A stretch of DNA of 64,000 nt from an uncultured Planctomycetales bacterium (GTDB lineage Bacteria > Omnitrophota > Gorgyraeia > Zapsychrales > JANLHA01). The first letter of the stretch is position 1. Each line of letters opens with the position of its first letter. The stretch is taken from NCBI GenBank assembly GCA_964489065.1, contig CAZAXH010000005.1, forward strand, positions 90,094-154,093, read 5' to 3'. Positions 1 through 64,000 of the stretch are shown here, one piece after another. The position numbers and the translations under genes were made by a program. The notes beneath the pieces are model-generated. The model was not told the origin of the DNA and searched no databases. It saw nothing but the letters and a program-made list of their open reading frames with translations.

Positions 1-665
1 CGGAGGAAACCACCCGTCTTCTTCCTCTGGTTAAAAAGATCGGCGCTAAAACGATTGCCATGACCGGCAACCCGGCGTCCAGCCTTGCCAAGTATAGCGA
101 TGTGGTCCTGAATGTTTATGTCGAGCAGGAAGGCTGTCCTCTGGGGCTGGCCCCTATGGCGTCGACGACCGCTACGTTGGTCATGGGGGACGCTCTGGCC
201 GCCTGCTTGATTGTCCGGCGGGGATTTAAAAAAGAAGACTTTGCGTTTTTTCATCCCGGGGGGGCCTTGGGCCGGCGGCTGCTGTTGAGGGTGGACGATA
301 TTATGCGTAAAGATAAATCTTTCCCAGTCGTGGGGGAAGACACCGTGGTGAAAGATGTCCTCTTGGCTATTACCCGGTTACGGTGCGGTTCGGCGGTTAT
401 CATCAATGCCGAGGGGGCGCTGACGGGGATTTTTACTGACGGGGATTTGCGCCGTCATCTGGAAGAGGACGGCGAAGTTTTGAGAAGAAAAGTGAAAGAG
501 GTCATGACACCCCGTCCGACGGTGATTCAGGAGGATAAGCTGGCCGTCGAAGCGTTTACGCTTTTGCAGGATAAAAAGATTGATGAGCTGCCGGTCGTGG
601 ACAGTCAGGGGCGCGCTGTGGGCCTGCTGGATATCCAGGACCTGTTGCGGGCGGGACTGTTTTAA
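1..665 (+). CDS. kdsD: Arabinose-5-phosphate isomerase (KdsD/GutQ family), 5'-truncated at window edge; SIS domain tail plus two CBS domains
   Basis: Open frame continues to nt 1 (..EETTRLLPLVKKIGAKTIAMTGNPASSLA..); CBS-like C-terminus; followed by kdsC-lpt genes. Confidence 0.8.
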   Translation, partial: EETTRLLPLVKKIGAKTIAMTGNPASSLAKYSDVVLNVYVEQEGCPLGLAPMASTTATLVMGDALAACLIVRRGFKKEDFAFFHPGGALGRRLLLRVDDIMRKDKSFPVVGEDTVVKDVLLAITRLRCGSAVIINAEGALTGIFTDGDLRRHLEEDGEVLRRKVKEVMTPRPTVIQEDKLAVEAFTLLQDKKIDELPVVDSQGRAVGLLDIQDLLRAGLF

Positions 666-725
666 CGGCGGTTCCCCTGGTTTTTGCGGCGGGCAAGAGG
701 GATGTTTTGAAGACAAGGAATCCTT

Positions 726-1238
726 ATGGAAGAGAAAATCAGGAGAATAAAAATTTTAGCCCTGGATGTGGACGGTGTTTTGACCGACGGCCGGATCATT
801 TATGATTCTCTCGGGCATGAGATAAAATTTTTCGATGTACAGGACGGGTATGGCATTATCCTGTGGCGGCGGCTGGGATTAAAAACCGCTATCCTGTCCG
901 CCCGGTCAGCCAAGCCCGTTGACGTGCGGGCGAATGATTTGAAAATTGATAAAGTTTACCAGAACGCTTCCCCCAAAATTGACGTCTATGAAAAACTTCT
1001 GAAAGATTTTGACGCCCGGGATGAGGACGTCTGTTTTGTCGGTGATGACTTGCCTGATTTGGCGGTCCTCAAACGGGTTGGGTTTGCCGTGGCGGTGGCC
1101 AATGCCCATGCCGAAATTAAAGAGGCGGCGGATTATGTCACCCAAAAAACCGGCGGCCGCGGCGCGGTCCGGGAAGTGATTGAACTTATACTGAAATCGC
1201 AGGATAAATGGCCGGTGGTCATCCGGATGCATCAATGA
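726..1238 (+). CDS. kdsC: 3-deoxy-D-manno-octulosonate 8-phosphate phosphatase (HAD family)
   Basis: ILALDVDGVLTDG HAD motif, ~170 aa, position between kdsD and lpt genes. Confidence 0.8.
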   Translation: MEEKIRRIKILALDVDGVLTDGRIIYDSLGHEIKFFDVQDGYGIILWRRLGLKTAILSARSAKPVDVRANDLKIDKVYQNASPKIDVYEKLLKDFDARDEDVCFVGDDLPDLAVLKRVGFAVAVANAHAEIKEAADYVTQKTGGRGAVREVIELILKSQDKWPVVIRMHQ

Positions 1239-1239
1239 G

Positions 1240-2091
1240 ATGAAAATAATTTTTCGCCTTTGGGGGGTTGTCGTTTTTTTGGGCGGGCTGTCCGCCGCCT
1301 GGGGGGGGGCTGTTTTCGCTCAAGGAGCGGGCCAGCAGTTTGAAGGGTTCAATCTTCAGGGCTATGAAGACGACGGCCGCATGAAATGGGATCTGCGGGG
1401 CGATACCGCCGATGTCTTCGGGGAACAGATCAGTATCACCAACGTGGACGCAAATCATTACGGGGACCAGGCCATGAATTTAAAGGCCAAAATCGGAAAG
1501 ATTGACAAAGCCAGCGGGGATATCCGGCTGGAAAGAGACGTGGTGATCACCTCGGAGCAGGGGGGGCAGATGAAAACCGAGTCCCTGGACTGGTATAAAG
1601 AAAAGGATATCGTTGAAACTGAGGATAAGGTGCTGTTGTCGGATCAGCGCTTGACTGCGGTGGGCACTGGCATGACGGCCAGTCCGGGCCTGATGGTGGC
1701 GCAGATGAAAAAGGATGTGACGGTTCAGGTGAAGCCTCAGCCCGAAGAGCCTGATAGCCTGCCGGTGACGATCACCTGTGACGGTTCTCTGGAGATTGAT
1801 CAGAAGAAGAATAAGGCGGTTTTAAAAGATAATGTCGTAGCCGTGCAAGGGGACCGGACTCTGAAGGCCGATGAAATAACGGTGTTTTTTGACCCGGAAG
1901 CCCAGGTGGTTTCGAAAATGATCTGCGCCGGCAATGTGGAGATTATTCAGGGCGGGAATAAAACGCATTCCCAGCGGGCTGTTTATGAGGCCGCTACGCA
2001 GAAATTAACCCTGACGGGCCAGCCGAAAATTATTTTGATCACGTCCGGAGAGGGCAGTATCGCCTCGTTCACCAAAGATGCGAAGAAATAA
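1240..2091 (+). CDS. Periplasmic LPS-transport protein, apparent LptC-LptA fusion (N-terminal TM anchor + LptC-like half + OstA/LptA-like half)
   Basis: N-terminal hydrophobic segment, two OstA-like beta-jellyroll-type segments (..ITCDGSLEIDQKKNKAVLKDNVVAVQGDRTLKADEITV..), immediately upstream of lptB. Confidence 0.65.
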   Translation: MKIIFRLWGVVVFLGGLSAAWGGAVFAQGAGQQFEGFNLQGYEDDGRMKWDLRGDTADVFGEQISITNVDANHYGDQAMNLKAKIGKIDKASGDIRLERDVVITSEQGGQMKTESLDWYKEKDIVETEDKVLLSDQRLTAVGTGMTASPGLMVAQMKKDVTVQVKPQPEEPDSLPVTITCDGSLEIDQKKNKAVLKDNVVAVQGDRTLKADEITVFFDPEAQVVSKMICAGNVEIIQGGNKTHSQRAVYEAATQKLTLTGQPKIILITSGEGSIASFTKDAKK

Positions 2092-2270
2092 CTTCTAGGG
2101 TCCTCTTTTATCCCGGGGGCCGCTGGAGGGGAGTTTGCTGAAAAGTCTTTTCATTTATAAAAATTGTATTATAATTGTGATTTCGAGTTGGAAACAGTCA
2201 GCTAGGGAGCCAGGGGCTTCAGAAACACCCGGGAATCGGCAAATGGTGCGTTGTATAAGGATAAAAAACG

Positions 2271-2999
2271 ATGAGTTTACATTTGCTGGAAACAAGAGGA
2301 CTGGTGAAAACCTACGGAGGCCGCAGGGTTGTAGACGGGTTGAGCATTACGGTGGGCCGCTCGGAAATCGTGGGGATTCTGGGTCCCAATGGGGCGGGTA
2401 AGACCACGTCATTTTATATGATTGTCGGGATCATTGCGCCTGATTCCGGGCAGATTTTTTTCGACCAGGGGGATATTACGAGACAGCCGATTCACGCGCG
2501 TTGCCGGTTGGGCATGGGGTACCTTGCCCAGGAGAATTCGATTTTCCGGAAACTCACCGTGCAGGAAAATATCATGGCGATTCTGGAAACGCTGGATATC
2601 AGCCCGAGGGAACGGCGGCGGCGTCTCCACTCCCTGTTGGAGGAATTGAATATTGCTCATTTGGCGAACAGCAAGGCCTATACACTCAGCGGCGGCGAAC
2701 GCCGGCGGTTGGAAATCACCCGCGCCCTGGTGACAAATCCTTCGTTTCTTTTGTTGGACGAACCTTTTTCCGGAATTGACCCGATTGTGGTGGCGGAGGC
2801 CCAGGAAATCATCAAGGACCTGAAGAAGCGGGGAATCGGGATTTTGTTGACGGACCATAACGTCCGGGAAACACTTTCCATTACGGACCGGGCTTACCTC
2901 GTGGCAGAAGGCAATGTTCTGATATCAGGGACCACAAAGGATCTTATCAATGACCCCAAAGCGAAGCAGATTTATCTGGGGGAAAAATTCAGTATGTAG
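2271..2999 (+). CDS. lptB: LPS export ABC transporter ATP-binding protein
   Basis: Walker A GPNGAGKTT, ABC signature LSGGERRR, Walker B LLLDEP; 242 aa. Confidence 0.9.
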   Translation: MSLHLLETRGLVKTYGGRRVVDGLSITVGRSEIVGILGPNGAGKTTSFYMIVGIIAPDSGQIFFDQGDITRQPIHARCRLGMGYLAQENSIFRKLTVQENIMAILETLDISPRERRRRLHSLLEELNIAHLANSKAYTLSGGERRRLEITRALVTNPSFLLLDEPFSGIDPIVVAEAQEIIKDLKKRGIGILLTDHNVRETLSITDRAYLVAEGNVLISGTTKDLINDPKAKQIYLGEKFSM

Positions 3000-3028
3000 A
3001 TAATCAGTAAGGAGGTCAGACGTTTATT

Positions 3029-3919
3029 ATGAAAGTTGCCGTTAAAAAAGTGGATGCGTTGAAACGTGAGCTTAATTTTGAAGTTCCCAAAGACCGCGTG
3101 ACCCAGGTTCTGGAAGAAGTGTATTCCGAAATGGGGCGGGTGGCTAAGATCAAAGGCTTCCGGCCCGGGAAGGTTCCCCGCCGGGTCCTGGAAAATGAAC
3201 ACGCGGCGTTGGCCCGGGAAGAGGCTCTTAAAAAATTGATCCCCGTTGTTTACCGGGAAGGGATCGAACAGGAAAACATGTCGCCGATCGACCTGCCGGA
3301 AATAGAAGACGTGGAATTTAAGGACGGGATGGTAAAATTCAAAGCGGTGATTGATATTAAACCCGATGTTCAGATCGGGAATTATAAAGGGATTGCCGTG
3401 AAAAGAAAGAGTTCCCAGGTCACGGAAGATGAGATCAATAAAACACTGGATTTTTTTAAAAAAAGCCAGGGCCATGATAAAGGCCAGGAGATTCCTCTGG
3501 ACGATCATTTTGCCAGGGGGCTTGGGTATCCGAACCTTGAGGAGTTTAAGCAGACCCTGAAGCGGCAGATGGAACTGGACAAAGACCGGACCAACCGCAT
3601 TGATATTGAAAATCAGATCATTGACGCCTTGTTGAAAGAATCTAAATTCCCTCTTCCCCAGACTTTGGTGAAAAAACAGCTGGAACATCGTTTGCATCAT
3701 GCCCTGGAGCAGATGAGGACCCAGGGCTCGCCGGAAGATGAGATAGCCAAAAAGGAAGCGGAGTTACGCAAGGCCCTGCAGAAGCCGGTGGAAAAAGACG
3801 TCCGGGTTTATCTGGTTCTGGATAAGATCGCTGAATTGGAAGGCTTGACCGTGCAACAGAATGAAAACCTGCCCTCAAAAGTGATGGAGTTTTTATTCAA
3901 GGAAGCCCGCTGGGAATAG
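3029..3919 (+). CDS. tig: Trigger factor lacking the central PPIase domain (N-terminal ribosome-binding domain + C-terminal arm domain only)
   Basis: GFRPGKVP ribosome-binding signature; only 296 aa vs ~430 for canonical TF; directly upstream of clpP. Confidence 0.75.
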   Translation: MKVAVKKVDALKRELNFEVPKDRVTQVLEEVYSEMGRVAKIKGFRPGKVPRRVLENEHAALAREEALKKLIPVVYREGIEQENMSPIDLPEIEDVEFKDGMVKFKAVIDIKPDVQIGNYKGIAVKRKSSQVTEDEINKTLDFFKKSQGHDKGQEIPLDDHFARGLGYPNLEEFKQTLKRQMELDKDRTNRIDIENQIIDALLKESKFPLPQTLVKKQLEHRLHHALEQMRTQGSPEDEIAKKEAELRKALQKPVEKDVRVYLVLDKIAELEGLTVQQNENLPSKVMEFLFKEARWE

Positions 3920-3957
3920 TTGTTTAAACATTCAGTCTGCCGCAAAGGAGTGAAGAG

Positions 3958-4551
3958 ATGGATATGAAATACCAGACATTAGTCCCCATGGTCATAGAAA
4001 AGACCGGCCATGCCGAAAGAGCGTATGATATATACTCCCGTCTTTTGAAAGACCGGATTATTTTTATCGGCACGGCGATTGATGATATGGTTGCGAATCT
4101 TGTGATCGCCCAGTTATTATTTCTGCAGAGTGAGGACGCTTCCAAGGACATTCATGTTTATGTGAATTCACCCGGCGGGGCTGTCACGGCCGGGCTGGCG
4201 ATTTATGATACCATGCAGTATATCAAGCCGGATGTCTGCACCTATTGTATCGGCCAGGCGGCCAGTATGGGCGCGGTCCTGCTGGCGGCGGGGGCCAAGG
4301 GCAAGAGGTTCGCTTTGCCTTATTCGAGGATCATGATTCATCAGCCCTGGGGAGGCGTGCAGGGGACAGCCAGCGATATTTCTATCCAGGCCAAGGAAAT
4401 TCTGCGGATGAAGGAAGAACTGATTAAAATTTTATCCAAACACACCGGGCAGACGGTTGACCGCGTGGAAAAAGATTCGGACCGGGATTTCTTCATGTCT
4501 TCTGTTGAAGCCAGGGATTATGGTCTCGTTGATCAGGTCCTGGATGCCTAG
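3958..4551 (+). CDS. clpP: ATP-dependent Clp protease proteolytic subunit
   Basis: Full-length ClpP with catalytic Ser (GQAASMGA) and His/Asp context. Confidence 0.95.
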
Positions 4552-4651
4552 GAGAAGGGCGGGAGGGGATATTCGTATAACATACTCTGACATACTTGTT
4601 TCGGAAGGATAAAATACTCCTGTAAAATTTCTTGAACAGAAAGGGCTTCTC

Positions 4652-5797
4652 ATGAAAAGAAATTTATTGTTGACGCCTGGGCCTACCCAGGTCCCGCCCC
4701 GGTTATGTGAAGTTTTAGGCCGGCCGATTATTCATCATCGCACCCCGCAGTTTCAGGATTTCCTTAAAGAAGTTTTTGACGGGCTGAAATATGTTTTACA
4801 GACCCAGCATGATGTGTACCTCCTGGCGGCTTCCGGCAGCGGGGCTATGGAGGCCAGCGTCTGCAGTTTCCTGTCTCCGGGAGATAAGGCCATTACGGTG
4901 GAAGGCGGGAAATTCGGGGAACGCTGGACTGAACTATGCCAGGCCTTTCAGGTGGAACCCCGGGTCGTGACCGTCCCGTGGGGGAAGGTGGTCGAGCCGG
5001 CCGCCATTGAGAAGATACTGGCGGAAGATAAGGCCATAAAAGCTGTTTATGTCACGCATTGCGAAACGTCCACCGGAGTGACCACGGATCTGAAGGCGCT
5101 CGGGGACGTTGTTAAAAAAACCAATGCTATTCTGGTTGTCGATGCTGTTAGTTCTATAGGAGTCATTGAGTTGAAGATGGATGCGTGGAATATCGACGTG
5201 GTTGCTTCCGCCTCCCATAAAGGGTTTATGCTGCCTCCGGGTGTGGCTTTCGTGGCGGCCAGCCCTAAGGCCCAAGCGATGATGGCGCAGTCGAAAGCCC
5301 CAAAGTATTATTTTAATTTAGCCAAATATAAAAAAGTGCTGGATAAAACCGACACCCCGTTTACCCCGGCGATCGGGATTATTATTGCCTTGACTGAAAG
5401 TTTGCGGATGGTGAAGGAAACCGGTTTGGACGGTTTATTTAAACATTACGAACGGCTGGCGCGGGCGATGAGAGAGGCGGCCAAGGCCCTGGGGTTGTCT
5501 TTGTTTGCCGATGACTCTTGCGCCTCTAATGTGCTGACCGCGATCAACCTCCCGGAAGGGATGGACGGGGGGAAAGTTGTCAAGCGCATGCGGGATACTT
5601 ATGGTATTTCTGTCGCCGGCGGGCAAGGGGACCTGAAGGGGAAAATCATCCGTATCGCCCACATGGGTTGCCTGGATGAGTATGACATGCTCACCGGGAT
5701 TTCCTGCCTGGAGAAAGTCCTTAAGGAACTCGGATATGATTTTAAACTGGGGACGGGTGTGGCGGCTGCGCAGAAATATTTTAACGAAAGTCATTAA
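4652..5797 (+). CDS. serC: Class V aminotransferase (AGT/SerC-like); probable phosphoserine aminotransferase given adjacency to serA
   Basis: PLP-fold class V pattern (..TPGPT.., SASHKGFMLPPG lysine motif); upstream of serA. Confidence 0.6.
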   Translation: MKRNLLLTPGPTQVPPRLCEVLGRPIIHHRTPQFQDFLKEVFDGLKYVLQTQHDVYLLAASGSGAMEASVCSFLSPGDKAITVEGGKFGERWTELCQAFQVEPRVVTVPWGKVVEPAAIEKILAEDKAIKAVYVTHCETSTGVTTDLKALGDVVKKTNAILVVDAVSSIGVIELKMDAWNIDVVASASHKGFMLPPGVAFVAASPKAQAMMAQSKAPKYYFNLAKYKKVLDKTDTPFTPAIGIIIALTESLRMVKETGLDGLFKHYERLARAMREAAKALGLSLFADDSCASNVLTAINLPEGMDGGKVVKRMRDTYGISVAGGQGDLKGKIIRIAHMGCLDEYDMLTGISCLEKVLKELGYDFKLGTGVAAAQKYFNESH

Positions 5798-5873
5798 AAA
5801 AGGGATGGCCTATCGGCCCGGTGCTTAGGGAAGGTGCCGGCGGGAGAGCGGCGGGAAGACAAAGGAGGGGCCC

Positions 5874-7457
5874 ATGAAAATACTGATTAGCGATAAACTA
5901 GCCAATGAGGGCGTTGAGATTCTCAAGGCGGTTAAAGAATTTGAAGTGGATTGCAAATTCGGGATAAAACCGGAGGAACTTAAAAGCATTATTAAAGATT
6001 ACCATGCCCTGATTATCCGTAGCGGCACCACGGTCACCGCGGATATTCTGGAAGCGGCGGACAACCTGAAGGTAATTGGCCGGGCCGGCGTGGGACTGGA
6101 TAATGTGGATTTGAAGGCGGCGACCCAAAAAGGTGTCGTGGCGATGAACACGCCGGCGGGGAACACAACCTCAACGGCAGAGCATACGATGAGCCTCATC
6201 CTGGCCCTTTCCCGGAACATTCCCCAGGCCTGCGCGTCGTTGAAAGCGGGAAAATGGGAACGCTCCAAGTTCAGCGGGGTGGAGCTTTACGGGAAAGTCC
6301 TCGGGATCGTCGGTCTTGGCCGGATCGGGACCACGGTCGCGACGATGGCGAAAGGGTTTGGGATGAAAATCATCGGGTATGATCCTTTCCTGGCCATGGA
6401 CGTTGCGAATAATCTCGGGGTAAGAATGGTGGATATGGAGGAGCTTGTCCGGACCGCGGACTATATAACGATTCATGTCCCCAAGAGTACCGAAACAAAG
6501 AACATGATTTCCGAAAAAGAATTTGCTAAAATGAAGAAAACTGTCCGGCTCATCAACTGTGCCCGGGGCGGGATTATTGATGAAAAAGCTTTGGCGAAAG
6601 CCTTGGAGGAAGGCCGGATCGCCGGCTGTGCCCTGGATGTTTATGAGCAGGAACCGCCCCCGGAAGACTTCCCGTTGTTGAAGTACGATGCCTGTATCGT
6701 CACTCCGCATTTGGGGGCTTCGACATCTGAGGCGCAAATCAATGTGGCTATTGAAATCGCTCACACGGTCCGGGATGCGCTTTTAGGCAAGGGGATAGTT
6801 AACGCGGCTAATTTCCCTTCTGTGAGCAGCGAGGCGTTCAAAATTCTGGTCCCTTATCTGGACCTGGCCGGGCGGATGGGGAAATTCGCCGGGCAGTTGG
6901 TGAACGGCCGTATCAATGAGATTAAAATTACGTATGCCGGCGTCATGACGAAATACAAAACCGATCCGTTAACCATGTCTTTGGTGAACGGGTTATTGCA
7001 GCCGATTTTGGGTGATACGGTGAATATGATCAATGCCCTGGGGGTGGCGGGAGACCGGGGGATTCATGTTCAGGAAATCCATTCATCCAAGGAAGAGGAG
7101 TTTGTGAACCTGATTAAGACCGAGGTTGTCACGGATAGAGAAGCCTTTGTCGTGTGGGGCACCCTGGCGGGAAATAATCAGCCTCGCATTGTGAAAGTGA
7201 ATAATGTTTATGTGGAGGCGATTCCGTCCGGGTATATGCTTTTTATTAACAATAACGATAAGCCCGGGATTGTCGGAGCCGTGGGAACGATCCTGGGGGA
7301 TGCGAAAATCAATATTGCCAGCATTACGTTTGGCCGGGAATCTGTCGGGGGGTTGGCGATCAGCGTCGTGAATGTTGACAGCCCGGTGGCGGAGGATATT
7401 ATTCAAAAAATCAAAAAGACCCAGGATGTCCTTTTTGTGAAATTGTTAAAAATTTGA
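5874..7457 (+). CDS. serA: D-3-phosphoglycerate dehydrogenase with C-terminal ASB/ACT regulatory domains
   Basis: 2-hydroxyacid dehydrogenase NAD-binding GLGRIG motif, 527 aa long form. Confidence 0.9.
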   Translation: MKILISDKLANEGVEILKAVKEFEVDCKFGIKPEELKSIIKDYHALIIRSGTTVTADILEAADNLKVIGRAGVGLDNVDLKAATQKGVVAMNTPAGNTTSTAEHTMSLILALSRNIPQACASLKAGKWERSKFSGVELYGKVLGIVGLGRIGTTVATMAKGFGMKIIGYDPFLAMDVANNLGVRMVDMEELVRTADYITIHVPKSTETKNMISEKEFAKMKKTVRLINCARGGIIDEKALAKALEEGRIAGCALDVYEQEPPPEDFPLLKYDACIVTPHLGASTSEAQINVAIEIAHTVRDALLGKGIVNAANFPSVSSEAFKILVPYLDLAGRMGKFAGQLVNGRINEIKITYAGVMTKYKTDPLTMSLVNGLLQPILGDTVNMINALGVAGDRGIHVQEIHSSKEEEFVNLIKTEVVTDREAFVVWGTLAGNNQPRIVKVNNVYVEAIPSGYMLFINNNDKPGIVGAVGTILGDAKINIASITFGRESVGGLAISVVNVDSPVAEDIIQKIKKTQDVLFVKLLKI

Positions 7458-7508
7458 TTTGTTTTAACCCAAAATCCGGCCCAACATTGAGATAGGCCCC
7501 GAGAAAAT

Positions 7509-8276
7509 ATGGGAAATAGCCCTTTGGACATAATGCTCCGACCCGCCATCACAGGGGGGGTGTTGGACTCTGTGAACCCGGGTTCCATGGCTTCCTGGTT
7601 GTTGCTTCTCATCGTCATGCTTCTGGCGGCCAAGCGATACGGAACGATGGCCCCGTACGGAATTTTATTCGTGGTCGGTGTTTTTTCGGCCAGGAGTATT
7701 ATTATCCCCGGGTTCTTGGACCGGTGGCTTCTCTCCCGCTGGTTCGAAGTGTTGCTTGAAGTCTGGTATTTTATTTTTTCCTTGGCCTGTTTGGTGATGG
7801 GGGGCCTTTTTTGGAGGGATTGGCGCTTATCCAAGAAAAGCGCCTTTGCGGGGGAATCCGTATTGTCTTATAAACGTTTGTTTGACGCCGGGGAGATCCC
7901 TCCTCCAACGCCTTTTTTAAAGAGAGAAAAGAAATGGCGGTGGCTGTTTTTTGTTACGTTGCGTGGTGTGGTGTCTTTATTTTTAGGGTGGCTGGCGGCG
8001 CTTCTTGCCAGTGCGTGGCCGGAAGATGGCTATTTCATTGTGATGCTTCTGTCCTGGGGTTCGGCTCAAAATTTTTCTAAAGTGTTTGCTATGGTGGAGT
8101 GCTACGCTTTTTTTTATGTCTTGCCGTTAATCCTGGTGTTTTTATTGACAGTGGTGATTTTCGGAGGGAAGAATGCTGCCGCATCGTTGCGCGCCCGTTT
8201 TTCTTGGGTGCAGATTTCGGCAGCGGCTTTGTTTTTAGGGTATGGAATTTCTTTCCTTTCTTATTATTTAAATTAA
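7509..8276 (+). CDS. Hypothetical polytopic membrane protein
   Basis: Multiple hydrophobic helices; no recognisable catalytic motif. Confidence 0.5.
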   Translation: MGNSPLDIMLRPAITGGVLDSVNPGSMASWLLLLIVMLLAAKRYGTMAPYGILFVVGVFSARSIIIPGFLDRWLLSRWFEVLLEVWYFIFSLACLVMGGLFWRDWRLSKKSAFAGESVLSYKRLFDAGEIPPPTPFLKREKKWRWLFFVTLRGVVSLFLGWLAALLASAWPEDGYFIVMLLSWGSAQNFSKVFAMVECYAFFYVLPLILVFLLTVVIFGGKNAAASLRARFSWVQISAAALFLGYGISFLSYYLN

Positions 8277-8291
8277 TCTAGGGAGTCGGGC

Positions 8292-9572
8292 ATGAATTTT
8301 GTGGTTGTGGGAGCTCAATGGGGGGACGAAGGTAAAGGGAAATTGATCGATTTCCTCTCGGATAAAGTGGATGTCACGGTCCGGTATCAGGGGGGGAATA
8401 ACGCCGGTCATACGGTTGTTGTTGACGACGAAGAATATATTTTCCATCTCTTGCCGTCTGCTATTCTGCATCAGAAGAAAGTTTGTGTGATCGCAAACGG
8501 GGTTGTGATTGATCCCCAAGCGTTGATTCAGGAAATCCGTGATTTAAAGAAAAGGGGAGTCGCGGTTAATGCCGATCAGTTGAAAGTCGCAGGCAATGCG
8601 CATGTTGTTATGCCCTATCACCGCATTTTAGATGGGTTGCGGGAGTCCAGACGGAATAATAAAATCGGCACGACGGGCCGGGGGATCGGCCCCTGCTATG
8701 CGGATAAATCGACTCGTTGCGGGATTCGCATGATTGACCTGATGAATGCCCGGGTTTTTAAATCCAAACTGGAGGATAATCTGCGGGAGAAAAATGAGAT
8801 TTTTAAAAAAGTGTACCGCCATCCGGAATATTCCTTGGAAGGCATTTATCATGAATATTTGCGCTTCGGGCGGCTTCTCAAACCCTATGTGTGCGATACG
8901 GCCATTTATCTTAATAGTGTGATTGAAAATAAAAAGACGATCCTTTTTGAGGGGGCCCAAGGGACGTTTTTGGATATTGATTTTGGAACCTATCCGTTTG
9001 TGACATCTTCTAACTCCATCGTCGGAGGGGTTTGCCCCGGCAGTGGGGTGTCCCCGACCAAAATCGATAAGGCGATTGCGGTCGTGAAAGCGTATACGAC
9101 CCGGGTGGGGGAAGGCCCGTTCCCAACGGAATTTGCGGCCCGGTTTATGGATACCTTCCGGCTTAAAGGAAAAGAATTCGGCGCCACAACAGGCCGGGCC
9201 CGGCGCTGCGGTTGGTTTGACAGCGTTCTGGTCCGTTACGCCCTGATGGTCAACGGGGTAAGCGAACTGGCCATCATGAAGCTGGATGTCCTGGACGGTT
9301 TGAAAAAAATAAAAATTTGCACCGCTTATAAATATCGGGGCCGGCTTATTAAAGATTTTCCTTTGGACTTGGAGGTTCTCTGCCGTGCGAAACCTGTTTA
9401 TGAAGATAGGGACGGCTGGCTTGAACCTTCCAAGGGTATTAAGAGGTTTGATGAGTTACCGATTCAAGCGAAAGCGTATTTACGTCGCCTGGAAGACCTC
9501 CTGAAAGTTAGGATTCGCTATATCTCAACCGGGTCGAAACGGGATGAAACCATTGTTTTGCCTGAATCATGA
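8292..9572 (+). CDS. purA: Adenylosuccinate synthetase
   Basis: QWGDEGKGK P-loop, GNNAGHT motif; 426 aa. Confidence 0.95.
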   Translation: MNFVVVGAQWGDEGKGKLIDFLSDKVDVTVRYQGGNNAGHTVVVDDEEYIFHLLPSAILHQKKVCVIANGVVIDPQALIQEIRDLKKRGVAVNADQLKVAGNAHVVMPYHRILDGLRESRRNNKIGTTGRGIGPCYADKSTRCGIRMIDLMNARVFKSKLEDNLREKNEIFKKVYRHPEYSLEGIYHEYLRFGRLLKPYVCDTAIYLNSVIENKKTILFEGAQGTFLDIDFGTYPFVTSSNSIVGGVCPGSGVSPTKIDKAIAVVKAYTTRVGEGPFPTEFAARFMDTFRLKGKEFGATTGRARRCGWFDSVLVRYALMVNGVSELAIMKLDVLDGLKKIKICTAYKYRGRLIKDFPLDLEVLCRAKPVYEDRDGWLEPSKGIKRFDELPIQAKAYLRRLEDLLKVRIRYISTGSKRDETIVLPES

Positions 9573-9637
9573 TGGCGGGAAAGAGGGGCCGTGAGCGGTA
9601 TTAAGTTATAAAATGACTAATGTTTATGAGAATATTC

Positions 9638-9666
9638 TTGACTTTAAAAATGGCATATGTTAATTT
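9638..9666 (+). promoter_or_regulatory. Sigma70-like promoter TTGACT-17-TAATTT upstream of OmpA-like lipoprotein gene
   Basis: Hexamers with 17-nt spacer ~25 nt upstream of RBS AAAGGAGGAGGG. Confidence 0.4.
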
Positions 9667-9689
9667 GAAAATCAAAAAAGGAGGAGGGC

Positions 9690-10346
9690 ATGCGCCATAA
9701 ATTTGTGATTTTTATAACTTATTTGGTTTTAAGCGTTTTTGCTGTCAGCCTGTCAGGGTGTACGGTGGTATTCCAGCGGGGACAGCGAAAAGATAACCAA
9801 AAAATCGTTTATCTTCAAAATGAATATTCGAAACTTCAGAATGAAATGTCCGAACTTGAGCGGGCCAAGATGGAGCTTGAAGACCGGCTGAGAAACGAGA
9901 TCGACGACCGGGAAGTTAAGGTGGAAATGTTGGACCGCGGGCTGGTCATCACGTTTGTGGCTGAGGTCTTATTTGATTCGGGCAAAGCCAATTTGAAGTC
10001 GGATGCTTTGAATAAACTGGAGCGCGTGGCGTCTGTTCTTAAAACCACGGTTGCGGATTTAAATATTGGCGTGGAAGGGCATACGGATAATGTGCCCATT
10101 AAATATTCAGGATGGAAATCCAACTGGGAGCTTTCTTCGGCCCGGGCCATGAGCGTCTTGCATTACATGGTTGACGATCTTGGAATAGAACCGGCCCGTT
10201 TATCGGCGACAGGGTACGGGGAGTATCATCCCGTGGCGGGCAATGATTCCCCGGAAGGACGGCAGAAAAACCGAAGGGTTGAAATCGTGATTTTGCCCAA
10301 GACAACCAAACAGGCATCCGGACAAGAGAGAGAAAACCTGAAGTAA
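9690..10346 (+). CDS. OmpA/MotB-family peptidoglycan-binding lipoprotein with coiled-coil linker
   Basis: Lipobox LSGC; OmpA_C motifs (..GHTDNVPI.., NWELSSARA, NRRVEIVI). Confidence 0.8.
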   Translation: MRHKFVIFITYLVLSVFAVSLSGCTVVFQRGQRKDNQKIVYLQNEYSKLQNEMSELERAKMELEDRLRNEIDDREVKVEMLDRGLVITFVAEVLFDSGKANLKSDALNKLERVASVLKTTVADLNIGVEGHTDNVPIKYSGWKSNWELSSARAMSVLHYMVDDLGIEPARLSATGYGEYHPVAGNDSPEGRQKNRRVEIVILPKTTKQASGQERENLK

Positions 10347-10371
10347 AAGCCGGGATAATTCATTTTAAAAA

Positions 10372-10773
10372 ATGGAGGAAAATGTGAAAAATATTACTGT
10401 GCCGGTTGCTGTTGCGATTGCGATTATTGGATGCGTTCTTGCCGTGAATGCCAGCGTCAATATGAGTCGGATTGATCAGGTCCTGGAGCAGGAGAGGTTC
10501 AACCGCCTTTCTGCTGAACAGAAACTGCAGACGGCTCAAAAAAATATAAAACAACTGGTTGCGGAGCTGGAAGATTCCCGCAAAAAGATTAAGAATATAG
10601 AAGATATTATCAATCAAGGACGGACAACAACGTCCGACCTTCAGGCGCAGCTCCAGAAGGAAGCTGAGGAAAAAGCCAAATTGATGGGACAGGTTCAGCA
10701 GCTTCAGCAGACCTTGGGTCAACTGGAACAAGCCAAAGATCAGATGACGGCGGCCCCCGCGGGGAACCAGTAA
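10372..10773 (+). CDS. Hypothetical membrane-anchored coiled-coil protein
   Basis: N-terminal TM segment then heptad-rich Q/E/K sequence; RBS AAATGGAGGAAAATG. Confidence 0.5.
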   Translation: MEENVKNITVPVAVAIAIIGCVLAVNASVNMSRIDQVLEQERFNRLSAEQKLQTAQKNIKQLVAELEDSRKKIKNIEDIINQGRTTTSDLQAQLQKEAEEKAKLMGQVQQLQQTLGQLEQAKDQMTAAPAGNQ

Positions 10774-10873
10774 AATGTGATCGGGAGATGATCCTGTTAG
10801 AGTGGCGCTCAATGGGGGATGAGATATCCCCCATTTTTTTAAGTTAGAGATATGTAGAATATGGATGTGAGGA

Positions 10874-11605
10874 GTGACCAGCTTTTTCGATAAAGACAAA
10901 TTGCCGCGGCATATCGCAATTATTATGGATGGCAATGGACGCTGGGCCAGGAGCAAAAAATTGCCCCGTTTCCGGGGGCATATGGAAGGCGTCAAGCGCA
11001 TAGAAGAGATTTCAGCGGCTGCCAATGATTTCGGCATTGAGGTGTTGACAATTTTTGCCTTTTCAACGGAGAACTGGCAGCGCCCCAAAAAAGAGGTGAC
11101 GATGCTCATCAATATGCTGAGCACGGTCTTGACTAAACGTCTGGACCGCCTGGTGGAAGGGAATATCCGCTTGCGCTTTATGGGGAAAAGGGATGGAATT
11201 CCGTCGGCGGTTTTGAAAACAGTTGACCGGGCGATGGAGAAGACCCGTAAGAACACGGGCCTGATTCTTAATCTGGCGTTTAACTACGGGGCGAGGCAGG
11301 AAATCGTTGATGCGTTTAAGCATCTCGCGGCGGAAGTTCAGAAAGGGCGCCTTTCCTTAGCGGATTTGGATGAAGGCCTGATCGGCAAGGCGTTGTATAC
11401 GTTTGATCTGCCGGATCCGGACTTGCTTATTCGCACTTCCGGCGAACAGCGGATCAGCAACTTTTTGTTATGGCAGCTGTCTTATTCGGAATTATATTTT
11501 ACGAATGTTTTCTGGCCGGACTTTACCAAGAAAGAACTGGAAAAGGCTTTGCGTGAATTCCAGAAGAGGGAACGCCGTTTTGGCAGTCTGACGGCCACAA
11601 AATAA
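10874..11605 (+). CDS. uppS: Undecaprenyl diphosphate synthase (GTG start inferred)
   Basis: HIAIIMDGNGRWA and cis-prenyltransferase motifs. Confidence 0.9.
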   Translation: MTSFFDKDKLPRHIAIIMDGNGRWARSKKLPRFRGHMEGVKRIEEISAAANDFGIEVLTIFAFSTENWQRPKKEVTMLINMLSTVLTKRLDRLVEGNIRLRFMGKRDGIPSAVLKTVDRAMEKTRKNTGLILNLAFNYGARQEIVDAFKHLAAEVQKGRLSLADLDEGLIGKALYTFDLPDPDLLIRTSGEQRISNFLLWQLSYSELYFTNVFWPDFTKKELEKALREFQKRERRFGSLTATK

Positions 11606-11629
11606 CAGGATATTTTCAGAAATCATCCT

Positions 11630-12445
11630 ATGTCCATGAGTCGCTTTTACAGTTCAGTTCTTATGATCGCCCTGATCAGCGCGGTCATCATGTACGACGC
11701 GTCTTTTTTGCTTATGGTGATGTTGCTCACGATCGGGGGGTTGTATGAATTTTTTTACATGATTCAGAAAAAGGGGATACCTATCTACAGTTATTTTGGC
11801 ATTATCATCGGCCTCTTGATCCCGATTTCTATTTACTGGAGAATGGAACTGACCCGGAATTTGGAGTTGCTTTTTATTGTCCTGGCGTTCCTTTCGGTCA
11901 TTATTTTGCAGTTTGCCCGTAAGGATAATACGAATGCGGTGGTTGGCCTGTCCACGACGATGTTTGGGATTTTTTATGTGTCCTGGCTGTTCAGCTTTGT
12001 GATTAAAGTGAGGTTTTTGGTGCCCGGCCTCGAGGGGGTTAAGCTGCTCGTGTTTATTTTGTTGGTGACGAAAATGGGTGACATCGGAGCCTTGTTGGTG
12101 GGGAGCCGGTATGGGAAACATCCCCTTTTGCCCAGGGTGAGCCCTAAAAAATCTGTCGAGGGGTGTTTGGGAAGTTTCCTTTTTAGTATTATAACCGCGG
12201 TTGTCAGTCAACCGTTGTTGCCTGCCGCAGTTCAATTTTCCTTTTGGAAGATCGTGCTGATGGGGGCTTTTTTTGGCGGGATCGGTCAGTTAGGGGACCT
12301 GTCTGAATCTCTCATGAAGAGGGATTGTAACGTGAAGGATTCCGGGAATCTGCTGCCAGGAATGGGGGGGGTTCTGGACATGATTGACAGTCTGCTTTTT
12401 TCGGTCCCGGCCTTTTACTTATTTATGAGCGCGGCTTTGAATTAA
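11630..12445 (+). CDS. cdsA: Phosphatidate cytidylyltransferase
   Basis: Polytopic membrane protein with CTP-transferase signature (..SPKKSVEG..); uppS-cdsA-dxr-rseP synteny. Confidence 0.85.
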   Translation: MSMSRFYSSVLMIALISAVIMYDASFLLMVMLLTIGGLYEFFYMIQKKGIPIYSYFGIIIGLLIPISIYWRMELTRNLELLFIVLAFLSVIILQFARKDNTNAVVGLSTTMFGIFYVSWLFSFVIKVRFLVPGLEGVKLLVFILLVTKMGDIGALLVGSRYGKHPLLPRVSPKKSVEGCLGSFLFSIITAVVSQPLLPAAVQFSFWKIVLMGAFFGGIGQLGDLSESLMKRDCNVKDSGNLLPGMGGVLDMIDSLLFSVPAFYLFMSAALN

Positions 12446-12511
12446 GGCTGGTCTGCCCCCAAAGGCAAAGGCCGAATTCCACGGCGGATTCAGCGGAGTC
12501 CCTGACAAAAT

Positions 12512-13696
12512 ATGCTCCACGACATAAGAAGAATTGCTGTCCTGGGATCGACGGGATCCATAGGCATTAATACGTTGAAGGCTGTTGACCATTACCCTGA
12601 ACGCTTTAAGGTCGTTGGGCTGAGTGCGCTGAACAACCACGAACTTTTACTCGCTCAGGCCAAGCAGTATCACCCGAAATATATCGGGATCCGCCGGGAG
12701 AAAATCGGCCTTTTAAAAAAAAGTTTAAATGAAACCTCCTTGAAGATCCTGGATGCTGAATCCGAGTTGTCCTGGCTCGTTTCCCGGCCGGATATTGATA
12801 TTGTGGTGATCGGCATGAGCGGCAGCGCGGCCTTGGAACCGTTTTTAAGCGCGGTGAGAGCCGGCAAGCGGGTTGCTCCGGCGAATAAAGAGGCGCTTGT
12901 GATCGCCGGGGATATTATTATGAGGGAAGCGGCTGAACACGGGGCCGAGGTTATTCCGGTTGATTCTGAACAAAGCGCCGTGTTCCAGTGTTTGGCCGGT
13001 GGCCGGAGGAAGGATTTGCACAAGGTTTATTTAACCGCTTCCGGGGGGGCGTTAAGGCGCATCCCGGCCCGGCGGTTTGCGGCCTTAGGGGTCAGCGATA
13101 TCCTGAATCATCCGCGCTGGAAAATGGGAAAGAAGATCACCGTAGATTCAGCGACGCTTATGAATAAAGGGTTTGAGGTGATTGAAGCCCAGCGTTTGTT
13201 CGGCTTGAAGGTGGAGGAGATCGAAGTGGTCATCCATCCGGAAGCGGTTATTCATTCCATGGTGGCGTTTCAGGATGGATCGGTTATCGCTCAGTTGGGC
13301 ATTCCGGATATGCGTTTGCCCATTCAATACGCTCTCACATATCCGGAAAGAAAAGGCACGGGGCTGAAGCCTTTGGATTTTTTGGCCACGAAACGGCTGA
13401 CGTTTGAAAAGCCGAATTTAAAAAAATTTCCATCATTAGCTCTGGCCGTCGAAGTGGCCGGCCGGGGAGGAACACTGCCGAGCGTCCTGAATGCGGCTGA
13501 CGAAGAGGCCGTACAGGCATTTTTGGATGAGAAGATCCCGTTTACCGGGATATATAATATAGTGGAAAAGATTGTCACGAGTCATATAATAGTAGGAAAT
13601 CCAGGGATCCCGGATATCCTGTCGGCCGATGCGTGGGCCCGTCAGGAAGCCCGCAAGAGGATTCTTGATTTTAAATCTTACAAGCAAATATTTTAG
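12512..13696 (+). CDS. dxr: 1-deoxy-D-xylulose 5-phosphate reductoisomerase
   Basis: ILGSTGSIG NADPH-binding motif, full-length 394 aa. Confidence 0.95.
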   Translation: MLHDIRRIAVLGSTGSIGINTLKAVDHYPERFKVVGLSALNNHELLLAQAKQYHPKYIGIRREKIGLLKKSLNETSLKILDAESELSWLVSRPDIDIVVIGMSGSAALEPFLSAVRAGKRVAPANKEALVIAGDIIMREAAEHGAEVIPVDSEQSAVFQCLAGGRRKDLHKVYLTASGGALRRIPARRFAALGVSDILNHPRWKMGKKITVDSATLMNKGFEVIEAQRLFGLKVEEIEVVIHPEAVIHSMVAFQDGSVIAQLGIPDMRLPIQYALTYPERKGTGLKPLDFLATKRLTFEKPNLKKFPSLALAVEVAGRGGTLPSVLNAADEEAVQAFLDEKIPFTGIYNIVEKIVTSHIIVGNPGIPDILSADAWARQEARKRILDFKSYKQIF

Positions 13697-13757
13697 GAGC
13701 CATGGCCTGGGCGCGCAGAATGGATGCTGGGCTGGATAAAACAGAGGTGGGGTTATA

Positions 13758-15113
13758 ATGGATATTATTATATTTTTGGCCGTTTTGAGTGTTTTGGTTA
13801 TTGTGCATGAATGGGGCCATTTTTTTACCGCCAAGTCCTTGGGTGTCGTGGTAGAAAAATTTTCCGTGGGCTTTGGCCCAAAGCTGTTTTCCCGCCAGCA
13901 TAAAGGGACGGAGTTTTTGGTCAGCGCGATTCCCCTTGGCGGATATGTCAAGATGGCTGGTGATGACCGGAACGATTGCAAGGGAACCGCGGGCGAGTTT
14001 TTTTCCCACCCGTTGGGGCATCGCGCTTTGATCGTTTTGATGGGTCCGGTCGTGAATTTTATTTTCGCGTTTATCTGCCTTGTGGTTATTTTCATCGCCG
14101 GCTTTCCCGGTGCCTCGACCGATATTATGGCTGTCAAGGAAAGCGGGGCGGCTCAGGCGGCGGGACTCCGCCCAGGGGATAAAATCCTGGCGGTCAATTC
14201 CCGGAAAATTTATGGGCAGGGGCATTTGGATAGACTTCTTAGGGCGCCGTTGCAGGTGCCTTTACAGATTTTGGTTCAGCGTGGGGACGCTTTGATTCAG
14301 CTGCCCGTGACGCCCCCGCGGAATAGGGTGGAGAATGAATTCGGGGAAGAAGAGCCCATTTTTGATCTTGGGGTTGATTACATCGGCAATGAGGTGGGGT
14401 GGTTGGCGGAAGGAGCTCCCGCGCAGGCGGCTGGATTAAAAGAAGGCGATAAAATCGTCGATATTAATGGGACCGTGATTCATGGCTGGTCGGATATTCA
14501 GGATAATATCCGGCACTCAACGGCCGAAACCCTGCTTTTGACATATGTGCGCAATGGGGAAAAGATAACGGTTCATGTTAGCCCGCGCGTTGAAACATTT
14601 AAAAATAAGGATGGGAAGGAAGAAGAAATCAGAATGATTGGCGTTGGGCCGACCCAGCAGATTGAAACGTACCGGTTCGGGATGGTTGACTCTGTCCGAA
14701 ATGCCGGGTCGGAACTTGTCAATATCATAACGCTGACTTTGAAAACTCTCGGAAAAGTGGTGACCGGTTCTCTTTCCGCCAAACGGGCCATCGGCGGGCC
14801 GATCCGTATCTTTTCGGTTGTGAGCAACGCCGCGGCCATGGGGGTTCTTAGCCTGATTTACGTTATGGCGGTTATCAGCGCAAGTTTGGCGCTGTTTAAC
14901 CTTTTCCCCGTCCCTGTTTTGGACGGGGGGCATATCTTCCTTTGCTTAATAGAAAAAATGCGCGGCCGTCCCTTACCCTTGAAATGGGAAGAGAACCTGA
15001 ATAAAGCCGGGTTCACGGCCTTGATGGTCCTGATGGCGTTTGTGATTTATAACGACATCGTGGAGGTGGGGCTGCTGAAGAAAATATCGGATCTGGTCGC
15101 CCAAATAAGATGA
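13758..15113 (+). CDS. rseP: RIP zinc metalloprotease RseP (site-2 protease) with PDZ domains
   Basis: HEWGHF zinc motif in first TM, PDZ segments, LDGG motif. Confidence 0.9.
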   Translation: MDIIIFLAVLSVLVIVHEWGHFFTAKSLGVVVEKFSVGFGPKLFSRQHKGTEFLVSAIPLGGYVKMAGDDRNDCKGTAGEFFSHPLGHRALIVLMGPVVNFIFAFICLVVIFIAGFPGASTDIMAVKESGAAQAAGLRPGDKILAVNSRKIYGQGHLDRLLRAPLQVPLQILVQRGDALIQLPVTPPRNRVENEFGEEEPIFDLGVDYIGNEVGWLAEGAPAQAAGLKEGDKIVDINGTVIHGWSDIQDNIRHSTAETLLLTYVRNGEKITVHVSPRVETFKNKDGKEEEIRMIGVGPTQQIETYRFGMVDSVRNAGSELVNIITLTLKTLGKVVTGSLSAKRAIGGPIRIFSVVSNAAAMGVLSLIYVMAVISASLALFNLFPVPVLDGGHIFLCLIEKMRGRPLPLKWEENLNKAGFTALMVLMAFVIYNDIVEVGLLKKISDLVAQIR

Positions 15114-15154
15114 GATCAACGGCGGGATGACATGGGGAACAAAAGGAGAAGGTC

Positions 15155-16426
15155 ATGATTGAAGACACCGAACTAAAGGAAGTAGTTCACCGTTACCTGA
15201 TTCAGAAAACAGATTTTTTAAAGGTTAAAGATAAGATGAACGAGGATCAGCTGCGGGTTTATGTTGACAAGGCGATTACGGATGTTTGTTACGATGAGCA
15301 GCTTGAAATCACCATGGAGCAGCGCATCCGTCTGATACGCGAAATGGTCGGCGCCGTCGTGGCTTTGGGGCCGCTGCGCCCTTTGATGGAAGATAAGTCT
15401 ATCACGGAAATTATGGTGAATGGGGCGCATCAGATTTTTATCCAGCGTGGCGGCCGGATTGTCCTGTCTGACGTTAAATTCGAGCATAACGAGCATTTGA
15501 CCCACACGATCCAGAAGCTTTTGAACAGCTCGGGAACCAACCGGCGCGTAGATGAGTCCAACCCGTACGTCGACTTCCCTCTTCCCGACGGGACCCGGTG
15601 TAACGTCATTTTGCCTCCCTGTTCCCTGGTCGGGCCAGTCATGACGATTCGTAAATTCGCCGATATTTCCACGATTGATGACGTGTTGAGGTTAAAAATG
15701 CTTGATAACAACATCGCCACCTTCCTGAGCGGGACGATGAAGGCGAAGCATAATATTGTCTTCTGCGGGGCGACCGGTACCGGTAAAACGACGCTGCTCA
15801 ACGTCCTTTCCCGGCATATCGACGAAGAAGAGCGGATTATCACCATTGAGGATACCCCGGAGTTGCGGCTGAAACAGGAGCACGTCGTGACCCTGCAGGC
15901 CAAGATGGCCAACGTGGAAGGGAAAGGGGCCATCACCATCCGGGATCTTTTCGTTAACTCCCTGCGTATGCGCCCTGACCGGCTGATCATCGGGGAAGTC
16001 CGTTCCGATGAAATGCTGGATTTGATTGAGTCTATCGCTTCCGGGCACTCCGGGTCGCTGGCTATCGTTCACGCGGAATCCCCGGAAGACTGTTTTTCCC
16101 GTATGACCACGATGATGCTTATGACCGGGATTAAACTTGATACCCGGATTATCGAAAAACAGATCGCTCGCGCGATCGATTTGATCGTGCATATTATCCT
16201 TTACCCGGATGGTGTCCGGCGGGTGACAAACGTGACCGACGTCTCCTGGGACGAAGAAAGGGAGAAGCCCGTCATGCAGGACATCTTTACTTTTACGAGG
16301 GACCGGATCACTGAGGAAGGGAAAATCGAAGGGCACTGGGAGATGAACCGTTCCACTCCGGCCTGTTATACGAAATTTGTTAAAAAGAACATTAAATTGC
16401 CCCCGGGATTTTTTGATAAAATGTAA
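15155..16426 (+). CDS. CpaF/TadA-family type II/IV secretion system ATPase (orphan; no cognate pilus/secretion genes in window)
   Basis: Walker A GATGTGKTT, Asp box, Walker B and His box typical of VirB11/CpaF; N-terminal CpaF-like domain. Confidence 0.85.
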   Translation: MIEDTELKEVVHRYLIQKTDFLKVKDKMNEDQLRVYVDKAITDVCYDEQLEITMEQRIRLIREMVGAVVALGPLRPLMEDKSITEIMVNGAHQIFIQRGGRIVLSDVKFEHNEHLTHTIQKLLNSSGTNRRVDESNPYVDFPLPDGTRCNVILPPCSLVGPVMTIRKFADISTIDDVLRLKMLDNNIATFLSGTMKAKHNIVFCGATGTGKTTLLNVLSRHIDEEERIITIEDTPELRLKQEHVVTLQAKMANVEGKGAITIRDLFVNSLRMRPDRLIIGEVRSDEMLDLIESIASGHSGSLAIVHAESPEDCFSRMTTMMLMTGIKLDTRIIEKQIARAIDLIVHIILYPDGVRRVTNVTDVSWDEEREKPVMQDIFTFTRDRITEEGKIEGHWEMNRSTPACYTKFVKKNIKLPPGFFDKM

Positions 16427-16462
16427 TTTTTTAACGTTAAAGTGCGGAGAGAAAGGGTGATT

Positions 16463-17737
16463 ATGCGCTGGACACAGACTCTAATACCAACACTGAAGGA
16501 GACCCCGGTCGGAACGGAAGCCGTGAGTCATCAGTTGCTTTTAAGGGCCGGGCTCGTCAATATGCTGACTTCGGGGGTTTATTCGTATCTGCCTCTGGGG
16601 TTAAAGGTGTTGCGCCGCATTGAAGCGATTATCAGGGAAGAAATGAACGCGGCTGGCGCCAGGGAGCTTTTTTTGCCCTGCTTACAGCCCTTGGAATTGT
16701 GGAAGCAGACGGGTCGGGATCAAACATTGAAAGAGATTATGATCCGGTTTAAGGATAACCGGGGCCGGGAGATGTGCCTGGGGCCGACGCATGAGGAGGT
16801 GATTACCGACTTGGCCAAAAATTATGTGCAGTCATACCGTCAACTTCCGCTGACATTGTATCAGATTCAGACCAAATTTCGGGATGAGCTCCGGACGCGT
16901 TTCGGTATTGTGCGCGCCTGTGAATTCATCATGAAAGACGCCTACAGTTTTGACCGTGATTTTGCGGGGCTGCAACAGGTTTATCAAAAGATGTATAGCG
17001 CCTATCAGAATGTGTTTAAGCGATGCGGAGTGGATGTCCACATTATTGCCGCGGATTCCGGAGCCATGGGCGGGGATGTCTCTCATGAGTTTCTGGCCCT
17101 GGCCCCGATCGGGGAGGACGAGGTGGCTTTGTGCGGCGGCTGTGGCTTTGCCGGTGCGGGGTCGATTTTGACGGAAAGCGGCGGGACGTGTCCGTCCTGC
17201 GGGAAGCTGTTGACAAAGCAGGTTGCGATTGAATTGGGGCATATTTTTCAATTGGGGACAAAATACAGCCAGTCGCAGGGGGCCATGTTCCTGGATGAGG
17301 ACGGAAAACTGAAACCCATGGTTATGGGATGTTACGGCATCGGTGTCAGCCGGCTCATCGCCGCGGTGGTTGAAAAAAATTATGATGAACAGGGCATTGT
17401 CTGGCCGCGGGAAGTTTCTCCGTACGATGTGGAAATCCTGCCGCTGACCGGTGAGGACGAAGAAGGCCTGGCCTTGGCGCGGGAATATGCGGACATGTTG
17501 GAGCAAGACCGTTTTGACGTGCTGGTGGATGACCGGGCGGAAAGTCCGGGGCGTAAATTTCATGACGCCGATTTGATCGGGATTCCCTATCGTTTGATTC
17601 TTGGGGTGCGGGGTTTGAAAGAGGGTGTCGTGGAGCTTAAGGAACGCAAGTCGGGCCGGGTGCAAAAAATTAGGAAAGAAGATGTCCGTCAGCGGCTGCC
17701 GGGCATCCTGCACAATGGTTTTTCGGAGAAGGATTGA
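16463..17737 (+). CDS. proS: Prolyl-tRNA synthetase, short form lacking the INS editing domain (alt. upstream start 16442)
   Basis: Class II aaRS motifs, ProRS anticodon-binding domain; 425-431 aa. Confidence 0.9.
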   Translation: MRWTQTLIPTLKETPVGTEAVSHQLLLRAGLVNMLTSGVYSYLPLGLKVLRRIEAIIREEMNAAGARELFLPCLQPLELWKQTGRDQTLKEIMIRFKDNRGREMCLGPTHEEVITDLAKNYVQSYRQLPLTLYQIQTKFRDELRTRFGIVRACEFIMKDAYSFDRDFAGLQQVYQKMYSAYQNVFKRCGVDVHIIAADSGAMGGDVSHEFLALAPIGEDEVALCGGCGFAGAGSILTESGGTCPSCGKLLTKQVAIELGHIFQLGTKYSQSQGAMFLDEDGKLKPMVMGCYGIGVSRLIAAVVEKNYDEQGIVWPREVSPYDVEILPLTGEDEEGLALAREYADMLEQDRFDVLVDDRAESPGRKFHDADLIGIPYRLILGVRGLKEGVVELKERKSGRVQKIRKEDVRQRLPGILHNGFSEKD

Positions 17738-18216
17738 AGATGCTGGAAGACATGGAAGCACGGGTTAAGGCATGCTTGAGACCGCTTCTGGAAGAGAGCG
17801 GGGCGGACTTGGTGGAGTTAAAAGTTAAACGGGCTCAACGGCAGGTAATTATTCGGGCGTTGGTGGACCTGCCGGAAGGCGGCATTACGATCGGTCAGTG
17901 CAGCCGGATGAATAAGCAATTGGGCCGGCAGATTGCCGAGGAAGGAATCATAGACGGCGATTATTCTGTTGAAGTCTGCTCCCCGGGGATCGATTGGCCG
18001 CTTGTGGACGAGAAGGATTTCAGGCGCGTCCGGGGCAGGCTAGTTCACGTTGTGCTGGCGGAACCCTTGGAGGGGCGCCAGGACATTGCTGGCCGGGTGA
18101 TGGGGGTTGAGAAGGAGAGCGTGTGTATCGAAATAGACGGAGCGTTGAGAGACATTCCGTTGAGACAAATTAAGAAAGCAAATCAAATGCTCGCAGAAGG
18201 GAAAGGACATGGATAA
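17734..18216 (+). CDS. rimP: Ribosome maturation factor RimP
   Basis: RimP fold pattern, position upstream of nusA-infB. Confidence 0.85.
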   Translation: MKMLEDMEARVKACLRPLLEESGADLVELKVKRAQRQVIIRALVDLPEGGITIGQCSRMNKQLGRQIAEEGIIDGDYSVEVCSPGIDWPLVDEKDFRRVRGRLVHVVLAEPLEGRQDIAGRVMGVEKESVCIEIDGALRDIPLRQIKKANQMLAEGKGHG

Positions 18217-19438
18217 CAGAGAGTTGCTGGCTATTTTAGACCAGTTGGAAAGAGACAAGGGTATTAATAAAAACGTTTTGATTGAGGCGGTTGAAGCGGC
18301 GGTGGCTTCTGCGGCGAAGAAAATCTGGACTGTCGACAGCCTGGAGGAGATTAAAGTCGTCATTAATCGTAAGACCGGAAAACTGACGGCCTATGCCGGT
18401 GAGCACGAGATCCGTTCGAGTGAGTTCGGGCGCATCGCGGCCCAGACAGCCAAGCAGGTTGTCATTCAAAAAATCCGGGAAGCGGAAAAAGACGTTGTGT
18501 ATCAGGAGTATCAGAACCGGATCGGCCAGATTATTTCCGGGGGGGTTTACCGTTTTGAGAAAGGCAATATCATCGTCGACCTGGGGAAGTCCGAAGGGTA
18601 TCTGCCTAAAAGCGAAATATCGGGCAAAGAAGAATTCAAACAGGGAGACCGGATCCGGGCGTACGTCCTGGACGTCACCCGGGAGGCCAAGGGGCCGCAG
18701 ATTATTTTGTCCCGGGCTAATCCTAACTTTGTGAAGAGGCTTTTTGAACTGGAGGTCCCGGAGATTTATGAAGGGATTGTCGAGATCAAGTCCATCTCCC
18801 GCGCCGTCGGAGAACGGACAAAGATCGCCGTTTATTCAAAGGACGAGAAGGTGGATTGTGTCGGTGCCTGTGTGGGGATGCGCGGGGCGCGGGTCAAAAA
18901 TATCGTCAACGAACTTCAGGGGGAGAAGATCGATATCGTCCGTTATTCGAATGATATTAAGGAATATATCCAAGCGGCTTTATCTCCGGCCGAAATCTCC
19001 CAGATTCAGATCAACAGTGAGGATAAGAAAGCAAATTTGATTGTTGCGGATGATCAGCTTTCTCTGGCTATTGGGAAAAGAGGGCAGAACGTCCGTTTGG
19101 CCAGCGAATTGGTGGGCTGGGAGTTGAATATTTTTACGGCGGAACAATGGGCTAGTCAACAGGAGCCGCCTCCGGCTGAAGAACCAGTTTTGCTACCGGA
19201 AGGAAAGAATGCAACGGCGGAGCCGGAGCCTAAAAGCGAAGAACGGGTTTCGGAATTAACTCAACTCAAAGGAGCCGGGCCCAAGGTTATTCAGGCCCTT
19301 GAGGACGCGGGGTTCTTGACGATAGCAAGCATTGCCGCGGCTGTTCCTGACGATTTGACACCTATCAAAGGTTTGGGTAAAATCAAGGCGGAAAGACTTA
19401 TCGAAGAGGCTAAATCCCTTACGGGACAGGATAAATAA
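18209..19438 (+). CDS. nusA: Transcription termination/antitermination factor NusA
   Basis: S1, KH1/KH2 (GxxG) domains; 409 aa. Confidence 0.95.
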   Translation: MDNRELLAILDQLERDKGINKNVLIEAVEAAVASAAKKIWTVDSLEEIKVVINRKTGKLTAYAGEHEIRSSEFGRIAAQTAKQVVIQKIREAEKDVVYQEYQNRIGQIISGGVYRFEKGNIIVDLGKSEGYLPKSEISGKEEFKQGDRIRAYVLDVTREAKGPQIILSRANPNFVKRLFELEVPEIYEGIVEIKSISRAVGERTKIAVYSKDEKVDCVGACVGMRGARVKNIVNELQGEKIDIVRYSNDIKEYIQAALSPAEISQIQINSEDKKANLIVADDQLSLAIGKRGQNVRLASELVGWELNIFTAEQWASQQEPPPAEEPVLLPEGKNATAEPEPKSEERVSELTQLKGAGPKVIQALEDAGFLTIASIAAAVPDDLTPIKGLGKIKAERLIEEAKSLTGQDK

Positions 19439-19472
19439 ATATCATACTGGTCACGAGACGTTAGGAAAGAAC

Positions 19473-21917
19473 ATGCATGTTTTCGAATTAGCGGATGAGT
19501 TGCAGATAAGTAATGAGGCAGTTTTAAAAAAGCTCAAGGCGTTGAAACTCAAGGCCAAAGATGGAGATCAGGTCTTGAATAAAGCGGTGATTATTGTTTT
19601 GCGTAGCGAGCTTAAGAAAGATATGCAGGACCCGGAGAAAATGCGCCGGTTCCGCCTGCAGAGGAAACAGGAACAGGAACGGAAGAACGCGCCTCCGGAG
19701 CCGCCGTCTCCTCCTGTGGTACCCCCACCCCTGCCAGAGGTTTCGACGGAAGATATTAAACCGGCGGAGGAGCCAACGGTTGAAGAGAAACCTGCCCGTA
19801 AGAAGGCCCCTCCGAGGAAGACTACGGCGAAGGCTAAAACCGGAACTGTGAAAACTAAGGCGGCGGATCAGGAAAAGGAACCGCGGGTTAAGCCGGAGCC
19901 TAAACAGCCGGAAAAACCCCGTAAGACGAAAACCAAAGTCAGCGATGCACCTTTTGTCCCGCTGAAACCTTTGGCAAAAAAGAAACGCAAGCTGCCATCT
20001 GGGAAAATATCCCAAGACGGCAGTCTGGATAACAAAGGTTATTTTAGTCGTAGAAAAAGCGGGCTTGAGCAGGAAGATGGTTTTGATGTTGCGGTTCAGG
20101 AAACAACACTGCATACCACCGAACCTTCGGAGATGGTGGCGCCGCCTATAGCGGAGCTTGTGGATTTAGAGTTGAGGATCCCCATCTCGGTTAAGGATTT
20201 TTCCGTCCGGATTCAGCAGAAGACCAGCGTGGTTTTGAAAAAGCTGCTGCAAATGGGTATTATCTGCAATATTAATCAGAACCTGGATGAGGATGTGGTC
20301 CGTCGTTTGGCTGTGGATTTCGGTTATAACATTACGAAGATGAAGACGCAGGAGGAGCAGCTGATCGAGACTCATCATAAAGAGGAAGAGGACCAGAAAT
20401 TGCTTCATCCTCGCGCCCCGGTTATTACGTTTATGGGGCATGTTGATCACGGGAAAACATCCTTGTTGGACAGGATCCGTAAGAGTCAGATCGCCGATTC
20501 GGAACACGGCGGTATTACGCAGCATATCGGTGCCTATTCGGTCAAACTGCCTAAAGGCAGGATCACGTTTCTTGACACTCCGGGGCACGAGGCCTTTACG
20601 GCCATGCGGGCCCGGGGGGCGCATATCACAGACTTGGTCGTCCTGGTTGTGGCCGCGGATGAAGGGGTCATGCCGCAGACCGAGGAAGCTATTGCCCATG
20701 CGCAGGCGGCGGGTGTGCCGATTGTCGTTGCGTTGAATAAAATTGACCGGCGCAACGCGGACCCGGACCGGGTAAAAAAGGAACTGGCCGATCGCGGGTT
20801 CACTCCGGAAGACTGGGGCGGTAAGACAATTGTCGTCGGTGTTTCTGCTGTGACGGGGGAAGGTGTTGATAAATTGCTGGAAATGATCCTGCTGGAAGCG
20901 GAAATGCTGGAACTGAAGGCTAATAAGGATAAAGATGCGTCTGGCATTGTCGTGGAAGCGCATATGAGCCGGGGGAAGGGGGCGGTCGCCAGCCTGATCG
21001 TGCAAAGCGGGACCCTCCGCCTGAATGATATTATCGTCGTGGGGGCTTTTTACGGGAAGGTGAAAGCGATGTTCGACGACCAGGAACAGTCTATAAAAGA
21101 AGCCGGCCCCTCTATGCCGGTTGAAGTCCTGGGCTTGCCGGGGGTTCCCGAGGCGGGCGAACGTTTTTACGTGCTCCAGGATGAGAAACAGGCGCGGGAG
21201 ATTACATCTTTGCGCTCGGAACAGCTCAAGAACGAAAAACTTCTCGCATCGTCCGGCCGGGTCACGCTGGAGGATTTGTATGCCAAGATCCAGGAAGGCA
21301 GCATCAAGGAGCTGAACGTTATCCTGAAAGCCGACGTCCAAGGGTCCGTGGAAGCCCTGAAAGATTCCCTGGAGAAAATCCCCAGCAGTGAAGTGAAAGT
21401 GAAATTTATTCATGCCGGTGTTGGGGATGTCAATGCCTCGGATGTTATTTTAGCGGTCGCGTCCAATGCGATCATCATCGCGTTTCACGTCGGTATCGGA
21501 CCGAAAGCGGCTGAAGAGCTGGAAAAACAGCCGGTGGATGTCAGGCAGTACCGGATTATTTATGATGCGGTGAATGATGTCCGCAAAGCTTTGGAAGGGA
21601 TGCTGGCCCCGAAGATGAAGCGGCGGGACCTCAGCCAAATTGACGTCCGGCAGGTTTTTAAACTCAGTAAATCCGGAACGATCGCCGGCTGTTACGTTTC
21701 TAAGGGGAAAGTGACCCGGAAGGCGAGCATCGAGGTGGTCCGGAACGGCGAGGTCATCTTCTCCGGCAGCATCAGCTCTTTGAAGCGTTTTAAGGATGAC
21801 GTGCGGGAAGTGTCCGAGGGGTATGAATGCGGTATTTCTATTACGAATTTCGATGCGTTTGAGCCTGGTGATAAGCTTATGACGTTTGAAATCGAGTCGA
21901 TCGCTAGAAAGTTGTAA
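19473..21917 (+). CDS. infB: Translation initiation factor IF-2
   Basis: G domain GHVDHGKTS, DTPGH, NKID; 814 aa with Lys/Pro-rich N-terminal region. Confidence 0.95.
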   Translation: MHVFELADELQISNEAVLKKLKALKLKAKDGDQVLNKAVIIVLRSELKKDMQDPEKMRRFRLQRKQEQERKNAPPEPPSPPVVPPPLPEVSTEDIKPAEEPTVEEKPARKKAPPRKTTAKAKTGTVKTKAADQEKEPRVKPEPKQPEKPRKTKTKVSDAPFVPLKPLAKKKRKLPSGKISQDGSLDNKGYFSRRKSGLEQEDGFDVAVQETTLHTTEPSEMVAPPIAELVDLELRIPISVKDFSVRIQQKTSVVLKKLLQMGIICNINQNLDEDVVRRLAVDFGYNITKMKTQEEQLIETHHKEEEDQKLLHPRAPVITFMGHVDHGKTSLLDRIRKSQIADSEHGGITQHIGAYSVKLPKGRITFLDTPGHEAFTAMRARGAHITDLVVLVVAADEGVMPQTEEAIAHAQAAGVPIVVALNKIDRRNADPDRVKKELADRGFTPEDWGGKTIVVGVSAVTGEGVDKLLEMILLEAEMLELKANKDKDASGIVVEAHMSRGKGAVASLIVQSGTLRLNDIIVVGAFYGKVKAMFDDQEQSIKEAGPSMPVEVLGLPGVPEAGERFYVLQDEKQAREITSLRSEQLKNEKLLASSGRVTLEDLYAKIQEGSIKELNVILKADVQGSVEALKDSLEKIPSSEVKVKFIHAGVGDVNASDVILAVASNAIIIAFHVGIGPKAAEELEKQPVDVRQYRIIYDAVNDVRKALEGMLAPKMKRRDLSQIDVRQVFKLSKSGTIAGCYVSKGKVTRKASIEVVRNGEVIFSGSISSLKRFKDDVREVSEGYECGISITNFDAFEPGDKLMTFEIESIARKL

Positions 21918-22017
21918 CGCCTTGGGGTGTCTTCTCAAAAAAATCCTCGGATGAGATACCGGCCCAGCCGTGTTTCTTGTCATGAACTCATTATCTAATA
22001 TCCGGCAGACATCGGTT

Positions 22018-23001
22018 ATGAAGAAAACAATATTCAGCGGTATGCGCCCGACGGGAAAGTTGCACCTGGGGCACCTTGTGGGCGCCCTGCAGAACTGGAC
22101 GCAGCTTCAGGACCAGTACCATTGTGTTTACTGCATCGTGGACTGGCACGCTTTCATGGGGGAATATGAAAACAGCGGCCCTATCCGGGGCCACATTTTC
22201 GATATGGCCGTGGATTGGATGGCGTGCGGGATTGACCCGGAGCGCTCGATCGTATACGTCCAATCCCAGGTGCCGGAGCACGTGGAGCTGCATATGATCT
22301 TTTCCTGCCTGACACCTTTGGGCTGGCTGGAGCGGAATCCGACTTACAAAGAGCAACTCCGGGAGATCACGGCGCGTGATTTGCAGACGTATGGGTTTCT
22401 GGGATATCCGGTCCTGCAGGCGGCCGATATTTTGCTTTATAAAGCGGACGCGGTCCCGATCGGGGAAGACCAGCTGCCTCATGTCGAGCTGACGAGGGAG
22501 ATCGCCCGCAGGTTTAATTTTCTTTATAAAAAGGATGTGTTTGCCGATTGTGCCGCGATCCTCACGGAGACGCCGCGGCTGCTGGGGATCGACGGGAGGA
22601 AAATGAGCAAGAGTTATTTTAACGCGATCAACCTGTCGGATTCGGCGGCGGAAGTGAAAGAAAAAGTGAGGCAGATGATCACCGATCCGCAGCGAATCCG
22701 GAAGTCGGATCCCGGCCGGCCGGAGCAGTGTAACATTTACAGTTATTATAAAGTGTTTGCGCCGGAACTGGCTCAGGACGTGTCGGCCTGGTGCACTCAG
22801 GCCCTGAAGGGGTGCACGGAGTGTAAGGCCAACCTATCGGATTGCCTCCTGAAGCGGCTGGCGCCTATTCAGGAAAAGCGGGCGGAGCTCCTTCGGGACA
22901 AAGAGCGCATTCCCGCTCTTCTTCAGGAAGGCCAGCGCAAGGCCCAGGCGATTGCCCACCGGACTCTTCAGGAAGTTAAGGAGGTCATATTCCCGTTATG
23001 A
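22018..23001 (+). CDS. trpS: Tryptophanyl-tRNA synthetase
   Basis: Class I HIGH-like (GKLHLGH) and KMSKS motifs. Confidence 0.9.
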   Translation: MKKTIFSGMRPTGKLHLGHLVGALQNWTQLQDQYHCVYCIVDWHAFMGEYENSGPIRGHIFDMAVDWMACGIDPERSIVYVQSQVPEHVELHMIFSCLTPLGWLERNPTYKEQLREITARDLQTYGFLGYPVLQAADILLYKADAVPIGEDQLPHVELTREIARRFNFLYKKDVFADCAAILTETPRLLGIDGRKMSKSYFNAINLSDSAAEVKEKVRQMITDPQRIRKSDPGRPEQCNIYSYYKVFAPELAQDVSAWCTQALKGCTECKANLSDCLLKRLAPIQEKRAELLRDKERIPALLQEGQRKAQAIAHRTLQEVKEVIFPL

Positions 23002-23795
23002 GTTATAAACTGAAGCTTGATATCTTTGAAGGCCCCTTGGACCTGCTGCTGTATTTGATCAAAAAGAACGATATCAACGTTTACGATATTCCTATCGCCA
23101 AGATTACCGATCAATATATGGAGTATATCGAGATGATGAAGCTGCTTGATCTGGAATTCGTTGGGGATTTCTTGGTTATGGCCGCTACGCTGATGCAGAT
23201 CAAATCCCGTATGCTTTTGCCACCGGATCCGTCTCAGGAAGAGGAGGAGGCCGATCCCCGGGACGAACTGGTCCGCAAGCTTCAGGAATATAAGGTTTTT
23301 AAAGAGATTGCGGATCACCTTAAAACCATGGAAACCGAACGCCAGAAACTGTTCCCGCGCAAAATGGATGAAGACCTGCTGAAAGAGATGGAAGAGGAGA
23401 GCAAGGAAGTGTATTTTGAGGCGAGCCTTTTCGATTTGATTAACGCGTTCACGAAAGCCTTAAACCGTTTCAAGGAATCCCCGGTTTATGAGGTCAGGCC
23501 GGAAGAGTTCACGGTGGAGCAGAAGATTCATGATATCTTGCATGCCTTGTTGCGGCAGCCCCGTGTTCTGTTAACGGAATTCTTTGTTAATACGTCCAGT
23601 AAAATGGAAGTGATCGTGACGTTTATGGCGATCCTGGAACTGATCCGCCTTCGGGAAATCAAAGTGATGCAAAAACGTTTGTTTTCGGATATCGAAGTTT
23701 TTCGTAATCTGGAGAAAGAGGCCGCCGTCACGCCTCCGGATAATCCGGCCGGTTCTTCTCCGGAATCAGCCCCGGACCCTGAACCGGCGGCATAA
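22998..23795 (+). CDS. scpA: Segregation and condensation protein A
   Basis: ScpA N-terminal pattern (LDIFEGPLDLLLYLI); 4-nt overlap with trpS stop. Confidence 0.85.
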   Translation: MSYKLKLDIFEGPLDLLLYLIKKNDINVYDIPIAKITDQYMEYIEMMKLLDLEFVGDFLVMAATLMQIKSRMLLPPDPSQEEEEADPRDELVRKLQEYKVFKEIADHLKTMETERQKLFPRKMDEDLLKEMEEESKEVYFEASLFDLINAFTKALNRFKESPVYEVRPEEFTVEQKIHDILHALLRQPRVLLTEFFVNTSSKMEVIVTFMAILELIRLREIKVMQKRLFSDIEVFRNLEKEAAVTPPDNPAGSSPESAPDPEPAA

Positions 23796-23798
23796 ATC

Positions 23799-24845
23799 AT
23801 GGCTGACGACACAAATATCAGAAAGAAACTGGTCCTCAATCAGGAAACGGAAGAAGACGCTGTTGTCAGCCTGTCTCTCCGGCCGGCGAGTTTGAAGGAA
23901 TTCGTCGGGCAGAAAGATGTGATCAATAACCTGGAGGTCACGATCGCCGCGGCGAAACAGCGGCGGGATCCCCTGGAGCACATGCTGTTTTCCGGGCCGC
24001 CGGGCCTGGGGAAAACATCGCTGTCGTACATTATCGCCCATGAAATGGGTGCCCGGATTACGATTACCTCCGGGCCGGCCATTGACCGGGCCGGTGATTT
24101 GATCGGCATCCTGACCAACCTGGAGCACGGAGACATCCTTTTTATTGATGAGATTCACCGCCTGTCCAAAGTGGTGGAAGAATTCCTTTACCCGGCCATG
24201 GAGAATTTTAAAATTGATTTTGTCGTTGATAAAGGGCCGTACGCGCGCACGATTAATTTCCATTTGAAGCCCTTTACGCTGATCGGCGCCACCACACGCA
24301 GCGGGCTTTTGGCGTCCCCGCTTCGGGACCGGTTCGGGATTTTTCATCACCTCGATTTTTATTCGCAAACGGACCTGAGCGTGATTGTTAAAAATTCCAG
24401 CCGCAAATTAAATGTTGCGATTGAGGACGCGGCGGCCGATGAAATCGCCCGCCGCGCCCGGGGAACTCCGCGGATCGCGAACCGTCTTTTACGCCGGGTT
24501 AGGGATTTTGCCCAGGTCAAAACCAGCGCCAGCCTGATCACACGGGCGATCGTGACGGAAGCCATGCAGTCCTTGGGGATCGACTCGTTGGGACTGGATG
24601 ATGTTGACCGCCGTCTGCTTAAGGTGATAGCCAGGCATTATAATGGCGGGCCGGTCGGCATCGAAGCGCTGGCCGCGACGCTCAATGAGGAGGTCGACAC
24701 GATCGTTGACGTGATAGAGCCGTACCTGCTTAAAACCGGGTTTCTCCGTCGGACACCCCGTGGGCGGGAACTAACATCGTTGGCGGTTCAGCATATTGGC
24801 GGTTCCTCGACCCATAAACTTAATCTTCAACAGGAATTTTTATAG
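23799..24845 (+). CDS. ruvB: Holliday junction branch migration helicase RuvB
   Basis: AAA+ Walker A GPPGLGKTS, sensor motifs, winged-helix C-terminus. Confidence 0.95.
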   Translation: MADDTNIRKKLVLNQETEEDAVVSLSLRPASLKEFVGQKDVINNLEVTIAAAKQRRDPLEHMLFSGPPGLGKTSLSYIIAHEMGARITITSGPAIDRAGDLIGILTNLEHGDILFIDEIHRLSKVVEEFLYPAMENFKIDFVVDKGPYARTINFHLKPFTLIGATTRSGLLASPLRDRFGIFHHLDFYSQTDLSVIVKNSSRKLNVAIEDAAADEIARRARGTPRIANRLLRRVRDFAQVKTSASLITRAIVTEAMQSLGIDSLGLDDVDRRLLKVIARHYNGGPVGIEALAATLNEEVDTIVDVIEPYLLKTGFLRRTPRGRELTSLAVQHIGGSSTHKLNLQQEFL

Positions 24846-24868
24846 TCCCCGAACGCGGGAGCATTTCC

Positions 24869-25075
24869 ATGGCACGGATATTATTTTTTACTGCAGCGTG
24901 CTTCTTCCTGGCGGGCCTTTTGGCGTTGATTTTTGAGAAGGTCCCCGGGCTGGGGCGCCTCCCGGGAGATATCGTCGTTAAAAAAGGGAACTTCACGTTT
25001 TACGCGCCGTTAACGACATGTCTCCTGCTCAGCGGTATCATCACAGTTGTTTTAATGTTGATCAGGAGGCCTTAA
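24869..25075 (+). CDS. Small membrane protein, DUF2905 family
   Basis: Two TM helices flanking GDIVVKKGNFTFYAP motif typical of DUF2905. Confidence 0.55.
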   Translation: MARILFFTAACFFLAGLLALIFEKVPGLGRLPGDIVVKKGNFTFYAPLTTCLLLSGIITVVLMLIRRP

Positions 25076-25079
25076 CATC

Positions 25080-26270
25080 ATGACGATACGAGTGACGCGG
25101 ACTTTCCGGGCACTGGTTCTGGTCTGGGTGGTGTTTTGTTCTTCCTGGGGCTGGTGCGGGGCTGCGGCGCCCAGCCCGGAGGAGATCGCGGTCCGCATCG
25201 CCGTCTTGAAGGACGCCGAAAAAGCCGATATCAGAATCCGGGGGGAATACATCCTGATGGACCCCTTGTCTGCCCAAGTGTTGGCCCGCGATCCTTATTT
25301 GATCAAGACGACGCTTTCTCCCGACCGGGACGGGATCCGCCTCGGAGCGAGGTTCATCCCCCTTAAAAGGGTTCGCTTTGTCCCCCAGGAGTATTTTTCT
25401 TTGTTCCGGGGCAGGCAGGAGCGGAAATACCGGGGAGTCGTGGACGTTTTTTTGACCCCGGAGCGGCGTTTATTATTTGTGAATACGGTCGACCTAGAGG
25501 AATACATTAAAGGTGTTCTTTATCACGAAGTGTCACATCGGTGGCCCTTGGAAGCGATCAAGGCCCAGGCCGTGGCGGTGCGGTCTTACGCGATTTACCA
25601 AATTCAGCAAAATAAAAATAAGGATTATGATATGACCAATGATATCTACTCCCAGGTCTACGGCGGAAAAACTTCGGAACGGTACCGGACGAACCTGGCC
25701 GTGCAAAGGACCCGGGGAGAGATTCTGGTTTTTGAGGGGAAAATCCTGCCGGCGTATTATCATGCAACCTGCGGTGGATTTACCGAGAATGTTAAAGAAG
25801 TCTGGAAGCATGATTTGTATCCTTTGAGGGGCGTTCGCTGCGGGTTCTGCGCTCATTCGCCGCATTATTCCTGGAAGAAGAATTTCCGGCTTAAGGACAT
25901 TCAGGAGAAACTCAACAAGAGCGGCTATAAGATCGGGCTTATTAAAAATATCGAAGTCCGGGACCGGACCCTGTCCGGGCGGATCAAAACGTTGGATATC
26001 ACCGGCCGGGCCGGAGAAAAAATCCCGATATCCGGGAAAGCTTTCCGGGATATTGTCGGCCCCAATGAGCTGCGGAGCAATGACTATCGCGTGTTCATGA
26101 AAGGGTATTATTGTGATTTTGTGGGGAGAGGCTGGGGGCATGGCGTGGGGCTGTGTCAGTGGGGCGCGATGGGCATGGCCAAAGAGCAGCACACGTATGA
26201 CGAGATTTTAGCGTATTATTATCCGGGCGCTCAGAAGGTTTTTCTGAGATCGTTGGAGACGCTCAAATAG
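25080..26270 (+). CDS. SpoIID/LytB domain protein (lytic transglycosylase-like cell wall remodelling factor)
   Basis: Signal peptide; SpoIID/LytB domain pattern (..EAIKAQAVAVRSYAIYQ..). Confidence 0.7.
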   Translation: MTIRVTRTFRALVLVWVVFCSSWGWCGAAAPSPEEIAVRIAVLKDAEKADIRIRGEYILMDPLSAQVLARDPYLIKTTLSPDRDGIRLGARFIPLKRVRFVPQEYFSLFRGRQERKYRGVVDVFLTPERRLLFVNTVDLEEYIKGVLYHEVSHRWPLEAIKAQAVAVRSYAIYQIQQNKNKDYDMTNDIYSQVYGGKTSERYRTNLAVQRTRGEILVFEGKILPAYYHATCGGFTENVKEVWKHDLYPLRGVRCGFCAHSPHYSWKKNFRLKDIQEKLNKSGYKIGLIKNIEVRDRTLSGRIKTLDITGRAGEKIPISGKAFRDIVGPNELRSNDYRVFMKGYYCDFVGRGWGHGVGLCQWGAMGMAKEQHTYDEILAYYYPGAQKVFLRSLETLK

Positions 26271-26365
26271 GTCTTCTTGGAGACGAAGAGAAGATAGGGA
26301 TCTCCGCCTCCCCTTGTGTCCCCTGTCCTCGGGCGCGGCATTCCGGCTGTGTTAAAAAATTAAGA

Positions 26366-27376
26366 ATGAAATTAAAGCATTTTATTTATGACTTGCCGGA
26401 GGATCTGATCGCCCAGGAACCGTTGCCGGACCGGGCGCAGGCCCGGTTGATGGTCATAGACCGTTCGAAAAAGCAAATCCGGCACGACCGGTTTGAGAAT
26501 ATCAGCCGGTATTTGCCGGCCCGATCCGTGCTGGTGCTGAATAACAGCAAAGTCATCCCGGCCCGGTTGAAAGGGATGAAAGAGCGCTCCGGCGGGAACG
26601 TGGAAATTTTTCTTTTACGGAAATTTGCCCGGGGGCCGGTTTATGAAGTTCTGATGCGACCGACGCGCCGGATCAAGGAAGGCGATGTGATCCGTTTCCC
26701 GGGCAGCCCCGTGAAGGCGGTCGTCGTGGACGTCCCGAAACGGATCGTCCGTTTCAGCGGCCCGGACATCAGCCGGGAGGTTTTCAATATCGGGCATATG
26801 CCGTTGCCGCCGTATATCAAGAGACAGGACAAAGCGTCTGACCGGGAGTATTACCAGACGGTTTATGCGCGCCATGCCGGTTCGGTTGCGGCGCCGACAG
26901 CCGGGTTGCATTTCACGAAACCTTTATTGAAACGTTTGAAAAAGGAAGGGCACGCCTGTGTCCCGGTGACGTTGCATATCAACTACGCGACGTTTAAGCC
27001 GGTTGAGGAAGAGGATGTCTCCGCGCACCAGATGCACGAGGAGAGTTATTCGGTCTCCCCGGCCGGTTATGAGAAAATCCGCCGAGCCCGCGAAGCCGGG
27101 CGGGGGATATGCGCCGTCGGAACAACGAGCTGCCGGGTTCTGGAAACCGTATTCGCCGGAGGCGCCCTGAAAGGGTCCACGGATTTGTTCATTTATCCAG
27201 GGTGCCGTTTCCGGGCGGTGGATCATCTGGTGACGAATTTCCATCTGCCGCAGAGTTCGCTGCTCATGCTGGTCTACGCGTTCGGCGGCATGGCTCTGAT
27301 GAAACGCGCCTACAGGGAAGCGATCCGGCAGAAGTACCGGTTTTTCAGTTACGGCGACGCGATGTTAATCCTTTAG
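26366..27376 (+). CDS. queA: S-adenosylmethionine:tRNA ribosyltransferase-isomerase
   Basis: Full-length QueA motif pattern (YDLPE..IAQEP, GTTS). Confidence 0.9.
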   Translation: MKLKHFIYDLPEDLIAQEPLPDRAQARLMVIDRSKKQIRHDRFENISRYLPARSVLVLNNSKVIPARLKGMKERSGGNVEIFLLRKFARGPVYEVLMRPTRRIKEGDVIRFPGSPVKAVVVDVPKRIVRFSGPDISREVFNIGHMPLPPYIKRQDKASDREYYQTVYARHAGSVAAPTAGLHFTKPLLKRLKKEGHACVPVTLHINYATFKPVEEEDVSAHQMHEESYSVSPAGYEKIRRAREAGRGICAVGTTSCRVLETVFAGGALKGSTDLFIYPGCRFRAVDHLVTNFHLPQSSLLMLVYAFGGMALMKRAYREAIRQKYRFFSYGDAMLIL

Positions 27377-29228
<1,852 letters not shown>

Positions 29229-29271
29229 AAACCCTGTGCAGAGAGGCCCGTCTATTCGTAAACTTTCATGG

Positions 29272-29300
29272 TTGACAGAGGGCAGGTTTTGCGGTAAAAT
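29272..29300 (+). promoter_or_regulatory. Consensus sigma70 promoter TTGACA-17-TAAAAT driving a ~150-nt structured leader of rplS
   Basis: Perfect -35, 17-nt spacer, near-consensus -10; leader 29307-29456 contains CCGTTG/CAACGG and CCCCG/CGGGG pairing potential. Confidence 0.5.
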
Positions 29301-29456
29301 CCTCATCATTTATCTAAATTGTATATAAGTTAAACGGGGATTTGACATGGAACAGACGAGTGTCCGTTGCCCCGGAGCCAAGAGTCAACGGGGTCAGTCA
29401 GGATATGAAACCCTGTTAAATTGGTGGTGAATAGGGTTATTAAAGGAGGGAGACAG

Positions 29457-29807
29457 GTGAACACAGGAGAGATAGTCGGGCAGATTGAGAAGAAATATTT
29501 AAGAACCGACCTGCCAAAAATTCAGGTCGGGGACACGATCAAGATGAGGATTAAAGTCGCTGAGGCAGATAAGGTGCGTATCCATCCTTTTGAAGGTTTT
29601 GTTATCCGTAAAACAGGCCGGGGACTCAAGGGGACGTTTACTGTCCGTAAGATTTCTTTCGGGGAAGGGGTGGAGAGGACATTCCCGCTTCATTCTCCGG
29701 TTATTGAAAGTATCGAAGTGATCGCCAGGGGTGACGTTTGCAGGGCCAAATTATATTATCTGCGCGAGCGCATCGGGAAACGCGCGCGGGTTAAAAAGAA
29801 AGTCTAG
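29457..29807 (+). CDS. rplS: 50S ribosomal protein L19 (GTG start 7 nt after RBS AAAGGAGGG)
   Basis: L19 pattern; GTG start with strong SD preferred over the upstream ATG of the ORF track. Confidence 0.9.
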
Positions 29808-29837
29808 CCGGAAGACACGTGATGTGTTTGTGTTTTT

Positions 29838-30527
29838 ATGAAGAAATTTGACGCCTGCCCCGCAGGTATGATTTTTGAGAACGAGGCTAAACACAAAGGG
29901 TTTAGCCTCGTTTGTGGTTTAGATGAGGCGGGCCGCGGTCCGCTCGCCGGCCCCGTGGTCGCCGCTGCCGTGGTCTTAAAATCATCCTTTTTCCGGTCGC
30001 CTATTCGGGACTCCAAAAAAATGACCGCGCTGCAAAGAGAGCGGGCCTTTCACGATATTTATGATAATGCCTATGTTGGAGTTGGCATTATCAGCCGGGC
30101 CGTTATTGACGCCATTAATATTTCCAACGCGACCTTCTCGGCTATGACCAATGCGGTTCTTCAAATGCTGTCCCGGCTGCCTCCTGATTATGCGGATCCG
30201 GGGGGGTTAAAAAGGCAACTTTTTCTTTTGGTGGACGGCAACCGTTTTAAAACGGATTTGCCGTATCATTTTCAGACCATTGTTTCCGGTGACGCCCGCA
30301 GCCTTTCCATTGCCTGCGCTTCGGTCGTGGCGAAAGTGACCCGCGACAGGATTTTGATGGCGTATGATAAAATTTATCCGCAGTATGGGTTTAAAAAACA
30401 TAAGGGCTACCCCACGGCCGAGCACCGGAACGCCATTGAGAGGTACGGCTTTTCCCCGATACACCGGTTGACATTCCGGGTTTTGCATGACGAAAAAAAA
30501 CAAGATTACGCTGGGTCGCCGGGGTGA
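29838..30527 (+). CDS. rnhB: Ribonuclease HII (alt. start 29868)
   Basis: DEAGRGP active-site motif. Confidence 0.9.
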   Translation: MKKFDACPAGMIFENEAKHKGFSLVCGLDEAGRGPLAGPVVAAAVVLKSSFFRSPIRDSKKMTALQRERAFHDIYDNAYVGVGIISRAVIDAINISNATFSAMTNAVLQMLSRLPPDYADPGGLKRQLFLLVDGNRFKTDLPYHFQTIVSGDARSLSIACASVVAKVTRDRILMAYDKIYPQYGFKKHKGYPTAEHRNAIERYGFSPIHRLTFRVLHDEKKQDYAGSPG

Positions 30528-30861
30528 AGCTTTAGCCGCGGAATATTTGAAAAAAGCCGGCTACCGGATTGTCACCTGCAACTTCAGAAATGCTTTGGGC
30601 GAAATCGATATCGTGGCCCGGGATGGCGCCACCTTATGTTTTGTTGAGGTGAAGACTCGCTCCGGTGACGATTTCGGCGGTCCGGCTGAAGCGGTCTCCC
30701 TTTTCAAACAGCGGAAACTGATTCAACTGGCCAGGGTTTTTTTAAAAGAACAGAGCCTGGAGGGGACCGCTTCCCGGTTTGATGTTGTTTCTGTCCTGAT
30801 CCCTGCTCAAGGCCCGGTTCAAATAGAGCTGATTCCTGATGCTTTTGAGGCGGAAGAATAA
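30487..30861 (+). CDS. yraN: UPF0102/YraN-family endonuclease
   Basis: GRRGEALAAEYL...GEIDIVA...FVEVKTR pattern. Confidence 0.8.
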   Translation: MTKKNKITLGRRGEALAAEYLKKAGYRIVTCNFRNALGEIDIVARDGATLCFVEVKTRSGDDFGGPAEAVSLFKQRKLIQLARVFLKEQSLEGTASRFDVVSVLIPAQGPVQIELIPDAFEAEE

Positions 30862-30886
30862 AGCCGCCTGTCGGCTTTTTGGTTTT
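30860..30886 (+). terminator. Putative intrinsic terminator after yraN (AAAGCCG-CCTGT-CGGCTTT + TTGGTTTT)
   Basis: 7-bp stem, 5-nt loop, U-rich tail. Confidence 0.45.
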
Positions 30887-30915
30887 GGGGCGCAGGAAAA
30901 AAGGCATTTCATATA

Positions 30916-30944
30916 TTGCAAAAAAAAATCGTTTACGTTATGAT
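30916..30944 (+). promoter_or_regulatory. Sigma70-like promoter TTGCAA-17-TATGAT upstream of fchA-folD
   Basis: Hexamers with 17-nt spacer; A-tract between. Confidence 0.45.
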
Positions 30945-31027
30945 AAATGTGTAAATAAACTTCGGACTTATCCCGTCTAGGAAATTAGGTCGAATCCCAA
31001 GCCATCAATTTATTACCGGAATCAGCC

Positions 31028-31516
31028 GTGAAATCGTATCTGACGCAGAGCCTCAAATCTTATCTGGATCAACTGTCAGCGCCGATCCCTGCCCCTGGCG
31101 GCGGCTCGGCGGCGGCTTTGACCGCAGCGCTCGGGGCGGCTTTAATTTCTATGGCCGCGCAGTACGCCCTTAAGAAAAAGATGCCTCAGGCGGATGAACG
31201 GTTGCTCCGGTCGGTCCTGAGACGCAGCGAACAGATCCGCGGGAAACTGCAAACCCTGATTGATAAAGATGCTCAGGCGTATTTACAGGTTGTTGCGGCC
31301 CGGAAAGCGCCTTTGTCAAAAAGAAAGGCGGCTCTCCGAAAGGCCGGCAAGGTTCCGCTGGATGTCGCACGGCTTTGTTACGAGGCGTTGGATCTTATGC
31401 CGCCGCTTGTTGAAAAAGGGAGTTCTTATTTGTTGAGCGACGTGGCTGTCGCAGGGGAATTTCTTTTCGCCGCTTTCAAGGCCGCCATGATTAACGTCAG
31501 AGTTAACCAGGAATAA
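31028..31516 (+). CDS. fchA: Cyclodeaminase/cyclohydrolase family protein (FTCD C-terminal domain / methenyl-THF cyclohydrolase FchA-like); GTG start
   Basis: GGGSAAALTAALGAAL signature; adjacent to folD. Confidence 0.7.
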   Translation: MKSYLTQSLKSYLDQLSAPIPAPGGGSAAALTAALGAALISMAAQYALKKKMPQADERLLRSVLRRSEQIRGKLQTLIDKDAQAYLQVVAARKAPLSKRKAALRKAGKVPLDVARLCYEALDLMPPLVEKGSSYLLSDVAVAGEFLFAAFKAAMINVRVNQE

Positions 31517-31522
31517 CGCGTT

Positions 31523-32413
31523 ATGCCCGCATCTCACATCCTTGATGGACGCTCTTTGGCGCAGGATTTGCTGGAACAAATCAGAGAGGAAGTCGTTCGT
31601 CTGCGTCAGGAGCAGGGATGCGTTCCGCATTTGGTTAATATTATGATGGGCGAGGAACCCGGGGCGTGCGCTTACGCCCGGTCGCAAAAACGGGTTGCCC
31701 AGCAGGCGGGAATTCAGTATGACCTTTTAGTGTTGCCCAAGGAAGCCAGCCAGGAAGAACTGGAAACCTTTATTCAGCGGCTTAACCATGACCCCGCCGT
31801 TAATGGGGTCATGATTCATAAGCCGTTCCCGGAGCACATCGATTATCAACGCGCGGCCAACTGCCTGGATGTGCGCAAAGACTTGGAAGGCATTAATGTC
31901 GCGAATATCGGCAAGATGCTGTTAGGCGAAACCCGCATGATTCCCTGCACGCCGGCGGCGGTCATGGAGCATTTAAAATCGACAGGGCAACCGTTGCGCG
32001 GAAAGGAAGCCGTTATCGTGGGGGCTTCACACATCGTCGGGAAACCCTTGAGCCTGTTGCTCCTGCAGGAAATGGCCACCGTCACCGTGTGCCACATCGC
32101 GACCAGTGAGGCGGGCAAGCTTCCGGCGCATGTGGGAAGGGCGGATGTCCTTATTGTTGCCGCCGGGAAACCCGGCTTGATCAAAGGGCTGTGGGTCCGG
32201 GAGGGCGCTATCGTGATTGACGTGGGGATTAATCAGGTGGGAGGCAATATTGTCGGGGACGTCGAATTTGAAACAGCGAAGGAACGGGCTTCTTTTATCA
32301 CCCCGGTCCCGGGTGGGGTGGGGCCCGTGACGGTGATGATGCTTATGCGTAACGGATTGGAAGCGTTTAAACGGCAGATTGCCGAAGGGGCGCCTTTTCA
32401 CAGGAAAGGATAG
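31523..32413 (+). CDS. folD: Bifunctional methylene-THF dehydrogenase / methenyl-THF cyclohydrolase
   Basis: FolD pattern incl. catalytic lysine region and NAD(P) Rossmann. Confidence 0.95.
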   Translation: MPASHILDGRSLAQDLLEQIREEVVRLRQEQGCVPHLVNIMMGEEPGACAYARSQKRVAQQAGIQYDLLVLPKEASQEELETFIQRLNHDPAVNGVMIHKPFPEHIDYQRAANCLDVRKDLEGINVANIGKMLLGETRMIPCTPAAVMEHLKSTGQPLRGKEAVIVGASHIVGKPLSLLLLQEMATVTVCHIATSEAGKLPAHVGRADVLIVAAGKPGLIKGLWVREGAIVIDVGINQVGGNIVGDVEFETAKERASFITPVPGGVGPVTVMMLMRNGLEAFKRQIAEGAPFHRKG

Positions 32414-32414
32414 G

Positions 32415-33710
32415 ATGAAAGAGCTGGTTATTTTAGGAAACAGTCCCGCAGGGGTTGCCTGCGTGGAAACTTTGCGCCGCGAAGGATACCAGGGCCGGGT
32501 GGTTATCATCCCGGGAGACGGGGAGTACCCGTATCGGAGGGGCATGCTGCCGGAACTTTTATCCAAGTCTGTGCCTGTTGACCGGGTTTATTGCGCTCCG
32601 GTTTCCAGCTATGAAACGCTTAACGCCCAGGTGTGCCTGAAGAAGGTTGGGCGAATCAGTCTGAAACGGCAGCATTTGACCATGGAAGACAAAGAGATGA
32701 TCCCGTTTGACTGTTGTCTGATTGAGGAGTACGGGTGGCTTCCTCCGGAGGATATGAGAGGGACCAACCGTAATGGTTTTTGGCTTATAAACAGGCTGGA
32801 CCACATTAAGGCGGCGATAAAACAATTGCTTCAGGTGGATACCGTGCTGGTTCAATCGGATTCTTGGAATGGGTTAAGGACCGTGGCAGCGTTGGCCGCC
32901 TGGAATAAAGAGGTGATTTGGGTCTGTTCCCAGGACCGGGTGCTGGCTTCTTTGGTGGATCCGGAAATTTCTTCCAGAATCGCCGCCATGGTGGAAAAGA
33001 AAGGGATCCGGGTTCTGACGGAGAATGCCATCATCGAGGTTTTGGGGGAGAGCGACGTCAAAGCCGTGCGTTTAAAATCCGGGAAAATCCTTGCGGCTCA
33101 AATGATTTTAGCGGAGTCCTATTCCCCGGATTACCGTTTGTTGAAAGATACCGAGCTTTTTGTGGACGGGGTTCTTTCTCCCGCGGGGGAAAATGGGGCG
33201 ACGTTGTGCCCCAATGTTTTTATCACCGGTCGGGGGGAAGGCCTTGCCGCTGCCTTATCGGCCTCATACAACAGTTATGATGATTATCTTGGGGAACAGG
33301 GAACCGCTGTTGCTTTGCATATGCTTAAAAAAAATATCCAGTCAAAACCAATGGTTTCTCAAACGGAGATCAATGGGCCGGGGTTTCAATTGATTTTAGT
33401 GGGCCACACCGGCCCTTGGTCAGGGCCGGCGGATGAGGTCTACCTGCGTTCGGATGAGGTCACAGATTCTTATCAGAAGTTTTATATCAGGGAAGGGGTG
33501 CTGGCAGGCGCTGTCCTCATCAACGCGGCCTTGTCCCGTTACCAGGCCCTTTCTTTAATAAATTCAAATAAAGCACTGTCGGAAGAATATCTGCAAAATC
33601 ATGGATTTGAACGGCAACCTCAGTTAGTTCAAGCTGCGAACAGGGTTTCCTTAGATGATGCCGGTTGTTTGGAGAGCGGCCAGCCCTGCGAGAATGCTCA
33701 AAATTCTTAA
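32415..33710 (+). CDS. Pyridine nucleotide-disulfide oxidoreductase-fold protein (NirB/rubredoxin-reductase-like) with degenerate dinucleotide-binding motifs; probable pseudoenzyme
   Basis: N-terminus aligns to FAD-binding Rossmann of class II FAD oxidoreductases but GxGxxG is GNSPAG, second motif SDSWNG, GD motif lost; start 2 nt after folD stop. Confidence 0.65.
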   Translation: MKELVILGNSPAGVACVETLRREGYQGRVVIIPGDGEYPYRRGMLPELLSKSVPVDRVYCAPVSSYETLNAQVCLKKVGRISLKRQHLTMEDKEMIPFDCCLIEEYGWLPPEDMRGTNRNGFWLINRLDHIKAAIKQLLQVDTVLVQSDSWNGLRTVAALAAWNKEVIWVCSQDRVLASLVDPEISSRIAAMVEKKGIRVLTENAIIEVLGESDVKAVRLKSGKILAAQMILAESYSPDYRLLKDTELFVDGVLSPAGENGATLCPNVFITGRGEGLAAALSASYNSYDDYLGEQGTAVALHMLKKNIQSKPMVSQTEINGPGFQLILVGHTGPWSGPADEVYLRSDEVTDSYQKFYIREGVLAGAVLINAALSRYQALSLINSNKALSEEYLQNHGFERQPQLVQAANRVSLDDAGCLESGQPCENAQNS

Positions 33711-33779
33711 AAGCGGCCCATGGCGCCCCTGATGCGGCCGTGGGTGCATTAAATATTTTTTCTTGCCAAAATTAAAAAT

Positions 33780-34628
33780 ATGTATTATCTTTACTCTAAG
33801 AAAGCGTTAGGAATAGCCCTTTGGAGATTGTCCGCATTTTTTCTCATTTCCGTATTAACCTTTCAATCAAATACATTTGCCCAAAAGCCTGAAACACCGA
33901 TTCAGAATTATCGCGCTCAAGGATATGAAGAACAAAAGAAAGGCAATTTTGATAAAGCGTTAGCTTTTTACACGAAAGCCTTAGAAATCGGGAAAGAAAG
34001 CGAAATCTTATATAATGATATCGGGGTTATATATGAACAATTGGGGGATTGGCAGCAGGCCAGGGCGTATTATCTGAAGGCGGTCAAACATAATCCCGAT
34101 TACTTGCCCCCGTATACAAATCTTGCTTACCTGTATCAGACGTTAGGTGATGTTCGGAACGCAGAAAATTATTTCCGGGAGCGGTATCTCCGGGCCCCGG
34201 AAGGAGACCCGTGGAAGGAAGCGGCGCAGAAGGAGCTCCTGAGAATTAATCCGTATTTCAAACAGGAACTCACCAGGAAAAAAGCGGATCAGCTTGCCGA
34301 TGAGTTGGTCCTGCAGGCCCATGAGGAATTCAGCTTGCAGGTTCGGCGGGCGGAAAATCACTATCAAGCCGGGGAAGCTTTCTTGGAAAGAAAAAACTAC
34401 CAAGAAGCGCTCACGGAGTTTAACCGGGCTTTGCTTCTCACTCCGGGGAATCCCAAGATCATAAGAGCCCAGCAGCAAGCCTGTTATTTGCAGAAGACAG
34501 ATAAGGTAAAATTTTTAGCTCATGATGCTATGGAACGTTTGGATGCGGGGGACATAAATGCCGCCAGAGACATGTTTAAGGAAATACTCTCCTTGCTCCC
34601 TGAATACTCAAATCAACCTTTAGAATAA
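33780..34628 (+). CDS. Secreted TPR-repeat protein
   Basis: Signal peptide; several TPR-like 34-mers (..YNDIGVIYEQLGDWQQARAYYLKAVKHNPDY..). Confidence 0.7.
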   Translation: MYYLYSKKALGIALWRLSAFFLISVLTFQSNTFAQKPETPIQNYRAQGYEEQKKGNFDKALAFYTKALEIGKESEILYNDIGVIYEQLGDWQQARAYYLKAVKHNPDYLPPYTNLAYLYQTLGDVRNAENYFRERYLRAPEGDPWKEAAQKELLRINPYFKQELTRKKADQLADELVLQAHEEFSLQVRRAENHYQAGEAFLERKNYQEALTEFNRALLLTPGNPKIIRAQQQACYLQKTDKVKFLAHDAMERLDAGDINAARDMFKEILSLLPEYSNQPLE

Positions 34629-34679
34629 TTCAATTTTATCGATATTAAACACGACATAATTTCATGGAACTAGGCCTGG

Positions 34680-37250
34680 ATGGAACTCTACTTGATTGAT
34701 GCGCACGCACTGTGCTACCGCTCCTTTTATGCCATCAAGGATTTGGCCAACAGTAAGGGCCAGAAAACCAACGCGGTCTACGGTTTTGTCAGCACATTGA
34801 AAAAATTGCTCCGGGAACGGCGGCCGGAATATATGGCGGTCTGTTTTGATTCGCCGGCCCGGACCCGCCGGCAGGAGAAATACGCGGATTATAAAATTCA
34901 GCGGCCCAGTATGCCCGATGATCTGCGCTCCCAACTGCCGCTGATTAAGGATGTTGTGACGGGCTACCGGATTCCGGTCCTGGAATATCAAGGATACGAG
35001 GCGGATGACATTATCGCGACGCTCGCCGGGCTTTTTTCCTCATCCGGGAAGGACGTCGTTATTGTCAGCGATGATAAGGATATGTTTCAGCTCGTTAACG
35101 ATCATGTGCGTATTTTAAGCATCCGGAAAGATTCCCTCATCGACGCGGGCGCCGTCAAAGAATTGCTGGGCGTGGACCCGGAATTCGTGACGGATTTCAT
35201 CGCTTTGGCGGGCGATAAGGTGGATAACATCCCCGGGGTCCGGGGTATCGGGGAGGCTTCGGCCCGGCATTTGATCGAGCGCTACGGTCATCTGGAGGAG
35301 ATGTACCGGAATTTGGACAGGGTGGATCCGAAGTCCCTCCGGGAGCGGCTGGAAGCGCATAAGGAAGAAGCTTTGTTATCGAAGGAACTGGCGGAACTGG
35401 ATGCCAGGGTGCCGGGGGAATTCCGTATCGAGGACATGCGGGTGGAGGTCCCGGACCATCACGAACTGCTGCGGATTTTTTCCGATCTCGAATTTAAGCG
35501 TTTTGTCATGGACCTGCGCGAACAGGTCCCGCAGGAAGAAGAGGACGCGTCGCTCGGCGATGTTCAGGTGCGCGGAGCGGAGGATATGGAGGCGATCCGG
35601 GAGGCCGTTCTGGCGGCCCGGGAATTCACGTTTCTTTTTGGCGGGTCCGAGAGTGAAGAGATATGGTTTGAGAAAAATTTTTTTATCGCTTGTTCTCCGG
35701 ACCAGGTCTGGAAACTGCCCCTGTCATCAGCCCCGGCCTTGAAATCCTTGTTTGCGGATGACGCAATCAGGAAGAACACCTTTGATTATAAAATGATGCT
35801 CAAGAGGCTGGCTACTTTGGGGATGTCTGTGTCGGGGGATGTTTTTGACGCGAAACTGGCCGCGTATCTCCTCTCTCCGGCCCGGGGGAACGAGGGGATA
35901 TGGGATCTGGGGTGGGAGTATTTAAAGCTCACGCCGGGAAAAGCGGGGGACGGAGGCGAACAGGCACGCGTTTTATTGCGGCTGATCGAACCCTTGCGGG
36001 CCGAACTGGTTAAGCATAATCTGGTGAAATTATACGCGGATATCGAAATCCCTCTTTCCAAGGTGTTGTGGGCGATGGAAGAAGAGGGAGTTAAGGTGGA
36101 TGTTGATCATTTGAAAAATTTGTCCGGGGAATGCGACCGGCGGATAACGGCCTTGCATCAGGAACTTTTTGCCCTGGCCGGGGAAGAATTTAACCTCAAT
36201 TCTCCCAAACAGCTGAGCCATATTCTGTTCACGCGGCTCAAACTCCCGGCGCTGAAACGGACTAAAACCGGGTACTCCACCAATGAGGAAGTCTTGACGC
36301 GTTTGGCGTCGCATCATCCGCTCCCGGCTTTGATCCTGGAGTACCGGCAGCTGGCTAAACTCAAATCAACATATATTGATGCGCTCCCTAAATTGGTGGA
36401 TTCCCGTACCCGGCGCATTCACGCGACGTTTAATCAAACCGGGACGGAAACAGGCCGATTGAGTTCCAATAATCCTAATTTACAGAATATCCCGGTCCGG
36501 ACCGAGCTGGGACGGGAGATCCGCAAGGCGTTTATCCCGTCCCAGGAGGGGCATTGGATTGTTTCGGCGGATTATTCGCAGATAGAGTTGCGGGTATTGG
36601 CGCATTTGTCCAAAGATGACAACCTCCTGAAGGCTTTTCGCCAGGATCAGGATATTCATACCTATACGGCCGGCTTGATTTTCGACGTTCCCGAACCGGA
36701 GGTTTCCTCCGACATGCGCGCGTCTGCTAAGCGCGTGAATTTCGGGATTATTTACGGGATGAGCGCTTTTGGGTTGGCCAAGGATCTGAATATCCCCCAG
36801 CCCCAGGCTGCGGACTTTATTGACCGGTATTTTTTAAGGTATCCGCGCGTGAAGACGTTTATGGACGAGCAGGTGCGGGAATGTGAAGAAAAGGGGTATG
36901 TCATGACGTTATTGCAGCGCCGGCGTTATATCCCGGACATTCTTAGCCGGAATATGGCGGTTCGCCAATTCGCGCAGCGGCAGGCCGTTAACACGCCGGT
37001 CCAGGGCACGGCGGCTGACATGATCAAGCTGGCCATGATCAGAATTTATGAAGAGATGAGTAAGCGCCGGTTGCGGTCCCGGATGATTATTACGGTCCAT
37101 GATGAGCTGGTTTTTGATGTTCCGGATGATGAGAAAGAGGGGTTAATCCCTTTGGTCAGGGGCTTGATGGAAAATACGCTTACGCTGGACGTCCCCATCA
37201 AGGTGAGCATTAAATACGGCCCCAACTGGCTTCAGACACAGAAAATATAA
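34680..37250 (+). CDS. polA: DNA polymerase I (5'-3' exonuclease + polymerase; compact 856 aa, 3'-5' exonuclease region likely vestigial)
   Basis: FEN-like N-terminus, polymerase motifs A (DYSQIELR), B (RRxAKxxNFGxxYG), C (HDE). Confidence 0.95.
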   Translation: MELYLIDAHALCYRSFYAIKDLANSKGQKTNAVYGFVSTLKKLLRERRPEYMAVCFDSPARTRRQEKYADYKIQRPSMPDDLRSQLPLIKDVVTGYRIPVLEYQGYEADDIIATLAGLFSSSGKDVVIVSDDKDMFQLVNDHVRILSIRKDSLIDAGAVKELLGVDPEFVTDFIALAGDKVDNIPGVRGIGEASARHLIERYGHLEEMYRNLDRVDPKSLRERLEAHKEEALLSKELAELDARVPGEFRIEDMRVEVPDHHELLRIFSDLEFKRFVMDLREQVPQEEEDASLGDVQVRGAEDMEAIREAVLAAREFTFLFGGSESEEIWFEKNFFIACSPDQVWKLPLSSAPALKSLFADDAIRKNTFDYKMMLKRLATLGMSVSGDVFDAKLAAYLLSPARGNEGIWDLGWEYLKLTPGKAGDGGEQARVLLRLIEPLRAELVKHNLVKLYADIEIPLSKVLWAMEEEGVKVDVDHLKNLSGECDRRITALHQELFALAGEEFNLNSPKQLSHILFTRLKLPALKRTKTGYSTNEEVLTRLASHHPLPALILEYRQLAKLKSTYIDALPKLVDSRTRRIHATFNQTGTETGRLSSNNPNLQNIPVRTELGREIRKAFIPSQEGHWIVSADYSQIELRVLAHLSKDDNLLKAFRQDQDIHTYTAGLIFDVPEPEVSSDMRASAKRVNFGIIYGMSAFGLAKDLNIPQPQAADFIDRYFLRYPRVKTFMDEQVRECEEKGYVMTLLQRRRYIPDILSRNMAVRQFAQRQAVNTPVQGTAADMIKLAMIRIYEEMSKRRLRSRMIITVHDELVFDVPDDEKEGLIPLVRGLMENTLTLDVPIKVSIKYGPNWLQTQKI

Positions 37251-37268
37251 AGCGGGACGGGAAAAAAT

Positions 37269-37898
37269 ATGCTGATTATCGGAGTGACAGGCAGTTACGG
37301 AACGGGAAAGTCGACGGTTTCGGCGATGTTCGCAGATCTGGGGGCCCCGGTGATTGATTCGGATCGTATCGTCCATGCCCTGCTGGCGATGCGGGGGCGG
37401 TGTTACCGGGCGATTGTCCGGGAGTTCGGGCCCGGTATTTTAACGGCAGGCGGGGATATTGACCGGAAGAAATTGTCCGGCCGTGTTTTTCAGGATTCCC
37501 GGCAGAGAAAAGTTCTGGAATCGATTGTGCATCCGGAGGTTATCCGGGATATCAGAAAGCAGTTAGCTGAACTTAAAAAGGATAAGAATATCAGGGCCGT
37601 AGTGCTGGACATCCCGCTTTTGTTTGAGGCGGGTCTCCAAGCGCTTGTGGACATGACCGTTGTGGTCCGGGCGACCCAAAAAGAGCAGTTGTTGAGAACG
37701 GCGTCGAGGACTGTCTTGACCCGTTCCGACAGATTAAAAAGAATCCGGGCGCAGATGCCTTTGCGGGAAAAGATGCGCCAGGCGGATATTATTATAGACA
37801 ACCGGGGCCCCATTTCCAACACCCGGTTTCAGGTTATTCAAATCTGGGAGGAATATGTTTTGGGGGTTCCCAAAAATAAGACAAAAAGGAAGCATTAA
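37269..37898 (+). CDS. coaE: Dephospho-CoA kinase
   Basis: P-loop [12 protein letters not shown]; classic polA-coaE adjacency. Confidence 0.85.
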
Positions 37899-37920
37899 TA
37901 CGATGAGGGGGGTAAAAAGT

Positions 37921-39273
37921 ATGCAGAGAGTTTCAACAAAGACACCGGCAGATAAGGTTAAGAAAAAGGAAAGTGTGGATGAGGTAAAAACGTCCAACGG
38001 CACCAGCGGGGACCAGAGCGAACAGCTTGACATCGGAACGCTGAAGGACATGAAAGTGTCGGAACTCAGCAAGCTGGCCAAAGAAATGGATATTAACGGG
38101 ATCAGCGGCAGTAAAAAACAGGATTTGATTTTTAAAATTCTGCAGAAAAAAGCGGAGAAGGCCGGGTTGATGTATGGGGAAGGGACGCTGGAAATCCTCT
38201 CCGAAGGGTTTGGTTTTCTGCGCAGCGCCAATTATAACTATCTCCCGTGCCCGGATGATATTTATATTTCCCCCTCCCAGATCAGGCGGTTTGATTTAAA
38301 AACAGGGGATATCGTCAGCGGCCACATCCGTCCGCCCAAAGAAGGGGAAAAGTACTTTGCCCTTTTAAAAGTGGAGGCGGTCAATTATGAAAATCCCGAA
38401 AAATGCAAAGATAAAATCTTTTTTGACAATCTGACCCCGCTTTATCCGCATGAACGTATTGTTTTAGAGACGGAAGCCAATGAAGTGTCCATGCGGATTA
38501 TGGATCTTTTAACCCCGATCGGAAAAGGTCAGCGGGCGCTGATCGTCGCTCCCCCTTACAGCGGGAAAACCGTTTTGCTGCAGAAGATCGCGAATTCCAT
38601 CACCAAAAACAACCCGGACGTTATTTTGATCGTTTTGCTGATCGATGAGCGCCCCGAGGAGGTGACGGATATGCAGCGCAGCGTTAAGGGCGAGGTTATC
38701 GCGTCCACCTTCGACGAGCCGGCGGAGCGCCATGTGCAGATCGCGGAAATTGTTTTAGAGAAAGCAAAAAGATTGGTCGAACATAAACGGGATGTGGTAA
38801 TATTGTTGGACAGTATCACCCGTTTGGCGAGGGCTTATAACACGGTTGTCCCCCACAGCGGGAAAATCCTGTCTGGCGGGGTTGATTCCAACGCTTTGCA
38901 TAAACCCAAACGGTTTTTCGGGGCGGCCCGCGCTTTGGACGAAGGCGGTAGCTTGACGATCATTTCCACGGCTCTGGTGGATACCGGCAGCCGTATGGAT
39001 GAGGTCATTTTTGAGGAGTTTAAGGGCACCGGCAACATGGAGCTCCAACTGGACCGGAACCTGTTTCAGCGGCGGATTTATCCGGCCATTGACATTAAGC
39101 GTTCTAATACGCGGCATGAAGAATTGCTCCTGGCCGAGGATGTCCTGCAGCGGATTTGGCTGCTGAGGAAAGCGATCAATGACCTGAATTCGGCGGAATC
39201 GATGGAGCTTCTTATTGATAAAATATCGAAGTTTAAAAGCAACACAGAGTTTCTGCAAAACATGAACAAATAA
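37921..39273 (+). CDS. rho: Transcription termination factor Rho (start at MQRVSTK after RBS GAGGGGGG)
   Basis: Rho N-terminal domain, CSD/RNA-binding, RecA-like ATPase Walker A PPYSGKT. Confidence 0.95.
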
Positions 39274-39357
39274 ACAAGGCCTAGAGTTGCTAAGCCCTGT
39301 GCGGCAAATACACGTTTGGAGCAGAGAGGCCGCAAGAGACCCTTAAAGGAGGATATG

Positions 39358-39567
39358 ATGAAAGAAAAAATTCATCCGGAATACCATGAAACCACGATTA
39401 CCTGCGCCTGCGGGGAAGTGATTCATACGCGTTCCACCAAGAAGAACATCCGTGTTGAGATTTGCTCTCAATGCCATCCGTTTTTTACCGGAGAGAAGAA
39501 ATATGTTGACTCGGCCGGTCGTATCGAACGCTTTAAACAGCGTTATCAGGGGGCAAAAAATAAATAA
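39358..39567 (+). CDS. rpmE: 50S ribosomal protein L31 (zinc-binding type)
   Basis: MKEKIHPEY start, CxxC..CxxC ribbon; RBS AAAGGAGG. Confidence 0.9.
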
Positions 39568-39617
39568 AAATTTTGGGGGACAAAAAATAATAAAGGCCGG
39601 TTCCCGGGGTGCGTTTT

Positions 39618-40685
39618 ATGGAAGAAAAACTCAATAAGGCGTTAGAACGTTATCATAGCTTGGAACAGCAATTGGGTGATCCTAACGTGATTGGTGATCA
39701 GAGTTTATATCAGAAGCTCGCCAAAGAATTCTCATCTTTAACTCCTCTCGTGGAGGCATACCGGCAATATAAAAAAATCGAGCAGCAGGTTTCTGATTTA
39801 CGCCAGTTACTTAAGGAGAAGCATGATCGGGATTTCGAAGAACTGGCGCGGGCAGAATATAAAGAGCTGACCCAGAAATTGGCAGCCCAGGAAAGCGTGC
39901 TGAAGGAATTGCTTTATCCTAAGAAAGAAGAGGCCTCCCGGGATTTAATTATAGAAATCCGTGCCGGTACAGGCGGGCAGGAAGCCAGTTTGTTTGCCGC
40001 GGATCTCTACCGGATGTATATCAAATATGCCGAAAAAAAGGGGTGGAAAGCCGAGCCGATGAGTGAACATGAATCGGAAACCGGGGGCTTCAAAGAGGTG
40101 GTGTTCAGCATCAGCGGGAAAGGCGCTTCTAAAAATTTGAAGTATGAAAGCGGGGCGCACCGGGTTCAGCGTGTTCCGGTTACGGAGGCCTCGGGGCGTA
40201 TTCATACGTCCGCGGCGACGGTGGCGGTCCTGTTTGAACCGGAAGAAGTGGAAGTGTCCATTGATCCCAAGGATTTGAAAATTGATGTATTCCGTTCCTC
40301 CGGACCCGGCGGACAGAGTGTTAATACGACCGACTCCGCGATCCGGATCACGCATTTCCCTACGGGTATTGTTGTGATCTGTCAGGATGAACGCTCGCAG
40401 TTGAAAAACAAAATGAAAGCGATGAGGGTCCTCCGAGCCCGGATTCTGGACAAGATTCAGCAGGAGAACCAGGATAAGGCGACCCGGGACAGGAAAGCGA
40501 AAGTGGGGACCGGCGATCGTAGCGAAAAAATCAGAACTTATAATTTCCCGGACCGCCGTGTGACGGATCACCGGATCGGGTTCACGACGCATCAGCTGCA
40601 AAGCGTTCTGGATGGGGATATGGATCCGATTATCGATGCTTTGTTGCAGGCGGAATCCGAACTTGAGGCCCAGCATCATGAATGA
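39618..40685 (+). CDS. prfA: Peptide chain release factor 1
   Basis: PxT tripeptide anticodon region and GGQ motif (SGPGGQSVN). Confidence 0.95.
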
Positions 40686-41478
40686 GCTGGAACTGATTCA
40701 AACGTCTGTGCTAAATTGCCGGCGCATTGACCTTTATGTCGAGGCGCCGGTGCTTACGGAGGGGCAGAAAGAGGCCATCCGACGTATTCAGCAGAGACGG
40801 CTGCGGGGAGAGCCGTTGCAGTATATTTTGGGCGAAGCGGATTTTATGGGAAGGGTGTTTTACGTCAACCCGAGTGTCCTGATTCCCCGCCCTGAAACCG
40901 AGATTTTGGTTGAGACAGCTTTGTCTTTGGCGTCCCCCATGGACGCTCGGGCGCTTCGTGTTTTAGACTTGGGGACCGGGTCGGGGAATGTCGCGGTGAG
41001 CTGTGCTGTCCTGATTCAAAATGTTGTGGTGGACAGCGTGGATATTTCTCCGGAGGCCCTGGAGGTCGCGGCGGGTAACGCCCGGAAACATCAGGTGGAA
41101 GAAAATATCCGGTTCGTGCGTCAGGATATGCGGCTTTTTCTGGAGGCAGCGGCGCTCCGGGAGCCGTATGATATGATTTTGGCTAATCCGCCGTATGTCC
41201 CGTCTTATGATATGGATGCGTTGCCCGTGGATGTCCGGCAGGAACCGCGGTTGGCGTTGGACGGCGGGGAGGACGGGATGGCCTTTTTAAAAGATATTCT
41301 TCGTTTGGGCCCGGCGTCTTTGAAGCCGGGAGGTTTTCTGCTAATGGAAATCGGGGACGGCCAGGCGAAATTCCTAGAAAAATACCTTGAAAATAATCCC
41401 CCTTTTTGCGAGTATGAATTTAAAAAAGATTATTGTGCCGTGCCTCGTATTTTGGTTGCTAGAAGAAGCGCGCGTTAA
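40678..41478 (+). CDS. prmC: Release factor glutamine N5-methyltransferase PrmC/HemK
   Basis: SAM motif LDLGTGSG and NPPY; start overlaps prfA stop (ATGAATGA). Confidence 0.85.
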
Positions 41479-41514
41479 AACCGGAATGCCGGCCGTTTAA
41501 CCAAAGAAGATCTT

Positions 41515-42777
41515 ATGGAAAAATTAATTATAGAAGGGAATCGCCCCCTAAAAGGCGAAATAAAAATCAGCGGTTCCAAAAACGCAACCCTGCCGATTCT
41601 TGCCGCCACTCTTCTCACCGACGATCCCTGCGTCATCAGGAATGTCCCGCGTTTACGGGACACCCTGACGATGATCAAGCTGCTTATTTCACTGGGGAAA
41701 AAGGTGGATTTTACCGGGGATACTTTGACCATCACCTCGACCGGATCTCCGCAGTCCTTCGCGGACTACGCGCTTGTTTCAACGATGCGGGGGTCGTTCT
41801 GCGTGTTGGGCCCGTTGCTGGCGAAAATGAAACAAGCCAAGGTGTCGTTGCCAGGAGGCTGCGTCATCGGCGTCAGGCCGGTCGATCTGCACATGAAGGG
41901 CTTGAAAAGTCTGGGCGCCAGGATGCATATTGAGAACGGTTATGTCTGCGCCGAAGCCAAGGAACTGGTCGGCCAGCACATTTATCTGGGGGGGGATTTC
42001 GGCCCGTCGGTCTTGGCGACCGCCAACGTGATGATGGCGGCCGTGCTGGCCAAGGGGGAAACGGTCATCGCCTCGGCGGCCTGCGAACCGGAGATGGAGG
42101 ATTTGGCCCGCTGTTTAAAAGCCATGGGCGCGGACATCGAGGGCATCGGTTCTCCCGGGCTGACGATCCGGGGGGTTAAAGCGTTGCGTGGCGTGGAATA
42201 TGATATTATCCCGGACCGGATCGAGGCGGGGACGTATATAGTGTTGGCCGCGGCGACTAAAGGTCATTTGACGCTGAAGCATGTCAATGCGGCGCATCTC
42301 CTAGCTCTGATCGACAAACTCACGGAAGTCGGGGTCAAGTTTAAAATCGAAGGGGATACGGTGTGGATCCGCAGTACGACGACGTATCAGCCGACCAGTG
42401 TCACGACCTATCCTTATCCGGGATTCCCGACGGACTTGCAGGCGCAGTTTATGGCGCTGATGGCGTTGACGCCGGGTGTGAGTATCATCACGGACAAGGT
42501 TTTTCCGGACCGGTTTATCCATATCGCGGAATTAAACCGTATGGGAGCCAATATCCGTCGTGACGGGAACACGGCGATTATCGAAGGCGTTAAAACGTTA
42601 TTTGGCGCTCCGGTCATGGCTTCGGATTTAAGGGCCTCCGCAGCGCTGGTGATCGCGGGGCTGGCTGCCAAGGGAAAGACGGAGATACACCGGATTTATC
42701 ATTTGGACCGCGGGTACGAAGACCTTGATGCGAAACTGACCGCCTTGGGTGCCAAGGTTTACCGGGAGCAGGAATAA
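41515..42777 (+). CDS. murA: UDP-N-acetylglucosamine 1-carboxyvinyltransferase
   Basis: Full-length EPT fold with active-site Cys region (..LPGGCVIG..). Confidence 0.95.
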   Translation: MEKLIIEGNRPLKGEIKISGSKNATLPILAATLLTDDPCVIRNVPRLRDTLTMIKLLISLGKKVDFTGDTLTITSTGSPQSFADYALVSTMRGSFCVLGPLLAKMKQAKVSLPGGCVIGVRPVDLHMKGLKSLGARMHIENGYVCAEAKELVGQHIYLGGDFGPSVLATANVMMAAVLAKGETVIASAACEPEMEDLARCLKAMGADIEGIGSPGLTIRGVKALRGVEYDIIPDRIEAGTYIVLAAATKGHLTLKHVNAAHLLALIDKLTEVGVKFKIEGDTVWIRSTTTYQPTSVTTYPYPGFPTDLQAQFMALMALTPGVSIITDKVFPDRFIHIAELNRMGANIRRDGNTAIIEGVKTLFGAPVMASDLRASAALVIAGLAAKGKTEIHRIYHLDRGYEDLDAKLTALGAKVYREQE

Positions 42778-42798
42778 AACATTTGCGGTGAGAAATCC

Positions 42799-43371
42799 AT
42801 GGTCCTTGTTATCGACAATTACGATTCGTTCACATACAATCTTGTCCAGTATTTGGGGGAGCTGAAGGCGCGTGTTGCCGTATACCGCAATGATGCGTTA
42901 ACCGTAGAGAAGATTAAAAAAATGCGGCCGGAACGCATTGTGATTTCTCCGGGCCCCGGCCGGCCTGAATCTGCCGGGATTTCTGTCCAGACCATTCAGG
43001 AGTTCGCCGGGAAAATCCCTGTCTTGGGCGTTTGCCTCGGACACCAGGCCTTGGGCTACGCTTACGGTGCCGAGATTATCCAAGCCAAACGGCTTATGCA
43101 CGGCAAGACCTCCGATATTGTTCATGACGGGACAGGGCTCTTTGAGGGGGTTCCCAATCCTTTTGCCGCAACCCGGTATCATTCCCTTGTCGTGGACCCG
43201 CGGTCATTGCCGGACTGCCTGGAAGTGACCGCCCGGACCCGTGACCGGGACAGGGAAATTATGGCTTTGCGGCATAAAACATTTCCGCTATGGGGCGTGC
43301 AATTTCATCCCGAGTCGATTTTGACCCGTGAGGGGAAAATTATTTTAGCTAATTTTTTAAAAATGTCATGA
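42799..43371 (+). CDS. trpG: Anthranilate synthase component II (class I glutamine amidotransferase)
   Basis: GATase triad context (GVCLGHQ..), heads trpD-trpC-trpF. Confidence 0.8.
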
Positions 43372-44387
43372 AAGCGTATATTGAGAAATTGAAGCGTAAG
43401 GAAAACCTGACCATCCCGGAGATCGAATCTGTGATGGAGGTGATTATGTCCGGGAACGCCCCGGAGCAGATGGTGGCTGATTGGCTTCTGGCGCTGAATC
43501 TTAAAGGCCCTACGATAGATGAAATCACGGGGGCGGCCCGATTATTGCAAAAATTTTATTTGCCCGTTAAGAGCGGACATCCTTTGGTCCTGGATACGTG
43601 CGGGACGGGAGGGGATAAAAAGCATACTTTTAATATCTCGACGATCACGGCGTTTGTCGTGGCCGGCGCCGGAGTGGTCGTGGCCAAACATGGCAATCGT
43701 TCGGTTTCGAGTAAATGCGGCAGCGCGGATCTCCTGGAAGCTCTGGGGGTCAACATGGATATTGATTATCGTCTGTTGGGTCCATGCCTTGACCAGACCG
43801 GGATCGTTTTTTTGTTCGCCCAGAAACTTCATCCGGCGATGAAAAATGTCGCTCCGGTCCGAAAAGCGCTGGGCGTTGAAACTATTTTTAATATCCTGGG
43901 TCCTTTGATTAATCCGGCCCGGGCCACGCATCAGCTGATGGGGGTTTATTCCCGGGACCTTGTGAATCCTTTGGCCTATGTCCTGAAGAATCTGGGACTC
44001 AAGAGAGGTATGGTTGTCCATGGCAGCGACGGGCTGGATGAGGTGACCACGACCGGTCCGACGTTTGTTTCGGAATGGGATGGCCGGGCCGTGGTGTCTT
44101 ATGAAATCGACCCCCGGGAATTTGATGTTCCGTTGACGGGGCCGGACGCGTTGAAGGGGGGAGACCTGAAAAAAAATTTGTATATCGCCAAGGAGATTTT
44201 AGACGGCGTTCAGGGGCCGAGGCGGGATATCGTGGTTTTAAACGCGGCTTATGCTCTGTACGTTGCGGACCGGGTTCGGGATGTGCGGGAGGGCGTCAGG
44301 TTGGCGCAAGAGGCCATTGATTCCGGGAAGGCCAAAGCCAAGCTGGAGGCTTTGATTACTTTTACTCAAAACCCTAAAACTCTGTGA
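43368..44387 (+). CDS. trpD: Anthranilate phosphoribosyltransferase
   Basis: DTCGTGGD motif; 4-nt overlap with trpG. Confidence 0.9.
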
Positions 44388-44399
44388 GCGTGTGAAGCC

Positions 44400-45191
44400 T
44401 TGGACGATTTTCTGGATAAAATTATCGCGTATAAAAAAGGCCTTCTGAAGCGTAAGAAGGCTTTTTTTGATGTTTTGAAAACCCATGTCGCCTCGACCCG
44501 GATGACCCGTTACGGGCTGTTTAAAGAAAATATTTCCCGCCCGGGACAGGTCAACCTGATCGCTGAGATCAAGAAGGCGTCTCCTTCCCGGGGGCTGATT
44601 CGCCCGGATTTTCATGTGGAGCCTTTGGCGCGTGTTTATGCGGATAACGGGGCGGCCGCAATCTCTGTCCTGACGGAAAACAAGTTCTTCCTCGGCCGGC
44701 CGGAATATGTGCGTCGGGTCAGCGAGTGTGTCCCGCTGCCTGTTTTGACGAAGGATTTTATTATTGATGAGGCGCAGGTGTATGAGGCTTTTGTGCAGGG
44801 GACCAGCGCGGTTCTGCTGATCGTCGCGATTTTGGATGACGCGATGTTGGAGCATTTGCTTAAGGTCGCCTCCGGTCTTGACTTGGACTGTTTGGTGGAA
44901 GTTCACCAGGAGGCCGAACTGGACCGGGCTTTGAGAGCGGGGGCGGAGATTATCGGTATCAACCACCGGGACTTGCGCACCCTTAAAATTGATCCGGATA
45001 TCAGCCGGAGGCTTATCCCGGGAATCCCGGATGGAAAGGTGATCGTCGCAGAGAGCGGGATCCGCACGCATGCCGACATTCAAAGGCTTCGGGAACTGGG
45101 CGTCCACGCTGTTCTTGTCGGGGAAACGTTTATGAGCGCCGCTGATGTCGGCGCAAAAGTCCGGGAGGTTATGGATGGGGCCCTGCCATGA
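44400..45191 (+). CDS. trpC: Indole-3-glycerol phosphate synthase (TTG start)
   Basis: IAEIKKASPS motif, TIM barrel. Confidence 0.9.
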   Translation: MDDFLDKIIAYKKGLLKRKKAFFDVLKTHVASTRMTRYGLFKENISRPGQVNLIAEIKKASPSRGLIRPDFHVEPLARVYADNGAAAISVLTENKFFLGRPEYVRRVSECVPLPVLTKDFIIDEAQVYEAFVQGTSAVLLIVAILDDAMLEHLLKVASGLDLDCLVEVHQEAELDRALRAGAEIIGINHRDLRTLKIDPDISRRLIPGIPDGKVIVAESGIRTHADIQRLRELGVHAVLVGETFMSAADVGAKVREVMDGALP

Positions 45192-45295
45192 GGTCCCACG
45201 CCAGAAGGATTCGTGATTAAAGGTGTGCCCGCGGGGTCGTGGGATACTGGAATATCTTGGACAGAATGGTTGGTTTTGGAAGAAGGAGTGTTTTT

Positions 45296-45922
45296 ATGGT
45301 TAAAGTGAAAATTTGCGGGATGACCAACCTTCAGGACACGGTGCAGGCGGCATCGTGTGGGGTTTGGGCTGTTGGTTTTATTTTTTACAAAAAAAGTCCT
45401 CGGTTTATAGGCGCTTTTAAGGCCAGGAAAATTATTGATCAATTGCCGCCTTTTGTGACCCCGGTGGGAGTCTTTGTGAACCAGAAAGAAGGGGCGGTGA
45501 AGGATATCTTGCAGTTTTGCGGAATCAATACCGTGCAGTTCCACGGGGAGGAAACTCCTGAATACTGCCGCCGTTTTAAAAAACAGTGTAAAGTGATCAA
45601 AGCTGTGCGGGTGAATAATACCGTGGATCCGGATTCTTTAAAGAAGTATTCCGTGGACGCGTTTCTTCTGGACGCGTTTCAGGAAGGGGTCTTCGGCGGG
45701 ACCGGGCAAACTTTCCCTTGGCATTTGGCCAAGGCGGTCAAGGGACTGGGGGTTCCGCTTATCCTGTCCGGGGGGTTAAACCCGCAGAATGTCCTTTCGG
45801 CGCTGGAGTCTGTGAACCCGTATGCTGTTGACGTATGCAGCGGAGTCGAAAAAGCGCCTGGGCATAAAAATAATCATGCCGTGAAAGAATTTGTCAGTAT
45901 CACCCAGTTTTATCAAAAATAA
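45296..45922 (+). CDS. trpF: Phosphoribosylanthranilate isomerase (start at MVKVKICG)
   Basis: KICGMT motif; 45239 upstream extension lacks RBS context. Confidence 0.85.
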   Translation: MVKVKICGMTNLQDTVQAASCGVWAVGFIFYKKSPRFIGAFKARKIIDQLPPFVTPVGVFVNQKEGAVKDILQFCGINTVQFHGEETPEYCRRFKKQCKVIKAVRVNNTVDPDSLKKYSVDAFLLDAFQEGVFGGTGQTFPWHLAKAVKGLGVPLILSGGLNPQNVLSALESVNPYAVDVCSGVEKAPGHKNNHAVKEFVSITQFYQK

Positions 45923-45954
45923 ATTCCCGCATGTTGGAAAAACATGCGGGAATT
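45922..45954. terminator. Perfect 14-bp hairpin (AATTCCCGCATGTT-GGAAA-AACATGCGGGAATT) between convergent trpF and minus-strand FIST operon; U-tract on the minus-strand side
   Basis: Exact inverted repeat read from sequence; minus-strand downstream sequence TTATTTTTGATAAA. Confidence 0.6.
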
Positions 45955-45985
45955 CCGGTTATGAGCCCGTGCTCACGAAGTCCGC

Positions 45986-46216
45986 TTATTTAATGTAAAT
46001 TCTGGCCAATAAGGAACACGCGAGAATTTTGATGAACCCGTCTTTGTTCTTGAGGGCTTCGCAAATTTTAACCGCCTCATTCTTGGTGTATTCCTTTTTA
46101 TCCGGCAACCCAATGGACTGGCTTGTTTCTTTAATAAGCTTTTCCGCCCCTTCAATCCCAATCCCCTGCGCGTAGGCCTTTATAAACTCTTCTTTGGGAA
46201 CCATCACTTCCGTCAT
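45986..46216 (-). CDS. Hypothetical small protein (76 aa), co-transcribed downstream of FIST-domain gene
   Basis: Clean ORF with ATG, 32-nt gap to FIST gene stop, ends 30 nt before shared terminator. Confidence 0.5.
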   Translation of the reverse strand: MTEVMVPKEEFIKAYAQGIGIEGAEKLIKETSQSIGLPDKKEYTKNEAVKICEALKNKDGFIKILACSLLARIYIK

Positions 46217-46248
46217 GTCGTTTTGTCTCCTATAAAATTCATTCTATA

Positions 46249-47439
46249 TTATTCAGGGATCAGAAGGACAACCGTTGTCGTGTTGTGAAAACCGCTTAAT
46301 TGCCCCGGGATCAATCCAACTTCCCCATAGGTTTCAAATCCGATAATCGGTATATTGCCGATAACAGATTTAACGGCTTGGATGCCTTCAAAGAAACGGT
46401 CACCTAGGATTAAAGACCGGCACACACAGTCAAAAACAAAGGCCCCGGCTAACTTAACGTCCCCGACAGCTTTCATCGCCAGTTGCGCGGCCGTGCGGGC
46501 CGACTGAATCTGCGCTTCCTCGGGGCTTTTGCATACCCGCATAACAGACCCTTCCACCATGGTGCAGGCGAAGTTAAGGCTTCCGTTCCCGTCGGTTGAT
46601 AAGGGGACGCGTATTTTATAATCACCGCCGGTTTCCAGCCCGGCCTCATATTTGATAAGCAAAGAGCCAATTTCTGTGGGATCTTGCAGCTTGTGCACAT
46701 CAACGCCGGTTTTGCTGAGCTCTTCCTTAACGGCGGCTTTCCAGACATCAAAGGCTTTGTGTCCGTCAATTTCATAGACAACATTCGCTTTGGCCTTGGT
46801 GATCGTCATGGGGCCGGAAATCGGGGAATGCCCGTGTTTGACCCCGATCGCGACCGGTTTTTTGGAGAACATCATGCAGAGATTCAGCGCGTCGGAAAGA
46901 ACTTTGTCGTTCAGAAAGACTTTCGTTTCTTTAAACTTAAGGTCATCCCCGGCCGCGCCGCCGCTTAGGGTCATGTCCATCCCTAATTCGGATAAGGTCG
47001 CCAAGGACGCCTCCTCTCCGTTGCCCGCCAGGCCGTCAACGTGAAGGATGGCGGATTTGTGCGCATAGCCTTTGAGGGCGTCGGGGAAATTCCTTTTGGC
47101 CATATTGACGGCCGTGACAGGATCCGCTTTAAGCCCGGTGCCCAGCCCGGCAAAGAATTTATGCGTGTCAGACGCCAGCAACCCGCAGACGACGCTTTCT
47201 TTGTCGGCGCGGCTTTCATTGAATTCCCCCGCGGAAGAACAGCCGATCAGCAGGGCATGGCCCGTGACTTCATTAACCCCTTTGATAACTTGGGCGTAAT
47301 CATATTTGCTGGAGGCGTATACGACCGCCAAATCCGCTTTGGCCGCACCGAGTTTTTTTAAGCTTCCCTGGGCAACGGCCTTACCGGTTGCATAGCTGTC
47401 TGTCCCTTTGCTGATTGCGGTTGAAAACTTTGTTCCCAT
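46249..47439 (-). CDS. FIST-domain (FIST_N + FIST_C) putative ligand-sensor protein without fused output domain
   Basis: ~390 aa two-lobed FIST architecture (..LIGCSSAGEF.. and C-terminal FDCVCR motif). Confidence 0.65.
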   Translation of the reverse strand: MGTKFSTAISKGTDSYATGKAVAQGSLKKLGAAKADLAVVYASSKYDYAQVIKGVNEVTGHALLIGCSSAGEFNESRADKESVVCGLLASDTHKFFAGLGTGLKADPVTAVNMAKRNFPDALKGYAHKSAILHVDGLAGNGEEASLATLSELGMDMTLSGGAAGDDLKFKETKVFLNDKVLSDALNLCMMFSKKPVAIGVKHGHSPISGPMTITKAKANVVYEIDGHKAFDVWKAAVKEELSKTGVDVHKLQDPTEIGSLLIKYEAGLETGGDYKIRVPLSTDGNGSLNFACTMVEGSVMRVCKSPEEAQIQSARTAAQLAMKAVGDVKLAGAFVFDCVCRSLILGDRFFEGIQAVKSVIGNIPIIGFETYGEVGLIPGQLSGFHNTTTVVLLIPE

Positions 47440-47687
47440 AGAATTTCTCCTTTTTTGGCAAGTAATGACTTAATATTTTTTGTCTTTAAAGTAAAAGATG
47501 TTCACTGGATTTTTATTAAAGCACCTTTTTAAAAGGACTTTCCTGCTCGGAGGCAGTTTTGTATGACCGTTAGCCAGAAACAAATAATTTAAGTCAAGAT
47601 TCTATATGTATTTTATGTGTTGCGGGATAAAAAAAAAGCAATATTTGTTTTTTTTTACTTTGGCTGTAATTACCGGCTTTCCCCGCC

Positions 47688-47716
47688 TTGTCCCGGGCAG
47701 CATAATGTGTTATATT
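47688..47716 (+). promoter_or_regulatory. Sigma70-like promoter TTGTCC-17-TATATT driving the structured RNA/leader below
   Basis: Hexamers with 17-nt spacer; A9/T9 tracts 30-60 nt further upstream (UP-like); predicted TSS ~47722-47724. Confidence 0.45.
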
Positions 47717-47721
47717 TCAAT

Positions 47722-47953
47722 TAAGCCGATAAAGGTAAACCCGGGGAAACCCGGGGACACAAAACTCCAGACCTACGTTATTCGAGAACCGGGAGGGCCC
47801 CGCAGTCATGGGGGCGGGTGAAGACGATGCATGGGTGCGTAGGATAATAGGGTGGCTGAGTTGCCGTTAGCGAGTTGTGGGGTTGAGAGCCCGTCTTTAT
47901 CGGCTTATTTTTTAAGCCCTTATTATCCATCTCAGATAATAAGGGCTTTTTTT
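47722..47953 (+). ncRNA. Candidate structured sRNA or cis-regulatory leader (~230 nt): 15-bp long-range closing helix, GAAA-tetraloop hairpin, RBS plus 20-codon Trp-containing mini-ORF, alternative antiterminator, intrinsic terminator
   Basis: 47722-47736 pairs with 47893-47907 (13 WC + 2 GU); hairpin 47740-47755; ORF 47808-47870 MGAGEDDAWVRRIIGWLSCR; 47842-47852 complementary to 47917-47928. Confidence 0.4.
47914..47953 (+). terminator. Intrinsic terminator: 14-bp perfect stem AAGCCCTTATTATC / GATAATAAGGGCTT, 7-nt loop, T7 tail
   Basis: Read directly from sequence. Confidence 0.75.
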
Positions 47954-48057
47954 GCCCGGCCCGGGTGGGTGTTCCCGGGATTCCCGCCGCCTTCTGATAT
48001 TATTGATCTCCTCACAGTCTGGTTTTTCCATGAAAGTCTATCTTAATTTTAGAAATA

Positions 48058-48066
48058 TGTTATAAT
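48058..48066 (+). promoter_or_regulatory. Extended -10 element TGtTATAAT placed so that the downstream ORF would be leaderless or nearly so
   Basis: TATAAT ends 10 nt before ATG at 48077; no SD sequence. Confidence 0.4.
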
Positions 48067-48076
48067 ATCACCTCAA

Positions 48077-48379
48077 ATGAGCCAAAAGCTAATTCGAGTT
48101 TATCATGAATTGGATCTTCAAGAGGTGACCGATCATCTGCTTGTTTACGGTGATTTGTCCGGGGCCTGCGCCCATTGTCAGGCTGTGGATATTAAATTGT
48201 CTCAACGGCAGTGTCCGCAATGTCATAATGAATTTAAGTATATCGCTTTTCGAAATATCAAATCCCACTATCCCAAAGTGCACCAGCTGCGGGCCGAACG
48301 GCCCGAGGTTATGATCATTGATCATGAGGATTATAAACATATGATGGGGGCGTGGAAAGCGGAAGAGTTTTTGAAATGA
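48077..48379 (+). CDS. Hypothetical small zinc-ribbon protein (CxxC...CxxC), 100 aa
   Basis: Two CxxC pairs (CAHC, CPQC); stop overlaps start of M20 peptidase gene. Confidence 0.5.
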   Translation: MSQKLIRVYHELDLQEVTDHLLVYGDLSGACAHCQAVDIKLSQRQCPQCHNEFKYIAFRNIKSHYPKVHQLRAERPEVMIIDHEDYKHMMGAWKAEEFLK

Positions 48380-49521
48380 TACGGAAGCAAAGACTTGTTA
48401 GTTTGACGCAAAAAGTTTTGAGTATCAACTCCGAGAATCCCCCGGGCCGGGAATGGGATTTGGCGAAGTTTATCGAGCGGGACATGAAGTCGCTCGGCCT
48501 GGACGTTAAGCTTTACACGTTCGCGCCCCGGCGTCCAAACGTGGTGGCCGTCTTGAAAGGCCGGGGCCCGAGAACCCTGGCCGCCCGTCAGTCGCTGTTG
48601 ATCACGCCGCATTTTGATACCGTGCCTATCGGCCGGGGCTGGAAACAGGATCCCCTGGGCGGGAAAATTGTCCGGGGAAAAATTTATGGCCGCGGCGCGA
48701 CCGATGATAAAGGGAATTTGGCCTGTTGTATGGAAGTCATGCGCAGCCTTGTGGAGGACGGGGTGGCCTTTTCCCGGGACATTATTATGGCAGCGACCGT
48801 GGATGAAGAAACCGGCAGCCATTACGGGATAGTGCCTTTGCTGGATAAAAATATCCTCCGGCCCCGGACAGCGGTTATTCTGGACTCTGACGAATTCAAT
48901 ACGATTATCGCTCAAAAAGGATTGCTGCATTGCCGTGTCCAGATTGTTGGGAAAAAAGCGCATGGCGCGTATAACTGGATGGGGGTTAACGCGATTGAAA
49001 TCGCCGCCCGGGTTATCCAAAAACTCAAACAGCGGCGTTTTAAATTCTCCCAGCATCCTTTGTTACGTCCGCCCACTTTCAATATCGGGACGATTCACGG
49101 GGGGGACAAGGTGAACATGGTCGCGGACCATTGCGAGTTCAGCCTGGACGCCAGGTTCCTGCCGGGGATGAAGAGTTCGGATTTGATCCGGGATATTAAA
49201 TCCGTCGTTAAGTCCGAGGCCCGGAAGTTTAACGTTCTCATTGATGATCTGCAGCAGCCCTATGAGATCGACGCATCTCATCCTCTGGTGCGCACCTATG
49301 TGGACAGCGCAAAGTCCCTGGGACTGAAAACGTCCCTGAAAGGCAGTGAAGGCGCCACGGTGATTACTTTTTTTAAACGTCATAATATCCCGGCTTTCGC
49401 TACCGGGTACGGGGCCAGAGGGACGGCGCACACGACGGACGAATACGCCCGGGTCGAAATGCTTTTTAACGGCGCCAGACTGTTGGAGAAATTTATTAAA
49501 GATTACAGCGGAGAAGGTTAA
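48376..49521 (+). CDS. M20-family metallopeptidase (ArgE/DapE/CPG2-like)
   Basis: Metal-binding motifs (..GRGATDDKG.., HFDTVP), dimerisation-domain insert. Confidence 0.8.
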   Translation: MIRKQRLVSLTQKVLSINSENPPGREWDLAKFIERDMKSLGLDVKLYTFAPRRPNVVAVLKGRGPRTLAARQSLLITPHFDTVPIGRGWKQDPLGGKIVRGKIYGRGATDDKGNLACCMEVMRSLVEDGVAFSRDIIMAATVDEETGSHYGIVPLLDKNILRPRTAVILDSDEFNTIIAQKGLLHCRVQIVGKKAHGAYNWMGVNAIEIAARVIQKLKQRRFKFSQHPLLRPPTFNIGTIHGGDKVNMVADHCEFSLDARFLPGMKSSDLIRDIKSVVKSEARKFNVLIDDLQQPYEIDASHPLVRTYVDSAKSLGLKTSLKGSEGATVITFFKRHNIPAFATGYGARGTAHTTDEYARVEMLFNGARLLEKFIKDYSGEG

Positions 49522-50252
49522 TGAAAAGAAAAATGCTTGTCGCGGGGTGCTTTTTTATGACACTTTTTTTGAGCCCGGTCAACGGCCATGGCGGGGATCC
49601 GGCCCCGCTTCCGTTTTTATCGGGGGAGGAAATCCAGTATGATATCCGGAAATTCGGATTAAAAACCGGCAAGGCGGTCCTGCGGTTTGAAGGAATGACC
49701 GAGTTGGATGGCGAGGCCGTTTACCTCATCGTGTTCACCGCCCAGGCGGCGAATTTTTATGACGAGGAACGGATTTATGTGGATCCCGCGAATTTCCTGC
49801 CGCGGCAGGTGGAACGGAATCTTAATATTTTCGGGAAGAAAGAACAGATAGAAGAAGTGTATGATCGTCAAGCCGGTCAGATTGTTTTGACGAAACGGGC
49901 CGGCGGCAAGGAAACGCAGCAGACCCTTGAAAAAGAGGGACAGATTGAGAATATTTACGGATTTATTTACCGTTACCGCCGGGACGGAGAGTTTAATCCG
50001 GGTGATAGTATAGACATCGTGCTGCCGACCAAGGACATGTCCTTCCAGATGGAGGGGAAACAAAAGCTTGCGGTCGGTAAAAAAGTTTATGAGGCGTATA
50101 TTATGGAAAGCGACCCCAAACAATACCGGGTCTGGTTTGATAAGAGCCCGCAAAAGATCCCTTTGCGTATTGACGGCGCGGTGGGCTTTGGCAACACCTC
50201 CATGGTCCTGGCGCAGTATGAACAGAGCCGCCCGGAGCAGGTTGAAGAATAA
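49521..50252 (+). CDS. Secreted DUF3108-like protein
   Basis: Signal peptide; length and beta-rich pattern typical of DUF3108; start overlaps previous stop. Confidence 0.5.
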   Translation: MKRKMLVAGCFFMTLFLSPVNGHGGDPAPLPFLSGEEIQYDIRKFGLKTGKAVLRFEGMTELDGEAVYLIVFTAQAANFYDEERIYVDPANFLPRQVERNLNIFGKKEQIEEVYDRQAGQIVLTKRAGGKETQQTLEKEGQIENIYGFIYRYRRDGEFNPGDSIDIVLPTKDMSFQMEGKQKLAVGKKVYEAYIMESDPKQYRVWFDKSPQKIPLRIDGAVGFGNTSMVLAQYEQSRPEQVEE

Positions 50253-50263
50253 GGAACTGAAAA

Positions 50264-51187
50264 ATGGATCTCAAAGGCACGATTGTTTTTTCTTCCGGGA
50301 AAGCAGGGGATTACGATATTTTCAGCTTGAATTTTGATTCTCAGCATCTGGATCAGTTGACATCCGGTGAATTCTGGAACGATTGCCCGAAATGGTCCCC
50401 CGACGGTCAGCGGATCGTGTTTATTTCCAACCGTACTGGAACCCCGGAAATATGGGTGATGAATGCCGACGGGACGGGTGAACAGCGGCTCACGCACGAG
50501 GACCGGTGGCATAACGCGCCGGATTGGTCCCCGGACGGAAAAAGGTTTGTATTCTGCGCGAATTATGACGGCAACGTTAATATTTACACCATGAATATTG
50601 ACGGAACAGACCGGCGGCAAATCACGAATTATGAAGCCATGGATTATACCCCGCAGTTTTCTCCGGACGGGGCTAAAATTATTTATACTTCCAAGAAGGA
50701 GGGGAATGCGGATATCTGGGTTTATGATTGTCTGTCTGGCCGGAGTACGCGGTTAACCTCCTACGAAGGCCGGGATTACGCCCCCACGTATTCTCCGGAC
50801 GGCGCCAAAGTCGCATTTATATCCGGGCTTATCGGAGAGCAGGGGGAGGAAAACCTTGAGGTTTACGTGATGGATGCGGATGGAGAGAATATCCGGCGCG
50901 TGACCCGGAACCTGGGGTCGGAGCGGCATGTGGCCTGGTCTCCGGACGGGGAATATCTGATTTATGCGTCCAGTAAAATGACTTCTGCGGCGGAGCGGCT
51001 GATGGTGGTTGATCTGCAGACAATGAAGACCCGGGCCCTGAGGTTTAACCGTTCGGAGTTGGAAGCGAAAATCAACTCGCTGCCCCTGGCTTACGGAATT
51101 TTCTCCCTGCTGCCGGAAAGTCTTCGGAGAAAATTTTACCCGGATTACTATTTCGGTTCGGAGCGTTTCCCGGACTGGAAATATTAA
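50264..51187 (+). CDS. TolB-like beta-propeller protein (PD40/WD40-like repeats)
   Basis: Five or more repeats of (W/F/Y)SPDG(K/Q)..(F/Y).. Confidence 0.8.
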   Translation: MDLKGTIVFSSGKAGDYDIFSLNFDSQHLDQLTSGEFWNDCPKWSPDGQRIVFISNRTGTPEIWVMNADGTGEQRLTHEDRWHNAPDWSPDGKRFVFCANYDGNVNIYTMNIDGTDRRQITNYEAMDYTPQFSPDGAKIIYTSKKEGNADIWVYDCLSGRSTRLTSYEGRDYAPTYSPDGAKVAFISGLIGEQGEENLEVYVMDADGENIRRVTRNLGSERHVAWSPDGEYLIYASSKMTSAAERLMVVDLQTMKTRALRFNRSELEAKINSLPLAYGIFSLLPESLRRKFYPDYYFGSERFPDWKY

Positions 51188-51223
51188 GGTCGGTCAATAA
51201 AGACCATCCAAATCAAGGAGGGG

Positions 51224-51760
51224 ATGATGGCTAATTTTACGCAGATTATGCAGAAGCTAAACCAGGATTATGCCGTGGCCGTTCAGCAGGACACGGGTAA
51301 TGCTTATAGCAAACTTGTGACGATTTTTGAGGGACTCGATGCCGTTGCCCGCGAAACTATGCAGGATTTGGGCAAGGAGGAAATGAAAGCCATCATTCAG
51401 AAATTGGAAAAGGGGACAAGCTTGACGCCGGAGGAAAAAGCGAATATCCGGCTTTGGCTCGTGGGAGACGCGGACTATTATGCCAAGATGGAAAATAATG
51501 TCAACGACTGGAAGGCCGAATTGGAGCGTCTTGTACAGGAATTGAACCGCCTGAACGTGGCCAGCCCGGATGTTGAGACATTTTGCAAAATGCGCGGGCT
51601 GTTCCGGGACGGGGTGCGGGTGATCGCGGACTTGTTTTTCTATGCTGAACAACAGGACCGGCTCAATAAATTTAATGAAGCTATGCAGGAAATGAATGCG
51701 GAAGAAAAAGGGCTGTTAATTGGTTTATTGAAGCAGAAAATGAAATCGGCAGATTTTTAA
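51224..51760 (+). CDS. Hypothetical protein (178 aa), immediately upstream of trpB
   Basis: ORF with RBS AAGGAGGGG; no recognisable domain. Confidence 0.5.
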
Positions 51761-51807
51761 CGGTTCACCACCATGGGGGGCCGGTACGCGCTTACCGTGC
51801 GCACAGG

Positions 51808-52995
51808 ATGGATATCATGAAACGAAAATTTCGTCACGGACATTTTGGGGATTTCGGGGGGCAGTATGTCCCGGAAACTTTAATGTCTTTGCTGTATGAT
51901 CTGGAAAAAATTTATGGGAAGCTTAAAAAAGACCGGGCTTTCAGGAAAGAATTTGTGTTTTATTTGCGGGAATACGCTGGTCGGCCGACCAACCTTTATT
52001 TTGCCCGGCGTTTGAGCGCATATTTGAAAACGCTTAAGGTTTTTTTAAAACGGGAAGACCTGCTGCATACGGGGGCGCACAAGATCAATAATACCCTGGG
52101 CCAAATTCTTGTGGCTCAAAAAATGGCAAAAAAAAGGATCATCGCGGAAACCGGGGCCGGACAGCACGGGGTGGCCACGGCCACAGTCGCGGCGCTTTTC
52201 GGCCTGCAATGCGAGGTTTACATGGGCCAGGAAGATATTGAACGCCAGGCGCTTAACGTGTTCCGTATGCGTTTGCTTGGGGCCAAGGTCAACCCGGTGA
52301 ACAGCGGGTCACGGACATTGAAGGACGCCATGAATGAGGCGATCCGTGACTGGGTCACGAATGTTAAAGACACTTTTTATATCATAGGGTCGGTGGCTGG
52401 GCCGCATCCGTATCCGGTTATGGTGCGGGACTTCCAGGCGGTGATCGGCCGGGAGGCCCGGAGCCAGTTCCTGAAGCAGGAAGGGAAGCTCCCGGATTAT
52501 CTCTTGGCTTGCGTGGGCGGTGGCAGCAACGCGATGGGGCTATTTTACGCCTTCACCCGGGACACGTCTGTGCGCATGATCGGGGTGGAAGCCGCCGGAT
52601 ATGGTCTTTTGACCGGCCGGCACGCCGCGTCTTTATCGCAGGGGGAGATCGGTGTTTTGCACGGGAGCAAGAGCGCCTTGCTTCAGACCCAGGACGGGCA
52701 GATTAAAATTGCCCATTCCATAGCGGCCGGCCTGGATTATCCCGGGGTGGGTCCGGAACACGCGTATTATCAGCAGACCGGACGGGCGGAATATGTAGCG
52801 GTGGAGGATCAGGCCGCCATTAAAGGATTAAAACTTTTGTCGAAAACAGAAGGTATTATCCCGGCCCTGGAATCGGCGCATGCCATCGGGTATCTGGAAA
52901 CCCTGGCCCGCCGGCAAAAGCGTCCGGCCACGGTGATCGTATGCTTGTCCGGCCGGGGAGACAAAGATGTCGGCACGATAAAAGAACTGGTGTGA
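51808..52995 (+). CDS. trpB: Tryptophan synthase beta chain
   Basis: PLP lysine motif [15 protein letters not shown]. Confidence 0.95.
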
Positions 52996-53062
52996 GTCAA
53001 AAGCATTCATAAATAGCAGAGCCTCATGGAGGCGCCGCTTTCCGGATGGGGAGTCGAACCTG

Positions 53063-53878
53063 ATGACCAACAGAATTGATGTTAAGTTTAAGGCATTACG
53101 CGGGGCCGGATGCAAGGCCTTTGTCGCGTTTATAACAGCCGGGGATCCGGACTTGAAGACCACGGAAGAGCTTGTCTTGGCTTTTGAAGACAGCGGCGTG
53201 GATATTGTGGAACTGGGTGTTCCGTTTTCCGATCCGTTAGCGGACGGCCCCACGATTCAGGCCGCGTCTTACCGGGCTTTAAAAAACGGCACGACCCTTG
53301 AAAAAATTTTAAAGACGGTCGCCCGGATCAGGAAACGGACCTCATTGCCGCTGGCCCTGATGACATATTATAATCCGGTTTTCCATTTCGGAGAGGAATC
53401 GTTTATGGCGGCCTGTGAAGAGGCTGGGGTGGATGGCGTGATTATTCCCGACCTCCCCCCGGAGGAAGCCGGGACGCTTATTTTGTCCGCCCGGCATCAC
53501 GGGGTGGCCACGGTGTTTTTCGTCGCCCCGACCACGCGGGAGGAACGCCTGGGGCTCATTACCCGGTCGGCCACGGGTTTTATTTATTATGTATCGGTGG
53601 CCGGGGTAACGGGCGCCCGGACGGTGTTGCCGGCGGATATTTTGCGCCATGTCCGGGCTGTCAAACAGGCCTGCCAGACCCCGGTGTGTGTCGGTTTCGG
53701 CATATCAACGCCCGAACAGGTCCGAACGGTCAGCCGGGTTGCGGACGGGGTAATCGTCGGCAGCGCTATTATTAAGGAAATTGAAAAACATGCGGGGAGA
53801 AGCACTCTGGTCCGGGAGGTGATCCGGGTTGTCAGGGATATGGCTTCCCCGTTAAAGAATGGGAAGGGAAAAGGATAG
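53063..53878 (+). CDS. trpA: Tryptophan synthase alpha chain
   Basis: TIM-barrel TrpA pattern (..ELGVPFSDPLADGP..). Confidence 0.9.
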   Translation: MTNRIDVKFKALRGAGCKAFVAFITAGDPDLKTTEELVLAFEDSGVDIVELGVPFSDPLADGPTIQAASYRALKNGTTLEKILKTVARIRKRTSLPLALMTYYNPVFHFGEESFMAACEEAGVDGVIIPDLPPEEAGTLILSARHHGVATVFFVAPTTREERLGLITRSATGFIYYVSVAGVTGARTVLPADILRHVRAVKQACQTPVCVGFGISTPEQVRTVSRVADGVIVGSAIIKEIEKHAGRSTLVREVIRVVRDMASPLKNGKGKG

Positions 53879-53880
53879 CG

Positions 53881-55155
53881 ATGTATCAGAAAGACGTGCT
53901 GGATAACGGGGCGAGAATTGTGACCCATGATATGAAGGAGCGGGAAAGCCTTTCGATCGGGGTCTGGATCGGGGTGGGGGGACGTTATGAAGAGGACCAC
54001 GTGAAGGGGGCGGCGCATTTCCTGGAACACCTGGCTTTTAAAGGCAGCGCTCACTATTCCTGTGAAGACATCAAAGGCCGGATTGAAGGGGTGGGGGGGA
54101 GCCTGAATGCTTTTACCGCAGAAGAGCAAACGTGTTATTACGCCAAGATTCCGGCCCGGTATATGGAATCGACCCTGGATATTCTGCTGGATATCGCTCT
54201 GGAACCTTTGCTGAAGAAAAAAGATATTGAGCGGGAGCGGACCGTGATCCTGGAAGAAATTAAGATGTACAAGGATCTCCCGCAGTATTATGTGGTGGAC
54301 TTGTTGGAAGAGATGATGTGGCCAGGCCATCCTCTGGGGAAAAATTTGGCGGGAACCCCGGAATCAGTCGGGCAGATGTCTTCCCGGGATCTGAAAATGT
54401 TTCATCACGATTATTATGTCCCCACAAATGTTGTTGTGGCGGCTTGCGGTAAAGTGCAGCACAAACGATTTGTGGCCGCTGTACGTAAAAAAATCTCCGC
54501 ATTCCATTCAGGGCAAAAACTGTCCTGCCTCGCGGCGGATAACAGCCAACGGCCCGCTGCGGTTCTGTCTTCTCCCCGACCTATTGAGCAGATGCATCTC
54601 GCGCTGGGTATGCCGGGCTATCACGATGATCATGCGGATAAATATATTTTGAATATGTTGCATGTTATCTTGGGGGGGAATATGTCGAGCCGCTTGTTTA
54701 ATGAGGTGCGTGAGAAGCGCGGCCTGGCCTATTCCATTTCCACGTCTGTCAAGGCGTTGTCCGATACCGGTATGTTTATGGTGCGGGCCGGGGTGGATAC
54801 CCAGAAGCTTGAGCAGGCGGTGGAGGTGATCCTGAAGGAACTGGAAAAAATCAAACGGCGGGGTGTTTCCGACAGTGAGTTTCAGAGGGCTAAAGATTAT
54901 TATAAGGGGCAGGTCTTGATAGGTTTGGAGGACACGCTCGATCACATGATTTGGCTGGGGGAGTCCGTGTGTGCGCATGACCGAATAAGAACCTTGGAGG
55001 AGATTATGGGAAAGATCAACAAAATCCGCATGGAAGATGTTTCCCGGGTCGCCAAGGATGTCTTGCAGTCGCCCCGTTATAATCTGTCGCTGGTCGGTCC
55101 TATCTCGGATGCGCAGAAGGGGGCGCTTTTGCGTTTAGTCGGTTGTCCCGGCTAG
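53881..55155 (+). CDS. M16-family zinc peptidase (insulinase/pitrilysin-like)
   Basis: Inverted zinc motif HFLEHLAFKG (HxxEH); 2-nt gap after trpA. Confidence 0.85.
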   Translation: MYQKDVLDNGARIVTHDMKERESLSIGVWIGVGGRYEEDHVKGAAHFLEHLAFKGSAHYSCEDIKGRIEGVGGSLNAFTAEEQTCYYAKIPARYMESTLDILLDIALEPLLKKKDIERERTVILEEIKMYKDLPQYYVVDLLEEMMWPGHPLGKNLAGTPESVGQMSSRDLKMFHHDYYVPTNVVVAACGKVQHKRFVAAVRKKISAFHSGQKLSCLAADNSQRPAAVLSSPRPIEQMHLALGMPGYHDDHADKYILNMLHVILGGNMSSRLFNEVREKRGLAYSISTSVKALSDTGMFMVRAGVDTQKLEQAVEVILKELEKIKRRGVSDSEFQRAKDYYKGQVLIGLEDTLDHMIWLGESVCAHDRIRTLEEIMGKINKIRMEDVSRVAKDVLQSPRYNLSLVGPISDAQKGALLRLVGCPG

Positions 55156-55255
55156 TCTTCTGGCGGTCGAGTTTTTTTATGGCGGGGAAGATGGGGACAT
55201 GGCCCGTAAAGGTCTTTTCCCGTCGTCCTGGGGGGAGTGATTTTTCTTTTTTAAT

Positions 55256-55284
55256 TTGACAACTTTTGTATTATCGGTTAGACT
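55256..55284 (+). promoter_or_regulatory. Putative promoter TTGACA-17-TAGACT upstream of small ORF
   Basis: Consensus -35, weaker -10. Confidence 0.35.
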
Positions 55285-55325
55285 CAATCTAATTCTTAAA
55301 CGTTATCAATTCCAAGGAGGTCAGC

Positions 55326-55499
55326 ATGGAAGAATTGTCATTTTATGATGTGAAAACCAAAAATAAGTTTTCAACGAGTGACTATGAGGTTCGGGAAAAA
55401 GGCGGAAAATATTTTGCCGTAACAAAGTCCAAAGCCGGCTCTCACGAATGCTGGCGGGTTCTTGGGAAAGAACTGGCTGAAAAGCTCAAAAAGAAATAG
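55326..55499 (+). CDS. Unlisted small ORF (57 aa, basic, below the ORF-track length cutoff): MEELSFYDVKTKNKFSTSDYEVREKGGKYFAVTKSKAGSHECWRVLGKELAEKLKKK
   Basis: RBS CCAAGGAGG 6 nt upstream of ATG; own promoter; no overlapping gene. Confidence 0.4.
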   Translation: MEELSFYDVKTKNKFSTSDYEVREKGGKYFAVTKSKAGSHECWRVLGKELAEKLKKK

Positions 55500-55551
55500 G
55501 GGTAACGGGGTTGAGCGGGACAGCCGGGACTTAGGATAATAAAGATTAGCT

Positions 55552-55896
55552 GTGACACCTCTGAAATTAGCCAAGACAATCGCAGAACTAGCTGCTGACA
55601 AAAAGGCAGAGGATATCCTTATCCTCAACATGCGAAAAGTAGCGAATTTTTGCGATTTTTTTGTTGTTTGTACGGGCAGTTCAGATCGGCATGTTAAGGC
55701 GATTGCCGATGGCATTGATGAGGGGCTTGATCTGCATGACGTTAAAGCCCGGCGCGCTTCAGGGCGGCAAGACAGCCGATGGGTGATTCTTGATTTAGGA
55801 AACGTGGTGGCGCATATTTTTGATCGGGAATCCCGGGAGTTTTACGGGCTGGATTATCTTTGGCAGGAAGCTAAAGTCGTTCCCTGGCCGAAATAG
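55552..55896 (+). CDS. rsfS: Ribosomal silencing factor RsfS (Iojap family)
   Basis: Iojap pattern (..DILILNMRKVANFCDFFVVCTGSSDRHVKAIAD..). Confidence 0.85.
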   Translation: MTPLKLAKTIAELAADKKAEDILILNMRKVANFCDFFVVCTGSSDRHVKAIADGIDEGLDLHDVKARRASGRQDSRWVILDLGNVVAHIFDRESREFYGLDYLWQEAKVVPWPK

Positions 55897-56049
55897 CGCG
55901 TCCTTCCCCCTATGAGCAGTCGTGTCTTTACGCGTCAACAGGGTTTCCCTCCGAATGATGCGATACCCCGCTTGTAAAGAAAACAACAGGTCTATTTTAA
56001 AAATTAATCTTATTTTTTATACTTATAAAAATATGAAAATAATATAGAA

Positions 56050-57732
56050 ATGAAGTTATCAATCTTTAGACAGAATCTTAGTGAGTGTATTCAACATGGC
56101 GTTAGTTGTTTTTTCCCCGATCCCGATCAAATCCCTTCCATTATCCTTGATATTCCCCAAGATAAAACCCGCGGTGAATTTTCATGCAATATCGCTCTTC
56201 AGTCTGCTCGTATTTTAAAAAAGTCTCCGATGGAATTGGCGGCGGCGTTTGTTGAGGCGATCAGCCGGCAAATTCAGACCGTCGGCCTTGATGACAGGAT
56301 TGAACGGGTGGAAGCGAAACAGCCGGGTTTTATTAATTTTTACCTGGCCGAGACGGCTTTCTACGATATCTTGGAACAGGTTTTTGCGGAAGGGGAAGAT
56401 TACGGGCGTTCTTGTCTGGGGCAGGGGAAGAAAATTCAGGTTGAGTTCGTTTCCGCGAATCCCACGGGGCCGCTTAGCGTGGCGCATGCCCGGCAGGCGG
56501 CTGTGGGGGATTGCCTGGGAAATATCCTGCGGTTTTCGGGTTTTGAGGTGACGAAAGAATATTATGTGAACGATGAAGGGAACCAAATTAATATTCTGGG
56601 CCGTTCTATCCGGGCCCGCGCCCGTGAAATTCTGGGCGATACACAATCCATATTCCCGGAAGACGGATATCAGGGGGATTATATCCGTGACATGGCCCGT
56701 GTCTTTATTGAGCAGAATAAAGTTGTATCCTTATCCGATTTGGAAATCCGGCCGCAAGGAGATTTTTCCCGGTTTGGGGTGGAAACCTTGATGGCGGTTA
56801 TTCAGAAGGAACTGAAAGATTTTGGCGTGCAGTTTGACACTTGGTCCTATCAGTCTCGCATCGCCTCCAGTGCTCATGTGGAGAAGACATTGTCTTTTTT
56901 GGGAGAGAAGGGGTTTCTTTATGAGAAAGAAGGGGCGTTATGGTTTTCTTCGACCCGGTTTGGAGATGATAAAGACCGGGTTTTAAGGAAAAGTGACGGG
57001 GCTTACACTTATTTTGCCCCGGATATCGCCTATCATCAGAATAAATTTTTGCGTGGATTTGATAAAGTGGTGAATATTTGGGGGCCGGATCATCATGGGT
57101 ATATCCCCCGCCTGAGCGCGGCGGTCGAAGCTCTGGGGCGGACTCCCGATGCTCTGAAAGTCCTTATTGTGCAACTGGCCACGCTTTACCGGGATGGGCA
57201 GCCGGTTTCCATGTCAACGCGCCGAGGCCAGTATATTTCTTTGCAGGAAGTCATGGATGAAGTCGGGGTGGACGCTGCCAGGTTTTTTTTCCTGATGCGC
57301 AGCATCAAGGCCCATCTGGATTTTGACTTGGAATTAGCTAAGAAAGAAACTCCGGAAAATCCGGTTTATTATATCCAGTATGCGCATGCCAGAATACACA
57401 GTATTGTGGCGAAAGCCCGGGAAGTCAATCTGGAGGCGCGGACAGAGGGGTTTAAGGCTCTGGTGCAGGAAGAGGAACAGGATCTTATGAAAACGATCGG
57501 GCGGTTTACCGATGTCCTGCATATGTGTTGTCATCAATGGGATGTCTTTGCGTTGGTCAGTTATTTACTGGAATTGGCCACAGCGTTTCACCGGTTTTAT
57601 GATAAGCACCGCGTTGTCGATGTGGAGGCCCCCGATTTATCCTCAGAAAGATTGGCCTTAATCGTTGCCACACGTATCGTTCTGGCAAACGGTTTGCGTC
57701 TTGTTGGCGTCAGCGCCCCTGTCCGGATGTAA
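56050..57732 (+). CDS. argS: Arginyl-tRNA synthetase
   Basis: SANPTGPLSVAHAR class I signature, DALR anticodon-binding C-terminus. Confidence 0.95.
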   Translation: MKLSIFRQNLSECIQHGVSCFFPDPDQIPSIILDIPQDKTRGEFSCNIALQSARILKKSPMELAAAFVEAISRQIQTVGLDDRIERVEAKQPGFINFYLAETAFYDILEQVFAEGEDYGRSCLGQGKKIQVEFVSANPTGPLSVAHARQAAVGDCLGNILRFSGFEVTKEYYVNDEGNQINILGRSIRARAREILGDTQSIFPEDGYQGDYIRDMARVFIEQNKVVSLSDLEIRPQGDFSRFGVETLMAVIQKELKDFGVQFDTWSYQSRIASSAHVEKTLSFLGEKGFLYEKEGALWFSSTRFGDDKDRVLRKSDGAYTYFAPDIAYHQNKFLRGFDKVVNIWGPDHHGYIPRLSAAVEALGRTPDALKVLIVQLATLYRDGQPVSMSTRRGQYISLQEVMDEVGVDAARFFFLMRSIKAHLDFDLELAKKETPENPVYYIQYAHARIHSIVAKAREVNLEARTEGFKALVQEEEQDLMKTIGRFTDVLHMCCHQWDVFALVSYLLELATAFHRFYDKHRVVDVEAPDLSSERLALIVATRIVLANGLRLVGVSAPVRM

Positions 57733-57790
57733 TGCCAGGATAGCAAGATATTTCTCGCCGTTATTATTTTATTTAACTTAGGAAAGGTCC

Positions 57791-59491
57791 ATGTCGGAGC
57801 CGATATTAACAAAACAATGGAATGTGTTAAAACCTGACAGGGAACGCCAAGCCTGTTTAAGCCGTGAATTGGGGATTGATCCCGTCATCGCGCAATTGCT
57901 TATGAACCGGGGCATACAAAGCGTGGAAGATGCGGACAGGTTTCTTTTTGCCGGGCTTGATAAAATTCATGACCCGTTTCTTTTGAAAGATATCGACAAA
58001 ACGCTGGCCCGTATCCGGATGGCCCGGGAAAAAGGCGAGCGGGTCCTGATTTTCGGCGATTATGATGTGGACGGGATTACGTCAACGGCGGTCCTTTATA
58101 ATTATTTGCGTGCTTTAGGGATCGACGCCGTGACCCACCTTCCGCACCGGATGTATGATGGATATGGATTAAACGAGAATGTCTGTCAGATAGTCAGGGA
58201 TAAGGGAGCCTCGTTGGTTATCGCCGTTGATTGCGGGATTACGGCTTTCAGGGAAATCGAATTGCTGCAACAGGAAGGGGTAGACTGTCTTGTTGTTGAT
58301 CATCATGAGCCCGCGGAAAGGGGCATTCCGCCGGCCTATGCGGTGATTGACCCGAAAAGGAAAGACTGTCCGTATCCCTTTAAACACCTCGCCGCCGTTG
58401 GCCTGGTCGCTAAATTGGGGCAGGCCTTGTTTGGCGGTATTCAGGAAGATCAACTGGATTTGATCGCTCTGGGGACGGTCGCGGACGTTGTGCCGTTGCG
58501 GGACGAGAACCGGGTTTTTGTCAAGATGGGGCTGCCCAGGATCGGTCAGACCAAAAATAAGGGATTATCGGCCCTTCTGGATGTGGCCCGTATCCGGGGT
58601 AAAAAGATGAAGCCCTATCATGCGGGATTTATTTTAGGCCCGCGGATCAACGCGACCGGACGCATGGGGTCGGCCCAGCAGTCTCTGGACCTTTTGTTGA
58701 GCGAAGATATCCATGAGGCACAAACTTTGGCGCGGGACATGGAAACCCTCAATAATGAACGGCAAAAGCTGCAGCGCGATGTCGTCCAGGAAGCCTTGAG
58801 CCTTGTGGAACAGGAAGTTAATTTTCAGGACCACAAGATTATTGTGGTGAGTAAAGAAGGCTGGCATAAGGGCGTTTTGGGTATCGTGGCCTCCCGCCTG
58901 GCGGAAATTTATTACCGTCCGACCATCGTGATATCTTTGCAGGACGGGGTGGGGACGGCTTCCGCCCGGTCGATCGCCGGCTTCCACCTGCATGAGGCCC
59001 TGGAGTCGTGTTCCGGGATGCTGGAAAATTTCGGGGGGCATAAACTGGCTGCCGGCCTGACGATCTTAGAGTCTAATATAGGGAAGTTTACGCAGTCGAT
59101 CAATGATTTTGCCCGCCGGTATATTCCCGGACGGCACCTGGTTCCGGTTTTGGATATTGATCAGGATCTGCCCTTGTCTTCCCTGAATTTAAGTTTGTTG
59201 GAAACAATTGAGCGGTTGGAGCCGTACGGTGAGGGCAACCCCGAGCCGCTGTTCTGTTCCCGGAATTTACGGGTCAAAAGCCACCCGGTGATCCTGGGAC
59301 GGGAAACTTTAAAGTTTTGGGTTACAGACGGGGACGTTACGGTTTCGGCCGTTGGGTTCGGCTTGGCAAAATACCGGGACTTGGTGAGGTTCGGAGAGCA
59401 GGTTGATTTGGCTTATCAACCGATCATTGATGATTGGAATAAAGCCCCTACGATCCAGTTGAAGATCAAAGATTTAAAGATGAGCGAATAG
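57791..59491 (+). CDS. recJ: Single-stranded-DNA-specific exonuclease RecJ
   Basis: DHH motifs (DYDVDGITS, VVDHH), DHHA1 domain. Confidence 0.9.
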   Translation: MSEPILTKQWNVLKPDRERQACLSRELGIDPVIAQLLMNRGIQSVEDADRFLFAGLDKIHDPFLLKDIDKTLARIRMAREKGERVLIFGDYDVDGITSTAVLYNYLRALGIDAVTHLPHRMYDGYGLNENVCQIVRDKGASLVIAVDCGITAFREIELLQQEGVDCLVVDHHEPAERGIPPAYAVIDPKRKDCPYPFKHLAAVGLVAKLGQALFGGIQEDQLDLIALGTVADVVPLRDENRVFVKMGLPRIGQTKNKGLSALLDVARIRGKKMKPYHAGFILGPRINATGRMGSAQQSLDLLLSEDIHEAQTLARDMETLNNERQKLQRDVVQEALSLVEQEVNFQDHKIIVVSKEGWHKGVLGIVASRLAEIYYRPTIVISLQDGVGTASARSIAGFHLHEALESCSGMLENFGGHKLAAGLTILESNIGKFTQSINDFARRYIPGRHLVPVLDIDQDLPLSSLNLSLLETIERLEPYGEGNPEPLFCSRNLRVKSHPVILGRETLKFWVTDGDVTVSAVGFGLAKYRDLVRFGEQVDLAYQPIIDDWNKAPTIQLKIKDLKMSE

Positions 59492-59517
59492 AAACGGCGT
59501 GAGGGATTTTAAGGGAA

Positions 59518-59745
59518 TCAAGCTTTTGTGATTTTTTCAGCCTTGAGACACTTGGTGCAGACGTGAATTCTTTTGGTGGTCCCTTTAATCAGGACTTTGA
59601 CTCTTTGCAGGTTGGGAAGGAACTGCCGGGGAGATTTTCCAACGATCTTAGACCCTGCGCCGCCTTTCCGGCGAATCATACCTCGTCTTTTATATTGACG
59701 CCCGGAAACCGGACCTTTTCCGCATATTTCGCATACTTTTGACAT
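59518..59745 (-). CDS. rpmB: 50S ribosomal protein L28
   Basis: MSKVCEICGK...CTKC zinc-ribbon L28. Confidence 0.9.
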   Translation of the reverse strand: MSKVCEICGKGPVSGRQYKRRGMIRRKGGAGSKIVGKSPRQFLPNLQRVKVLIKGTTKRIHVCTKCLKAEKITKA

Positions 59746-59871
59746 AATCGTTGCCTTTAATAAATAGTCTCGGATGAAGGGTTAAAAGTTATTTGAAAAA
59801 TTAGTATATCGGATTTGTGATATTTGTCAAGAATAATATTTTCCCATCCTTTAATGAATCGGGGGGTCAGC

Positions 59872-61599
59872 ATGGAACACATGACAATAGATTTTGGCAA
59901 GATTCCGCCGTATCAAAAACGGTGTTTTGTTCCGGAATCGGCTAATCTCCGGGACAGGGAAACCGTCCAGGGGCTTTTTCAGCAGTTGCTGTCCCGGGTT
60001 GTCCGGTCTGCAGAAGACCGGGACGCTTGGGTCTTGGCGCGTTCAGAAATGGAAGCGGCTCTGGATCAGGAAGCCGCGGGGCTTTATATCCGGATGACCT
60101 GTTATACGGATCATGAGCCGTTTGCGCGGGAATATAAAGATTACGTCGAAACGGTCGCCCCGGTTATCAAAAAGTTTAAGCATGATTTGGATGTGAAATT
60201 CCTTGCCTTAGCCGAAGATTTTCCTTTGGAGGCGCCGTTTGATGGCATGTATGAAAGGGAAATCAGGGTGGATGTTGAATTATTCCGGGAGGAAAATATC
60301 CCGCTGGCGACGGAGATTGATCTTTTGTCCCAGGAGTATCAGGCGTTATGCGGGGGGTTGACGGTTTTTTTTGACGGGGAAGAAAGAACGCTCCCGCACA
60401 TGAATCGGTACTTGCAGAATCCCGATCGCCGGCTGCGCGAAGCCGCCTGGCGGGCCGCTGCCGACCGGCGCTTGAACGAGCGGGCCCGTTTTGATGACCT
60501 GTTTGACCGGATGGCGGCGCTAAGAGGGCAGCAGGCCCGGAACGCTGGTTTTGAGCATTTTACGCTTTATCAGTTCCGTGCTTACCACCGTTTTGACTAT
60601 ACTCCCCAAGAGTGTTTGGCTTACCACCAGGCGGCCCGGGACATGCTCGTCCCGTTGTGGGAGAAAATTTTACACCGCCGGCACAAGGCTTTGGGAATTG
60701 ACGCTTTGAGGCCCTGGGACACAGAAGTGGATCCGTTAGGGCGCCCGGCCTTGAGCCCTTTTAAAGAGGTTGGGGGGTTGACGCTGGGGGTGGGAAATAT
60801 CCTTAAAAAAATCCATCCGGAATTTTCTCGGGCTTTTAAAATGATGCTGGATAACGGGCTTCTGGATCTGGCGAGCCGCAAAGGAAAGGCCCCGGGAGGG
60901 TATCAGCATACCCTGGCGGAAGCCAGAAAACCTTTTATATTTATGAATGCGGTGGGACTTGACGGGGATGTCCGCACCCTTTTGCACGAGTCAGGACACG
61001 CCTATCATGCTTTGGCTTGCGCGCATCATGCTTTGTATCCTTACCGGCACGCGCCGATTGAATTTTGTGAGGTGGCTTCTATGAGCATGGAGCTTTTGGG
61101 AGGGGAATTCCTTTCGGAGTTTTATAATGAGGAAGATCTCCGCCGTTCGCATGAAAGGCATTTTGAGGATATCGTGTGGACCCTGCTCTGGGTGGCCACG
61201 ATTGATGCTTTCCAGCACTGGATTTACGGGCACCCCGGCCATACCCCTCAGGAGAGGACACAGGCCTGGCTCGAGATATATTTCCGGTTCGGAGGGAAGC
61301 TTATTTCTTGGCAAGGATTGGAACCTTATGCGGAGATGTTGTGGCAACGGCAGATGCATGTTTTTGAGGTTCCTTTTTATTATATTGAGTATGCGATCGC
61401 CCAAATTGGAGCATTGAGGATATGGCTGAGAATGAAGGAGAGCCGTGCCGATGTCTTGGGGAAGTTTATTGAGGCCCTGGCTTTGGGAGGCTCAAAACCA
61501 TTGCCGGAGCTGTTCCGCACAGCGGGATTGGAATTTGATTTTTCCTCCGAGGCTTTGGCTCCGTTGATTCCCGCTATTGAGGGGGAATTGGGGTTGTAA
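59872..61599 (+). CDS. pepF: M3B-family oligoendopeptidase F (start at MEHMT after RBS GGGGGG)
   Basis: HESGHAYH HExxH motif with downstream Glu. Confidence 0.85.
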   Translation: MEHMTIDFGKIPPYQKRCFVPESANLRDRETVQGLFQQLLSRVVRSAEDRDAWVLARSEMEAALDQEAAGLYIRMTCYTDHEPFAREYKDYVETVAPVIKKFKHDLDVKFLALAEDFPLEAPFDGMYEREIRVDVELFREENIPLATEIDLLSQEYQALCGGLTVFFDGEERTLPHMNRYLQNPDRRLREAAWRAAADRRLNERARFDDLFDRMAALRGQQARNAGFEHFTLYQFRAYHRFDYTPQECLAYHQAARDMLVPLWEKILHRRHKALGIDALRPWDTEVDPLGRPALSPFKEVGGLTLGVGNILKKIHPEFSRAFKMMLDNGLLDLASRKGKAPGGYQHTLAEARKPFIFMNAVGLDGDVRTLLHESGHAYHALACAHHALYPYRHAPIEFCEVASMSMELLGGEFLSEFYNEEDLRRSHERHFEDIVWTLLWVATIDAFQHWIYGHPGHTPQERTQAWLEIYFRFGGKLISWQGLEPYAEMLWQRQMHVFEVPFYYIEYAIAQIGALRIWLRMKESRADVLGKFIEALALGGSKPLPELFRTAGLEFDFSSEALAPLIPAIEGELGL

Positions 61600-61708
61600 G
61601 CAGCCGCACGGAGCCCGGGATAAAGAATAAAGCTTGTTCAGGCCTTTCTTTGCGGGTAAAATAGAAAAAAGCCAAATTATATTATTCTTAAATGATAGGG
61701 AGGCCTTC

Positions 61709-62317
61709 ATGAATCGAAACTTACGCGTGACATTGTTTTGTCTGGGATGGCTGACGGTAGCGGTCCCGCTTGCTGGCGCTGATGAGTTTACGGATCAGAA
61801 AATATCTCAACTTGAAGCCAAGGTGGCGGCGATGGAGCAGTACATCGAAGATCTGGCGCCGCGGTTGAATAATTTTTCAAAAGACCTGTATGACACGGTT
61901 GACCAGCGTATGCGTTTTTCTTCTGATAAGGTTGTTGTCCTGAATCCTATTTCAAAAAAGTTTGTGAAGATTGAAACGAATGGCGGGGATTTTTTGATCG
62001 CGGTTGAGAATATGAGTAAAATCCGCAATGGATACCGGCTTACTTTTCGTATCGGGAACCCTAGTGTGGCGACAATCAGTGACATTAAACTTCGTTTGCT
62101 TTGGGGGAGACGGTGGGATCCGAAGAATGTCCGCCCGACATATGAGGACTGGCGTAAATCTCTGGTCGGGGCGGAATACACGTTTAACGGCACGCTGGCT
62201 CCTAATGCCTGGACTCAGGTCAGTGTTGATGCGACCCCCGCCAATATACGCCAGTTTGATCATTTGGAGTGTGAGATGACGGTCGGGGCCGTGGAACTGA
62301 TGAGTGCGCAACAATAA
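61709..62317 (+). CDS. Hypothetical secreted protein (signal peptide ..VPLAGADE)
   Basis: RBS GGGAGG; start chosen at MNRNLRVTLF. Confidence 0.5.
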   Translation: MNRNLRVTLFCLGWLTVAVPLAGADEFTDQKISQLEAKVAAMEQYIEDLAPRLNNFSKDLYDTVDQRMRFSSDKVVVLNPISKKFVKIETNGGDFLIAVENMSKIRNGYRLTFRIGNPSVATISDIKLRLLWGRRWDPKNVRPTYEDWRKSLVGAEYTFNGTLAPNAWTQVSVDATPANIRQFDHLECEMTVGAVELMSAQQ

Positions 62318-62382
62318 CAGGTTGATATCCAGGATAGGCGGCTGGCGCAGGGTTGGGTTGCCCGATGAGGGAAGGGGGGAAA

Positions 62383-62733
62383 ATGAGACAGTTGAAGAAG
62401 ACGTTTTGTGTCTTGGGAAGCCTCGTTGTCTTTTATGCTTTTGGGGCTTTCTTGCCGGTTTGTTCAGGAGGAGATCTTGTCCTGGGGTTGGCCAGTAATA
62501 CATATTATGATATTTATCTCGGGGGGACGTCGGACGGCGGCACGGTTATAAAAAGCGTACAAATTGTCGATATCCGTCAGTATGAAGGGCTCATTTTCCT
62601 TGTTGTCCGCCCGGATAGCTTCTCTATCGGTCAATCGGAAGGGCTGATCCTGCTGGAGAATGTTAAAGCCATCCTGCCTACTTTAAAGTTTAAAACCTCC
62701 TCTGTGAAAGACGGAATTCATTATCGTAAATAA
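62383..62733 (+). CDS. Hypothetical small secreted/membrane-anchored protein
   Basis: RBS GGGGGG; N-terminal hydrophobic segment. Confidence 0.45.
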   Translation: MRQLKKTFCVLGSLVVFYAFGAFLPVCSGGDLVLGLASNTYYDIYLGGTSDGGTVIKSVQIVDIRQYEGLIFLVVRPDSFSIGQSEGLILLENVKAILPTLKFKTSSVKDGIHYRK

Positions 62734-62743
62734 AGGACAGCTC

Positions 62744-63289
62744 TTGAACTCTCAACGGGCAGGAGAAAAAATTCTTAAAGCGGGGCGCTATATTCATCTT
62801 CTGGCTTGCGATACTTGGGAATATGTCCGGAGAGCCAATTGCAGCGGGATTGTCATCATTCTCGCTGTGACGGAGAAGCAACATATCGTATTGGTGGAGC
62901 AGTACCGTGTGCCTGTCGGAGGCCCTGTGATTGAACTCCCTGCCGGTTTGGTCAATGACCGTCCGGGCAAGAAGCATGAAACCTTGACTGCGGCCGCCAA
63001 GCGCGAATTATGGGAAGAAACCGGGTACCGGGCCCGCCGGATGGTCAAGCTGACAGAAGGGCCGGCCGCGTCCGGGTCGTCATCAGACATCATTGTTTTC
63101 TTTAAGGCGGAAGGCTTACGTAAGACCGGGGAGGGAGGAGGCGATGACAGCGAGGCGATCATTGTTCATGAGGTTCCTTTGGCTGAAGTGCCGTCTTGGC
63201 TACGGCAGAAACGCAGGCAGGGACTTTATGTTGATCCTAAAATTTATACTGGACTTTATTTCTTAAATCCCTATAATAATCCCCAATAA
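62744..63289 (+). CDS. NUDIX hydrolase (ADP-ribose pyrophosphatase-like), TTG start
   Basis: Nudix box ..AKRELWEETGY.. Confidence 0.8.
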   Translation: MNSQRAGEKILKAGRYIHLLACDTWEYVRRANCSGIVIILAVTEKQHIVLVEQYRVPVGGPVIELPAGLVNDRPGKKHETLTAAAKRELWEETGYRARRMVKLTEGPAASGSSSDIIVFFKAEGLRKTGEGGGDDSEAIIVHEVPLAEVPSWLRQKRRQGLYVDPKIYTGLYFLNPYNNPQ

Positions 63290-63342
63290 TCCCTTAGATT
63301 TAAACTTTTTTTCAATAAATTGTTATAACCAAGGAGTGAAAG

Positions 63343-64000
63343 ATGGTATCGTACAAGGAATTAGGCTTTGTCAACACGCGGGAGATGTTTAAAAAAGCTG
63401 TTGGAGGCCAGTATGCTGTCCCGGCGTACAATTTTAACAACATGGAGCAATTGCAGGCTATTATTACCGCATGCCTGGAAACACAATCTCCGGTGATTTT
63501 GCAGGTTTCCAGCGGCGCCAGGAAATATGCTGATCAGACCCTGCTGCGTTACATGGGGCAGGGAGCGGTCGCTATGATGAAAGAGCATGCCAGGCAAAAA
63601 GGCTTGAAAGAGATTCCTATCGCGCTTCACCTGGATCACGGGGACACGTTTGAGCTGTGCCAGTCCTGTATTGAGTCCGGGTTTTCCTCGGTGATGATCG
63701 ATGGGTCGCATCATCCTTACGACAAGAACGTGGAGTTGACCCGAAAAGTGGTCGAATACGCTCACAAATATGATGTGACCGTGGAAGGGGAGTTGGGGGT
63801 TTTGGCCGGAATCGAGGATGCTGTCGTTGCAGAAAAATCGACTTATACTCAGCCGGCCGAGGTGGAGGATTTTGTGAAGAAGACTGCCGTTGATTCCCTA
63901 GCTATTTCGATTGGGACATCCCATGGCGCCAATAAATTCAAGCCGTCCCAGTGTACCCGGAACGCCGACGGCATCCTTATCCCGCCGGAATTGCGGTTTG
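63343..64000 (+). CDS. fba: Fructose-bisphosphate aldolase class II, 3'-truncated at window edge
   Basis: PAYNFNN.., HLDHG zinc site; RBS AAGGAG; frame open to window end. Confidence 0.85.
   Translation, partial: MVSYKELGFVNTREMFKKAVGGQYAVPAYNFNNMEQLQAIITACLETQSPVILQVSSGARKYADQTLLRYMGQGAVAMMKEHARQKGLKEIPIALHLDHGDTFELCQSCIESGFSSVMIDGSHHPYDKNVELTRKVVEYAHKYDVTVEGELGVLAGIEDAVVAEKSTYTQPAEVEDFVKKTAVDSLAISIGTSHGANKFKPSQCTRNADGILIPPELRF

Follow-up and report, generated by a model that had tools for sequence, protein, structure and literature searches.

Tad pili differ from other type IV pili in having a single bifunctional motor, and current work is asking by what means one ATPase drives pilus extension as well as retraction. 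In Caulobacter crescentus, as in canonical Tad systems generally, this sole motor is CpaF (PMC6920026), and two of its elements are predicted contacts of the pilus platform, namely D208 of loop 8, on the extension face toward TadB/TadC, and the E331-G334 loop (Hohl 2024, PMC11300603). A further residue, R387, is needed for pilus retraction according to a preprint in which extension and retraction motors are also predicted to engage one platform through opposite faces (Whitfield 2026, bioRxiv). Dual-motor type IV pili (PilB/PilT in T4aP, BfpD/BfpF in T4bP, and MshE/PilT) have at least two PilT/VirB11-class ATPases serving each filament system; their motors belong to distinct, long-separated subfamilies, and the retraction motors are without an N1 domain and carry an AIRNLIRE motif. 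In the phylum Omnitrophota, Tad pili are the main proposed device for predation or attachment (Seymour et al.). The omnitrophotan hosts of the gene described here are tiny predatory or parasitic bacteria.

We analysed a 64-kb stretch of DNA (the window) from a member of the Omnitrophota, class Velamenicoccia, subclade Zapsychrales, which contains a gene for a CpaF/TadA-type ATPase (Table 1). The product matches the Pfam family T2SSE (PF00437; E 3.2e-49; 168 bits against a cutoff of 24.9) over residues 72-346. Its best solved relative by phmmer is C. crescentus CpaF (E 6.6e-84, residues 47-399 aligned), with weaker matches to VirB11 (1e-33), FlaI (9e-31) and PilT (1e-7 or weaker). Foldseek comparison of an AF2 model (pLDDT 82.6) with the CpaF structures 8rjf, 9e24 and 8rkd covered about 410 columns with an E-value of 4e-39, versus 5e-25 for FlaI. 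By its closest sequence and structure relatives, the gene encodes a PilT/VirB11-class ATPase of the CpaF/TadA subfamily. The best-scoring NCBIfam model is TIGR03819, the "helicase/secretion neighbourhood" TadA-family ATPase (273.7 bits, E 2e-81), yet this score is below the cutoff of 373.15. Members of that family are recognised by a DEAH helicase gene next door and by surroundings of the conjugation type, and at the window locus neither a DEAH helicase neighbour nor conjugation genes are present.

Table 1. Features of the ATPase gene and its surroundings, with coordinates in the window.
Feature	Coordinates	Strand	Remark
Terminator-like hairpin	10811..10835	+	strong; 11-bp stem and T run, upstream of uppS
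rseP	13758..15113	+	M50 site-2 protease with PDZ domains; ends 41 nt before ATPase start
Shine-Dalgarno-like AGGAGA	15144..15149	+	5 nt ahead of ATPase ATG; read from sequence
CpaF/TadA-type ATPase gene	15155..16426	+	ORF, 423 aa, ATG start; the window's member of the proS-linked A1 clade
VDES	15548..15559	+	residues 132-135; D133 corresponds to Caulobacter CpaF loop-8 D208 (phmmer alignment to 8rkd)
Walker A GATGTGKTT	15767..15793	+	residues 205-213; clade G[A/S]TGxGKTT, canonical GGTGSGKTT
Asp box IEDT	15845..15856	+	residues 231-234; Thr234 clade-specific, canonical IED[A/S]
EGKG central/pore loop	15917..15928	+	residues 255-258; corresponds to Caulobacter E331-G334
Walker B DRLIIGE	15977..15997	+	residues 275-281; catalytic Glu281; invariant
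His box SGHSG	16040..16054	+	residues 296-300; H298 kept; context SGHSGS
P310-E311	16082..16087	+	corresponds to Caulobacter P386-R387, N-terminus of helix 11; Arg replaced by Glu
proS	16442..17737	+	minimal ProRS; downstream neighbour of ATPase

The original prediction described a complete Tad/Flp-type ATPase of the VirB11 superfamily, standing alone inside the housekeeping string uppS-cdsA-dxr-rseP-proS with no Tad partner genes anywhere in the 64 kb, and each of these points was borne out. The ORF is exact, and all of the expected motifs are found. Judged by its sequence, the protein appears neither truncated nor inactive: K211, E232/D233, D275/E281/R283 and H298/H306 are all present and are invariant across 41 A1 sequences. 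When almost all of the larger ORFs in the window were scanned with Pfam, housekeeping families alone came up; a further stretch of about 5.5 kb past the 3' end of the window is housekeeping as well. Custom HMMs for T2SSF/TadBC, TadZ, CpaB and secretin had zero matches to six-frame window ORFs of at least 70 aa; these were made from ATPase neighbours in canonical loci (T2SSF adjoins the ATPase in 69/86 surveyed loci), with PF00482 serving to validate the one for T2SSF. A scan of the window for Flp/type IV prepilin motifs gave 0 matches; applied to true Tad loci, it picked up 4-7 pilins.

The gene order around the ATPase is purA-OmpA-x-uppS-cdsA-dxr-rseP-ATPase-proS-rimP-nusA-infB-trpS-scpA-ruvB, where serC, serA, purA and uppS through ruvB were named via synteny and BLAST to the related locus L001 (precomputed Pfam labels). 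The start of proS is either a GTG at 16442, 15 nt past the ATPase stop, or an ATG at 16463, 36 nt past it and with a GGAGAG Shine-Dalgarno sequence. No terminator was found between the ATPase and proS, nor any plus-strand terminator from uppS to infB comparable to the hairpin upstream of uppS, which is likely the 5' boundary of the transcription unit holding the ATPase. The short gaps, Shine-Dalgarno sequences and absence of a terminator suggest that the ATPase is co-transcribed with its neighbours. Both GC and GC3 of the gene agree with those of the neighbours. Among 9 genes of the block the ATPase has the lowest dN (0.057), indicating strong purifying selection; dN alone was used for this comparison, as dS was saturated and dN/dS thus unreliable. 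Mean column identity among ATPase orthologues (n=33) is 72%.

The original prediction also spoke of the ATPase as inserted between rseP and proS, and a local event of this kind did not hold up. An A1-clade protein is found directly upstream of proS, after rseP or rseP-ispG, at 17 loci that represent three orders, namely the window; L001-L007 and L090 (61-92% identity); L010 and L169 (42%); and L008, L167, L168 and L170-L173 (45%), L168 being the locus in the complete genome of Velamenicoccus archaeovorus LiM (CP019384.1). Wherever the relevant flank is available, rseP or rseP-ispG lies upstream (16/16) and proS immediately downstream (16/16), so the rseP-cpaF-proS arrangement is conserved in relatives, in some with ispG in between. 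The divergence of the ATPase parallels that of the flanking genes, and the linkage of the ATPase to proS is an ancient one that has been passed down vertically in at least three orders of the Velamenicoccia. Among the matches listed for a search of genome contigs with the orthologue alignment were two close orthologues, along with L008, L010 and Tad-locus paralogues; among those listed for a search of metagenome contigs with a 21-aa clade-specific alignment, 79/80 loci were ordinary CpaFs and L090 was the useful one. We considered the gap in identity (at least 61% versus at most 47%) as a discrete family boundary and dropped it, as it is partly a sampling effect of taking the best 120 relatives. 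At all 17 loci A1 stands without linked genes for TadB/TadC, a prepilin peptidase, a pilin, a secretin or TadZ. Separately, the L169 locus has a gene for a T2SSG/N-methyl pilin about 9 kb upstream of A1, without a counterpart at the other A1 loci.

Omnitrophota have Tad loci of their own, which encode CpaB, a secretin, an ATPase of the TadZ::CpaF fusion type, DUF192 and Flp pilins in an array. The original prediction would have been overturned by a Tad locus whose ATPase slot is empty, and we saw the opposite, since 4/4 Omnitrophota Tad loci examined carry their own T2SSE ATPase fused to TadZ. The fusion proteins (e.g., P0212 and P0121) share with A1 the phylum, the T2SSE core, intact motifs and, in at least two cases, the genome. 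They differ in being about 717 aa long with an N-terminal ParA/MinD-like TadZ domain, where A1 is unfused, in having genes placed between those for the secretin and for DUF192 and the Flp pilins, and in being only 38-39% identical to the window protein. On contig ctg38531l (ERZ21862645; 3,360,633 bp), P0001, an A1 protein 92% identical to that of the window, is encoded at 2.24 Mb and the fusion P0212 at 1.30 Mb, 0.94 Mb apart, and the MAG RIFCSPLOWO2_01_FULL_41_12 likewise holds both motors (P0326 and P0182). In V. archaeovorus the Tad locus is complete per Seymour et al. and lies more than 300 kb from A1. Since the Tad locus lies apart from A1 and already includes a motor, A1 is an additional motor and not a displaced sole motor. 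The TadB/TadC platform was absent within 10 kb of the Omnitrophota Tad loci by the custom T2SSF HMM and by Pfam, and hhalign comparisons of unannotated Tad-locus neighbours of 279-800 aa with T2SSF were negative; dispersal of Tad genes thus appears normal in this lineage.

All proS-linked A1 ATPases form one clade (200/200 bootstraps), and the TadZ::CpaF fusion ATPases form a separate one (200/200). In one lineage a second paralogue, A2, occurs just after proS and also forms a clade (200/200); A2 is partly degenerate, with a His-box H->R and a loop-8 D->S/T change, and V. archaeovorus has both A1 and A2. The whole class carries two or three CpaF paralogues, one fused to TadZ and the rest in the housekeeping operon. 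Unlike the motors of dual-motor type IV pili, these paralogues are all CpaF-type.

Compared with C. crescentus CpaF (8rjf, 8rkd and 9e24), A1 has the same order of N-terminal helical domain, N2D and CTD, as well as identical catalytic motifs. In the AF2 model, helices at residues 4-18, 21-27, 30-47 and 54-69 precede the first beta-sheet, giving a predicted N-terminal helical domain of the three-helix-bundle type before N2D, as in CpaF/TadA. In contrast to Caulobacter CpaF, A1 is without the N-terminal disordered extension and is not encoded with cpaB-cpaC-cpaE-cpaG-cpaH-pilA. The surroundings of the catalytic motifs also differ: Walker A has GATG in A1 and GGTG in Caulobacter, the His-box context is SGHSGS versus NTGHDGS, and the A1 Asp box is followed by Thr, found in 120/120 and 119/120 clade members versus 4/68 canonical ATPases. 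Both of the predicted platform contacts are shared, with the loop-8 Asp (D133) invariant in 41/41 A1 sequences and 68/68 canonical ATPases, and E255, G256 and G258 of the EGxG pore loop invariant in every group compared. The retraction Arg, replaced by Glu in the window A1, is found in 0/131 window-type sequences versus 61/68 canonical Tad-locus ATPases. It is kept in 34/120 A1 sequences of the Velamenicoccales/Gygaellales type and present in 27/120 fusion ATPases, counts that rule out loss of Arg387 as a trait of the whole proS-linked clade complemented by Arg in the fusions.

The original prediction left open whether the partners of this ATPase are encoded far away or whether it was co-opted for a non-pilus function. 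The invariant platform-contact motifs favour the former, and we hold at about even confidence that A1 is an extra, constitutively co-expressed Tad-type motor with its platform encoded elsewhere. The gene product would be a catalytically competent, hexamer-type CpaF/TadA motor, and A1 is an old, vertically inherited paralogue fixed in the operon region uppS-cdsA-dxr-rseP-(ispG)-A1-proS-(A2)-rimP-nusA-infB of the Velamenicoccia. As all catalytic residues and both platform-contact motifs are kept, A1 most likely continues to engage a GspF-type platform coded elsewhere and to power the assembly of a Tad-type filament. Its expression would be constitutive, alongside that of core genes for the envelope and translation. 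The missing retraction Arg points to an assembly-only (single-orientation) motor for the Zapsychrales A1 under the inversion model. Against the extra-motor reading stand the fact that a Tad gene is linked to A1 in 0/17 loci, the failure to locate a platform gene for it in the A1 and Tad-locus neighbourhoods examined, the uneven Arg387 pattern among A1 and fusion ATPases, and the lack of precedent for a second motor, given that canonical Tad systems run on one bifunctional CpaF. These paralogues show natural variation in the face that is linked to retraction, so that comparing them offers a ready test of the inversion model and of division of labour.

A different possibility, which we consider on balance unlikely, is that A1 was co-opted and acts independently of a platform, serving a core process via RseP/IspG (envelope) or via ProRS, RimP, NusA and IF2, with its role in driving a pilus lost. 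This would agree with the strict class-wide linkage to proS, with no Tad gene ever adjacent at the 17 loci; with the pace of A1 evolution, which is as slow as or slower than that of the adjoining housekeeping genes; with the clade-specific changes around Walker A, the Asp box and the His box; and with the addition in some lineages of a partly degenerate A2 on the other side of proS. Family 4484-171 lacks Tad complexes per Seymour et al., and the excerpted KO annotation of a 93%-complete MAG of this family (genome 231) includes K02283 (cpaF), with the KOs for CpaB, CpaC, CpaE, TadB and TadC absent from that excerpt. If that K02283 is A1, the excerpt would suggest that A1 outlives the Tad system. 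Surveys scoring Tad presence by K02283/cpaF would count the A1 paralogue even where there is no Tad machine at all. Should A1 act platform-free, the CpaF family would have acquired a new function. However, the only known role of the loop-8 Asp and the EGxG pore loop is platform contact, and both are invariant in A1; the modelled protein resembles CpaF in its fold, in the order of its domains and in having the N-terminal helical domain, and operon position alone is weak evidence of function. We also know of no CpaF/TadA family member that works without a GspF-type platform.

More speculatively, and in our opinion rather improbably, the Velamenicoccia may have the first multi-motor Tad system, or else A1 and A2 may work as a hexamer or hetero-hexamer that needs no platform and serves a core process of the cell. 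With several motors, the TadZ::CpaF fusion and A1 (and A2) could take different tasks on a common TadB/TadC platform; the unfused Zapsychrales A1, for instance, might only assemble, with another paralogue giving retraction or positioning. A motor gene in a proS/nusA/infB operon would couple pilus power directly to growth state in these obligately host-dependent nanobacteria.

It is doubtful that A1 instead works with a PilC/GspF platform, as the accessory or alternative motor of a type IVa pilus or of a T2SS-like system next to giant ORFs. T4aP and GspF-domain proteins are common in Omnitrophota, GspF-type genes flank giant ORFs (bioRxiv 2026.06.07.730766), the KO excerpt for genome 231 includes pilB, pilC, pilD, pilM and pilT, and the pilin gene at L169 could also be read in this way. 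Yet that pilin gene is not kept at other A1 loci, PilB, PilT and GspE resemble A1 far less, and among the matches listed the nearest A1 relatives are Tad-locus CpaFs beside TadB/TadC.

Simple relocation, in which A1 is the sole Tad ATPase of the genome and left behind a Tad locus with an empty slot, is very improbable and already contradicted. A1 is the sole Tad-type gene in the window, as relocation would have it, but all four Tad loci have a TadZ-fused ATPase, the 92%-identical relative has both ATPase genes on one contig, A1 and fusion ATPases fall into separate clades, and V. archaeovorus has A1, A2 and a reportedly complete, distant Tad locus. Least credible, and already contradicted by synteny and phylogeny, is a recent horizontal insertion or a decaying mobile or conjugative remnant with a VirB11/TrbB-like ATPase: the NCBIfam matches to TIGR02788 (VirB11; 202.3 versus a cutoff of 249.95) and TrbB (161.6 versus 304.55) hint at this, but they are sub-threshold, as are all conjugation models, T4SS and mobile-element genes are absent from the window ORFs scanned, composition is native and purifying selection strong, and the position of A1 predates the divergence of the orders.

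The ATPase gene upstream of proS is one unbroken ORF of 423 aa preceded by a Shine-Dalgarno sequence, and its product matches Pfam T2SSE (E 3.2e-49). The best NCBIfam model is that of the TadA family, yet the match is below cutoff, and the VirB11, TrbB, and FlaI models scored lower, also below cutoff. Among proteins of solved structure, CpaF, the Tad motor of Caulobacter crescentus, is the nearest (E 6.6e-84, residues 47-399). An AlphaFold2 model built from 33 orthologues (pLDDT 82.6) most closely resembles the CpaF cryo-EM structures (~410 columns, E 4e-39), followed by FlaI, archaeal GspE, and VirB11. Because the Walker A (GATGTGKTT), Asp box, Walker B, and His box are likewise all intact, the original prediction of a complete CpaF/TadA-type ATPase was accurate.

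The gene, hereafter A1 together with its proS-upstream orthologues, starts 41 nt past rseP and ends 15 nt (GTG start) or 36 nt (ATG start) before proS, in the string purA-OmpA-coiled coil-uppS-cdsA-dxr-rseP-ATPase-proS-rimP-nusA-infB-trpS-scpA-ruvB. A strong terminator-like hairpin lies directly before uppS and no comparable + strand terminator was found from uppS through infB, thus making co-transcription with the housekeeping genes plausible from the sequence. Pfam scans of nearly all larger window ORFs retrieved nothing beyond housekeeping families. Custom HMMs for T2SSF (TadB/C; checked against PF00482), TadZ/CpaE, CpaB/RcpC, and secretin, made from the ATPase neighbours in canonical CpaF loci, had 0 matches among six-frame window ORFs. 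A scan for prepilin motifs that picks up 4-7 Flp pilins at genuine Tad loci yielded 0 in the window. The next 5.5 kb past its 3' end also holds housekeeping genes. The absence of Tad partner genes from the 64 kb was thus borne out, and A1 is locally an orphan. The OmpA-family lipoprotein-like gene and the 133-aa coiled-coil gene, a pair ending at the hairpin, precede uppS in all relatives.

The proposal that the ATPase had been inserted between rseP and proS did not hold as a local event, as the order rseP/(ispG)-ATPase-proS is conserved over the 17 loci found with an ATPase of this lineage. The homologues bear Omnitrophota names, and the genomes of the named orthologues (RIFCSPHIGHO2_02_FULL_48_11, GWA2_47_8, Zapsychrus exili, and contig 'Kpj58rc') belong to class Velamenicoccia (GTDB Koll11), order Zapsychrales (Seymour et al. 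2023, Table S1). Loci of the window type (window, L001, L002, L003/L006, L004, L005, L007, L090; 61-92% identity) read rseP-ATPase-proS. Those of the Gygaellales type (L010, L169; 42% identity), an order assigned through RIFCSPLOWO2_01_FULL_41_12, read rseP-ispG-ATPase-proS, and those of the Velamenicoccales type (L008, L167, L168, L170-L173; 45% identity) read rseP-ispG-ATPase-proS-second ATPase-rimP. Where flanks were available, proS was directly next in 16/16 loci and rseP or rseP-ispG upstream in 16/16. ATPase divergence keeps pace with that of its neighbours: in L168, for example, which comes from the completely sequenced Velamenicoccus archaeovorus LiM (CP019384.1, 337.5-358.8 kb), identity to the window is 45% for the ATPase, 57% for proS, 58% for nusA, and 45% for dxr. 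With native GC and GC3, and the lowest non-synonymous divergence from L001 among nine genes, this is the pattern expected of a gene inherited vertically under strong constraint; recent transfer or decay is excluded. The L008 contig (CAYYFL010000001.1), a GTDB representative, bears the label 'uncultured Planctomycetia bacterium', which is probably wrong because both the ATPase and the order of genes on it agree with the Omnitrophota-type arrangement of V. archaeovorus.

In a distance-based neighbour-joining tree of 122 ATPases (415 columns, 200 bootstraps), all A1 proteins formed one clade (200/200), as did the paralogues directly downstream of proS, termed A2 (200/200); 57% of replicates placed A2 as the sister group of A1. 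The remaining CpaFs in the sample fell outside both, and nearly all adjoin TadB/TadC (69/86 loci). The clade has Walker A G[A/S]TGxGKTT versus GGTGSGKTT elsewhere, Asp box IEDT versus IED[A/S], and His-box context SGHxG[S/A]LA versus NTGHDGS. A2, present in Velamenicoccales-type genomes, is more degenerate than A1; since it has Arg in place of the His-box His and Ser/Thr in place of the loop-8 Asp, its catalysis or function may be altered, or it may pair with A1 as a partner subunit.

The possibility that A1 is the sole Tad ATPase, relocated from a locus with an empty ATPase slot, was rejected because Tad loci with their own motor co-exist with it. Omnitrophota paralogues with ~40% identity (L036, L074, L077) lie in Tad loci ordered PPIase, CpaB/RcpC, secretin (TonB_C domain), ~717-aa TadZ(ParA-like)::CpaF fusion, DUF192, and Flp-like pilin array, and the fusions form a separate clade (200/200). 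A profile search with the fusions retrieved P0212, whose sole contig (3,360,633 bp) also bears P0001, a 92%-identical orthologue of the window ATPase; on this contig the Tad locus maps to 1.30 Mb, and the proS-linked P0001 to 2.24 Mb. The MAG RIFCSPLOWO2_01_FULL_41_12 likewise has both, and in V. archaeovorus, where A1 and A2 occupy about 347-351 kb, a 'complete' Tad complex is placed at 12-30 kb by Seymour et al. No T2SSF platform or prepilin peptidase gene occurs within 10 kb in 4/4 Tad loci, so this lineage has its Tad genes dispersed. The layout of these loci is unusual; they share a SurA-like PPIase and a 510-570-aa unannotated protein between DUF192 and the pilins, the latter being 4-7 tandem Flp-like genes with G/xxxxEY sites.

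In Caulobacter CpaF, the loop-8 Asp D208 and central-loop EGSG 331-334 are essential and predicted to contact CpaG/CpaH (Hohl et al. 2024). Both are kept in A1: neither the equivalents D133 and E255-G256-x-G258 nor any catalytic residue varies among the A1 proteins. Caulobacter CpaF also has R387, needed for pilus retraction, for which a model has been proposed in which the ATPase flips and its C-terminal face engages the platform (Whitfield 2026 bioRxiv); the window ATPase instead has Glu. Arg occupies this position in 0/131 window-type sequences, 61/68 canonical Tad-locus ATPases, 34/120 sequences of other A1 subclades, and 27/120 TadZ::CpaF fusions. Since the latter two groups are mixed, its absence is, judging by these sequences, a subclade trait and no general rule. 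Under the inversion model, Zapsychrales A1 looks like an assembly-only motor.

The best-supported reading, held at roughly even odds, is that A1 is a predicted working CpaF-type motor that would dock on a GspF-type platform encoded elsewhere, would supplement the TadZ-fused motor, and would be expressed constitutively with the core genes. A platform-independent, non-pilus role is the main rival and seems unlikely, though it is supported by the lack of any linked Tad gene at every A1 locus, the housekeeping-like constraint, and a 93%-complete MAG from a reportedly Tad-less family with a cpaF KO (only putatively A1) and no other Tad KOs. A1 may also serve some other type IV filament system, with low probability.

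Neither the proS-linked arrangement nor a TadA/CpaF analysis appears in the Omnitrophota survey (PMC10066038) or the 2026 complete-genome preprint (bioRxiv 2026.06.07.730766), and a full-text literature search for orphan or paralogous CpaF retrieved no comparable case. Because Tad systems are described as single-motor (PMC6920026, PMC12019362), a class-wide set of 2-3 CpaF paralogues, 1-2 of them locked into the proS operon, is new within a known family; the kind of machine is not. Surveys using K02283 (cpaF) as a Tad marker would also capture the proS-linked paralogue. In the Seymour 2023 Source Data for Figs 3-5 (genomes 58, 221, 231), K02283 is scored present in genome 231, the 93%-complete MAG mentioned above, and other Tad KOs are absent.

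Coordinates of the window features, A2 copies, and Omnitrophota Tad loci
Feature	Coordinates	Strand	Remark
LptC + LptA/LptD_N-type ORF	1240..2091		
OmpA/coiled-coil pair	9690..10835		
Terminator-like hairpin	10811-10835	+	directly before uppS
Shine-Dalgarno	5 nt upstream of A1 ORF	+	AGGAGA
A1 ATPase	15155..16426	+	
proS	16442..17737		
Tryptophan genes, whole span	42799..53878		
trpG-trpD-trpC-trpF	42799..45922		
FIST-domain gene	46249..47439	-	
trpB	51808..52995		
trpA	53063..53878		
A2, V. archaeovorus CP019384.1	L168:12632-13897		CpaF-like, ~420 aa, between proS and rimP
A2, other copies	L008:12671-13936; L170:10530-11792; L171:10581-11846; L172:8740-10002; L173:8539-9801		
Tad loci	L086:5851-19788; L077:5608-17417; L074:91-14034; L036:5276-11552		

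The window's ProRS is minimal (about 424-431 aa), and the matches of its orthologues are confined to two domains, the class II core and the anticodon-binding domain, a C-terminal domain being absent; because the INS editing domain is missing too, editing may rely on trans factors, as far as domain content indicates. An apparent LptC-LptA fusion, with both domains in one protein, is directly followed by an ABC-transporter ATPase gene, probably lptB. The + strand holds about 60/66 ORF calls in window 1..64000, and GC skew, otherwise positive (+0.06 to +0.21), turns negative only at 46-48 kb, coinciding with the FIST-domain gene. This gene, an M20 peptidase, a DUF3108 protein, a PD40/TolB-like beta-propeller, and an unknown 178-aa ORF separate trpF from trpB in the split tryptophan genes.
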